Shown: positions 1 through 64,000 of the stretch, one piece after another
Layout: every line of letters begins with the position of its first letter
How positions within the stretch are numbered: position 1 is the first letter of the stretch
NCBI GenBank assembly: GCA_964016885.1
Contig: OZ024747.1
Coordinates: 22,258,001-22,322,000, forward strand
Direction: 5' to 3'
Source: Eledone cirrhosa
Lineage: Eukaryota
Length of the DNA stretch: 64,000 bases
Notes under the pieces: generated by a model
Database searches by the model: none
What the model was told of the DNA's origin: nothing
Seen by the model: the letters and a program-made list of their open reading frames with translations, nothing else
Made by a program: the position numbers and the translations under genes

Positions 1-178
1 GAATCCTCAGGCATGCTTTCCAGAGTGTGCTATCAGAAACAACCATCATGAAAAGATTCAGCTGGATCACCAAGCAAGACTAACCAAGATTATGGATGTT
101 ATTCAGCTATCTTGGTTGAGGTCTACTTCTCGGTCTCTTTTTGGTTAGATTTGCTTGTAAAATTTTGAACATAACTAT

Positions 179-383
179 TTAACCCTTTAGGATTTAAACC
201 AGCCATATTCAGCCAGAATTCTCTCACCTCTTTCTGGTCAAACTGGCTGTAACCAGCCGCTCATACTGATGTTAAGGTATTCTCAAAATAAATAATATAA
301 AAGTCTCATAGATGTGATATTATGCGAGATAATTATGAAAATATAATAGTAAATATAGAAAAATGTAAATGCAAAAGGGTTAA
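179..383. mobile_element. piggyBac-type MITE, family A
   Basis: TTAA-CCCTTTAGGATTTA...TAAATGCAAAAGGG-TTAA; same internal sequence as copies at 10819, 12124 and 23243. Confidence 0.8.
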
Positions 384-1193
384 TGTTTCATCTTTTGATC
401 AGTATATTATTTAATATGAGTTTTTTTTTTTCATTAACAATAATAGCAGCAATGTTCATTTTTACTCTGAAGGAACTTAATATATTCTTTGAGTGTATCC
501 TTCCCAACACCAAAAACAAAAATGTATCAAACATAGCATGGTAATAATTAGGAAGCTATCCAAAGGTTCATAGAGCTGGTTCTTATCCTTCGTTTCTATA
601 CTGTTAAGAATGCTGAAGAATAATAAATATCTGATGCTTGTAGCCTTTGCTCTAGGATGCCTTGAACACTGTACAGCAAGTCAACAAATCTTTCTATAGT
701 GTTATTTAAGTAGTGAATTTTCTACTTTCCATATTACCTACATAGAGCTAACCAATTTAAGATTTAACCCTCTTGATACCAAATTACCTCAAACCGCTCC
801 TGCTTCTATGATACAAAAGCTGCTTATTTTAAAAGTTTATATTTATCTAAAACCCTTTTAAGTTATGCCCCAAACACCATTGAGATAATGAGAAAGTGAG
901 TTATATTATTAAATCCTTTCAAATTCTTGATTGTAAGGAAGTTTCAATGGTGTTGCTATTATGATTATTATAAAGTTATAATAATATTTCTTCTAAAATA
1001 CACTGTATTTGAATTAATCAATGAAGAATTTGAAAGGATTTACTAAAATTATTAAGAAGGCATGTGTAACATAACAAAAAAGGTTTATATAAAGTTGTAT
1101 TGGAAAATTTTTATTTAAATGGGAACCTTCTAAATTGATGACTTTGTTCCATAAAAAAAAAAATCTAAATATTTTTTTTATTTTTCTCCCTAG

Positions 1194-1360
1194 ATATCTG
1201 ATGTTGTTGTGCCTGGCCAGCCTGAAAACCTTACCGCTAAAGAAGCTCTTCTCCTATGGAGTCGCCGAACAACAGAGGGATACCCTGGTATCAAAGTAAC
1301 AGACTTTTCTACAAGTTGGAGGGATGGCAAAGCCTTTCTTTCCATTATTCACAGACACAG
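1194..1360 (+). CDS. Exon: start of second calponin-homology (CH2) domain
   Basis: tag|[55 protein letters not shown](R)|gtaaga; plectin/MACF CH2 motifs AKEALLLW and SWRDG. Confidence 0.97.
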
Positions 1361-2606
1361 GTAAGAGTTGAGAGATTGTTATCATTGTTGTTGTTCAAAG
1401 TTCAAATCCCACCATAGTCAACTTTGCCTTTCATCTTTCTAGGGTTCATAAGATAAAATACCAGTCAATTCAATCAACTAAATCTTTCCCACAAATTTCT
1501 GGCTTTGTGCCAATGTAAGAAATTATCATACTGGGACATTACTATTGATATCTTAAATTTTAAAATGACAATTGTGCAGAAATATGTGTGGACGAATGTG
1601 TTTGTATATATCTATTATATTATAATATTGATACAAAGACATCGATATCTGAATAATGAAATGTTGGCCTATCAATCAAAGGTTCATGTGTATTGTGTCC
1701 TGTCTCTGATGAAGATACTTAACTCTCCATCACACAATCTATAAATAGATACCAAAAGTAACTATCTACTTAACAGAATATAGAAAGATAAACAGCTAAC
1801 AGCTGGGGGGGGGGGGGGAACTGTGTGGTTGATGAGTGTGTTCTTTTTGTTTAAAATGCTGAACTCAAATGCTCCTATCAGGAAAACACTTCTAATAGAC
1901 TGGTGTCTTTTCAGAGGGTCCTTTCATTAACTCTTAACATCTTGTAATTATTTAGCAGAAAATGGGTAAAAACATGGCTTGTTATACTAGTGGATAACAT
2001 TGTGAAAATTTGCAGTATTGAAGTAAAAACTTTAATTTTTAATGTGATAGTTATAGTGCTGTTTTGTACTTTTCTAGAATGTCTTGCTAATGCAGTTTCA
2101 TATGGCATAGGACATTAGAGCTAATTTCAATCAGAAAAAGATTCTAGTTACAAGCTGCCCATATTTAGTTACGGTCAATATTTTTCAAAGCAAGAATATA
2201 ATTAAATGAGTTGACCTTTATATAATATTTGTAGTTATTTTATCAACATTGAAAATGATGAAAGGCAAAAACTGACTTCAGCAGGATTTGGTGTCAGAAA
2301 TATGAAGCCTCAAACTAAATATATAAAAGCTTCTAGCTCCAATATTCCTGTTTATACATTTCTCTATATTTGCATATATATTTTCTTATTCAAATAAGCT
2401 ATAATTGCCATGCTTAAGAGTTAATGCCTTTAATGATAGAATAAATTCCTTCTTGCTGCAACAGCTAGTAATGGTAATATGTAAAACAAAAATAACTAAA
2501 AGAAATAAGGTCAGTCAGTCAGTTCATCAGGTCATTGGTTAGTGTTCACTAGATATTCATATGTATTCAATGCTTAAGGATCAGCTGCATGCAATGAAGA
2601 AATAAT

Positions 2607-2771
2607 TGTTTCTACTTTAGGGACAAGGCCAGCAATTACCCAGTGCATTACTGGTACTTTATTTTATCGACCCCGTAAGGATGAAAGGTAAAGTCAACCT
2701 CGGCGGGATTTGAACTCAGATCGTAAAGGGACGTAACTATGCTGGAAAGCATGGCGTCCGACCCTCTACCG
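2607..2771 (-). mobile_element. tRNA-derived SINE family 1 (Deu/Nin-like domain), 5'-truncated, with TSD
   Basis: B box gagttcaaatcc and cctttcatccttacggggtcgataaaataaagtaccag core; 13-bp TSD atgaagaaataat at 2594-2606 and 2772-2784. Confidence 0.85.
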
Positions 2772-2873
2772 ATGAAGAAATAATGATCCTCAATTTTGAG
2801 CTACTGTTTATGCCAGTGTACATGACTGGATTTCAACCTTTAACCCCCCCCCCCAACCAAACTAGAAATTGTC

Positions 2874-3115
2874 TTAACCCTTTCAGTACCAAATTTCTAA
2901 TTGACATATACTGTATTTTAATTAATCAACAAAGAATTTGGGGGGATTTACTAAAATTATGAATTATTTCATCATTAAGATAGTATTTGTAACAAATGGT
3001 TCTTATATATAATTGTGTTGGAAGATTTTAATTTGAATACGAACCCTTTAAAATAGGTAGTTTTCTTTCATATAACCAGAGCCAGTTTTGCTCAGGTTAG
3101 TAACAAAAGGGTTAA
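2874..3115. mobile_element. piggyBac-type MITE, family B (older)
   Basis: TTAACCCTTT...AAAAGGGTTAA; related degenerate copies near 764, 6365, 7411, 9023, 20567, 21711, 27675 and 36680. Confidence 0.7.
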
Positions 3116-3484
3116 ACAGCATCATCATCATCTCTTAACATCTGCTTTCCCTGCAAGCAAGTATATAATCTGGGCCTTATCATTCTGTGCTCTCCTGAAG
3201 CATGACAAAGTAGACAAATGAAAGAAAATACCTACAGTGTACTTTACACTAACATTTCTAATACATTACAGTAAAATATTATACATGCCATAAGTTAATC
3301 CTTTCTAGTAAATGGTGAAATTATACCTGACACCATGTTAATTCCTGTAAAATTACCAGCACCTAAGTGATATCTCTAGTGTTTATATTATCACAGCTGG
3401 GTACATTTGATACATGTTATGGTTGCTAATTGGCAGCTTTTTACTCTTATTTGTAATAAATTGGCCTAAATATTGATAGCTAAG

Positions 3485-4068
3485 ACTGTTGTGTAACAGC
3501 ATCACACTGTTTGTTGAGATGGTTGTTACAGAACTATTGGAGTTATAGTAGTGAACCTAACAGCATCATCTCACTGGTTGTTGGTATGGTTGTTACAGAA
3601 CAGTTAGAGCAATAGTAGTGAACTAACAGCATCATCTCACTGGTTGTTGGTATGGTTGTTACAGAACAGTTAGAGCAATAGTAGTGAACTAACAGCATCA
3701 TCTCACTGGTTGTTGGTATGGTTGTTACAGAACAGTTAGAGCAATAGTAGTGAACTAACAGCATCATCTCACTGGTTGTTGGTATGGTTGCTACAGAACA
3801 GTTAGAGCAATAGTAGTGAACTAACAGCATCATCTCACTGGTTGTTGGTATGGTTGTTAGTGCTTGTAGTGTGCCTAACAGCATCATCCCACTAGTTTTG
3901 AGTATGGTTGTTACAGAACTATTGGGACACTAATAGTGTGCCTAACAGCATTATCCCATCCCACCTATTTTGGGTATGGTTGTTACAGAACTATTGGAGC
4001 TATAGTAGTGAACCTAACATCATCATCCCATGAGTTGTTGTTACGGTTGTTACAGAACTATTGGGACA
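3485..4068. repeat. 66-bp minisatellite, ~8-9 copies, central copies near-identical
   Basis: aatagtagtgaactaacagcatcatctcactggttgttggtatggttgttacagaacagttagagc at 3611, 3677, 3743 and onward. Confidence 0.93.
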
Positions 4069-4469
4069 ATAAACTCTGACTGTAAGTGCAAAAGGAAGTA
4101 ATGAATATTACAATTCAAATTTTTCCTTTTCTTAAAAATCTTGGATTTCCTGCTTATCTAGACTAAATAATCTGATTCATGCCACAAGAAAATATAGTAT
4201 CAACATCTGTCAATTCTTTTTTGCATAATGTAAATCTTATAAGAAATACATCTCTTCCTTGACAAATCACAATCTCATGTAGTTTTTTCCTTCCTAATGA
4301 TTCCTTAAACTTACTACAAGCTAACAAGCTGCAGACATGTTTCTGCTTATAATAATTAACTATTACAATGGTGTTCCAACTTAACCCTTCCCTTTTGATA
4401 CCAAATCACCTGAAACCTATATCATGATTGCATCATAAAGATTTTTAAATTGATTTCTAATCATGGCCA

Positions 4470-4880
4470 GTAAATTTGGTAGAAGGGCAAAGTTGAATAC
4501 ATCAACCCCACTACATAACTGTTACTTTATTTTATTGACCCCACAAGAATAAAAGGCAAAGTTAACCTTGGTGGGAATTGAATTCAGAATTTAAAGTGTC
4601 ATAATCAAATACTATAATGAATTTTGTCTAGCGCTTAATTCTGCCAATCCACTGCCCTCATAATAAGTAAAGGAAATAAATAAGGATTTCTAATTTAGGC
4701 ACAAGGCTAGTATATTTTGGGGGAAGGGTCATATTGATTAAATTAAGCGCAGGGCTTAACTGGTACTGAATTGTATTGATCTTGGAAGAATGAAAGGCAA
4801 AGTTGACTGGATTTGAACTCATAATGTAAAGAGTCAGAACAAATACCATAACAACATTTTATCTGACATTCTCCTTCATT
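4470..4880 (-). mobile_element. Two adjacent degenerate SINE family 1 copies
   Basis: Two blocks of ttttattgacccc...aaaggcaaagtt(g/a)ac...gaa(c/t)tca similarity. Confidence 0.65.
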
Positions 4881-4905
4881 TGCTTGTCTTCTTCTTTCTT
4901 TTTAG

Positions 4906-5021
4906 ACCTGACTTGGTCGATTATAGGCAGGTGCGAAGAAATTCTCCACGACAGAATCTAAATTTGGCTTTTAACATTGCTGAATCTGAATTTGGTGTTA
5001 CCAAACTGCTGGATGCAGAAG
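4906..5021 (+). CDS. Exon: CH2 domain
   Basis: tttag|PDLVDYRQVRRNSPRQNLNLAFNIAESEFGVTKLLDAE|gtaagt; phase 2 to 1. Confidence 0.97.
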
Positions 5022-5658
5022 GTAAGTTCAAATTTTTTCTTTAAATATCTCATTTAGTTTCTGCAGTTGGTGGTTGATTTTGAATAGATAACAAACCCAA
5101 TACATATAATATAATATATATATGTCTAACCCATTCTAGCGTGGAAGATAGACGTTAAACAATGATGATGATATATAAGTTCAAAATTAACACATGAAAC
5201 AAACAAGAGACACAGAAAACTTGGAGGTGACACCTGAAGAATTCTCATTTGCCAGCTGTCTTATTGGGTGTCTTTCTAGTTTCAGTTGCTTTAGAATACA
5301 GTACTACACTTCCCAGGGTACCAATATTCTCTGAGGAAAGAGAGCTTATATATATATAGGTACTCAATACATAGTAGAGTATATGTTTAATATAGAAATG
5401 GCTTCTACAGGACTAGAACTGTTTCCTTCAAATGAAACAGTTCTAGTCCTATATTAAACATTATATATATATATAAATAAAAGAAATAGTTTGTGCTGTC
5501 AGAATTTAATTTAAGAAATATCATGACAGTCAAACAATGAAAGAACATTTTGTAAACTATTTGACCTCAATATTTTATGTAAGTTTAAGTTTTAACCAGA
5601 TTATTTGTAAACTTTGAAGTTGAGAAGTACTTAACTTGGAACTTTTTCATTTTTCCAG

Positions 5659-5765
5659 ATGTCGATGTTCAAGAACCAGATGAGAAGTCTGTAATAACAT
5701 ATGTGTCGTCATTATATGATGTCTTTCCAGATGTTCCGAGTGTTGAACAATCTCTAAGAGATAAT
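5659..5765 (+). CDS. Exon: end of CH2 domain
   Basis: ccag|[36 protein letters not shown]|gtaaga; [14 protein letters not shown] signature. Confidence 0.97.
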
Positions 5766-6733
5766 GTAAGAATTTGAGAACACTTCATTTTTTTTTTAAC
5801 TGTCAATACATACATACATGCATATGTATGTCTCTTTGATATATATGAGTGTGTGTGTAAATATATATATATAAATAACCCATACTAGTGTGAAAAAATG
5901 GGTGTTAAATGATGATATATGTGTGTGTGTATATATATATATATATATGGGACTGTGTGAATGTTTAGAATGTATATATATCATATTGATCTGATTAACA
6001 TAACATGAGCTGTCACACAAACACACTACAGTCATCACATACTGCCTGTGTAATCAGAACAAGTCTAGATCTAATGACAAAGAGGTAGACCAAGACAACT
6101 GATAGACCTCATTCCATGGCTGAATATTTTCAGATTTATCTTATACCTATTCCTACTAACAGTTAGGTGTAGGGGAGCTATGTATAGTGTAATAGTTTCC
6201 CCAGAAACTCAATAGAACATTAGTAACAGGTTTCAACTCCTGGTCCTTGCAACATTTTACCTTAATCCTTTTGATACCAAATCACCTGATTCTATTATAT
6301 AAAACTGTGTACTTTGAGGTGTTTATATTTATTTTTAAAAAAACCTTCCACCATGTTACAGTATTAACCCTTTTGTTTTCAAGTCATCTAAAACCAAAGC
6401 TGGTTCTATAACACAGAGCTGTTTTTATTAAAATGTTTATAGTCATCTAAAAAAAAATGTTCATCATAATTTAATGGAAGGACATTTTTTTAAGTAATAT
6501 TTCAAATGCCAATCTAATAATTAGAAAGTTGGTTATATTACTAAATCCTTCCAAATTCTTGATTGCTTTCAAAATTATTTGAAAGCCATAGGTAGTGTTT
6601 TTCATTAGAAATATGGCCATGAAAATATTAAACAATACTGAGTCCTTTGCTTTCTGAACTCTTCAAGTCTAATCTAAGACATTACTAAAAAGTTCCATCA
6701 AATAATCTTGTTAACAACATGATTTATTTTTAG

Positions 6734-6853
6734 GAGCGGCAAATAAAGGTTGAGGAATACCGTGAGCATACAACATCTTTACTTGCCTGGACCAAAGAGA
6801 AAACTGCAATGCTGCTGAATCGGAACTTCCCCAGCACTTTGATTGAGATGAGG
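6734..6853 (+). CDS. Exon: plakin domain, first spectrin-like repeat
   Basis: tag|ERQIKVEEYREHTTSLLAWTKEKTAMLLNRNFPSTLIEMR|gtgagt. Confidence 0.94.
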
Positions 6854-7410
6854 GTGAGTCAACTTTTTCAAAGATGTCTACATTTTTATCTCAAGCCTTC
6901 TCTAATATCTTAACAGTTTTTGTTGTTTTTTTTCTGTTCCTTTTCCTTCTTATCTCTCATTTTCTTAAATTTCAACATTTTCAATTCAGAAACATTATTT
7001 AAGCATAACTATTGTAATGAATAATTTCTCACTGCAACTAGGAATTCTAAGAGTTGTAGTAAACTATATTATTACTCTAGTTACTGCTACTACTTGTAAA
7101 GTAGGTACTAAAATACAATACTAAATTCAGTGAGCCAAGATATCTATAATATTAATACACTAATATATGATTGTTATGTAGTGGGAGGATGAGTCAAAGA
7201 AGAGAAATTTTCGTGAGAGGTGAAGTAGTAACAGTATGAGGTAGAAGAAAGCTAGATCTGTGAAAACTTCAATTAATGCTACATGCATCTTTTACCATCT
7301 GCAAACAGAAAATTGTAAATATTTTCTTTTTGTGGGGAGACAGAGAGAAATATTTCAATCATTATACTTTTATAAAGATCATTGTAATATAGTTTGTAAA
7401 AATATATTGT

Positions 7411-7653
7411 TTAACCTTTTTGATACTAACCCACCCACCTGAAACCATCTCTAATGCTATGAAACAAGACTACCCATTTTAAAGGATTCTTATCTATATT
7501 AACATTTTTCAACATAATTTGATATTTTGATCCTTTTGTTGTTACAAATAACATTTTAATGATAAAATAACTGATAATTTTAGTAAATTGCTCCAAAACT
7601 TTTTAATTCAGGTACATTATATTTCATTAGAAATATCATAACGAAAAGGTTAA
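7411..7653. mobile_element. piggyBac-type MITE, family B
   Basis: TTAACCTTTTTGATACT...ACGAAAAGGTTAA; opposite orientation to the 2874 copy. Confidence 0.65.
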
Positions 7654-7693
7654 CAAATTTCAGCCCCTGATTTTTTATGTTTCTCTTTGACAG

Positions 7694-7789
7694 TCACTTC
7701 TAGCAGATTTTGGTAAATTTAGATTGGAAGAAGTTCCTCCTCGACTTGAGCTGAAACAAAAACTCTTTCGATTATTTGATGAAATTCAA
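7694..7789 (+). CDS. Exon: plakin domain
   Basis: cag|SLLADFGKFRLEEVPPRLELKQKLFRLFDEIQ|gtaagt. Confidence 0.93.
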
Positions 7790-8060
7790 GTAAGTACCCA
7801 ACCAAATTTGGTCGTCTTTTCTTTTCTGTTTCTTGCGTCTTTTCTTTTCTTTTTTGTTTCTTGCTTCTAAGCTATTAATTTTTATTTGCTTCACTTTTAT
7901 TTTTGTAACTTTAAAACTATAAATTTGAAGCATTTCACATTAATTTTATTTCTTCCATTAAGAAACAGTATTTTTGGTGCTTCACACCATTGTTGTTATT
8001 TTAGAATTGAGTAAACTTCTTTTCTTTTCAAACTATTTTCTTATGTCTTTTGTTATTTAG

Positions 8061-8191
8061 GCTCTTAGCAATGACACATTACCCCTTGGATTAGAAGATG
8101 AACTATACCCCAAAAATGTCGAAAGGCTATTCACTCGCTTTTTATTGGCACAACAAGAAAAGGACATGGCTATCCAATCAGAACTTGTTAG
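8061..8191 (+). CDS. Exon: plakin domain
   Basis: tag|ALSNDTLPLGLEDELYPKNVERLFTRFLLAQQEKDMAIQSELV(R)|gtaaga. Confidence 0.93.
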
Positions 8192-8804
8192 GTAAGATAA
8201 TCATATATATATATATATATTCATTTAGGTTTGGTGGTTCACCACCATTATTTTATGCAATAAACATGATGTCACTAGGATCTTACGGAACTTGGTCACT
8301 GTATAGTGTTTGCTATAATAAATCTTTGAAGAAATTTCACCAGTCCAGCCTCCTGTCATTTTACTCTATAATATATATATATATATATATATATAATTTC
8401 AGTTACTTTTCTATCTTACAAAAACACTCTTAGATAAATAAAACAGAAACTAACTCGTTATCATGCTAATTAATATTTATATGGCAACAGATTATCAATC
8501 TCATCTAAAATGAATCATTAATTCTTGTGAAATGTATATATATTTGGTTAGTTTTATAATAGCTTTGTGAAACAATAATATTAATGTTATTAATTCATTA
8601 CTTCAATTGATGAAATTCCTTTTATTCCATTTCCTGCAAATTTTTCTCATCTTTTTTTCTTATTCCTGTCACTTTTCTCAATCTGTTTGTCAACCTTTTT
8701 TTTTTTTGTTTCATTTACCTTATCTCCCTGGCTAAATATTTTTCTTAAAGACTAGTTTGTATTTTTATTTCTTATTCTTTTCATATGCAAATCTTGTTTT
8801 ACAG

Positions 8805-8898
8805 GTTAGAAAGACTACAACGTCTTGCTGAGAAAATTCACAGAGAAGCCAAAATAAGTGAAGATAGTCTAAATGACATAGAATGGCGAATATTTGGG
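8805..8898 (+). CDS. Exon: plakin domain
   Basis: acag|LERLQRLAEKIHREAKISEDSLNDIEWRIFG|gtatgg; RLERLQRLAEK is typical of plectin/Shot. Confidence 0.93.
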
Positions 8899-9361
8899 GT
8901 ATGGATCTCTTAGTTCCAAAACTTTTATCTAAACAGCTGTTTTGAATTTCCATTATTCTAAGGCAGTATCAACCAATATTGTCAGTAGGTTATTGTAAAT
9001 ATCTCTGTTAAAAACAGTTATTTAACCCTTTTCATCTGAAATCATCTCTAGTTCTTTGATAGGAAAACTACCTGTTTTTAAAGGGTTCATATTTAATATA
9101 AAATCACCTATGATAATTTCATAAAGACTCTGTCCACCCTGTAAGGTGGTCATGTTACTACTATGCAAAAAGCTCTAAGTACACACTGTTCTGAGGTTGA
9201 CCTTAGGAAAAGCATCCAGCCATAGAAAGCCCAGCCCAAAACTGAGCGTATGAGCTAGACATGACCACCCAATCTTTTCTAACAACAAAGATGGACGTTA
9301 AAGTGATGATGCTGAAGAGGATGAAACTAAGAATCTTTTATTTACTTATTCATTTATTTTA

Positions 9362-9560
9362 GGATGGTTGATTGGCAGAGTTGTTAGAGCATCAAACAAA
9401 TACTTTGTGTTTGTTCTGGCTTTGTCATTCTAAGTTCAAATCCTGCCCAACTCTATTTTATCTTTCATCTTTATGAGGTTGATAAAATAAAGTACCAGTT
9501 GATATACTTGACTCCATCTACCAGCCCCAAAATTGCTGCCCTTGTGCTAAAATTATAAAG
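9362..9560 (+). mobile_element. SINE family 1, degenerate full-length
   Basis: A box ttggcagagttgttag, B box aagttcaaatcc, gataaaataaagtaccag core. Confidence 0.72.
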
Positions 9561-9593
9561 CAGTTATTTACTTATTTATTTTCCATTGTTTAG

Positions 9594-9757
9594 GAGGAGA
9601 AAAGGATTGACAAGCTTCATCCTGTTGAAGCAAAGCGTTGCTGTGATAGCTTAGACAGATCTCTGCAAAACATTGAGGAATCTACAAGAAGTTTGTTTCG
9701 CGACATACAAACATTGAAAGATGGATCCTACCCTCAAACAGATTCATTTTATAAACG
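9594..9757 (+). CDS. Exon: plakin domain
   Basis: tag|EEKRIDKLHPVEAKRCCDSLDRSLQNIEESTRSLFRDIQTLKDGSYPQTDSFYK(R)|gtaatt; LFxDxQxLKDGxYPQ motif. Confidence 0.94.
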
Positions 9758-10818
9758 GTAATTCTTTCACTTTTTTTATGTATACATTTTTTTCACGATA
9801 CATCAGTTTAAATATGTTTTGTGTTTGTTTGTTTTTTATTCCTTTTTTTTTTTTCCTTTTTTTTTTTCAAAATGCTTTATAATTTGTGGAATCCAGTTAG
9901 AAGAAAAATATACTAATTGTTATTACTGTATTTTGTGAAAGACTAATTTTAATTGCAGTTTACCAATTAGGTAAAGCTATAAAATATACTCCTTCATTAG
10001 TTACTTTTAATTGATGTTGTACATAATGTAGATGACTCTCCTCATAGTAAGTTGGTTGGGTTTACACATTGGTTTGTTTTTAGATATTTACTCCCTACTA
10101 TCATAGTGTTTAGCCCCATATACAGTGAGGTTAACTCCTTACTTCCTGTGTTGAAGTCTATACATAAGCTTTCTTCTCTTTATAGTGGAGCTAATGTCTC
10201 AATTGAATGACTGTTTACATTGTGTGGTTAGTTTTAGAAAAGGCCTCCAGCCAAAATACATCTGCTCTGATTTGCATATTATTACATTTTGGTTAAAGTT
10301 TAAATGGTTGAGCCTTGGCTGGCATGCCTCTCCCATACAGGCATGTGGGCTTTCAGCTCTAATTTCTTAGGTTCAAATTCACTTTAAATGTTTTCTTGTG
10401 TATTTGAACAGTACATTTAATTTTGTGTGTCTCAATTCACCTGGCTATCAGAAATAAATACCAGTGTTGCCTAAAATAGACCAGTGTTGCCTAAAATAGA
10501 CCAGTGTCTAGTTCCAGGAATGTTTAATCTCTTATTTATCTTCTGAAATTTAAGTGCAAGCAGGGAAAAGCGGACATAAAATGATGATCATCATCATCAT
10601 CATAAACCCCTAGTATCTTGGGAGATATTTACATTTTAACAGTGATAAAGAATGAAATAATGGTGTTAAAAATAGTGTTTTATTAGAAGGCTACCACAGT
10701 ACAAATGGAACATTATTTGTTAAAAATATAACATATAACAATGATGTTACCTTTGAGTTGTTTAGTGGGCCACTAAACAACTTCAAGGTCTTCCAATATC
10801 TTTTTTACCATCATATAT

Positions 10819-11048
10819 TTAACCCTTTAGCATTTAAACCAGCCATATCCAGCCAGAATTCTTTCACCTCTTTCTATTTAAATTAGTCGTAACTGGCTGC
10901 ACATACTGATGTTAAGGTATTGTTCTCAAAATAAATAACATCAAAATCTCATAAATTCAATATTATGTGAGATAATTCTGTAAGATAAAACCTTTACCAC
11001 AAAAATACAATAATATATATAAGAGTTATGTAAATGCTAAAGGGTTAA
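10819..11048. mobile_element. piggyBac-type MITE, family A
   Basis: TTAA-CCCTTTAGCATTTA...TAAATGCTAAAGGG-TTAA; perfect TIRs and TTAA target site. Confidence 0.85.
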
Positions 11049-11178
11049 CAACTAATGTCCCATTTGTATTGCCATAGCCTCTAATAAAACACTATTTTCT
11101 ACACTTTACAGAATGCTTCAAGCAAACTACAACACACATTGTATTAAAAGCTTATTGTAATATTTCTTCTCTTTACAG

Positions 11179-11383
11179 AGTTTCCACATTGCAAGCCCGG
11201 GTTTCTACATTAAGGACCAAATTATACACAGATGTGATTCAAAAACTGTTGTCCCGATCCTATGTTGAGGAAGGTATAACTGTCACAAAGCGCAAGGAAA
11301 TTCTCACGGAAGTGCAATTAGTAGAAACGAATGAATCATTTAAACATTTACAGAACTGCCTCAACTGGATTGAAGCTAAACAG
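11179..11383 (+). CDS. Exon: plakin domain
   Basis: acag|VSTLQARVSTLRTKLYTD...HLQNCLNWIEAKQ|gtatat; core of ORF 11189-11545. Confidence 0.93.
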
Positions 11384-12123
11384 GTATATCACAATTGCTC
11401 ATATTTTTTTTTATTTTTACTACATAAGATAGAGAAGGCTATGGCCAACAACCTTTCTAATGTTGGTTCCATGAAAGCTGCATCCAGTACTCTCAGTAAG
11501 GTAGTTGCTAATATGAAGGGCATCTCACTATGCCAAAAAGTGTAGAGAAGATTCTTCAATTGTATTAAGTGCAGGTGATCTACACAAAAACATACCTAGT
11601 GTACTCTGAATGGGGTTGGTGACAGGAAAGGCATTCAACTTGCCAAACAAAGGATCGGGAGGACTCTTCAGTTGTCAAAGACATGACTGTGTCCCTAGTG
11701 TTGGTGATCTACATGATAAATGCACCCAGTACATTCTGTAAAGTGGCTAGTGATAGAAAGCTTGCCAAACAAAGGGTCAAGAAGACACTTCAGCTGTTTC
11801 AAAGATATGATGACCTCTGTAGGGCTGATGCTATGCTAAAATGTACTTGGTAGAGCACAGGAATGTGTGTAAGCAAGATGTAGTGATACAGTTCATGTGA
11901 GAAGTCAGTAGCTCTGCTTGCTAGCAGGAAAGCTGAATGTTAAATCATGATATTGATGATGATTCTGATATATCCCATATCTACTTTTCATTCAATCAAA
12001 AAGGCATGTATTGGCTCGGATGCACTCAATGCTATAATAATAGATGGATTTAGTTAATATAAAGTATGGTGTGCCCATGTGCAGGGATGCTGTAAAATAG
12101 CTTATAAAATACAGTGAAGACCT

Positions 12124-12351
12124 TTAACCCTTTAGCATTTAAACCAGCCATATCTGGCCAGAATTCTCTCACCTCTTTCTGTTCAAACTGGCTGTAACCG
12201 GCTGCTCATACTAATGTTAAAGTATTATTCTCAGAATAAATAATATCAAAATCTCATAGATTTGATGTTAGTGAGATAATTATATGAAGTAAAGCCTTCA
12301 CCATGAAAATATAATAGTAAATATAGAGTAATGTAAATGCTGATGGGTTAA
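12124..12351. mobile_element. piggyBac-type MITE, family A
   Basis: TTAA-CCCTTTAGCATTTA...TAAATGCTGATGGG-TTAA. Confidence 0.82.
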
Positions 12352-12374
12352 TGATGGAAAAAGAAGTTGCCATC

Positions 12375-12448
12375 GGCCGCTACAAGGAATTAAACCCTGT
12401 ATCTCCCAGATACCAGCTAGGCACTTTGAACCTTTGAGCCAGTGGACC
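12375..12448 (-). pseudogene. tRNA-like sequence (tRNA pseudogene or solo SINE head)
   Basis: Anticodon arm CCTAG-CTGGTAT-CTGGG and T arm CAGGG-TTTAATT-CCTTG pair; acceptor stem is imperfect. Confidence 0.55.
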
Positions 12449-12543
12449 ATTACAACTCTTATCATCTTAAATTAGATTGCTGTTTTGTTGTTGTTTTTTT
12501 AAACATTATAAAAATATGTGATGGGTCATTCCTTCTTTTGTAG

Positions 12544-12672
12544 CGATCTATCGAATCAGCTGGTTACGGAAACGATGTAACATCTGTCCATAAAGCATTA
12601 GAACAACATCAACATGACCATAAAAACATTTTGGAATTTCGCTCTGAAGTTGAGAAATGCAAAATAAATAAA
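12544..12672 (+). CDS. Exon: plakin domain
   Basis: tag|RSIESAGYGNDVTSVHKALEQHQHDHKNILEFRSEVEKCKNNK|gtaagt. Confidence 0.94.
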
Positions 12673-13036
12673 GTAAGTTGAATTTAATTGTTAAAATTAA
12701 AACCAAAATCTCCTTTAACTTCTTTGTCTGAATGGCAGTCCTTAGTCAATTCTGTGCTCTAATATGGTAGCAACCAACTTTAGAGTACTTCTGCTTCTTT
12801 CATACAAAACCTGTTAATTGTGTGTGTGTGTATGTATACATGTGCATGAATGAATAGGTGCGTGTATTTATTTGTGTGTGTTGCGTACATATGTGTGTAT
12901 GTTTTGTGCTTGTGTGTGAATAGCTTTGTGTATGTATACATGTGTGTTTGTGTATGGATATGTATGTACCAATGTAGTTTTTCAGTGCTATGTAATACTA
13001 GTTCTGTTTAATATCTCTGTATATTTTTCAATGCAG

Positions 13037-13114
13037 AGAGGACTATCATCTGAAGAACAAGTACTTTATAATGAATGGCTGTCCAAGGTAGAGATTGCCT
13101 ATTCATTACTAACT
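13037..13114 (+). CDS. Exon: plakin domain
   Basis: cag|RGLSSEEQVLYNEWLSKVEIAYSLLT|gtaagt. Confidence 0.92.
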
Positions 13115-14003
13115 GTAAGTATTCTAAACAGTGTTTATATCATCATCATCATCATCATCAATCTGTTTTTCATGCTTACATGGATTGGACGGGTTATCAC
13201 AATCCAAGACTAGACAGGTTGTGCGGCGCATGTCTTGCTCATATGTTCCATTTTTGGCATGATTTCTACAGCTGGATGCCCTTCATAATGCCAATCACAT
13301 TACAGAATATACTTGGTGCATTTTAGCATGGCATCAACACTGCAAGTTTACAGAGTATGCCATGTGTATTCTATTATGGCACCAACACTAGAGTCGTCAT
13401 TGTGAATTCAGCAAAGCATAGAGAAGCAGTAACAGGAGAGTGTGGAGTGAGGTGAAATTATGATGAAAGAAGCCCTGGGGTGGGAACAATGTCAACTTCA
13501 TATTTATTGCTGAGAAAGAGAGCAAGGAGACAGGGATTTAGAGAGAACAAGAGCAGATGCTAATATAAGGTTGTGGACGTTAGATATGGCCTTGGAGAGA
13601 TTGAAAGTTTGACCACTCAGGCTGCAATGATGGTGGTTGTGGAAGGGGAAATACATCATACGATTAATGACAAAAGGGAGGTGTTAGATATATGTAGGAT
13701 TATGGAGATTCAGCAGGATACTGTGTATTAAGGCTGACCATTTGAGTTATAATTAAAGCTTATTTGATGGGCTTCTGAACAGTTTCCATCTACCCAATTT
13801 CACTATCAAGACAAGAGTTGGCTTGCGGCTGTGGTAGATGACACTTGCCCATGATGTCATGCAATTGAATTGAACCTGGGCTCTGATTATTGCAAAGCAA
13901 ACTCCTTAACCATACAGCCATATTGCATCTACCAACTCTATTACATTCTGTGTGTTATTTGTAAAATATTTTACTATCAGTATTGTAATTCTTTTGTCTT
14001 CAG

Positions 14004-14165
14004 AACACATCAAGCAGACGCATGAATTGTTTGGAAACTTTGTATGAATTCTTACAAGCAGCTTCTGCTGAAATGTTCTGGCTACGTAGCAAGGAAAATG
14101 AAACCATCAGCCGTGACTGGAGTAAACCAGAACACAATATTCCAGATAAAGATGACATTTTTCAG
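14004..14165 (+). CDS. Exon: plakin domain
   Basis: cag|NTSSRRMNCLETLYEFLQAASAEMFWLRSKENETISRDWSKPEHNIPDKDDIFQ|gtaccg; WLxxKExxxxxxDWS motif. Confidence 0.95.
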
Positions 14166-14279
14166 GTACCGAATCTATTTTTTTTTTTTTGTTAGTAATT
14201 GATATATATCACATGACTGACTTCTAACTATGATGAATAAAGCACCTTCTTTGGTTGTCAATTGATTTTAAAATATTTG

Positions 14280-14974
14280 TGTGTGTATAAATATATTTAT
14301 AATATATTTATATATATAATTATATATATATATATATGTATATATAAATATATTTATTATATATACATATATATATGTATATATAAATATATTTATTATA
14401 TATACATATATATATGTGTATATATATAAATATATTTATTATATATACATATATATATGTGTATATATATATATAAATATATTTATTATATATACATATA
14501 TATATGTGTATATATATAAATATATTTATTATATATACATATATATGTGTATATATATAAATATATTTATTATATATACATATATATATGTGTATATATA
14601 TAAATATATTTATTATATATACATATATATGTGTATATATATAAATATATTTATTATATATACATATATATATGTGTATATATATAAATATATTTATTAT
14701 ATATACATATATATATGTGTATATATATAAATATATTTATTATATATACATATATATATGTGTATATATATAAATATATTTATTATATATACATATATAT
14801 ATGTGTATATATATAAATATATTTATTATATATACATATATATATGTGTATATATATAAATATATTTATTATATATACATATATATATGTGTATATATAT
14901 ATATATATAAATATATTTATTATATATATATATATATATATGTGTAGATATATATTTATTATATATATATATAT

Positions 14975-15014
<40 letters not shown>

Positions 15015-15025
15015 CATATATACAT
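14280..15025. repeat. AT-rich compound minisatellite (~42-bp unit built on (TA)n)
   Basis: Repeating tatatacatatatatatgtgtatatatataaatatatttatta. Confidence 0.93.
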
Positions 15026-15121
15026 ATTGTATTCACCATTGTATTTCTCTCATTTTTGTGTTCTTATTTATTTCAAGGTATTTCCTTTCCTTTTCTTTTT
15101 TTTCTATGTAGCGTTGTATTG

Positions 15122-15153
<32 letters not shown>

Positions 15154-15761
15154 TTAACTTATTTTTCCTAATTTCTTAATCAGTTTGATTTTAGGCATTA
15201 GAGGTATCAATGTAAAACAGTGTGACTGTTTCCCTTTCTTGTCTAAAATTTATACCTATAATCTCTAATACCTTTTACATTAAAATATTAACTGTGAATT
15301 CATAGTTTTCTGTGTATGTTAGATATTTATCATTCTGTCTTTTCTCAAATAAGTAGTAGTATTTCTTTGATAGACAGCTTTCAAGTTTTCGAAACCAGAT
15401 AAATATTATTCATTTAGTCATTTAACATTTTAATTCATGTAATATATTCTTAGGAAAAGTTTAAGATAGTAGCTTGGATTTTCTTTCAGGATTTCTGGCC
15501 AAAAAGGAAGGTTTGTAGTAGATTAATATAAATTGCACTGTTAAACTAACATCTTGTTTAGACTTGTCTCTCTGTCATGTTTATTCAGTAATACTAATGG
15601 ATAGCAATGTTTTAGCACTTAATGTTAAATGCTGCTTAAAGATGAAATTAAAGAACAGCAGCAGCATCTGATAATTGATGTCATTTCTGGCTGTATATAT
15701 ATATATATATATGTATACATATATATATATATATATCATTTATGTTAGGTTGTTTACCAAT

Positions 15762-15812
<51 letters not shown>

Positions 15813-18800
15813 AAGGTTTTTTTTCCATTGGAAAATTCAAGAAGAAATTAATCTGCTTTTTTAGCTTATGACATCAACTAAAACTTTCACGCATTTTTAT
15901 TTTTACAAAGTTTCGGTCTCTAATGGAAATTTTCTTGGTTTCCTACATTTTGATTGCATTCAGTCATTTATTTATTTATTTATCAGTTTTTACCTTATTA
16001 ATTGCATTCATCATCAACTTTACTGTCTTGTAATAACTGTAATTATGGTTAGTTACATTCTATTTCTGGATGGTGTGATTGGACAGATGCATTTGCTAGT
16101 AAGTCTTATGAGATCCACCATTTTATTTTCTCTTCTCTTATATTTTATTTTGTAGTCAATGAGAGCGGTTGACAGGTTTAGAATAAATCAGTCAACATAG
16201 AATGTTTTCAATGAATGTAGCTATAAACCTTGAATGGCTGGCTTAATTGTCTTGGTAATCAAATCTATGAGCAAGTCAGAGCTAGCTAAGTTGAAAGCTT
16301 GAAGTTTATGATTTCGTCCTTGGCAGACACTCAACTCCTATTCGTTCTGCTCTACTAATTATTAATGTATATACCTAAGGTAGATGTAGTGTTTTTACTA
16401 GTTGAGTGATCTGTGTTAAATATTGCATAATTGAAATGTAGTTCATTAACTCTCTAAGTTCGCCTGAAATATCCTCATGAGCTACATAATAGAATTTAAT
16501 CACATATTACATGTAATATTATCAGAATTGTGCAAAATTTGTCAGCTCAACAACTCTTGTTAGAAGAGTTATTGGCCCTTAGGTAAAGAAAGTTGCTTTG
16601 CAATTAGCTTTGAGTTTGGTTCTAGTGCACGGCACCAAGCTTTGCAAGTGAAATTTAATAAATGAAAACTGCATAGGAAGCCTATTAAATGTACTGAACC
16701 TATTTTTGGCCGATAGACTTAACCTGTCACTTGGTTTAACACCATTACCTGGCCCATTAGGGGCCTTTACTGGAGTTTGCTCAGTTGCAAACATTAAAAC
16801 AAGATCTCCAATCAGGATAACTTGATAATACAATGCATAGCTTCCTATTGCATCAGCCTATGAGTTTGGTTCTCTGTCCTTTTACCATTCTTAAAGGCCT
16901 TGCAGAAAGACCTGGAGATCATGAAGGCTGCCCTTCCTCTTCTGGCTAAGCCACAAAAATAAATATTAAAAAATTTAACATTGCAAGATGGAATTTTAAA
17001 TCTTACATCATGATGATCATCATCAACATCATCGTTTTTATGTCTACTTCTCCTTGCTGGCATGAGTTGAACAGGATGTTTTGAGACAATATTTTACAAC
17101 CAGATGCCCTTCTCAATGCCAACCCCTCTTGTAATGTGTAGGGATATGGTAAACCTAATCTAAAAACTGGGATATACACGATTTTAGTTTAGTGGATTAT
17201 AACTTTAAATGGATTGTACAATACCCTTTATAGATACATCATAAAATAAACTTTAAAATTTAGGTAAGATTTATCTTACCACTTCTTACTGCATGATTTA
17301 ATTGTTTCTTTCTAACATTGGCACAAGGCCAACAATTTGAGCGAAAAGGAAAATTGATTGTATTGACCCCAGTGTTTGGCTGGTACATCATTCCATTGTC
17401 CTCAGCGGGATTTAAACTCAGAACTCAGAAGAGTAGGAATAAATACTGCAAAGTATTTTCCAACACTCTAATGATTCTACCAATCCATCGCTCTCTGCAT
17501 GATTTAATTAATGACTTACTAATGAGACCAGACTGCATATTATCATTAAAGACAAAGGACTAAACTATGTTCCTTAAAATTTCTAAGTCTATGTTGTTTT
17601 TATAATATCACTGAAATCATTTTGATAACTTAGTTTACAGAGTTAATGAAAATATCTATAAAACTATGAAGATTAAAATGAGTTTAATATGACAATGGTT
17701 TGGTTTTGATATTTTATTTATAATTTCATTTTTCATTATGACACTTTTATTGCTGTGAAAATATAACTAAGGTCATTCATTGCTTTAACTCGAACTTATA
17801 TCTAGCACAATTCAAAGCTATTCACGAACTTAAGCAAATGTCATCCATAAATCTACATTCAAGTCCAATCATCGGACCTGTACCTTACAAGGAAAAGTAA
17901 AAATCACACTCATCTTTCAAAACCATATCTGAACCCTTCCAATAAAACAACCTGCACCAATCACTGGTATGGGGTGATGGTCATCATCTGGCTGCAGCAG
18001 CCATATTGCGTAGTTTCTATAATAATCTATATATATTTTACTGCTGCCAACTGTAGTTGTTAGTGATTTGCTTTGGTTTCAAGTGCATTCATTTTCATTA
18101 TTTATTATCCATACATTAGTAAAATGAAGCTTAAGCCTTGGTTGATGGTGCTATAATTTATATATTGGTCACATTAATGGCTGATAAAGCAAGTTTTTGT
18201 TTTTTTTTCAGCATTGGTTTCTAATTATTTTTTATTATTATTTGAGCCCCTAATATTCCACTTAGGTGATGATTTTTTATAGTCAAAAGTAATGTCATTT
18301 GTTTCAGACACAAATCTATTTTATGTAAGAAGGAAAGTAGTTAGTTTATGTAGTTAGTTCTTAAATTTTACAGATCTTGTGTTTATTCTGTCATGATTTA
18401 CATTCAACAGAGGGCCTCTCTCATGATAACAATCAAAGTTGTAGGCTCTAATCTAAGCTAAGACCCCTAAACAATCTTTGATATATGTATGTATGGACTC
18501 ATAAGTCCTGATGGAATCACAGGGTTGCTGCTGTGACATACAGCATGTCATGGGATTCCTCTCCAGCGCTGAATACTGCCAATTTGTTTCAGATAAAGGG
18601 AAACAGAATGAGAAAGAGATATAGAGAATGAACCCAGTACTGAATTGGTACTTTAGTTATTGACATTGAAAAGATAAAAAGCAAAAGTGACCTCTTCTGG
18701 ATTTGAACATGCAGGGAGCTGAAACAAATACCATGAAGTATTCTACCTGACATTGTAACAACTCTGTCAATGTACTGCCTAATCTTTCATTTAGTTTCAT

Positions 18801-19640
18801 GTAAATAAACAAAAGATTTAATCCATCATAAGCTTTCATGTTTCAGTTTACATTTTTGACAACTTGAAATGTTAAAATCAGCTGACTATGGTTTTTGGCT
18901 GAAAACATGATGCTTTGTTAATTTCAATTGCTTAATCAAGAAAAGCAAAAGGAAAGGATAAAAGCAAAGAATCTCTATTAGAGTAAAGTGAAACATAGAC
19001 CAAGTCAGTGTGACTCATTATCTTCTGTCAATTTAATTTGAGACTTTTGTGTACTTATTCAATTTTAAAGAGTTTATTTTCAACCTTCAACTATCTTCAA
19101 TTTACACTTCAAGATGGTGATAATTCCTACATAAGCTATTACAGATTATTACAGCTTTGTTGTCTATAACCATATAGTGAACTGTCTGTATAGTAAATAT
19201 CAGTAAGTCTTGATTTCAGTCCATCTTACAGGGCCTGAACCAGTAATTCCAGTATTAAAATTTTATTGAAGCCTCCTTAATTTTTTTCTGTTTTGAGGTC
19301 TTTGAAACTTATACAATAAACACCAACAGTTGAATTTATTGACTAAAACAATATGGATAATTAACACTGGTGTTTTGTTGCTCAACTGACTGCTTCCATG
19401 TTTGAATGTTGCCTGATCTTATCATAAATATCAGTGTCACTTTAATTTGATATATATTGCCAGTTGTTGAAAGTTTCTTCAAACTAATATAAAAAGATTT
19501 ATCTTTGAAAAGCATTTTTATTTAATTTTTCTATTCTTTGTTTTTTATATTTGGTTTTGATTTATATTTGAAATTAATCACATTTTAAATTTTAATTATA
19601 CAGCACAAATTTTGAAGCAAAACATAAATTCTACATTACA

Positions 19641-19643
<3 letters not shown>

Positions 19644-19710
<67 letters not shown>
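19644..19710. repeat. (TG)n microsatellite
   Basis: Pure TG run. Confidence 0.97.
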
Positions 19711-19712
<2 letters not shown>

Positions 19713-20258
19713 CACTGTGATATGTCATAAGGCCAGTGGCACAACCTTACCAAGTTTACTTAAACTCCACCACACAGGTCCAAGCAACAGCAGCTGCTAC
19801 CAGGACCCTGTTATGAGTCAGATCAGATAAAAACAATAGCAGTATCACATTTGCCTTGTACTGCTTAACCAAAGCTGGCAAAAGGTGCTGAGAACATTGG
19901 TTTGGGAATTTTAACATACTTTCTGCTGTACCATTCGCATTTATAGGGCCAGATTGTCACCTACAAGTGAATCACATGAGTCTGATTTCAAATGGCTGCT
20001 AGTCAAAATAGTTCCACATCTCCTATGGTTAAGATGGCTGTACACACACTAAAGCTGATACCAAGTTTGGAAAAATATGTGTGTGTGTGGAGATTATTTC
20101 TTCATGATTATAAATGAGAAAGTATTAACCAGAGCCAAATTTAACTAAGTTCACAAAATCTGTGATAATCTTTATATCTATATTGTGTACATTTTAACAA
20201 AAATTTGATTGAATTTTGAGCTTGTTGTTTATTTTTGCTTAAATTTGCTTTACAGCAG

Positions 20259-20363
20259 GGCCTTCTCAATGATTTGGCATCACGGGAAGCTCAGTTCAAT
20301 GTTGTACAAGATAAAGGAGAATCTCTTGTGCGGAATCGACACCCAGCTGCGAAAACCATTGAG
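20259..20363 (+). CDS. Exon: plakin domain (NAGNAG acceptor, alternative start 20256)
   Basis: tacagcag|GLLNDLASREAQFNVVQDKGESLVRNRHPAAKTIE|gtaaat; HPA motif. Confidence 0.94.
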
Positions 20364-21581
20364 GTAAATATTTCTAGTAAACAACAAAGTTGTAAAAGAC
20401 TGGTTATACTAATGTATGTGTAATGGCTGTTACTATACAGTACAGCTTTTATATAATAATATTAACCTCTCATTGCTTCACTTTGGTGAACTAGAGGTCT
20501 CAGTTGGTGCTACTTCAGTTTGGTGCTAATCATGATGGCTGAAACAAACAAAAAAAATTAAAGTACTTAACCTTTCTGATATCAACACACCCAATATGAG
20601 CTCTATTTCTATGAAACAAAACCACCTATTTTAAAGGTTTCTATTTAAATTTAAGTCTTTCAGTGTCATTTTATATATGAACCTTTTTAAGTTATGTTAC
20701 AAATACCAACTTAATAATGAAATAATTAAATTAATAATCCTTCCAAATTGTTCATGAATTAAAATATATGTTTTGGGGGAGAGTGAAGACCATGTATAGT
20801 TAGTGCAGTCATATGAGGGTCAGCTGAAAAGGAAAAAGGCTGACCAAAATATTCTCATGTAATGACCATGTGAGTTTTACTTTTCAACACAATCCCCGGA
20901 GAGAAACAATGCAGTTATTAATAAAAGAAAAAATAGTTGAAATGAATGCATACAAGATTTCACAGTTCTAGCACCACTACTTCATCATCAGCTTATGAAC
21001 TTTTCAGCCTACCCTAGTATGATTAAGATTTTCACTTTGCAAATACATGATTTCAGGTATGATCCCACTATGCGATACCTTGTGCAAATATCTTCTAATA
21101 TAGCCCCGTGTTAATCAATACCTTGTGAGTGAATTTGGTAAATGTATGTAAGCCTGTCATTACAATCTTCATAAGTTTTGTGAAATATTAGTGCTGCTGC
21201 CATTGTAAAATGTATCCAATACATTCTGTAAAGTGGTTGGTGTTAATATCCAGAAAACAGAGATACTGTTTCAGTTACTAACTTGTAGATTTAAAGCAGC
21301 ATAAATATTGATAACCTTTATATATTATTGATGATTTTAATGTAACATAACTTTACATTAGATTAAAATGAATTTTCTTCTCTACATAACCTTCAACTAT
21401 CATGCATCTTAGAACTAAGATATATCAACGAATTCAGACAATTCTTGTGAGCTTCTGTGAAAATTTTCATTTATTAAATTTAGACAATTCTCATTAGGTT
21501 CTGTGAGACATTTTGTTCATTTTTTTCTCTTATTAGTTTCTCCTTTCATAAAATTGTCTCTTTTTATTTTTCATTATATAG

Positions 21582-21677
21582 GCATCCATGACCTCATTAC
21601 ACACATACTGGAGTTGGTTAATCCAACTGACATCCTGCCAGCAAACTATGATTGACAATACAAACCAATATCAAAAG
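21582..21677 (+). CDS. Exon: plakin domain
   Basis: atag|ASMTSLHTYWSWLIQLTSCQQTMIDNTNQYQK|gtaagt; WSWLxQL motif. Confidence 0.95.
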
Positions 21678-22338
21678 GTAAGTTATTTTTTCTTGAACCT
21701 ACTGGATATATTAATCCTCTTGATACCAACTTGCCCAAAAATGCTTCTGCTTCTGTGAAACAAACAGCCCATTTTAAAAGGCTCCTACTTAAATTAAAAA
21801 CTTTCCAACATAATTTTATAAAGAACATTTTGTTGTGTTACAAATACCATTTTAATGAAATTATAATTTTAGTGTATGAATTCTAGTGATTATATAGCTA
21901 ATATAGATCTATGGATGACAATGAAAAGAGACTAGAATCAGGAAAAATTAGTAATGTACTGTTTCAGGCAAAAAATAATTTTTAAAAATGCCAATAAAAT
22001 TTATAAAATAGTGAACTGTGAGAAATGAATTTAGTTCACAAACTCACAGACTCTACAACTTGTACTACCATTATATTGTATCAATAACTTGCTTCAATCT
22101 TTACAAATAAAATTAAACACTACTCCCACTTCATTGAAATGTATCTGACATTTTTCAAACTAATTCATTTGGAAATATTTCAAACTAATTCATTTGGAAA
22201 TATTTCAATTGTTTCACTAGGAAGAATTACTGATTTTTAAAACTATTATACTATACTTTATTTATATAATCAATTCACTTTGAAGTGTGAAGATTATATT
22301 TCTGATAGTATTGATATTAAATAATTTCTTCTTTTCAG

Positions 22339-22461
22339 TTTTATAATGAAGCTGATGAATGTAAAAACTGGATATCTCAACAGACATCCTTACTGAACAG
22401 TCGCTTTCCTCAAGATAATCTTGGTGTGGAACCAACAGAGCAATTCCTTAAAGAACTTCAG
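22339..22461 (+). CDS. Exon: plakin domain
   Basis: cag|FYNEADECKNWISQQTSLLNSRFPQDNLGVEPTEQFLKELQ|gttctc. Confidence 0.92.
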
Positions 22462-23242
22462 GTTCTCTATTTCTTATTTTTTCATTTAAATAAAGAATTG
22501 TGAATATTTATGCTTTAAAAATTGGGCAATATTTGTAATTTTGTATGATGATAATAATAGCATATATATTGAAATGTTATATATATATATATATATATAA
22601 TATAATAATAATAATAATAATAATGAAATTATTGTGTACAGTGCTCAGGTGCACTACAACTCATCAAAGGTGCATGCATAGTACATAGAATAATGTACAA
22701 ATGTCAGGAAAATGAACATATATACATACACATTTACTTTTATAGAGAGTCACTATGCCTTAGGTTGTTGTTTTTTTAGGAAGGTGGGTGGAGATAAACT
22801 TATGGCTGTCCCAGGTAGTACATAGTCTAGCTATGCCACTGAAAGGTGCATTCTTTAACCTTTTGAACATCTCTAAGGACACCTCTGAGACTCAGTGGAC
22901 TCCTCCTAAAACTAATTGACATGACCATCAAACCTGGTATGGTTTTGTGTGGTTAAGAATTTTGTTTCACAGTCATGTAGTTCTGGGTTCTGTCCTACAT
23001 GGCATCTTGACCTAGTGACGCCTACCATGGACTCTGGTTGGCTCAAACTTTGTGAGCCAAAGTAAGTAAACTGAAATTGTGTGGGACCTGACAGTTTAAC
23101 ACCACAATGAACAACTAGTCTCTGAGTGCCACTTCACTGCAGGTATTCACAGCAGATCTCCAGTCTGAGGGTAGCTCAATATATTAATGTGCAGCTTCTC
23201 ACTACTACAGTAACCCATGAGAAATGGTTTCTATCTTCAGTC

Positions 23243-23460
23243 TTAAAACCCTTTAGCATTTAAACCAGCTGTCTCTGGCCAGGATTCTCTCACCTCCTTC
23301 TGTTCAAACCGGCTGTAACCAGCTACTCTTACTGAGGTTAAGGTATTGTTCTCAAAATAAATAATATCAAAATCTCATAGATATGATAGTATGTGAGATA
23401 AAACTTTTACTCTGAAAATACAATAGTAAATATAGAGTAATGTAAATGCTAAAGGGTTAA
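23243..23460. mobile_element. piggyBac-type MITE, family A
   Basis: CCCTTTAGCATTTA...TAAATGCTAAAGGG-TTAA; left TTAA altered. Confidence 0.82.
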
Positions 23461-23841
23461 AGGTCTTGCAATGGTCATAGGGGCTCCCTTTCCTCCTCAG
23501 ACTAAGCCATAAAATACAGAGATACCAATGAAGAGTAGTGCTAATACCTATTTACTGGTAAAATGACCTTAGAAACAGTCATCACCTTGTAAGAGGTACG
23601 TAACATTACCAAAAAGCAGAACAGCTAGTAAAAGCAGTTGTGACTAAAATACTAAAATTACATTGAAAGATGAAAAAATATATATTAAAAAAATTTGCAC
23701 ATAAACTAAAAATGACTATTTTAACATAGTTTAACAATATTAGTGAAATGTCCACAGTTTATGTATATTATTATTGTTTTATTTATCATATTTATTTATT
23801 TGTTTTTATAATTAATTGTTGTTGTTTTTTACCCCTCTCAG

Positions 23842-23988
23842 GAAATGCACAAAATGCTTGATAGCTGTGAACTAAAAGTGGATTCTTTACTTGAAGAGAG
23901 CCACCATATTGTCCCACTAAGATCTCGATGCTTAAAAAATCTGCATTCCAAAAAAGTCAGAGCACTCTGCAATATTCAACAATCTATG
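23842..23988 (+). CDS. Exon: plakin domain, entry into SH3
   Basis: cag|EMHKMLDSCELKVDSLLEESHHIVPLRSRCLKNLHSKKVRALCNIQQSM|gtaact; IVPLxxR and VRALC motifs. Confidence 0.94.
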
Positions 23989-24114
23989 GTAACTTCCTTG
24001 TTTATTTTATATTTGTTACTTGAAATTATAATCACTAAAAATATATGTAAAACCTCACTAAAATATGTATTTCAATTCCAAAATTATTTTTAAAAATTAT
24101 ATTCTATATTTCAG

Positions 24115-24177
24115 CATTCAACTCAGAAAGGAGATATGTGTGTCTTACTTGACAGCAGTGATGTGACAAGATGGAAG
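24115..24177 (+). CDS. Exon: SH3 domain
   Basis: tcag|HSTQKGDMCVLLDSSDVTRWK|gtaggg. Confidence 0.93.
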
Positions 24178-24649
24178 GTAGGGAAAACCTGTGAACACTA
24201 ATATATGTGTGTGTGTGTGTTTGTAAAAGAGTCCTCAGTGCACATAATGTTTATTATTCATTTACTGGAAGCAGCAGCTTCGGTCTGTCATACTTAAGCA
24301 TGAAACTCAAAATAACAACAGCGAAATTTCAGCTCCCCATAAATGAACAATATATTTTTCATATAGCTCTTTTATCTATTGCATGTTATACTGTTCATCA
24401 GTCCGTCCTGAAACTGTCCCAATAGCATATCTATTTTTCTGTAAGAAGAGGTTGCTCAACTATTCCTGTTTCTGGTGGAAAGGATTCTATGAGTGGTGTC
24501 CCACAGCCCATCCCATGCCACACTTTTGCTAATTCAGAGAGACATTGATTCAAGTATTATTTAATTATCCCAGATATCTATAAACAAAGTTGGCTTGAGT
24601 TGAATTTAAACTCAGAGCACAGCTGAAACAATATATAATTGTATATTTT

Positions 24650-25055
24650 ATCTCCGACCTTACCCATTACACCTCTCAAAGGCGATGACACACGACCGTG
24701 ACCTCTGGCGTCACGCAGTAATACAGAGTACCCGACCTCCCATGGGTACAAGCTGAAGTATATAGACAATATGCCCCCACACCCTCCCACTGCAAGGTGG
24801 TCGTGGAGGTGCCACGGCAAAAAAGCACCCAGCCCACACTGTAAAGTGGACGTGTAGGCGCCACGAAAAAGCACCCAGCACTCACTGTAAATGAGGTTGG
24901 TGTTAGGAAGGGCATCCAGCTGTAGAAATCAAGCCAAATCAGTTCCTGTATGAGCAAGGCATGGTCAGCCGACCAGACACTGCCCACAACAGGACAACCC
25001 GTCTAACCCATGCTAGCGTGGAAGAACGGATGTAAAACGGTGATGATGATGATGA
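24650..25055 (+). mobile_element. Retroposon family 2 (ttaggaagggcatccagctgtagaaa domain, (gat)n tail)
   Basis: Similar along its length to 53190-53698; ends in cggatgtaaaacgg(tga)n. Confidence 0.75.
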
Positions 25056-25379
25056 TCTCCTCGTAAACATCACTTAAATTATAATATAATTGATTATTTT
25101 TAATTAAATGTTACATGTTTCATTCAATGTCATCATCATCCTTTTACGCCCTCTTTCCATGCTGCATGGGTTGGATTGGTTATGTTCCTACACCAAATGA
25201 ATCTTCCTTGTTACATTCCATGTTTGTCATGGTTTCTATGGATGGATGTCCTTTCTAATGTGAACCACCTTATATGGTGTATTTGGTGTAGTCTTCTTGA
25301 TACCATCACGTGTTTTTTCTTCTTTTCTTTCTCTTGTATTTGATTAACTTCAGTTTATTTCTTTTTTTATTCAATGTAG

Positions 25380-25471
25380 GTTCAGACAAACAAAGGAGTT
25401 ATTTCTCTACTACCATCCATTTGTTTCATGCTCCCACCACCAGATGAAGATGCAGTTTTGTTTGCTAAAAG
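25380..25471 (+). CDS. Exon: end of SH3
   Basis: tag|VQTNKGVISLLPSICFMLPPPDEDAVLFAK(R)|gttggc; PSxCFxxPPP motif. Confidence 0.94.
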
Positions 25472-25650
25472 GTTGGCATTTAAATTTATTCATTTGATAT
25501 AACCTATTTGTTTGTTTGTTTGAATATTATTATATTTTTGAAGCCATTACATAATTGCATAGGATTATTGGCTTGTATTATCAGATTGAATATATAGAGA
25601 GACTGTTAGTAGATTCCATTTTAATTATTTTAATTATATTTTAATTCTAG

Positions 25651-25765
25651 ATTAAAAGATGACATCCTTAACCTACGTCAACTTTGGAAAGCATCAAACA
25701 TCAAATTCAGGAAAAATATGGTACTTGCAACTATGCAAGCAGTTCAAAAATGGAACCAGAAAACA
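25651..25765 (+). CDS. Exon: plakin domain
   Basis: ctag|LKDDILNLRQLWKASNIKFRKNMVLATMQAVQKWNQKT|gtatgc. Confidence 0.92.
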
Positions 25766-26178
25766 GTATGCATTTTCTATCTGGAAGATTGATTACTTTC
25801 TTATTCCTTTTTTTTCTTTTATTATTTTTATTTCATGAATATGAATATTCCCAGTTAAAAAAAGTCAGCTTTTAATTTTCTAAGACTCTCATAAATATAT
25901 TTACTTGCCAACAGCTCAGTTTATATCTCATCATCTTAGCTGTGTTATTATTCTTTCTCCTACAAGTTTCAGTCATTGGACTGCAACTATACTAGAGCAC
26001 TAACTTCAAAGGTTTCGGTTGATTACATTGAGCCCAGTACTTTGGTGCTTCTTTCATTGTGCTTCTAAGATACAGAATGCAAAATGGACAATAGTGTAAT
26101 GAGGAGATATCTTAATCAAAATTTTATATTTTTTTCTTTAAATGAAGCAGTTCCTACATTTAATTTTTTTTCTTTCAG

Positions 26179-26353
26179 TTTTCTGGTCTTGAACCCAGCC
26201 AAAGAGAAGCCATTTGGAAAGCTCTCAATGATGATATGAATGTCTTATTAACTGAAGCTCCACCAGGAAGTCAAGATATTTCTGCACTACAACAAGAAAT
26301 GGCTCGATGCCAGGAGCATTACCAAAAATTGTCCACTCAATCTACCAAAGCAG
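26179..26353 (+). CDS. Exon: plakin domain
   Basis: cag|FSGLEPSQREAIWKALNDDMNVLLTEAPPGSQDISALQQEMARCQEHYQKLSTQSTKA|gttaaa. Confidence 0.92.
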
Positions 26354-26975
26354 GTTAAATATTCTTATTCAAATTAAATATGTAACATGCCTTTTTATTT
26401 ATTTATTTATTCAAGAACCTTAATACAATGCCTCAGTTATAAATATGCAAAAAAAAAAAATTATGTAGTGATCTTTTACAGTTTATGTGTAAGGAGTATG
26501 TTTAATGTAAAAATGGCAATTTCCATTACACAAACATTGTTAATGTTCCTGTTTGAAATAGAGGGAACGACAATTTAGGGCAAAGTATTCAATACATGAA
26601 GTAGAGTGCATATATATTTTATTTATATTAATGACGTTCACAGGACTATTGCAAAAGAAAAAGAAGAAATATATATTTTAATCAAGGAAGGAGGGGCAAT
26701 GCCCATGGTCTGAGTAGATTCTTTCAGAATGATTAAAGTGTTATGAAAAGGCATTAGAGAGGTTCACCTAATAGACTGTGACCCTTTCTGTGTCTGGTTT
26801 ATAGCAGTTCAAAATGAGACGAGCTCTTAGACTAGGTGCCTTCACTATAGCTGTAGGAGCCATGCCTTCTGTGATAAGGTTCTAATATATGATAGAAGAG
26901 AAAGAGAGTAGATATATATGTCATTACCTAAAACTGTGTAACACAAGATTGTATTTTGGTTTTTTTTCTGAACAG

Positions 26976-27133
26976 AATCAAAAGAGATGAAAACACCAAA
27001 ACAGGTTTTAGTTCACCAGCTTGATAACTTTAGCCGAAGCCTTGTCAACTTGGAACAGTCTGTCAAAGGTCAGCTTGATGAAGCAGTGCCTAAAGATGTA
27101 TCATCACTACAAGTTTCCTTGTTGAGACATCAG
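26976..27133 (+). CDS. Exon: plakin domain
   Basis: aacag|(E)SKEMKTPKQVLVHQLDNFSRSLVNLEQSVKGQLDEAVPKDVSSLQVSLLRHQ|gtagat; phase 1 matches the previous exon. Confidence 0.9.
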
Positions 27134-27674
27134 GTAGATAACTTTTATTTTTTATAATCATTTGCATTGAACCTTTTTTTTTATTTGTTAGCAACTAGTG
27201 CAACAAATATATGCAACCAACCAACACTGTAAAATGGCAGTGCTGGTGCCACAATAAAATGCAACCAGCCCATACTGTTAAGTGGTAGTTCTGGTACCAC
27301 AATAAAATCCACTAAGCCTACACTATAAAATAGTAGTCTGGTGTCATGATAAAATGCAGCCAGCCCACTCTGTAAAGTTGTAGTGTTGGTGCTACAATAA
27401 AATGCACCCACTATACACCATGAAGTGGGTGGCATTTGGAAGTGCATCTAGCTATAGAAACCATGCCAGAATGGAACATATAAGTGAGATGCATTCATCT
27501 GACCACAGAACTTGATAACCAATCTAACCCATGCAAGCACTTTGGTATGTCCAAAAGTGTAATTTATGGGGAATGGGTTTAATCCATAGAATAATCTTAA
27601 TTTAGACTGCATAAGTTTGCCCAGCTATATCAAAGCAACACCCTAAATATAATATAGTGATAGAATAAGTATAT

Positions 27675-27903
27675 TTAACCATTTTGTTACTATATTTCTA
27701 ATGAAATATTTTAATTAATTAATGAAGAATTTGGCAAGAATTTACTAAAATTATAATTTCATTAAGATGGTATTTGTAACATAACAAAATGCTCTTATAT
27801 AAAATTATTTTGGAAAGTTTTAATTTAAGTAGGAGCCTTTAAAATGGTTATTTTTGTGTCATAGAAATAGGCAGCTTTGGGTGGGTTTTCTTAAAAAGGT
27901 TAA
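27675..27903. mobile_element. piggyBac-type MITE, family B
   Basis: TTAACCATTTTGTTAC...AAAAAGGTTAA; internal sequence similar to the 2874 copy. Confidence 0.65.
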
Positions 27904-27997
27904 ATATCAATTTCTCTTCCTCTTCTTCCAACTATGTTTTCTCCAATCTCTTCCTTTCACATTTTCTTTAATTTTTCTTATTTTCAATATCACACAG

Positions 27998-28155
27998 GAA
28001 CTTGACAGTACTTTTAAGAAGTATGAAAAGGAATTAGAAGACATTAAGAAATCTGCCAAATCCCAACATTGGGCAGCCCCAGTTGGCACCAAACTCAACC
28101 TGATTGTTCAAAAATGGAATTCTTTACTATCACTGTCTCAGATTTATATGGAAAG
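27998..28155 (+). CDS. Exon: spectrin-like repeat
   Basis: acag|ELDSTFKKYEKELEDIKKSAKSQHWAAPVGTKLNLIVQKWNSLLSLSQIYME(R)|gtaaat. Confidence 0.93.
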
Positions 28156-28656
28156 GTAAATTATTGATTACCCTAAACTTTTTCACTCATTTTACTTCAC
28201 TTCTTTTATTTTCAAATTCTATAAAATCTTCTGCTATAAGTTTGCAGTGTTAGATCCATAACAAAATAGTAGAATGCTAGTCACTTATGCCATTTTCAGT
28301 GCCTTTTAACCTCCATATCTACACCGAAAGAGTAGACATTACTGCAATACTGAAGATACTTTTGGCAAGAGTTAAAAAAATCTGGCTTTAATTTATACTC
28401 TCAATTCATTAACATTTCATGAAACTGGCATAAGCTCTAGCCTTCATCTAAGTTGTGCCAGAAGATGTAGCCTCAGTATGTATTCCCAACTGCTCAATAC
28501 TTTATGAAACTGGTATAAGCTCTGGCCTTTGTCCAAGTTGTACAAATATATGAAAGAACAGACATAAAATTGATTACACTCATTGTTTTGAGTTTTTATA
28601 GTTGTTGCAAACTTTAAAATGTTTTAATTTATTTGACTAATTTTATTTTATTGCAG

Positions 28657-28795
28657 AATGAAAACAATTGAAATATTTGTGTCTCGAACTGATGAAATAA
28701 AAGAGTTCATCAAAGAAATTGAAGATCATTTGGCCTCCTCTGACAACATGTCTTCAGATCTTGATATTTTATATGCCCTCCGTGAAGAACTTCAG
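28657..28795 (+). CDS. Exon: spectrin-like repeat
   Basis: gcag|MKTIEIFVSRTDEIKEFIKEIEDHLASSDNMSSDLDILYALREELQ|gttaca. Confidence 0.91.
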
Positions 28796-30710
28796 GTTAC
28801 ATCAAATTTTATTTCTAATTGAGTCGAGTATTCCTCTCACCAAAATTGTTAATCTGTTGAAATTAGAAATTATTTTAAATAATACAAGAATGGGATTGTT
28901 AGTGTATGAAGTCAGTTTGTTACTTTACATCTAACTATTATGCTACTTGACATTTCCGCATTTACATATAGCGTAGGCTTACTTTTCCTTTCATTCCACT
29001 TGGATTGATAAGTTTCTGTAAAAACACAAAACAGTCATCTGACTGTACTGCTAATGTAATGAAGGAACTATTAGTTTCATAGTCTATGTCTTGGATTTCA
29101 CTTTGTCTCAATGGTCCTGTTCACAAAACTGTAAGGCTAATTCAATTCACTGCTGTCAGTAATTGTCAGAGCAATAACAAAACATCCTTACACCTTTCCA
29201 TGGATGAAACACAATAGGTTCTCTGTTTGTCCTGGAAGATAGCTACCTCTTTATTGCTTAATGGATGAAATGTGTTGCTTGGCAGACTTGCCCAACCCAT
29301 GTAAGCATGTACAACCAGATGTTAAAACAATGATGATGAAAATTGATATAAACTCCAATGCATCATGACACCATCTGGTAAGAGCAGTAGATAGAAATGT
29401 GAGCCGAGTCTACCTTAATAAACTTTCTCCTTATGAAATTGGCTCTTTGCCACTCAAAAGTAATTCATATCTTTAAACCTATAGCATCAATTAAGTTGTC
29501 TTTTTCTTATGCTATTTCATGTTTGTGTGATATATATATATATATGCATACGTATTCGGGGGGGGGGGGGGGGGGGTCCAAATATATAGGAAATTAGATA
29601 GTTCTACTAATTCACACTTTACTATGAACTGCTTGAAGAGAATTTTATATATTTTCCTTGTTTAATAACATAATCTCATAGGTGTGATTCTTAGACCAGG
29701 TGTCATGTTATGGTCTTATGCAAAAAACTTCATTTCACATTGCTCTGGATCACTCATCCGAAAACAAGTACCAGCAGTAGCTGGGAGTTAACCTTGCAAT
29801 GAACTAGCATCCAGTGCAGGAGGGAGTCTGGTATACTAAGTCACTTAACACCAATTAAACCAGGATAAGCACCAGCTTGATGAGCTTCAGGGCTTGTGAC
29901 AGACTTAAATAGCATCTAGAAATCTTCCTAAGATAGACTGTAGACAAGTGGAGTAATGTCGGTTGTAGATTTTAATTCTTCATCTTTGGATTAGTATGGT
30001 TCTTCACAAATCAATATAATTTTGTTTAATTTCACCACTTGAAGTCATGTTACCTTTAATGGTGTCTATTCTGATGCAATTATTTCAGCTTGGTCTCTGG
30101 TCTAGGGATAACTTCCTTCTTCTCACCAATCTTGAAGGACCTGCAAGGGTTCATGGGTACTGCCCTTCATCCTCTCATGGAGCCATTTAAAAAAATGTCT
30201 CAATATAATATCAATATAATAAGCATCTTATCTCAGAGAAGATTTATTTATTATCTAGTTAATCATATTGAATCCAGAGCTAAATACCAATTTTATGAGA
30301 CCAATGTATGTCTTGACACATTGTCTGTTGTTTTCTTTTAACTCTTAACATCCTGTTGTGATTAAGAAAATATCTCAAAGCAGATTTGTTAAGTCATATA
30401 TTTACAATATCTTGACTAGGATGCAAATCGTTGTGAAAATTTACAGTAAACTAGAGTAAAAATTTAAATTTTTAAACTAATTCTGTCATAGTGTAGTTTT
30501 GTACTTTTCAAGAATATTTTTCTAATGTGATTTCATGTGGAACACGACATTAAAAGTTAAGCAACCAACTAATCACTACAAACAGTAACTCTCTGGATGT
30601 TAAGACTTAATTTCATCAGCATCTTTGTTGTTGTCAGCATCTTTCTTACATCCTGTATCTTTGAGCTGTTACATGAAATTACATGTGAGATAGATATCTT
30701 TGTCTTGCAG

Positions 30711-30904
30711 GAGGTCCAATCAAGAGTCCAACAGAAACAGTCCTTAATAGATAACTTGAAAAAAGACATGCTGGATGTCAAAAAATCCTTATCTCAGCAG
30801 CATGGTCCAGGCAGCTCACAACAAGCCGATATCGATGATCAAGAGAAGGAAATGAAAGTGTTGCAGTCTCAATGGGATGCAGTCTGCATTCAACTTATTG
30901 AAAG
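30711..30904 (+). CDS. Exon: spectrin-like repeat
   Basis: gcag|EVQSRVQQKQSLIDNLKKDMLDVKKSLSQQHGPGSSQQADIDDQEKEMKVLQSQWDAVCIQLIE(R)|gttagt. Confidence 0.93.
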
Positions 30905-30938
30905 GTTAGTATTTTAGATTTCACAATTATTTCACATA

Positions 30939-31148
30939 CACACACATGCATTCAAACATATTTCATGCCCACATATAAATATATACAAATATATTTTACG
31001 CACACACATGCATTCAAACATATTTCATGCCCACATATAAATATATACAAATATATTTTACGCACACACATGCATTCAAACATATTTCATGCCCACATAT
31101 AAATATATACAAATATATTTTACGCACACACATGTATTCAAACATATT
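30939..31148. repeat. 62-bp tandem repeat, ~3.3 copies
   Basis: atgcattcaaacatatttcatgcccacatataaatatatacaaatatattttacgcacacac at 30946, 31008 and 31070. Confidence 0.92.
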
Positions 31149-31719
31149 TCCCATTTCATGCATACACACACGCACACACACACATATATATCAGAGAGGG
31201 TGTGATAAGATACCAGGTGGGCCATAACGCACCAGAGTACTCGATACTTGGAGTAGTAGAGTGGGTAATATGAAAAGATTCAGGGGTCCTGAATCTTTTC
31301 ATATATATATATACATACATACACATATATATATATATATATAATACATATATACATACATATATAGATATAGATATATATTGGAAAATGTGTGAGATCC
31401 ATGGTACAGTTAGGTATATTTGAAAAAAAGGAAAAGAATGACTTCACTTGTAGTGTTCAAAAATTTTTGATTTAATTTTATAATATAATTTTATAATAGT
31501 CATCTGTCTGTAACGATTGTCAAACTGAGATTTCAGTTTGACAATCGCCACAGACAGACGAATGCGAGAAAGTTCTCCAACCCAAGTTAACCAGGAATCT
31601 CTAAAATTCTTCCCAACGAAGTTAACAAAGAACTTACTGGATCTACCAACTCATAATATTATAAAATTAAATCAAAAATTTTGTAACACTACAAGTGAAG
31701 TCATTCTTTTCCTTTTTTT

Positions 31720-31750
<31 letters not shown>

Positions 31751-32028
31751 GGAGGCACATGGCTTAGTGGTTAGAGCATTGGCCTCAATTCTCAGACCGG
31801 GCGATGTGTTGTTTCCTTGAGCAAGACACTTTATTTCACATTGCTCCAGTTTACTCAGCTGTAGAAATGAGATGATAGGGATGGGGGTCCATATCATTCC
31901 ACTGTAAAGTGGACGTGTAGGTGCCACGGCAAAAAAAGCACCCAGCACTCACTGTAAGGTTGGTGTTAGGAAGGGCATCCAGCTGTAGAAATCAAGCCAA
32001 AATCAGTTCCCGTCCCACCCTTGCAAGC
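31751..32028 (+). mobile_element. tRNA-headed SINE family 2 with B-box deletion
   Basis: Head ggaggcacatggcttagtggttagagc, ccttgagcaagacactttatttcacattgctccag, ttaggaagggcatccagctgtag. Confidence 0.82.
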
Positions 32029-32139
32029 ACACACATACACAGGCTAACCCAAGAGCTGGTGTTATCAATCAAACTGTTCCTGTATTGATTGTCTATTTGG
32101 TTTCTATTTTTGAATTGTTTTGTTTGTTTTCTCTCTCAG

Positions 32140-32299
32140 ACTCCGCAGCATTGACTCAGCTCTACAATTGTTGTCTTTGTACCACAATGGTGTCAAAGCT
32201 GAGAAACAGTGGGTTCAACAAATGGTTGCTAAAACCAATGTCCAACCCCCTTTAACGTCTAATATTGAAGAAGTGAAAAATCTGCTGGATCCAACAATG
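32140..32299 (+). CDS. Exon: spectrin-like repeat
   Basis: tcag|LRSIDSALQLLSLYHNGVKAEKQWVQQMVAKTNVQPPLTSNIEEVKNLLDPTM|gtgaga. Confidence 0.93.
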
Positions 32300-32419
32300 G
32301 TGAGAACATTTTCTTCAGTAATTCTCTCTCGAATACTGTATTATCTCTCATATACTGTTTAGCTACTTTCTTTTAACATCTTTCTTTTTCTTTTAATTCA
32401 CTTCTGCTGCTTAGCTGTC

Positions 32420-32552
32420 CTCTTACCTGTCTTCTTATCCGACCTCTTACCTGTCTTCTTATCCGACCTCATACCTGTCTTCTTATCCGACCTCATACCT
32501 GTCTTCTTATCCGACCTCATACCCGTCTTCTTATCCGACCTCATACCTGTCT
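32420..32552. repeat. 24-bp tandem repeat, ~5 copies
   Basis: acctgtcttcttatccgacctc(a/t)t. Confidence 0.92.
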
Positions 32553-34142
32553 CTGTTTCTCTGTCCCAGTATCTGGTTCCTTGTCCTACTTCTAGTCCCT
32601 GGTTCCATGTCCCCTTGTTAACTTCTGATTCCCTATGTTCTTGCTTCCTTTTGTAGTTGTACACACACATGTGGGCCTGTATGTATGTTTGCATGTATGT
32701 ATACATCTATATACATGTGCGTATATCAGATAGGGTGTGGTAAAAACCAGCTAGACCATAACCCACCAGAGCACTCGATACTTGGGTGTCGAAACACCTG
32801 GAGCTCAGCCGCCGGGGTATATATATATATATGTCATCATCATTTAACGTCCATCTTCCACACGCACATGTAATATCAAAAGATTCAGGACACATATATA
32901 TTATATATATATATATATGTGTGTACACCTGTATGTATGTTTGCATATTATGTATGGATCTATATATGTATATGTTTGTTTAAATATATCATCATCACCA
33001 TTTAATATCCATTTTTCCATACTAGAATGGGTTAGACAAATCGTCTTATTTGAGACAAATTAGATCAGGAGAACGTGTCTTGCTCATACAGAAATTTTTT
33101 TGGCTTTGTTTCTACGCCTGGATGACCTTCCTAATGCCAACATTTACCATGTGGACTGGTTGCTTTTTATCATGGCACCAAAATGACCACTTTACAATGT
33201 GTGTATGCACACACACACACACACACACACGCACGTATGTTTGGGAGCTGTATGTATGTTTTCATGTCTATGTATGCATCTAAATATATATGTATGTGTA
33301 TATGTGTCTTCATTTTTACATTTTAAGTCCATTTTCCAGGCTGATATGGATATCTGCTGCTCCTATGTGCCAAAATAATTGTGTATGTGTGTAATAGTAT
33401 ATTTGTATGTGTGATATATTATTGAAAGGATTAGTAGAAAAATGTCTCTTCCTATATATATATATATATATATATCCTCATTTAACATCCATTTTCCATG
33501 CTAGAGGATCAAGTTGAGAAACTAAATAACAGAAGAATAGTTGAGGAGTTGCTACCTGTAAAAATAGACATTCCATGAAGATCGACTTTCTTCTAGTTAC
33601 CTGTTTTATTTATGCATTTTTGAAAACAACTTCAATTTCAAAATCTACTTGTTGCCAAAATTCTTACTGTGCTATTTCTATCTTTCTGCCCCTTTCTCTC
33701 TGTATCTATCACTATCTCTGCCTATATGTCTATATATACTTTTGGGTTATTTCTATTTCCATATTTTATATTTGAATAGTATCTTAATTTGTTTGAGATG
33801 CTCTCTTAGGGTTGATATGTCAATTAGGAGGCACTTCTCTTTCTGGTAACTTAGACCACAATATCTGGTCAGTTAGCCTTGATCTCCCTGTCTGTATTGG
33901 AATATCACAGAGTACAGTTACTTTGTCATTTACTGTGACTTTTTCCACCTTTTTCTTTTGCTATTTCATAATGCTGCATGAGTTCCAGTGTATTTAAATT
34001 CCATATCTTTATATTTTATGAACTTGTCAAATTCTTTTGCTGCAAGGTTGTGATCACATGGGATGCCCATATCAATCAATAAACAGACTTTATTATTGTA
34101 ATTATCATCATAATTATTATCATTATTAGTATTGGTATTGGT

Positions 34143-34330
34143 AGGGCGGTGAATTGGCAGTATCGGTAGAGGATTGGACGTCGTGCTTTCTAGCATAGTT
34201 ACGTCCCTTTATGGTCCGAGTTCAAATCCCGTCGAGGTTAACTTTGCCTTTCATCCTTATGGGGTCGGTAAAATAAAGTACCAGTAATGTACTGGGTAAT
34301 TGCTGGCCTTGTGCCAAAAGTAGAAACAAT
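34143..34330 (+). mobile_element. SINE family 1, young full-length copy
   Basis: A box tggcagtatcggtag, B box gagttcaaatcc, Deu/Nin-like core, 3' gtagaaacaattatt; flanking repeat attattagtattgg at 34122-34135 and 34329-34342. Confidence 0.88.
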
Positions 34331-34342
34331 TATTAGTATTGG

Positions 34343-34556
34343 GAGAGTGGTGATTTGGCAGAATCATGAGAGCATTGGATAAGATGCTTTGCAGTATTTA
34401 GCTCTGTCTCTTTAAGTTCAAATCTTGCCAAGATCAACTTGGCCTTTCATCCTTCTGAGGTCAATAAAATAAAGTACTAGTCAAGTACTGGGCTTGATTT
34501 AATCAATATTCTCCTCCCCTCAAATTGCTGGCATTGAGCTTAACTTAGAAACCATT
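34343..34556 (+). mobile_element. SINE family 1, older copy directly behind the young one
   Basis: ttggcagaatc...aagttcaaatct...ggcctttcatccttctgaggtcaataaaataaagtactag...tagaaacc. Confidence 0.75.
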
Positions 34557-34605
34557 TTTATGATTATTGTTATTTTTAAATAAACTGATTTTGTTGATAT
34601 TCCAG

Positions 34606-34689
34606 GCAATCTACAATGCTCTCGGTGAGCGGCGCCATCAGATAGAAGCAATGAACCGTTATGGTGGGCAATATATCCGAGAGGCTAAG
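34606..34689 (+). CDS. Exon: spectrin-like repeat
   Basis: ccag|AIYNALGERRHQIEAMNRYGGQYIREAK|gtaaag. Confidence 0.93.
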
Positions 34690-37382
34690 GTAAAGTCATC
34701 AATTTTAAAGTTTTTATATATGGAATGTTTTTGTTAAAACTAATATGTAAGCCCTGGATCAGTTTTACTTATAGGTAATAGATTATAACCAAGTCGCATG
34801 CATTTACATGCTAACATATTTTCTTTGTACAGAAACTAATGCATGTTGCTGTCTTGATTAAATCTAAAGTTTATGATTTTTAGAGAGTTTTGGCATGTTT
34901 GTTAATGTTGAATTCTTCTAAACATGAATTAAGAAAATATTTCTTTCTCACTATGTTATGTTTGTGTGTGCATTACAATTTTTCATTTTAATGTATGTAT
35001 TGTTTAAAACTGAATTGCCTTGACGAAAATAGATTGTTTTGTGTCTCATCATATGCTTGTCAGTTAAAGAAAACGAAATTTGATGTTTAGCTAAGTTTCT
35101 CATAACTCAACAATATTGGAAAACTTCTGGAGCTAAATATTTTATTTTGCTTTCAATATAAGCACACAAGATTTTAATCCATTATCTATGACTCCAAATA
35201 CTAACTAGAGAGGACATTTCTGTCCATCTTTTAGCCAAACTAAAACTTCCCATTAATACTACCACGCTATATTACCATTCATGAAATAGTTTTGCTCTTC
35301 TTTTCAGTAAAGAGATACTCTCTTCTTCCTCTAATGACAAGCTTACTAAATGTTTTTACATATTCTTTCAAATCTTTACTTATACTCTGTCTATCTTGAG
35401 TGAACATATTGAATGATGCTTGCTTGTTAAATTTCGGCTAAAGCAGCAAAACCTGGTAAGGAAAAATATTTATAGTCAATCACCAGCTGTTGGATATTGG
35501 AATTCAGATCCAGCCACTGGAAGCTTCATTGCTAAGAATAAAAATTGATTAGGTTCTGTTTATTTCGTTGTATATCAGTAATTTTATATACAACTTAAAT
35601 GTACTTATATTCACTATATTTTCACTAGTATATATAAGTAGAACTTAGAAATATTGAAATACTAAACATATTAGACAAAAAATATTCTAAATAAAACTAT
35701 TCAGTTTATAGTAAATATCTATTAGATAACATGATTTGTAATTTTGGTCTTGATACTGGTTCCACTTTGAAGATAGTAGATAGATGCTGAGGAAGATTTG
35801 ATTGATATATTGACCACCAAAGCTGTGACCACCAAAAGCTGACTAACAGACAAGATGCAATATGACCTGTTTTCAACCCTGCACTCAATGCATTGAAATA
35901 CTGTATGATAATGCGAAGTATGGTCTTAAACAGATTAAAGTTGATCATATTTGAGGTGTAAGACCTGTATGCTGCCCACATCAAATCAGCAATATCTATG
36001 AAATAGATTTCTCAAGTAGAACTAAATAGAGATATATAGCAATTGTTGCAAACCCATTTCTGATTTCAAGAATGGAAGAGTAATTTCTTCACTCAAAGTA
36101 TATAAATGTGAAGTACATTAGTGTACCTAGTATAAGCCCAAAACTACTTCATCTGAACCAAAGTATTCATACTACAGAAACTTTGAAGTCACAACTTCAT
36201 AGAATATATGGACATACTTTATATTGTCTGTCACTTTACATATCATTCTTTTAATTAGCAAATGAACTATGAAATGGTAAGAAAAACTTTGAAGAGATGA
36301 GGAAAGCTATCATATTAGCTCAGAGTTAAACTTAATATTTATCTAACAATATTTAAAGTCAATGGCCATGTTTCTTTTCTTTCTTTCCATAAAGGCCAAG
36401 ATAAAACTAACTTCTATTATAGACTGCACGGTAGGTCTACTCAAGCAACAGTAAGCAATGTAGTAGCAGTTTTCAGTTTACTGAACTAGTTTCTTGACTC
36501 ACATTGTTGAGTTCAAACCATGTTTAGTTTCTTCTGCTTTTAGAACAATCTAAATCCCTCTGTAGCTCTTACATTGGTTTATAATAGACAAATTCTTCAA
36601 CCACAGAAGACCATGATACTGGTATCATGAACAGTTGGTACAAGGAAGAGAACCTAACATTTCTAATACATACATTCTTTAACTATTTCATTACTGTATT
36701 TCTAGTGAAAGAAATTACCTATGTGTTTTAATTAATTTTGAAGATAACCAAACTGTCTCATTACTAAGTTGATATTTAGAACATTACTTAAGAAATATTT
36801 CTAAAATAAAATTATGATGAAAGGTTTTAATATAAGGATAAACATTTTACAAATTGCAGTTTTGTATCATAAATCCAGGCCAGTCAAAAGGATTAAATCA
36901 ATATCATAATGACACCTTAAACTATAGATTAAAAAGACCTAGAAAATAAATAAGTTCTTTTTTTTTTCTAAGGAGAAGTTACGTTATTTCTGTAAATAAA
37001 CTTTTAGAACTAAATTTGTCATTCCCCCAAAGTTGAATTAAAAACCAGTATCAGTTCTGTAGATCAGTTATCCATCAGCTGGTGAGTTTGACATTTCAGC
37101 ACCAAGTTTAGCTAAATGACTATATAGTGAAAGTGTTAGTATTAGCTGTTATTGCACTTGCATGTGAACCAAGTTGTCATAAAATATTTGCATGAAACCT
37201 TTCCTCAAGCATGCATCATGATGTATTCCAAAACATATTGTATGTTTGTTGTTGTTTTAACTGTGTGCATGTTTTATAGTTCGAGTGAAATCCCATTTCT
37301 GAATATTTAAATGTTTATTTAATCAATGCCTTCTCTCAAATTCTTCAAATGAAGAGTTTTTCAAAGACCATTATTGTTAATC

Positions 37383-37482
37383 TCGCCGAGGTTGACTTTG
37401 CCTTTCATCCTTATGGGGTCGATAAAATAAAGTACCAGTAATGCACTGGGTAATTGCTGGCCTTGTGCCTAAAGTAGAAACA
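37383..37482 (+). mobile_element. SINE family 1, 5'-truncated, with TSD
   Basis: 13-bp TSD attattgttaatc at 37370-37382 and 37483-37495. Confidence 0.85.
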
Positions 37483-38718
37483 ATTATTGTTAATCACTTC
37501 AGATATTGCTTTGTTGCACTAATTTTTACTAGTTATTAGTTTAAGGAGCTGGATTTATAAATGTAGATATTTAACCATGTATTAACACTTTTGTGACTAT
37601 ATTTCTAACAAGAATATACTAACTTTGTGTGTGTGTAACACCATAATTCCTACAGATATGCATGTTGATATCCACAATCCTCTGTGATTGGGAAGTAGTT
37701 AGAAATGGAAAGGATGATGTGATATCAGCCTTTGTCTCTGGAACTCTATGATAATCTGCCTATGACTTTGCAGATATTGTTTTCGTTTATCAATGAATAT
37801 TGCTACCAGTGACAATGGGTGTGTATTAAGTTTAACTTAATATAACAAACTACACATTTTAGCACTTTAATTTTTTATACACATATGCGCAAACATGGTT
37901 CGGGGTTAAATTCCAACATCTAGCACCTTGAAAAGTGTCTTCTACTATAACCTTGGGCTGACTAATGCTTTGTGAGTGAACTTGGTAGATGGAAACTGTA
38001 AGGAAGGCCATCACATACTCTTTTACTCTTTTACCTGTTTCAGCCATCCGGCTGAGGCCATGCTGGGGCACCGCCCTTGGCGGTGCCCCAGCATATATAT
38101 ATGTGGGTGTTTGTGTATGTTTGCTTATATTCCACAGCTTTGTGGTTTGACAAACAACATACTTGAAGTAAAGTATGGGTCGGTGTCAATAAAGATATTT
38201 GGACATAAAAAATCTGACTCAGAAAGTATCATCCTCTTATGCCAACATGGAAAAAGTGGATCTCAAGACAACGATTATGAATGATGACAAGGCAATTATT
38301 TATATGTTCTAGTGTTCAGAACATACATCAGATCAGGCTAATAGCTGATCATCTACCCGTGCCATGTTGAAAATTTACAATAGAAAGATGGACACCCAAT
38401 TTAAGTCCCGCTCAGGGAAAATTATATGAGTACAAATAAGACAACTGGAGATAAGTGTAGATTGAACCAGTTAAAACACAGCATTAAATATTGAAGATAT
38501 GATTGATGAGATTGATTGGGATATTTTTTTAGGTGTCTCTTGCTAGCTGTAGAAAGAGACCTCATAAAAATACAGAGAGAGACATTTCATACAACTAAAG
38601 AAGGGTCTCTCTGTTGTTTCATGAAGGCTCTCTCTCTTTAATTACATAGAGAGACCTGATAGACATACATAGAGAGGCTTCATAGAACGAGGGGGAGAAC
38701 TATTTCATATAACTAAAG

Positions 38719-38759
<41 letters not shown>

Positions 38760-38951
38760 GTTCTATGAGGTCACTCTCTCTCCCTCTCACTTTCTATGAA
38801 AACTCTTTCCTTAGTTCTACAAAGTCTCTCTTGAATTCTATAAAGACATTTTAGTTTTATAAAATCTCTTTTTTACTTTTATTTGTATTCTTAACTGAAA
38901 CTTTTATTTGTATTCTTAACTGAAAGTTTTTTCCTTTGGCACTTTTTGTAG

Positions 38952-39161
38952 ATTTATGACAAGAAAATGAAGCAGTATACAGAAAGCCTAATTTCACCCC
39001 AAAGCAATGTACACCGAAGTAATAACCAACCAAATGGAGCTGAAACGATCCGAGAAGAACTGGATTTATTGAACTCCACCTACATGAACATGGTTCAGTG
39101 GACTAATAATAGATTAAAAGACATCACTGCAATTTTGTCTGAAGCTAATGTTGATATGAAA
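38952..39161 (+). CDS. Exon: end of plakin domain
   Basis: tag|IYDKKMKQYTESLISPQSNVHRSNNQPNGAETIREELDLLNSTYMNMVQWTNNRLKDITAILSEANVDMK|gtaagc. Confidence 0.93.
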
Positions 39162-40071
39162 GTAAGCCAAAATTCTCCTCAAATATTTTTTAGATATTTG
39201 GTGTGAACATGTGAATCTTTGCACTGCTTAAAATCTCTTATTTTTATCCCACCATATTAACCTTTAAAAGCAGTCAAAGCAATCGTTCTCATACTTTTCA
39301 GTCCTCCATTTTATTAGCCCTTCACCTCATTCCATTTTTACTACTACTCCATAGAATATTTACCCTAAATAATGTCACACTATATGAAAGATAATACCAC
39401 AGGAAATTTTAAAGAGGTAAAGATAAACTAAATACACCCTTAAGAATACCTTCACTTATAATGCCCCCCTCTTCCACTTTAAACTGTCATAACACCCCAC
39501 TGTTAGAAGATTGAACTTGTTAATGAGCAATAACACAATTCTTCTAGTGACCCTAGTCCCACCCTTGCAAGCAGGGAAAATCGGACATAAAATGATGATG
39601 ATGATGATGATGATGACCAGAATCTCTCCAATTTCTCTGTTCTCTTCATTCTATACACCTGATTGTATCTCATCTCATCTCATTTCATTCCTAAACCCAA
39701 TGTTAGAAAATTGACCAATCCTTTCAAGAATTTCATCCCTCTGGGATTTCTACTCAAATTAAACTGTGTTAGGTAAATTAGTGTTAAGATATGTATCAAG
39801 CATTAAAAAAGCTAACTAAAAATGAATTCACCTAATATTAAGATTATAAATTACCACACTATTAACCTCATATTTTAATATTTACAATATCAAAAACAAA
39901 TATGTTATCTAGTTCTATGAGGTTGCTAAAACATTATAATCTTAACATCTCAAACATTAAGACATTTAATACCTAATACAGTAGAGGTCACTTATTATAA
40001 TCAGAAATAATGCTATTAGATTTTTTTTTTTTTTTTTTCACTGTTATTTACATTTGGTTTTGTCTTTTTAG

Positions 40072-43000
40072 TTTCAAATGGTGATTGATGAGAATATACC
40101 ACTGCTTCGAACATTCCGTGCTGAACTAGCTAAGCGTTCTTCAATGCTTGTTGATGAAGACATGCAGGGATTCTTTCAGCAACTCGATAAATTTGATAGC
40201 CTTGGCAGTATTCCTGCTAGTTACATGAACTCTTCTTCCTCCTCATCAACTACCACAGCAGCCAATCAGCCATCAGCAACACACACAAGTAGCACATTTG
40301 TCTCAACTACTAAAACCTCAATAAAACAAATACATAGAACTGGTCGAGAGTCTAAAGAATCTCATCTATCAAATATTTCTGAAATGCCAGAAATGACACC
40401 ATTAAATGGAGATGTACACATTGAAGATGAAGCAATGCATACTTCTGAAGTTCCTGTGAAAAATGTCCAGAATATTATAAGTGTTGCCAAAACAAAATTT
40501 GAAACTACACAGGGTAGTGTTTTAGACAGCGTAGTTGTAAACCCACAGAACCAGAAGAAAGTCAGTTTATATGAAGCATTCCAACTGGGTATAATTGACA
40601 TGAGGACTGCTATGTATGTTAATCCTGTTACAAAAGCAAAAATGACTTTATCAGAAGCAGTCTATAAAGGTTTCTTAGATCCATCTGTATTCCAACAACT
40701 GCACCAACCTTGTGGTCTTCTTGACCCTCATTCAGGTCAAGAATGTACACTGATAGAAGCTATTCAGTCAGGTCTTTTGGATCCATTAAGGTGCAAAGTA
40801 TCAAACCCACTGACTGGAGAAATGATTCCTGTAGAACAGGCTTATGAACAAGGTTTAATTTCTCCAAAACTACCAAGCAAACTTGGTGTTAGTCCTGCTA
40901 TTACTGTCAGTGAAATCACTCAATCTCAAGCTCATTTTGGATTGCAAAATTTCCCAGGAGCAGATAAAGCTCTTGGTTTGGCAGAAATTCTTCAGAAGGA
41001 TATGTTTGATGAATTGAAAAGTAAAGTTTGTGATCCAATTTCTGGTCAAGAAATGACAATACTTGAAGCAGTTGAAAAAGGTTATATAAATCCTTCTTTG
41101 AAGGAAATCCGTGCAACAAGAACAACTCCTTTGATTTCTTTGACTGAAGCTGTGTCGAAGGGAATTATTCACCCACAATCAGGACAGTTTCTGGAAACCA
41201 GCTCTGGAAAATGGATGACTTTATCTGAAGCACAACGGAAGCAGTTACTTGTTCGACCCATGTCTTTATCAGATATTGTACAAAAAGGAAACCTAAATGA
41301 AGATGGTTTGATTTTTGAATCTGTAAGTAACCAAACTATTTCTTTTGCTAATGCTGTCAACCAAGGAATTATCAATACTGACTCTAAGAGCTTAATAATT
41401 ACAAAGACTAACGATATATTTTCCATCAAAGATGCTATTCAAAAAGGCATCTTAAATGACAAAGGGCAAGTTTTAATACCAGATGCTGAACAACCCCTTT
41501 CTATACAAGAGGCTTTAAGGGAAGGTCATATTAAAATTGCTCATGAGAGCATATCATTCCCACCTAAAACTATTCTTGATATCAATACTGGATCTTTGCT
41601 TTCTGTTCATGAAGCTTTAATGAGTGGTGTTTTAACAACACAAGGTGAATTTGTTGACTCACACACTGGAAGAAAGCTTTCAATAATTAATGCTGCCAAA
41701 CATGGTTTCCTTGATGAAGAAATAGCCTCCAATTTGACCAAGAAATTTCTTGAAGATCCATCTGGAAGAAAATTATCAGTGATTGAAGCAATTAAGGTTG
41801 GTGTGATTGATATTCAATCTGGAAATATTCTGGATAAATCTGGTAATATGGTACCATTACAGAATGCAGTCACTGAAAATATACTCTCACCAGAAAAGGC
41901 TCAAATGCTTCTCGAGTTAATAAGTCCTTTAATTATTTCTACAACTGTTACAACTTGTGTATCATCTGATCAGGTAAAACCACCTGTCTGTGCAATCACA
42001 ATCTCTGAAGCAATTTCCCGAGGTCTTCTTGCAGAGCAAGCTGGCACATTTAAAGACCCTAACACGGGGGAAATTATGACTATTGAAGATGCTATTTACC
42101 GAAAATTACTTCGTTTGTCATCAGAGTGGCCTTCCAGTAATGTACCTGGGCAATTTCTCCCAATGGGTACAGATGAATTTGATGAAACAGCAGAGAGAGC
42201 ACCTAAAAAACAGAAGACTGAGTTTTCTAACAGGGAAGACAGTACCATAGAAACTCCCCAAGAACTCCTGAAATCTAATGATTCTATTGTGGAATCTGCT
42301 TTTATTAGTAAATCTGCTCAAAATTATACATTCACTCAAATAGCTTTAACAAAACCTATTAAATCAGTTATCTCCGAAGTTCGTAACATGTCAATCAAAT
42401 CTGTGGTTGACCCTAAATCTAAAAAAGTTATAGATGTAAATGAAGCTATTGATAAAGGTCTCATTGATATAGCGTCTGGTTTATTTTCTGATCCTCTAAC
42501 AGGTGATAATATTCCTATAAATGAAGCTATCAAAAAAGGTTATATAAATGCTGAATATACTGAGGACCCACCTCCAATAGCTGAAGAACCCATTAAAGAA
42601 ACTATGGCCTTTTCAATAACTGGTATCCTTCATCCTGTCACCAAAGGGAAGTTATCTGTTAGTCAAGCAATACAATTAGGAATACTTGATCAAGATAGAG
42701 GACAGTATGTAGGAATTAAAGATAATAAAGAATGTCGAATCCCCATTAGTCAAGCAATTGAAGCAGGTCTTGTTATTGCTGAAGACTTGAGTACAGTGCC
42801 AAAATCCATTAAACCAGATTGGATCCGAGAAACAAAAACATTCAATTTAAAGAGTGTTGTGCATCCAGTTACAAATGAAATCATGACTGTGGCAGAAGCA
42901 ATTCATGAAGGTATCATTGATGAATCTCGTGGCCTTTATGTCAACCCTTTAACCTTAGAAAAAATAATGATAACTGAAGCAATTGAAATGAAACTTATTG

Positions 43001-46000
43001 ATGCTGAATTGTCATTTGTTACTCCCAATGTTGAACGTGAAGGAAATCGAATCATAACCACAAAACAAACCACTATGACTGTCTCCTCTGCTGTGGATCC
43101 TAGAACTGGTAAAAAAATATCGGTAAATGAGGCTATCAGAGAAGGTATATTAAATTATTCTAAAGGTTTATACATAAACCCATCAACAAAAGAAGAAATG
43201 CCTCTTGAAGATGCTATTCTGAAAGGATTAATATTTACTGAAGAAACCAGAGCTCCTGTTAATGACAGATCTGAAATAAGTAGTATTCATATTACTGAAG
43301 ATGAAGAAACCTTTGAAAGTACAATGGTTGAAGATGTAACATCACAAACAGTTACCTTAAGTATCACAAGCGTTGTTGACCCACTCACTATGGAACTTGT
43401 TTCCTATGACAAAGCTGTAGAAAAGGGAGTGCTAAAACTACATGAAGGCCTTTATACAAATCCATCAACTGGTGAGAACATGTCCATTACAACAGCACTT
43501 GAAAAGGGTCTTATTCATGGAGAAGTCACTTCGCAGCAAAAAGAAGAAGATATTTTGAAAAGTTCTATCATGGCTGAGTCCCCTGAATTTCCATTCAATA
43601 AAGTAACATCAGTTATTGATCCTAGAAATGGAGCAGAGATATCTTTGTCAAAAGCTATAAAAGAAAATATAATTGATGTTGATAATGGTATATTCTATGA
43701 TTCAAGATCCCATGAACATCTGAACCTTCATGATGCACTGAATCAAGGCTTTATAAAATTATCGAAAACAACTGATGTCTCACAATTAAACATTACTACA
43801 GATGAGGATCAGGTTGATGAATATTCTGGACAATCAAACACAGAAATCCTTTCTCCAAAGTCTCCAACAAAGGTGGATATGAAATTAGAGAAATCAGAAT
43901 TTACTGCCTCTAGTCCTTTTGAAAATGAGTCAATTGCTACAGAAGCTATTAACATTGAAGTTGATGTAACAAAGAAAACAAAAGACAAGTTTTCAATTTC
44001 ACTTTCAGAAGACGGTCAATTTGAAAAACCTACATCTGGTTTCTCTTATGCTGAAGGAATCAAATTAGGTTTCATTGATCCACAGACTGGTTTAGTAAAT
44101 ATCCCTTCATTGGAAAAACCAATCACCATTTTAGAAGCTATTCATCAGAACATATTAGATCCTAACAAAGCTGCAATCCTTGATATTCAGGGAAATCGCA
44201 CCCTTACACTGCAAGACTGCTTCAAAATGAATAAACTCGATCCTCAAACAGGAAAAGTAAATGATATTGAAACCCTTGAGTATTTACAAGGTCTTTTTAA
44301 TGCTCAAGATACAAAACCTCTGAATCTAATTGATGCTGTTTCTCTTGGAATGTTTAATCCTGAGACTGGGCTGTTTTCTAATAGGTTAGGTCAGACTTTC
44401 ACACTTGAAGAAGCCATCAGAGCTAATGTTATATGCACTGACTTTATTACAGTAAAAAATCTTTCAACTACTGAGAGACTTCCATTTGAATCAGCCTTAA
44501 AACTAGGATTGGTAGATAAATTGACAGCAGAAGTAACTGATACTAAGCGTTTGTGTAAGCTTCCTCTTACAGGTGCTATCGAAAAGAAGATTGTTGAAAG
44601 CATGTATGATCCAGAATCTGGGGGATTATATGATCCCAAAACACAACAAACCATTCCAGTAAAATCAATGATCACAGAAGAACATCCTAGTGGATCAAAG
44701 TTTGAAGTTTATGATAGTGAAAGGGGAGAAACAGTCCCCTTATCTGTCGCACTTCAAAGAAATCTTGTTGACAAACAGACTGGAGAAGTGATTGATTCTT
44801 CAAGCAATAAAAAATTAAGTGCCAAAGAAGCTGTGAAACTTGGTCTGCTAGCAACTATTGGAGCGCCAGTTATTGGAACTGCTCTTGCTGGGAAAACTAT
44901 CTATAATGCAGTTAAGAATAAATTAAATGAAAAGTCTGCTAAAGACACTCAAGATAAGACATCAACTAGAGAACAATCTAGAAATCAATTACCCACTTCA
45001 AGGTCTGATCAACAACAAATTGAAAAGTCAAAAGGAGGACAGACGCCTACTTCAATACTGGATGTACCACAGAGAGGTCAACAAACACCATCGACAGCTG
45101 ATGTACCACAGAGAGGTCAACAAACACCATCGACAGCTGATGTACTACAGAAAGGTCAAGAAACACTATCAAGACCTGATGTACCTCAGAGAGGTCAACA
45201 AACATCATCGACACCTGATGTACCTAAGAGAGGTCAACAAGCACCATTGACACCTGATGTACCTAAGAGAGGTCAACAAGCTCCATCAACACCTGATGAA
45301 CCTCAGAGAGGTCAACAAGCACCATCGACACCTGATGTACCTCAGAGAGGTCAACAAACACCATCAAGACCTGATGTACCCCAGAGAGGTCAACAAACAC
45401 CATCGACACCTGATGTACCTAAGAGAGGTCAACAAGCTCCATCAACACCTGATGTACCTAAGAGAGGCCAACAAACACCATCAACACCTGATGTACCCCA
45501 GAGAGGTCAACAAGCACCATCGACACCTGATGTACCCCAGAGAGGTCAACAAACACCATCAAGACCTGATGTACCCCAGAGAGGTCAACAGACACCATCG
45601 ACACCTGATGTACCTCAGAGAGGTCAACAAGCACCATCAACACCTGATGTACCTCAGAGAGGTCAACAAGCACCATCAACACCTGATGTACCTCAGAGAG
45701 GTCAACAAGCACCATCGACACCTGATGTACCTCAGAGAGGTCAACAAGCACCATCGACATCTGATGTACCTCAGAGAGGTCAACAAGCACCATCGACACC
45801 TGATGTATCTAAGAGAGGTCAACAAGCACCATCAACACCTGATGTACCTCAGAGAGGTCAACAAGCACCATCTGCTGCTGATGTACCCCAGAGAGGTCAA
45901 CAAACACCATTGACACCTGATGTACCCCAGAGCGGTCAACAAGCACCATCGACACCTGATGTACCTAAGAGAGGTCAACAAGCACCATTGACACCTGATG

Positions 46001-49000
46001 TACCCCAGAGAGGTCAACAAGCACCATCGACACCTGATGTACCTCAGAGCGGTCAACAAGCACCATCGACACCTGATGTACCTCAGAGAGGTCAACAAGC
46101 CCCATCGACACCTGATGTACCTCAGAGAGGTCAACAAACACCATCAAGACCTGATGTACCCCAGAGAGGTCAACAAGCACCATCGACACCTGATGTACCC
46201 CAGAGAGGTCAACAAACATCATCAAGACCTGATGTACCTAAGAGAGGTCAACAAGCACCATCGACACCTGATGTACCTAAGAGAGGTCAACAAGCACCAT
46301 CGACACCTGATGTACCTAAGAGAGGTCAACAGACACCATCGACACCTGATGTACTTCAGAGAGGTCAACAAACACCATCGACACCTGATGTACCCCAGAG
46401 AGGTCAACAAACACCATCGACACCTGATGTACCCCAGAGAGGTCAACAAACACCATCGACACCTGATGTATCTAAGAGAGGTCAACAAGCACCATCAACA
46501 CCTGATGTACCTCAGAGAGGTCAACAAGCACCATCTGCTGCTGATGTACCCCAGAGAGGTCAACAAACACCATTGACACCTGATGTACCCCAGAGAGGTC
46601 AACAAACACCATTGACACCTGATGTACCCCAGAGAGGTCTACAAACACCATTGACACCTGATGTACCCCAGAGAGGTCTACAAACACCATCGACACCTGA
46701 TGTACCCCAGAGACGTCAACAAACACCATCAAGACCTGATGTACCTCAGAGAGGTCAACAAGCACCATCTGCAGCTGATGTACCACAGGATAGTAAGTTA
46801 CCTGCCTCTGTAACTGACACATTACAGAAAAGTGAACAACTTTCTTCACCCAAAGTGCCACAAATATTTCAATCACCTTCCACAGACATTGATAATGAAA
46901 TGATGGAAAGAAATAGACAAGTTTCATCGGGTGATTCTTTTGACAAACCATCTACAACAATAATATATGCTAAACCTGATGACCAGATCAAACCAACTCT
47001 GCCTCACCAACATATGACTGAAAGTCAGTCAGTCATTATTAGCAGCACATCAACTATTAGTAGTGAAACAACAAGTATATCATCCCCACTTCCAGCTTCG
47101 ATGAATCAAATACAGCCAGTTGACATGAATTCTGCTCAAGAAATTTCTTATTCAAATGTGATTCCAAAAGATGGCTCAAAAGTTAGCATTGATTGGGAAA
47201 ATGGTTTGGTATTTGATTCTTCGACTGGAACGCAGATGACTGTAACTGAAGCTGTACAGAAAGGCCTGCTCAATAGTGATTTGATAGAAAATCTTGCTGA
47301 GCAGCATACACCACAAATGTCCTTTTCCAAGAGTATCAACATCAATTGGCAGTCTGGTCAAATAACTGACATGAAAACTCAACAACCACTAACAATAACT
47401 GAAGCATTGCATAAAGGGCTCCTTGATACAGTAACTGCAGAAAAGTTAGCTGCAGTTTCTGGAGAAAAACTGCCCACTGACATAATTGCTAGTGCCTTAG
47501 AATCAAAGAAGAGCAAACCAGCTGAACCAGAACTGATAACATCTAGTACTAAGGAATTTCACCAGACAGTTACTGTGAGAGAAAGTTGTACTGTTTCTCA
47601 GCTAGGAACAGATGTCAAACAATCTGCTTCATTCACATCTGGGTTGCCCATGACATTGAATGATGCAGTCCATGGTGGTCATTTCTTAAATGAATTGGGT
47701 AAAATCATCAATCCAATGAATGGTCACCCAATGACTATTAGGGAGGCCGTTGACCATGGAGTGATTGACTGTGATAAGTCTGTCATAATTGATCCCAAAA
47801 GTGGCACTGTTTTATCAGTAAGGTTGGCAATGCATGGAAAGGTTCTTAATCCCGATACTGGTGAACTTATCCATACTGTGACTGGTGAGCGGATACCTTT
47901 GAATGAAGCTCTTCTGGAGGGTTTGATTCCTGATGAAATACTATCTACAGGAATGGACGTAAAAGATTCCCCAGAATCAAGCACAGAACTCTCTACAAAC
48001 TTACCTAATGTTAATATTGATCAAAAGTATACTTTAGATGAAGCTATAAATCTAGGTTTGATTAATGAACAGAATGGAACTTTCACTCACCCAACAACCA
48101 AAGACATAATGACACTTTCTACTGCTGTTCAGTATGGATTTATTGGCTCTGATAAAGACAGTTTAGCAGAACCAAAAGAGCTTCATAAATATCAAAAGGT
48201 AACGAAAGACAGTGTTTCAAATGTATCAATCAAAACATATTCAAATAATACACCAGAAACAACACTTGTCCACCAGCCAATAGCATTGTCAACTGGTGAA
48301 ATCTCCAAAGATCAAAGCTTATCTGATATCACCACTGAAACTGTTGTGAAAAGACAAAAGGGCAGTAAAAACACAGATGAGTTGGCCAAGAGACTTTCTT
48401 TTGCAGAAGCTCTGAACCAAGGTTTTATTGATTTGGCAGAAAATAAATATACAGACCCCAAAACTGGATCACGGATGGCAATCTTAGATGCTATCAGAGA
48501 ACAACTTATTGATCCTAGCGCTGACATTGAAGCATCACCAGAACCTTCCTCCAAAATGAGCCTAATTACAGCAATTGATGCAGGTCTGTTTGATCCTAAT
48601 TCTGGGAAGTTTACTGAATCTATGTCTGGACAAACAATGCCTCTTCAAGAGGCAGTTGATCGTGGTTTCATCAATGACCAGACTGCTATCTATGATTTAA
48701 AAAGTCAGAAAATGTTGACTCTTCAAGATGGTTGGAAAGAAGGGAAGATTGATAAAACTAGTGGTAAATTTATTGATGGAAATAAAACATTTGACTTGAA
48801 GGATGCCGCAAAAATTGGACTTATCGCTGTGGCTGGTATTGCTGGAGCACCAGTTATTGCTGGGAAAATGTTATTTGATTCAGGAAAGAAATTAGTAGAA
48901 AAATCTATCAGCAAAAGAGACACCCCTTCCATTCCAGTTGCAGTTGAAGCAACAAAAGGAAGTATGATCCAACCTAATGTAGTTGAAGTTGTCAAAGTTA

Positions 49001-52000
49001 AACAACTGTCTCCAGTCAATGAAGATGCAATGACATTAATGGAGGCAATATCAAGTGGTTTCTTGAATTCTAGCACAGGAATGTACAAAATACCTTTCTC
49101 AGGAGATTCCATCACACTTCAAGAAGCTATTGACTCTGGTTATATTTTCCCAACATCTGGGTCTATAAATATTGATGGTCATACCTATACATTGCAAGAT
49201 GCATTTAACCAAAATTTGATCGATGCCACTGGACATTTCATTGATCCCAGTAACAAAACTAAAAAGACGTTGCATGATTTAATTAACTGTGGAGATTTAC
49301 AAGAGAAACCAGTAGATAACCGTGTATCAAGTAAAATAACAATCAAAGAGATTGATAAATTGTCTATTGATGAGGTACTAGACCCTTCAACTGGTAAATA
49401 TATTGATCTGAAGACCGCTACTGACAAAGGTATTGTCAATATTGAAAGTGGGAGTTATAACAATCCTGTCACTGGACAAACATTCTCATTGGTCAATGCC
49501 CTTGATTCTGGCTTTGTCCATGGTAACACACTTGACAATCTGATATCAAGAGAAGAGAAAACAAAAGAAGGTTACAAGGCTGCAGTTTCATTCTCTGAAC
49601 AGAAAGACGTACATATATCTTCAGTATTAGATCCAAATACTGGAGAAAAGATGCCTCTTGCAGAAGCAATTAAGAAGGACATATTGAATATACAACAAGA
49701 AACATTCACAAATCAAAAAACAGGTGAACGTATGACATTAGACAAAGCTCTCAGTAAAGGTTACATCTCTACAGAAGAAACTGATGATCAATATCCTAGC
49801 TCTCAACTGAGGGAGGAAAAGAAAGATGTGACTGTCACAAAAAGACACTCTATTACAATAAGTCATGTTACTGACCCTGCTACACAAACAGTTCTTCCAA
49901 TCAGTGATGCTGTAGAGAAAGGTTTGCTTGATGTTTCAGAGGGTGTCCTCTTAAACAAAGCTACTGGTGAGCATATTGCATTATCTGAAGCATTCAAAAA
50001 AGGTTTAGTGAAAGGCTCAGAAGATAGCTCCACTGCTGATTTGACATACCCTGGCTCTGAAAACACATTGAAAATTCAGTCTGTTTATGATCCTCAGCTG
50101 AAAGACTTTTTGTCTATTGATGATGCCAATAAAAAAGACCTTATAAGCTTGGAAAGTGGTACTTACACAGATGAAGATGGAGTGAAAATCTCTCTGTCTG
50201 AAGCTGTCAAGAAGGGCTACTGTAAAAGTGAACAAAATGTCCCCAGTGCTCCACTTCCTATTAAATTCATTGTTGATCCTCAAACTGGGCGTCAACTAAC
50301 TGTAACGGAAGCTATTCAACAAAACATTGTTGATAAAGACTTAGGCCATTATCAAGACAAAACTACTGGAAATATATATCCCATGTCAGAAGCTGTTAAG
50401 AAAGATTTGGTAATAACTGTTCAACCAGCAGGAGATTTTGTGGTTCATTCTAAAAAACAAGAATCTATTCAAATCACAGATGTTGTTGATACACGTACTG
50501 GAAAAACATTACCACTTGACAAAGCTGTGAAAGCTGGTCTGTTTGACCCACAGAAGGGAGAAATGATAGATCAAATTACTGGAGAACATTTGCCAATCCA
50601 ACAAGCAGTGACCAAAGGCTTAGTAAAAGTTACTCCAGCCTCGCCAGATGCTCCAGTTTCACCAGATGTTCCAACTGCAAAATCGTTGAGTTCTTCAGCC
50701 GTTATAAAAGATGTTAAGACTGGCAGAAATCTAACTTCAGAAGAGTCTATAAATGCTGGTATTTTAGATCCCAAGAACAACCTATTCAAGAATACAGCTA
50801 CAGGAGAAATCTTGCACTTATCAGAAGCTATTGAGAAAAACTTAGTTATAGATATGAAGAAACCAAAGAAATGTGACATTCAGAAGGGTACATCTCGTCA
50901 TATAAATGTGACTGCAGTTCTTAACACTAATACTGGAGAAGAACTAACATTAGAGGAAGCAGTTGCACAGAATATTATTGATAGAGATGGGAAAACCTAC
51001 TTAGATACAAATTCTGGATCAGTTCTAAGTATTGAGGAAGCTATGAAAGAAGGTTTTGTTTCTGGTTCTGTACAATCTGTGGTCACCACTAAGACTACTG
51101 TATCATCTCAAAAACCTGGAGTAACATATAATGTTATTGGAGCTGTTGATCCTGAGAAAAAAGCGATGATAAGCATGGCTGATGCCTTTGAAAAAGGAAT
51201 ATTAGATCCTGCTGGAAATTATGTTGACATCAAAACTAATAACACATTATCAATTACAGAAGCAATTCAAAAGGGATTTGTGCAAGCTGAAATTATTGAA
51301 GGTTCTGTTAAAAGAACAAAGCCTGGATTAAAATTAAAAGATGCTCTAATTAAAGGTCTCGTGAATAGGAAAACTGGAAAATATGTTGATCCAGGTTCCA
51401 ATAGTTCCTATTCTGTTGATGAAGCTGTTTTATTAGGAATCTTAGTCAATGATCAAGATGAACCTTTCCATTTCCCTGATAACAGCCGGTCACCAAAAGC
51501 ATGTTCTTTCAAAGAGGCTATAAAAATGGGTCAAATAAATGAAAAAACGGGGTTATTTACACGGCCTGATACCAAAACTGAATGTGATCTTCAGACTGCT
51601 GTTGATGAAGGATATTTATCACCAAAACTACCAAGAGCTAAAAAGTCTCCAGTTGAATCAGTTGTTATGCTTAAAAGCTCTGAACTTCCTTCCAATACAA
51701 AATCTGATTCAAGTATACCATTTAAACAAGCTCTTAATGATGGCCTTTTAGATGTAAACAGCCAACGGTACCAGGATTCTGGAAAAGGTGTAGATATGAC
51801 TATAGAGGATGCTGTGAAATGTGGTATTCTGAGTGATCTTACTACGAGAGACCCTATCACTTTTAATGATGCCGTTAAATCTGGACTGATTGATTCATCA
51901 TCAGGAACCTTCCGAAACCCTGTCACTAACGTTGCTTTGTCATTGGATGAAGCTTTCCAATGTGGATTTTTGGTACCTACTAGGTCTCCATCTTCTGACC

Positions 52001-52521
52001 GCAATGGAAATATTCCTCCCAATGAAGATAAGCCTATTTCTTTGAGCAAAGCTTTACAAGATGGTTATTTAGATAAGACAACAGGAAAATACACCGATCC
52101 TACCAGCCATGTATCTCTTTCACTGGACAAAGCTCTTGAGCTAGGTTATGTTACTGCTAAAAGAGACATTCGTGATGAAGCTAAGCCAAAGGAACCTTTC
52201 CGAAACGATCAATACATGACAGTCACAGAAGGTTCACCTTTTAGTCCTGATCAAAGTACTCATTATTCAAATGGAGAATTAATTTCAAAAAGTGCTACTG
52301 AGATCCAAACTATAGCTACGAGTTCAACCTATATGGCAGCTCCTGGTTTCTATATTGATTCAAGTGGTAATGTCATTAATAATACCACTGGAGATGTAAT
52401 TCCTCTCAAAGAAGCAGTCACCATGGGACTTGTAACATCAGAAGCTGTTGAAGGAAGCAGTTTTCTTCAGGTAATTGGAGAGAAACCACTGCCAACTTTA
52501 GAAGTTGATTCTTCAGAAACA
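40072..52521 (+). CDS. Giant exon (12,450 bp, 4,150 codons): plectin/plakin-repeat array with internal low-complexity repeat
   Basis: Acceptor ttttag|TTT CAA ATG; donor GAA ACA|gtaagt; same frame as the 4182-aa ORF; recurring DPxTGxx[LMI][ST][LIV]xEA[IV]xxG[LI][LI] plectin-repeat motif. Confidence 0.95.
45058..46790 (+). repeat. Coding minisatellite, 39-bp unit (13 aa PSTPDVPQRGQQ[A/T]), ~44 copies
   Basis: Unit cctgatgtacctcagagaggtcaacaagcaccatcgaca repeated in frame within the giant exon. Confidence 0.97.
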
Positions 52522-52611
52522 GTAAGTGTTCCTAATTTTATAATTCAACTTTTTGTGTCAGATTTAACTATGTTTCATTACAATTTGGATATGTTAGTAT
52601 TTAATAATCCA

Positions 52612-52745
52612 TCATTATTATCATGATTATCATCATTACCATTATCATGATTATCATCATCAATATCATTGCCATCATCATTATCATCATCACCACCACC
52701 ATCATCATCATTATCATTACCTTCATCACCACCATCATCATCATG
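52612..52745. repeat. Imperfect (CAT)n/(CAC)n microsatellite
   Basis: catcattatcatcatcaccaccaccatc... Confidence 0.85.
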
Positions 52746-53157
52746 AGCAGATAAGGCATTAATGTTAATGATTCTTCTAGTTAATAAATTGGTTGGATAT
52801 ATAATTTAAATTCTGTCTAATTGATTAAGACACTAGTATTTCAGAATTTGTATCCATCATCAGTAACACTTGCTTGGTACTGAGAAACGTATATACAGTA
52901 TTTAGTTTCATTATTTCTCATGTTTACATTCTGAATTCAATTACCTTTTGAAATCAAATTTACTTTTCATCTCACCAAATGTGGATAAAATAATCAGTAT
53001 ACCGACGCCATTTCAATTGACTATATTCCTCCTTCTCCACCTTCAAAATCTTTTTCGTGAAGAGAAATGATACAAATTTGCATCAATATTTTGCTGTTTA
53101 TTTACATTAATACTTAAATACAATAATAAATATATTTGCCAAAACCAATAGATTTTG

Positions 53158-53189
<32 letters not shown>

Positions 53190-53194
<5 letters not shown>

Positions 53195-53698
53195 TGGGAC
53201 GAGCTGATAAACTCCGACATCACACACTTACACCTCTCCAAGACAATGTCACTGGACCGAGACCTTTGGCGGTACTCAGTAACAGAGAAGACCCGCCTTA
53301 CCTAAATATATAGTAAAACCTACTCCAGCCAGTAGGCATCTCTAACAAATACACCCCGTCCCACCACCCCCACCCGATCCACACCACCCCGTTCTATGTA
53401 AAGTTATGTTGGTGCCGCGCCATCGAGGCCGAAACAAATGAGATCGTGTAGGTGTCACGACAAAAAACACACAGTCCACGCTGTAATGTGGCCGTGTAGG
53501 CAACACGGTAAAAACCTCCCAGACCCACACTGTAAATGTGGTTGGTGTTAGGAAGGGCATCCAACTGTAGAAAACCTGCCAGACAGTCCTATGCGAGCAA
53601 GACAATCACTCTTGCCTCAAGTGGGACTACCCCCGTCCAAACCCATGCAAGCGTGGAACACGGACGTTAAACGCTGATGATGATGATGATGATGATGA
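53190..53698 (+). mobile_element. Retroposon family 2 with (gat)n tail
   Basis: Similar to 24650-25055; follows a (TA)n run. Confidence 0.75.
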
Positions 53699-53712
53699 TA
53701 TATATATATATA

Positions 53713-54171
<459 letters not shown>

Positions 54172-54382
54172 CTTTTCCTAGGTCCTGTATTTTCGTTGCT
54201 CTAGTGATGTGGCTGGACTGTCGACCGCTATATCTGATTTGCTAAGCTGTCTGAACGTAATGTTATTACTCTGGGGTCTTTCCTCATCTGAGTGCTCAAG
54301 CTACAGACCGATTATACATATACGTTAGCTTGGCCGTATTCTAAAGCTTCGTCAATGCTGTACTAAAATTTATATATATATA

Positions 54383-54507
54383 TAATTGTTTCTACTTTTG
54401 GCACAAGGCCAGCAATTACCCAGAGCATTACTGGTACTTTATTTTATCGACCCCGTAAGGATGAAAGGCAAAGTTAACCTCGGCGAGAATTAAACTCAGA
54501 CCATAAA
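54383..54507 (-). mobile_element. SINE family 1, 5'-truncated
   Basis: Near-identical to the 2607 copy. Confidence 0.8.
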
Positions 54508-55021
54508 ATGATATGAAACGAAAGGAGCTGTGTGGTTACTAAAAACAAGGTTTAGGATGGTGGATACGGCAGAAGAAAGGAGTTTCCTTCGTCAAACGAA
54601 AGACTTTATATCCTCTCTATTTATTTCGTTATATATATTTCGAAGATGTAAAGTTTTCTGTATAACAGAAAGCAAAGCATGTCCTCCTCAGATAAAATAC
54701 ATAGAAAATGTATAATTTTCATATGTTGGTAGACAAACGAGCTGGACAGATCTCTCTCTCTATATAAAGACACACACACACACTCACACTCACACTCACA
54801 CACACACACACACACTCACACACACACACACACACATATATAAGGTGGCTTGCTGACATATTGTTCATAAAAGTGTACATAGAATTTTGGTCATGATGAT
54901 GATATGAACTCTGATCAATGCAATTTGATATCTTGATTCAATTTAATATCACGTGATACATAATTTCAGGCATTCATGGTGTAAGTTCATTTCAATGGAG
55001 TTTCTTTGGCTGGTTTCACAA

Positions 55022-55381
55022 GTGGTGTCCAGCCACAAGTATATGCACTTTAAGAGAGTGGTGTCCAGCCACAAGTATATGCACTTTAAGAGAGTGGTGC
55101 CCAGCCACAAGTATATGCACTTTAAGAGAGTGGTGCCCAGCCACAAGTATATGCACTTTAAGAGAGTGGTGCCCAGCCACAAGTATATGCACTTTAAGAG
55201 AGTGGTGCCCAGCCACAAGTATATGCACTTTAAGAGAGTGGTGCCCAGCCACAAGTATATGCACTTTAAGAGAGTGTAGCCCAGCCACAAGTATATGCAC
55301 TTTAAGAGAGTGGTGCCCAGCCACAAGTATATGCACTTTAAGAGAGTGGTGCCCAGCCACAAGTATATGCACTTTAAGAGT
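55022..55381. repeat. 36-bp minisatellite, 10 near-identical copies
   Basis: gtggtgcccagccacaagtatatgcactttaagaga, head-to-tail with no spacers. Confidence 0.95.
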
Positions 55382-55598
55382 GTGCAATCCAAGCACTGCA
55401 TTGGTTATAGTGCCGAGTTCTCGCTTTCACACCCAACCCAATTAGGTGGAACCAGTGCTACATGGGAGTGAGTTTTCCCAGCAGAGGTGATAAACACAAC
55501 CTATTTGGGCCATTTTCTAGGCCATCAGGTGCTCACCCCACCGCCCAGCTCAGACATACCGACCCTCGACACCATTTGTATGTGTTGATATATATATA

Positions 55599-55664
<66 letters not shown>

Positions 55665-55717
55665 TATGTATATATATATATGTATATACATATACGGTTA
55701 ACCCCAATAGCCTTGTG

Positions 55718-55749
<32 letters not shown>

Positions 55750-56916
55750 CATCCTTATCACTGCACCCCCACCCCATCCATTCCCCCTCCTGTATCACTC
55801 CTTAGCTAACCCCCTCGCTATCACACCCTAGCACCGCCTCCACTACTACTCCTTAGTTCTGTTCTTAACAACACTCCCCCTCTTGCTGACACTGGTGAGT
55901 GTGCACCCCCACCCCTGTACTATTGGCCACACCATCCACATCCCCTACTACTATCTCCATTTAGGTATTCACACCACCACTATATCCCCCTCCCCCCCCC
56001 CCATTCCTCTACTCATCACCTGTCAAATCACACCACACTCGCCGTACATCCATAATTTCATATCTATGTCCCTTTTCATCTCACCTTCCAACCCCTATAG
56101 AACAGAAAGGCCAACAACCTCTCTAGTGTTGGTACCACAAAAATGCACTGGGTACACCCTATAAGTTGGTTGGTGATAGAAAACACTGAACAGGGTTGAG
56201 AAGACCCTTTTGTTGTGTCAATGTCACTATAAACACTTTCAGTACAACAAAGGTTGGTGATAGGAAGGACATTCAGCCATAGAAAGCTTGCCAAACAGGC
56301 TTGGAAGGACCCTGTGGTTAGAAAAAGCTATCTCACTTACCGCTTTTCATAGGCGCCGCTAAATTCCACTGCTGGTCTCTCCTCTCCCACGTGCGTCCAA
56401 CTGCTTAACACTGGGAGCTGCCAAAACTCACGTCCACACCGTTGCTGGTCACCACTAGAGGCCATCTGCTGGCCCTTCCGGTCGAGCATCCGTCCGGCCA
56501 AGCACCCTTCCGGTCGAGCACTCCCCCGCTTCCGGCCACCGCACGCCACACCATACCCACAGACCCTGCAGTTGTGTCAAAGACATGACAACTTCTCTAG
56601 TGCTGATGCCACAATAAAATGCTACTCAGTAGTAGATGGAACTATATGTAAGTGTGATGTAGACTGCCAGCCTGTCTGAGAGGCTTGTATTCTGCTTCAG
56701 TACTGACTACCTGTCCAACTCTTGCCAGCAGGAAAAGTGGATGTTAAATGATGATGATGATTTCTATATACGTATGTTCATGTATATATTTATATTATAC
56801 ATCATATCTGTATATCATCATCATCATCATCATCATATATATAATGTATGTATTCAGGACCGCTCCGGCTGAGCTCCGGCTGTTTCAACAGCTAGATCCA
56901 AACTGTATATATATAA

Positions 56917-56952
<36 letters not shown>

Positions 56953-57254
56953 GGTGGCTGCCAACTCGTTTTCGAGTACGGCCACTACTTCATATCCATG
57001 TAGGAGAACCCCTACCGATCCGCTGAACGAGTGTGACTTTTTAGTCCAGCCAGCGACTTGAAAACTCTAGTACAAAGACTACACTTGTGACAATTATTGA
57101 CACATAGTGTTGGGCCCATGGTACCATGTGACGACAAGTGCAGAGAGATCTCCAGATATAAAGCAATGCCTGTGCCGTGAAGCTTTTATAGTGAGCAAAG
57201 GCACTGCACAAAGCCAGTCCCACTCTCTTAACCAAGATGATATTTACCAAAAAG

Positions 57255-57551
57255 AACAAGTCAACATCATTGGATACCATCAGGGTTGCAGGTGTTATAT
57301 CAGAGTTTTCCTTCTAGAATTCTGCCTTGACAAAGGCTAAGGGGTCATCTCTCCCGGTGATTTTGGATGGCCATTGACTCTTAAGAGCTCCTTTGCCCTT
57401 TGACAGGTTTTTATTTTACTCCTGCAGGATGTCCAAAGTCACCCTCCTCACCAAGAAACCTTGGTGGGGTTGCCAGTTTAGTCGCCAACGACCCGACCAT
57501 GAGACAGGTTGTACTGGGATACATGTTACCAGTAGCACCAACTGGTGACCT

Positions 57552-57555
<4 letters not shown>
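57255..57555. mobile_element. Probable LINE/SINE UTR fragment
   Basis: GC-richer block (gttttccttctagaattctgccttgacaaaggctaagggg...) bounded by (TA)n; resembles RTE-type retroposon UTRs; family not established. Confidence 0.4.
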
Positions 57556-57607
<52 letters not shown>

Positions 57608-57734
57608 GCATCCCGATGTAAATCGGGAGGTGATCACTGTCAAAAAAGTATTCAATATGTTAGTATAGTATACAGATATTCATTTTATTATAGAAATGAT
57701 TTCTACAGATCCAGAACTGTTTCAAATTACATAT

Positions 57735-58123
57735 CCCTCTCCCTCTCCCTCTCTCTCCCTCTCTCCCTCTCCCTCTCTCCCTCTCCCTCTCTCCCTCTCC
57801 CTCTCCCCCTCTCTCCCTCTCCCTCTCCCCCTCTCCCTCTCCCTCTCTCCCTCTCCCTCTCTCCCTCTCCCTCTATCCCTCTCTCTCTCTCCCTCTCTCT
57901 CTCCCTCTCTCTCTCTCCCTCTCTCTCTCTCCCTCTCTTCCTTTTCTCCCTCTCTTTCTCTCTCCCCTCTCCCTCTCCCTCCCTCTCTCTCCCTCTCCCT
58001 CTCCCTCTCTCTCCCTCTCTCTCCCTCTCCCTCTCTCTCCCTCTCCCTCTCTCTCCCTCTCCCTCTCTCTCCCTCTCTCTCCCTCTCCCTTTCTCTCCCT
58101 CTCTCTTTCTCTCCCTCTCTCTT

Positions 58124-58155
<32 letters not shown>

Positions 58156-58295
58156 CCTCTCTCCATCTCCCTCCCTCTCCCTCTCCCTCTCTCTCCCTCT
58201 CCCTCTCTCTCTCTCTCTCCCTCTCTCCCTTTTCTCTCTCTCTCCCTCTCTCTTTCTCTCTCCCCTCTCCCTCTCTCTCCCCCCCTCTCTCTCTC

Positions 58296-58394
<99 letters not shown>
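57735..58394. repeat. ~660-bp polypyrimidine (CT/CCCTCT)n tract
   Basis: Almost purely C/T on the + strand. Confidence 0.96.
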
Positions 58395-58574
58395 TATCGA
58401 TTTTAGTCTTTGGATTTTAGTCTTCAAATTTATTATTATTACTATATATATATTGTTATACTTGGGGAGGGTCATATTTGTGTAATATTGCCAGAATTAA
58501 TAACAGAACACACTCACTGTTTGGTTGGTTTTCGCTTCTCGCTGTCTTTTATATCACATATCGCAAAACTAAAA

Positions 58575-59870
58575 CTATATATATATATATATATATATAA
58601 TAGAGGATGACTGTCTGTCTGTGTAAATCCCTAAAACTCGAGAAGTACCTATCCCAATTTTTTCTAACTTTGCACATGCGTTACTTATATTTCTTGAAGT
58701 GTAATGGGCTAAAAAAAATTCAATTTTTTCTGCCCTAGGGCCTGCATTAGGCGAAAAACTGCATTTTTTAGGCATTTTTAGGCTTTTTTGAGGCGTAACC
58801 TAAAGATAATCCAGCCGATTTCCTCGAAATTTGCAGCTCACATTAGTTAGTCCCCTTGCATTGCTGTGGACATTCCGTTAATGGGTTCTAGGAAATTACG
58901 AATTAGCATTGGGCATTACATGCCATTTCCATTCTCAATAACGCTACGTAAGTAGCGTAATGTCGTAAAAAATTTGGTGTATTTAACAGAGGGCACAACA
59001 CTTACAGTTAAGCAGAACCATTTTTGGGGGATTGAGGAAATGAGGACAATTGGGCATTACATGCCATTTCCATTCTCAATAACGCTACGTAAGTAGCGTA
59101 ATGTCGTAAAAAATTTGGTGTATTTAACAGAGGGCACAACACTTACAGTTAAGCAGAACCATTTTTGGGGGATTGAGGAAATGAGGACAACCTTAAAATT
59201 TTTGTCGGCGCCCTGTTGACGCTTAGTGCTTTCATCACGCGCAAATCCGAGCCCTCTGTATGTTGCCGTGTTATTGACACCGTAAAACTCACGTCTGTGC
59301 TACTTCTACTAAGACCCCTTTTGTTGCACCTACACCGCAGTATGAACACCCTGGGCAAGTACGCCGAACAGCGGTTGTGCTAATTCCGCAACGACCCCTT
59401 TTGTCGCACCTTTGTTGCTGTGTAAATGCAGTGCAACCAGTGCCGCCCAGTGTTTGTGCTAATTGCACTATGACGCCCTTCTGCTGCAGCTGCGTTGCCA
59501 CGCTAATTTCGTCATCTCAATATCCCTACTTAAACGTACATCCCTACTTGGTTTTCACATAATTGACTATGTCGCTCCTTCAGACTGACGCGTGTTGCCC
59601 ATCCGTTACGTAATTCGTGAACAGACTTGCGACATACATCACCCCACAACACATACTTACTCCTTTCGCATACAGGATTTCCGCAATCAGCCCACTGACA
59701 CTGCTACTACTGGATTCGGACTGCTGGTGTTCTATGTTTCCAGTAGATGAACAATCATTCCCTGAGAATAAGGGAATTCAAAAAGTACACTGCTACATTT
59801 CTCAATCTTTGCATATGCCTGTTGCTATTTCACGTTTCCTACCCCGTGCAATGCCGGATTCTGCTGCTAG
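58575..59870 (+). mobile_element. Non-autonomous Helitron-like element
   Basis: 5' C(TA)n...tgtctgtctgt start; ccgatttcctcgaaatttg subterminal motif; 3' GC-rich hairpin-like ccgtgcaatgccgg followed 10 nt later by CTAG|T; no TSD seen. Confidence 0.75.
58908..59189. repeat. 141-bp tandem duplication inside the Helitron
   Basis: attgggcattacatgcc...gaaatgaggaca starts at 58908 and again at 59049. Confidence 0.93.
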
Positions 59871-59871
59871 T

Positions 59872-60195
59872 ATCATCATCATCATCATCATTTCATTTTA
59901 CGTCCGCTTTTCCCTGCTTGCAAGGGTGGGACGGGAACTGATTTTGGCTTGATTTCTACAGCTGGATGCCCTTCCTAACACCAACCTCATTTACAGTGAG
60001 TGCTGGGTGCTTTTTTGTCGTGGCACCTCCACGACCACTTTGCAGTGGAATGATTTGGACCCCAGTCCCTATCATCTCATTTCTACAGCTGAGTAAACTG
60101 GAGCAATGTGAAATAAAGTGTCTTGCTCAAGGAAACAACACATCACCCGGTGTGAGAATTGAACTCACAACCTTTCGACTGAGCCATGTGCCTCC
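59872..60195 (-). mobile_element. tRNA-headed SINE family 2 with deletion in the tRNA head
   Basis: Near-identical to 53713-54037. Confidence 0.85.
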
Positions 60196-60206
60196 ATCAT
60201 AGTATG

Positions 60207-60274
<68 letters not shown>

Positions 60275-60462
60275 TGTGTGTGTGTAAGTATGTATGCATA
60301 TGTGTGTGTGTGTGTTTCATTACATTGAATTATATACATTCTAAAGATATGTTTATTTAAAGAATACATGGACCGTGTATAATAGCTTATAATGAAATTT
60401 ATTGGAAAAATTGAAATTTGTAATCATTGGCTTAGTCTATTTTAATTAAGTATTTTCTATTC

Positions 60463-60540
60463 ATCATCCTTACAGAGTCGATAAAATAAAGTACCAGTAA
60501 TGCACTGGGTAATTGCTGGCCAAAAGTAGAAACAATTATT
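60463..60540 (+). mobile_element. SINE family 1, 3' fragment
   Basis: catccttacagagtcgataaaataaagtaccagtaatgcactgggtaattgctggcc...gtagaaacaattatt. Confidence 0.75.
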
Positions 60541-62351
60541 GATATTCTACTGAGTAGAAACTTTTTTCTGATTTGACAACTGAAGATCATTCAGCTGCTG
60601 CTGTATTTATTTTCAAATGAATGTCATATATCCTGACCAAACTCTCTTCAAAGTATTAGTTCTAGGACTTTGTCACAGCAGCCAGAAGTTAACAATTACT
60701 ACTATTAATATTTGGTTTGATAGTTAATTCTCTCCTATCACTTTTGTTGCTTTTTTTTTTTTAATGAGTTTTGCTAATTTTTTTTTTTTGTGTGGTGGGA
60801 GGCCTTATTCTTTCTTTTTCAGTTTTGAAGTATTTTTATTACATCTCTACTCTGTTTTGAGAAGCTTCGTCAGATAATTTCATAGGATAATGGCAACAAA
60901 GTCTTGTTAGTTTTGTTTTTATAGCAGCTTTTCTAAGCTGGATGTATCACTATTAAGAAATATCTGTATTTGAATTTGTTTAGAAAACAAACAAAAATAT
61001 TTATTACTCCAGTTAAAATTATGGCATGGCATGTTTTGACCTGGTGTTGTTCTGAGATAAAACAGCCTTATGAGGTATGTAACTGCTTAGTTCACTGTTG
61101 GAATTTCAGTTTAAGACATCACTACTTTTCTCATGATCAGTTTTACTTCAGAAGTCATTTTATTATATTTTATTGGAGATTTAAAATAGTGATTTTTATA
61201 TTGTTCTTTGTTCATTGAAAGTATATTTCAACTGTTAGAAAAACATTCTATATTTAGCACAATCTCTTAGTTTTTCAGACATCACTCTTCAAATTTTACT
61301 CACATTTGCTATATCTTCCGCACTGGGATTTTGATATTATAAATAAATGGTTCTTGTACTTGGGCTATATTTGCATTTTCTTGAACCAGTAAACTCTAGT
61401 GTCATTGTTTGGTGGATTGGCAGTATTGGTAGAGCATCTGACAAAACATATTTAAAATATTGTTGGTATATTAATAGTGAAAGGTCTATAAGCTGTCTTT
61501 TTCAGTACTACTTGAAATGGTTCTGAAACCTTCAAGAAGCAGATATATACTTAAAAATAACCTAATCTGTATTTCATGTAAAATTGTGTGATGTTGTTTA
61601 GCAACAGATCAACTCTGTTTAAGCAGATCTATAATCAGTTATTCCAGCCATGAGTATGTAGTCCTATTTAGGACTACATAATCCAATGTAATTTTTCTTT
61701 ATTTAAAATGGTAGGGTAAGGGAAATTTGACTGATATTTCTAGCAGATCTAGCAACCTTATAGAGGCTGTCTAGTTGGTTTGTGGTATCTGGTTGTTTTG
61801 GCTTTGTTTTATTTTCCCCTTTAGCAAATTAGAAGCTGAAATAAATAATATCTGAAATATAAAACTATTTAATGTTTAATAATACACATAAAAAAGGGTT
61901 CTTTCTACTACAAGAAGTTCTTTTAAACATTTGGTAGTAGTATATCTTTTTACAAGTAATGTATTCTAGATATTTCCAAATATTCAGTAAAGTAATGTTT
62001 GAGTACTGGGGATGATTTAGTTGGTTAACCCATCCTTTACATCTGAGTGTTTGTACTTATGATACAAATTAGTATTATGTAAATTTCACTTATGATGTTT
62101 GAAGTTTTATGATGTTTGAAATCTTAAAATAGCCCAAACGTTTTCCATACTTAATTTTATTTTAACAATTTAATCAAAGGATTTTATTATCTTCTTTTAT
62201 GTATATTTATAAAGGTGGAAAGGTTATGTCTCATTAAGGTGACATCTCATTTTAAAGTTGTATGGAGGACTCCAGTTGATATAATTTATTGGTGGAGGGG
62301 GTAATATTTCATTTCATTAACATTCTAAAAAGTCTGTGACTAGTGATTACC

Positions 62352-62585
62352 TCATTTCATGTACTTTAACAGATGTGTAGGGGACTTCATTCCATGTTCT
62401 TTAACAGATGTGTAGGGGACTCCATCTCACATACTTTACAATTGTGTAGGGGGAATTCATTTCATTTACTTTACAATTGTGTATGGGGAATTCATTTCAT
62501 TTACTTTTACAGATTTGTAGAGGACTTTATTTCACATACTTTACAGATGTGTGTGGGGGAGGGGCTTCATTTCATGTTCATTAAC
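62352..62585. repeat. Degenerate ~35-bp minisatellite, ~6 copies
   Basis: catttcat(g/t)tacttta(a)ca(g/a)(a/t)tgtgtaggggac variants. Confidence 0.8.
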
Positions 62586-62832
62586 TCTGTGTTTTTCTTC
62601 CATGCTATGAACTTGTAATTAAAATGCTTTTCCTTTTGTAGAGAAACATATTCATTTTTTTTTCCTGACCAAATATAGGCTTTTCATCATAAAACACTGT
62701 TCTGATACTATATTTAAAACACAAGATTAATTTGTACATATTTGTCTATATTTCATATTCTGTTTGTTTTTAGAATTTAGAGTAGGCATGGAATTAATGA
62801 CACTTTGTTGAGATATAGATTCTAAATTTCAG

Positions 62833-64000
62833 GGTAAGAATATGCCTCCCAAAACAAAAGATCCAGGTCTTTGTGAGAAATCTTCAACAGTTGTGACAAA
62901 AGAACAAAATTTGACAGGTTTTGACCATTCCATTCCAAATGGGTTTCATAGTTCAAATTCATCCAATACAGATAGCACTGAGGACCTTGAGGAGCATCCA
63001 TATAGTTTTTCCCAATCAAATCTGAATGAACAAATTATTACACCTCCTTCTACTCTATCTGATATCCATCAGTATGTGTCTGATCTTGACTGCTATTGCA
63101 GAAACTTTATTAAAGGATTTTGGGATCCTCTTAGTTGTAAATTTGCTCATCCTTCTAATATGAAATTGCTCAACCTTCGTGAAAGTTTAGAATCTGGTTT
63201 ACTCTATGGACCTAGTGTGAAGCTTTATCTGAGTCCCTCATCATCCATTAGTTTAGAGCAAGCTTTTCTATCAGGACAGGTTCACATTGATAATGGAAAC
63301 TTAACCGTTAGCAACAGTACTTTGCAATATTCTCTGACATCAGCATTCGAAGAAAAAATGATTTATTTGGAACACCCTGAAATAAAGGAATCAGAATTTT
63401 TACAGTTTCGTAGTAAAATTGGTCCTGCTTTATTTGACCTTATCAAGGCAGGATCTGTTACTGCAGCAACCAGACTATTAGATGTAGAAAAACAAGAATT
63501 TATTAATTTAGCCACTGGTAGTGAGAGAAATCTGTTTAATATTCAGAATGGGCAGATTCAGAACTCTTCATCAAAAAGATGGCTAAGCTGGAATGCAGCG
63601 TTGCATAAAGGCTTTATAGTTGACAAAATTGAAGCTTCTATTGCTGATCTGGTAAATGATGGAAATGTCGATAGTTCAAATGATTTGTTTAAAGAAACTA
63701 CCACAGGAAAATGGTTTACATTGGATGAGATGATCAGTTTTCAATATTTGAATTTATATTCTAAAGAAGTTGTCAATACAAAATCCAAACAAATTCTTCC
63801 AATAAAAGAAGCTTTCTGTGAAAATATTCTTCATTCAAATACTGGTGGATGTTTTTATCTTGATCTGGATAAGAATAGACAACTAACTATCACAGAAGCT
63901 GTAAACAAAGGATTTTTGATTTCACATAAACATAAACTTTTACTTCAAGAAGAAACTGAAAGCAATTCATCTAATCTAATTTTGAATTCCAATATTACAG
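62833..64000 (+). CDS. Second large exon with divergent plakin-like repeats, truncated by the window end
   Basis: Frame +1 open from after TGA 62809-62811 to 64000 (~389 codons). Candidate phase-0 acceptor tttcag|GGT AAG AAT ATG. Motifs GFWDPLSCKFAHPSNMKLLNLRESLESGLL, FKETTTGKWFTLDEMI, DLDKNRQLTITEAVNKGFL. Exact start uncertain. Confidence 0.82.

What the first reader, a model, noticed from the sequence alone, without database searches (positions are those of the whole stretch)
62833..64000. Hidden second large plakin-repeat exon, missed by the ORF track
Seen: frame +1 has no stop from 62812 to the window end. It translates to degenerate plectin-repeat units (WDPLSCKFAHPSNMKLLNLRESLESGLL; QIQNSSSKRWLSWNAALHKGFI; FKETTTGKWFTLDEMI; VVNTKSKQILPIKEAFCENIL; DKNRQLTITEAVNKGFL). 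Its phase-0 acceptor fits both the giant exon donor (52521) and the 39161 donor. Established: Drosophila Shot, MACF1b and BPAG1b carry their internal plakin repeats in one large optional exon. Inference: this gene may have two or more large, separately spliceable plakin-repeat cassettes, used additively or mutually exclusively. The second is much more diverged (Trp/Cys/Phe substitutions, often lacking DPxTG), which suggests a different binding function.
Basis: partly seen in the sequence, partly recalled or inferred. Interest (0 to 1): 0.75.

Follow-up and report, generated by a model that had tools for sequence, protein, structure and literature searches.

The report
Second giant exon in mollusc spectraplakin
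This mollusc's gene for a giant cytoskeleton-linking protein (Shot/MACF1 type) has a real second giant exon of 7.6 kb that is spliced on after the first, is likely often skipped, and is kept as a separate exon in bivalves, which likely lets cells add or drop a binding-and-spacer module that insects likely carry inside one exon.

Summary
The frame open at 62812 runs 2,546 codons in the genome. Exon B is 62833-70422 (7,590 nt, phase 0/0) and scores Pfam Plectin at E 2.9e-39. It lies in a spectraplakin gene (CH, plakin region, spectrin, EF-hand, GAS2). A spliced run of the same organism holds the junctions A(52521)>B(62833) and B>C(75048). Its contig breakpoints fit only an isoform set that also has A>C, so B is most likely an optional add-on after exon A. 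Mutual exclusion is refuted as the only mode, and 39161>62833 was not seen. B is not degenerate: 30 other molluscan-type sequences keep it (51-61% identity in its best block, Trp motifs invariant), with B as a separate phase-0 exon in a bivalve-like locus. Insect single plakin-repeat exons end in B-type repeats, and four unnamed ORFs carry A then B without a break. So A+B likely equals the one exon known from flies, split by an intron. The predicted fold is hairpin plus one helix, a poor match to canonical plakin repeat domains. No paper found describes this. Verdict: a new variant of known spectraplakin splicing; binding partner unknown.

The parts
38952..39161 (+). Exon U, last exon before the plakin-repeat region; 210 nt, phase-0 donor
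   Evidence: Sequence; matches Mytilus DST residues 1265-1338 at 41.8%
40072..52521 (+). Exon A, first giant plakin-repeat exon; 12,450 nt, 4,150 codons, phase 0/0
   Evidence: (Plectin E 1.5e-190); its last 27 nt are the loose end joined to exon B in run X6
52522..62832 (+). Intron A-B, 10,311 nt, GT..AG, rich in simple repeats; I saw no coding-like frame among open stretches of 45 codons or more
62808..62832 (+). Acceptor of exon B, ending TTTCAG; a TTTCAG acceptor also precedes B in bivalve-like locus L044
   Evidence: junction
62833..64000 (+). 5' part (389 codons) of exon B: about 80 low-complexity residues, then hairpin-helix repeat units. The exon continues past the window: whole exon G000:C7:22320833-22328422 (extended 62833-70422), 7,590 nt, 2,530 codons, with repeat core about 80-1300, S/T/N-rich linker about 1300-1950, second repeat block about 1990-2310 and phase-0 donor AAG|GTATGG. 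It is followed by exon C, first exon of the spectrin rod, at G000:C7:22333048-22333194 (extended 75048-75194).
   Evidence: (pLDDT 87.3, pTM 0.78 for residues 81-370)
63121..63153 (+). W-D..H-P motif (B residues 97-107), invariant in the 23 aligned sequences
   Evidence: W17 D18 H26 P27 of alignment A3
63580..63591 (+). WLSW motif (B residues 250-253); the second W is invariant in the 23 aligned sequences
1194..1358 (+). Calponin-homology coding stretch of the same gene
   Evidence: Pfam CH E 1.9e-9; tblastn

Best explanation
Exon B is a real, spliced 2,530-codon second plakin-repeat exon of the mollusc spectraplakin that is joined after exon A and is likely an optional add-on cassette, likely the last part of the single plakin-repeat exon known from insects, and predicted to add a separate protein-binding scaffold plus spacer. 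Shown: exon limits, phases, the A>B and B>C junctions, conservation. Inferred from contig breakpoints: A>C skipping, giving nested isoforms with A alone or A+B. The form without either (U>C) is expected by analogy to fly Shot but was not shown. Inferred from sequence: an intron at the A/B border splits what arthropods and some unnamed animals encode in one frame. Predicted: B folds into chains of about 25-residue hairpin-helix units grouped in about 100-residue modules rather than canonical 4.5-repeat domains. Inferred by analogy: A carries junction or cortex targeting, like the fly N-terminal segment; B lengthens the actin-to-microtubule linker by 2,530 residues and docks its own partner through its conserved blocks (about 500-600 and 2135-2310).
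For: Junction A>B: 27 loose letters before B equal the end of A; B>C loose ends in X6 and X2. X6 covers only 833-8423 of L004:500-9000 (apart from a repeat in the last bin) and splices C>D at GT..AG, while DNA run X3 covers the introns. X6 breakpoints A-27, C+30 and C+1 are all predicted only by the 2 of 6 simulated isoform sets that include A>C. Depth arithmetic implies a second contig of depth about 19 entering C beside the B>C contig of 8.4. X1's main contig (depth 28.7) runs 137 letters upstream of C, and no X1 piece of that depth lay on B. Orthologues: 69% and 50% close relatives, Dreissena model with A-like, B-like and spectrin parts in order; 148 columns at 90% conservation among 31 sequences. 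L044 has B as a phase-0/0 exon, then a 4.5-kb intron and exon C. Six A-type/B-type ORF pairs share the same longest-contig length. In 14 of 14 arthropod-type proteins B profiles win at least 2 of the last 4 windows, 47 of 56 in all. Four unnamed ORFs align to A then B in order. In the fly, the N segment of the exon targets junctions and the C segment does not (PMC2173965).
Against: No A>C or U>C junction letters were displayed; skipping is deduced from breakpoints and from two studies only, with no tissue labels and no library record (X1 and X2 are guessed RNA of a relative; X6 has no recorded type). Contig depth is a poor expression measure. Insect last-third windows mostly match one B profile (B601) rather than B in order, and A holds modules of the same type, so the likeness may be one of repeat class. 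In Drosophila kikkawai only 2 of the last 4 repeat windows favour B, one of them marginally (59/62). The taxa of the unbroken A+B ORFs are unknown, so intron gain versus loss is not settled. No binding partner was tested.
Confidence: 0.6

Rival explanations
1. Same splicing, but B is only a length-tuning spacer without a partner of its own.
For: The 650-residue S/T/N-rich linker is absent or unalignable in most relatives, and B ranges from 1,705 to 3,749 aa among orthologous ORFs. The fly C segment was diffuse in the cytoplasm (PMC2173965).
Against: Blocks at 501-600 and 2101-2300 keep 41-59 identical residues per 100 in the eight most distant relatives aligned and in Dreissena; 74 of the 148 near-invariant columns lie in three 100-residue windows. 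That is uneven for a mere spacer, though it could be structural.
Confidence: 0.17
2. A and B are always used together; the intron is a neutral split and the skip signals are assembly artefacts.
For: Only A>B and B>C junction letters were displayed; contigs also break at errors and heterozygous sites.
Against: Three breakpoints in X6 and two in X2 fall on the exact bases predicted for skipping, while the constitutive set predicts no break and unspliced RNA predicts A-29, C+28 and -2. X1's main contig enters C from non-B sequence.
Confidence: 0.08
3. B arose as a mollusc-specific duplication of part of A and then diverged; the insect likeness is convergence of repeat class.
For: A and B align at about 22% in many registers; insect windows match B601 repeatedly rather than in order.
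Against: No single A segment stands out as B's source (best 124 bits). P0217, P0011, P0004 and P0230 carry A-like then B-like sequence in order in one frame.
Confidence: 0.1
4. A and B are mutually exclusive alternatives, or B serves as a terminal exon giving a VAB-10A/BPAG1e-like plakin.
For: All four splice sites are phase 0. The frame runs 9 codons past B's donor to a stop, and an 'LEW' read-through is shared with two relatives.
Against: A>B is seen. A U>B path would break the contig at A-1, and it starts at A-27. X6 and X2 show no cover in the bin past the donor, and their B>C contigs are unbroken there. Rare or tissue-limited forms are not excluded.
Confidence: 0.05

Closest known systems
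Drosophila Shot plakin repeat region (exon 12 of shot-RH, 10,497 nt; PMC2173965, 10.1101/122010, PMC9320987)
   Same: [quoted passage not shown]
   Different: One large exon in the fly; here two giant phase-0/0 exons (12.4 and 7.6 kb) 10.3 kb apart, with the second likely skipped on its own. Together they encode 6,680 aa against about 3,500.
Mammalian dystonin/BPAG1 (BPAG1e terminal PRR and BPAG1b internal PRR) and MACF1b
   Same: One gene with two separately encoded plakin-repeat regions (dystonin); an internal optional region (MACF1b, BPAG1b) (10.1101/122010, PMC3352950, passages).
   Different: Dystonin's second region is C-terminal in short isoforms; here both are internal and additive. 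Vertebrate regions form 4.5-repeat PRDs, which the B models match poorly (TM about 0.1).
C. elegans VAB-10A
   Same: Invertebrate plakin-repeat exon of a spectraplakin locus, not thought to form canonical PRDs (10.1101/122010, passage).
   Different: Terminal exon in the worm; VAB-10A windows all favour A profiles, none B (P0211).
Desmoplakin/envoplakin/plectin plakin repeat domains (PDB 5dzz, 1lm7, 1lm5, 4qmd, 2n03)
   Same: The five best Foldseek hits of the B 440-950 model (best E 1.5e-4) and the four best profile hits in PDB.
   Different: Query TM-scores 0.08-0.13, rmsd 13-24 A; best VIA Z 2.7 (rmsd 2.9, 48 aligned). The models show one short helix per unit.

Membership tests
Spectraplakin (Shot/MACF1/dystonin) | N-terminal calponin-homology actin-binding domain | tested here: met
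   Pfam CH E 1.9e-9 at window 1194-1358; further N-terminal hits up to 100 kb upstream
Spectraplakin (Shot/MACF1/dystonin) | Plakin domain before the repeat region | tested here: met
   Ordered tblastn hits of the insect and Mytilus N-terminal parts at 4904-39161, 32-86% identity; SH3 not scanned on its own
Spectraplakin (Shot/MACF1/dystonin) | Spectrin rod, EF-hand and GAS2-related domain after the repeat region | tested here: met
   Spectrin E 3.7e-18, GAS2 E 4.1e-21; EF-hand E 3.4e-5, just under its cut-off on a single exon piece
Internal plakin repeat region of spectraplakins | Plectin repeats between plakin domain and spectrin rod | tested here: met
   PF00681 E 2.9e-39 for B, E 1.5e-190 for A; position
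Internal plakin repeat region of spectraplakins | Encoded by one large exon (fly) | tested here: not met
   Two exons with a 10,311-nt intron, spliced A>B
Internal plakin repeat region of spectraplakins | Whole region can be spliced out (U>C) | tested here: inconclusive
   Breakpoints fit sets with or without U>C; the letters upstream of C in X1 were not displayed
Canonical plakin repeat domain (4.5 x 38-aa repeats, hairpin plus two helices) | Second helix and globular 4.5-repeat fold | tested here: inconclusive
   Both models show hairpin plus one short helix per about 25 residues; PRDs rank first but align poorly. These are predictions, and the models span several modules.
Canonical plakin repeat domain (4.5 x 38-aa repeats, hairpin plus two helices) | Binds intermediate filaments | not testable with these tools
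   No binding assay or complex prediction run
Mutually exclusive exon pair | The two exons never join each other | tested here: not met
   A>B junction in X6
Cassette exon | Symmetric phase and both inclusion and skipping forms | tested here: met
   Phase 0/0 and inclusion junctions shown; skipping deduced from breakpoints in X6 and X2 and from X1's contig, junction letters not displayed

The most novel reading that the evidence does not exclude
Molluscs have cut the spectraplakin plakin-repeat region at a functional border into two switchable halves. Exon B is a separately regulated binding module, conserved across distant molluscs, with a repeat fold unlike solved plakin repeat domains, and it corresponds to the non-junction-targeting part of fly Shot. 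One gene would then make linkers in three steps, up to roughly 11,500-12,000 residues, larger than the 8,846-residue fly giant.
Probability: 0.35. Interest if true: 0.65.

Novelty: new variant of a known kind. Interest (0 to 1): 0.45.

Why it matters
The internal plakin-repeat region of spectraplakins is called functionally unexplored (PMC9320987, passages), and a fly deletion of its exon disturbed splicing of the whole gene. A lineage that splices the region in two pieces offers a natural dissection. It marks a likely functional border, points to two short invariant blocks as candidate binding surfaces, and gives confident structure models for repeats with no close solved match. It also shows how a 7.6-kb exon can be dropped from gene models: none of the named mollusc models found here carries A and B whole, though the searches were limited by length.

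Tried and rejected
No run on record as RNA was listed; this is not evidence on expression. X1, X2 and X6 were judged spliced RNA from their C>D joint and the lack of cover flanking exon B. The second read-laying included an intronic repeat that filled the loose-end table, so the letters entering exon C were not displayed, and both calls are spent. The wide VIA-align search gave best Z 2.3 and no useful match; Foldseek on the in-window model had no hit at E<=0.001; neither shows a new fold. The metagenome scan gave 1 confirmed locus of 101 pattern matches, with only 105 bases upstream of B, so the A-B intron was not read in a second species. The search among longer proteins was capped at 5,000 aa and found 5 proteins, none closer than 23%, so full-length cephalopod models could not appear. 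Cluster look-ups named 1 of the first 20 clusters, as 'hypothetical protein'. The [KQ]V motif near the end of 32 of 32 B-type ORFs (27 as R[KQ]V) fits a shared phase-0 donor but is low in specificity; only L044 was read as DNA. Paper searches found nothing on mollusc spectraplakin exon structure; most subscription journals are not covered, and no supplements were seen (isoform figures S1/S2 of 10.1101/122010 may bear on this). Earlier scan notes: nothing relevant. A second genomic copy of B was not found (lower bounds). The GTAAG just inside B's acceptor was considered as a recursive site and set aside, because it lies one base off and the RNA reads through it.

Full report
Observation. Frame +1 is open from 62812 to the window end, 396 codons, and holds the quoted peptides. 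About 3e-9 such frames are expected by chance at this composition. The window is G000:C7:22258001-22322000, and in the genome the frame stays open for 2,546 codons. I use window coordinates extended past 64000. Exon U is 38952-39161, exon A 40072-52521 (4,150 codons), exon B 62833-70422 (2,530 codons) and exon C 75048-75194; every junction among them is phase 0. The in-window part of B scores Pfam Plectin below the cut-off (14.4 bits), but the whole exon scores 133 bits, E 2.9e-39.

The gene. Ordered tblastn hits and Pfam scans give calponin homology, plakin region, A, B, spectrin rod, EF-hand and GAS2 from about 100 kb upstream to extended position 128,600. It is a spectraplakin of the Shot/MACF1/dystonin kind. 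Its nearest named relatives are bivalve proteins (Dreissena, Mytilus).

Transcription and splicing. No run on record as RNA was listed, so four coded runs were laid. X6, the same organism as DNA run X3, covers only exon B within L004:500-9000, apart from a repeat in the last bin. Its contig entering B begins with the last 27 bases of exon A, and its contig leaving B continues into exon C. X2, a relative, shows the same B>C end. X1, X2 and X6 splice C to the next exon (GT..AG in X6), and X3 reads through the introns. So A>B>C exists, which refutes mutual exclusion as the only mode.

Skipping. In X6 the A>B contig starts at A-27, the B>C contig ends at C+30, and the long downstream contig starts at C+1. 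I simulated six isoform sets as 31-letter graphs; the word length is taken from the tool's description and my knowledge of these assemblies. Only the two sets holding A>C give all three breakpoints. The constitutive set gives none, U>C alone gives no break at A-27, U>B gives A-1, and unspliced RNA gives A-29, C+28 and -2. X2 shows the C+30 and C+1 breaks. In X6 the depth over the first 30 bases of C implies a further contig of depth about 19 beside the B>C contig of 8.4; this is crude and is no expression measure. In X1 the main contig (depth 28.7) runs 137 letters upstream of C, while no X1 piece of that depth lay on B. The skip junction's letters were not displayed, so skipping is deduced, from two studies without tissue labels. 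Whether A is skipped too (U>C) is open.

Conservation. Two close relatives align over the whole exon at 69% and over its first half at 50%. A Dreissena model has A-like, then B-like, then spectrin sequence. In all, 30 other B-type sequences were aligned with B, giving 148 columns conserved in 90% or more, mostly at 401-900 and 2001-2300. Identity in the 2110-2320 block is 51-61% for the distant ones. The linker at about 1300-1950 is not conserved. In locus L044, whose spectrin exons match Dreissena at 54-85%, B has a TTTCAG acceptor and a CAG|GTACGG donor, both phase 0, then a 4.5-kb intron and an exon matching C. Eight A-type ORFs start at A's start and hold no B (five checked window by window, all eight aligned). 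Six A-type/B-type ORF pairs share the same longest-contig length (P0063/P0193, P0067/P0201, P0152/P0197, P0150/P0198, P0153/P0199, P0077/P0238), which I read as the same contigs carrying two separate frames. These sequences are unnamed; calling some of them gastropods would be a guess.

Origin. Profiles of A and B windows were scored on other animals. In 14 of 14 arthropod-type proteins (four named insects, ten unnamed and grouped by pattern) the early windows mostly favour A, a middle window favours A2701, and 47 of the 56 last-four windows favour B. Four unnamed single ORFs (P0217, P0011, P0004, P0230) align to A and then to B in order, at 20-26% identity. The simplest reading is that A+B equals the single exon known from flies and that an intron divides it here. 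Against this, the insect windows mostly match one B profile rather than B in order, A holds modules of the same type, and Drosophila kikkawai favours B in only 2 of its last 4 repeat windows. More distant A-only ORFs (about 24% identity) hint that the split may be older than molluscs. Gain versus loss of the intron is not settled.

Structure. AlphaFold2 models of B 440-950 (pLDDT 88.1, pTM 0.82, 14 sequences) and of the in-window part B 81-370 (87.3, 0.78, 23 sequences) show repeated hairpin plus single short helix units of about 25 residues. Foldseek ranks five plakin repeat domains first for the larger model, best E 1.5e-4, but with TM-scores near 0.1. For the smaller model two rank first, none at E<=0.001, and the best VIA Z is 2.7. 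B is therefore plakin-repeat-related but is predicted not to pack as canonical domains, as was argued for fly Shot from its poorly kept second helix (PMC2173965).

How it likely works. Shown: B can be added after A. Deduced: it can be left out. Inferred: the cell thereby chooses between a linker with A and one with A+B, which adds 2,530 residues, made of two repeat scaffolds around a 650-residue low-complexity spacer. In the fly, exon nucleotides 1,400-4,100 target GFP to junctions and 6,000-9,000 do not (PMC2173965); the latter span is where other insects turn B-like. By analogy A would carry junction targeting and B a different role. I put 0.6 on B being an add-on module with its own partner, 0.17 on a pure spacer, and less on the other rivals. 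The longest form would be roughly 11,500-12,000 residues. This is an estimate from 1,338 residues up to U in Mytilus, A, B and downstream contigs of 10-12 kb that may include UTR.

Comparison with print. Fly Shot has one 10,497-nt exon, partial use of its 5' start, and a short second exon with 2 repeats. Dystonin has two repeat regions on different exons, one of them terminal; MACF1b has one internal region; VAB-10A has a terminal one. What I saw: PMC2173965 parts 1-2 of 7 plus passages; passages only of 10.1101/122010, PMC9320987, PMC3352950 and PMC9145010 (notes plectin repeats in mollusc spectraplakins, no exon analysis); no supplements. Seven searches found no description of two internal giant exons in molluscs; subscription journals are largely not covered.

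Verdict. Real and well supported. Modular splicing of plakin repeats is known, so this is a new variant of a known kind: two internal, additive giant exons kept across distant molluscs. It is of moderate interest, mainly because it makes the open question of what the internal repeat region does more testable. Interest 0.45.

Noticed in passing
window about 45070-46800 (exon A residues about 1667-2240): Exon A holds an insert of about 43 copies of a 13-residue Gln/Pro-rich unit; the eight A-type relatives align only about 60 or fewer of 200 residues at 1801-2200, so it is a lineage-specific expansion inside the exon.
   Followed up: partly
G000:C20:35758244-35758714, minus strand: A 680-codon open frame with plectin-like repeats on another contig. 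It may belong to a second mollusc spectraplakin-like gene of the kind named in Littorina, Batillaria, Gigantopelta and Solemya (P0213-P0216: short N-terminus, SH3, about 700 aa of repeats, then spectrin rod, with GAS2 in three of the four).
   Followed up: no
window about 46954 (exon A residue 2295): The Dreissena model P0013 leaves exon A just after a conserved TTII[YF]AKP motif and continues in B, omitting A's second half. It may be an internal donor, as in fly Shot, or a model or assembly error; I saw no clear donor in the 180 bases after the motif here.
   Followed up: partly
L004:8423-8452 (extended 70423-70452): Nine codons of read-through after B's donor end in a stop; a relative only 50% identical keeps an 'LEW' there. 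No cover in X1, X2 or X6 in the bin beyond. It could be a rare terminal form or an intronic splicing element.
   Followed up: partly
window 62830-62839: The acceptor of B reads CAG G GTAAGA, so a donor-like GTAAG sits one base inside the exon; the RNA reads through it.
   Followed up: partly
L004:2030-2110 (exon B residues about 400-425): Arg-Arg-X-Ser stretches (RRASL, RRESL) lie between the first two repeat blocks and recur in relatives such as P0010, P0013 and P0014; they resemble basophilic kinase sites (recalled consensus, not tested).
   Followed up: no
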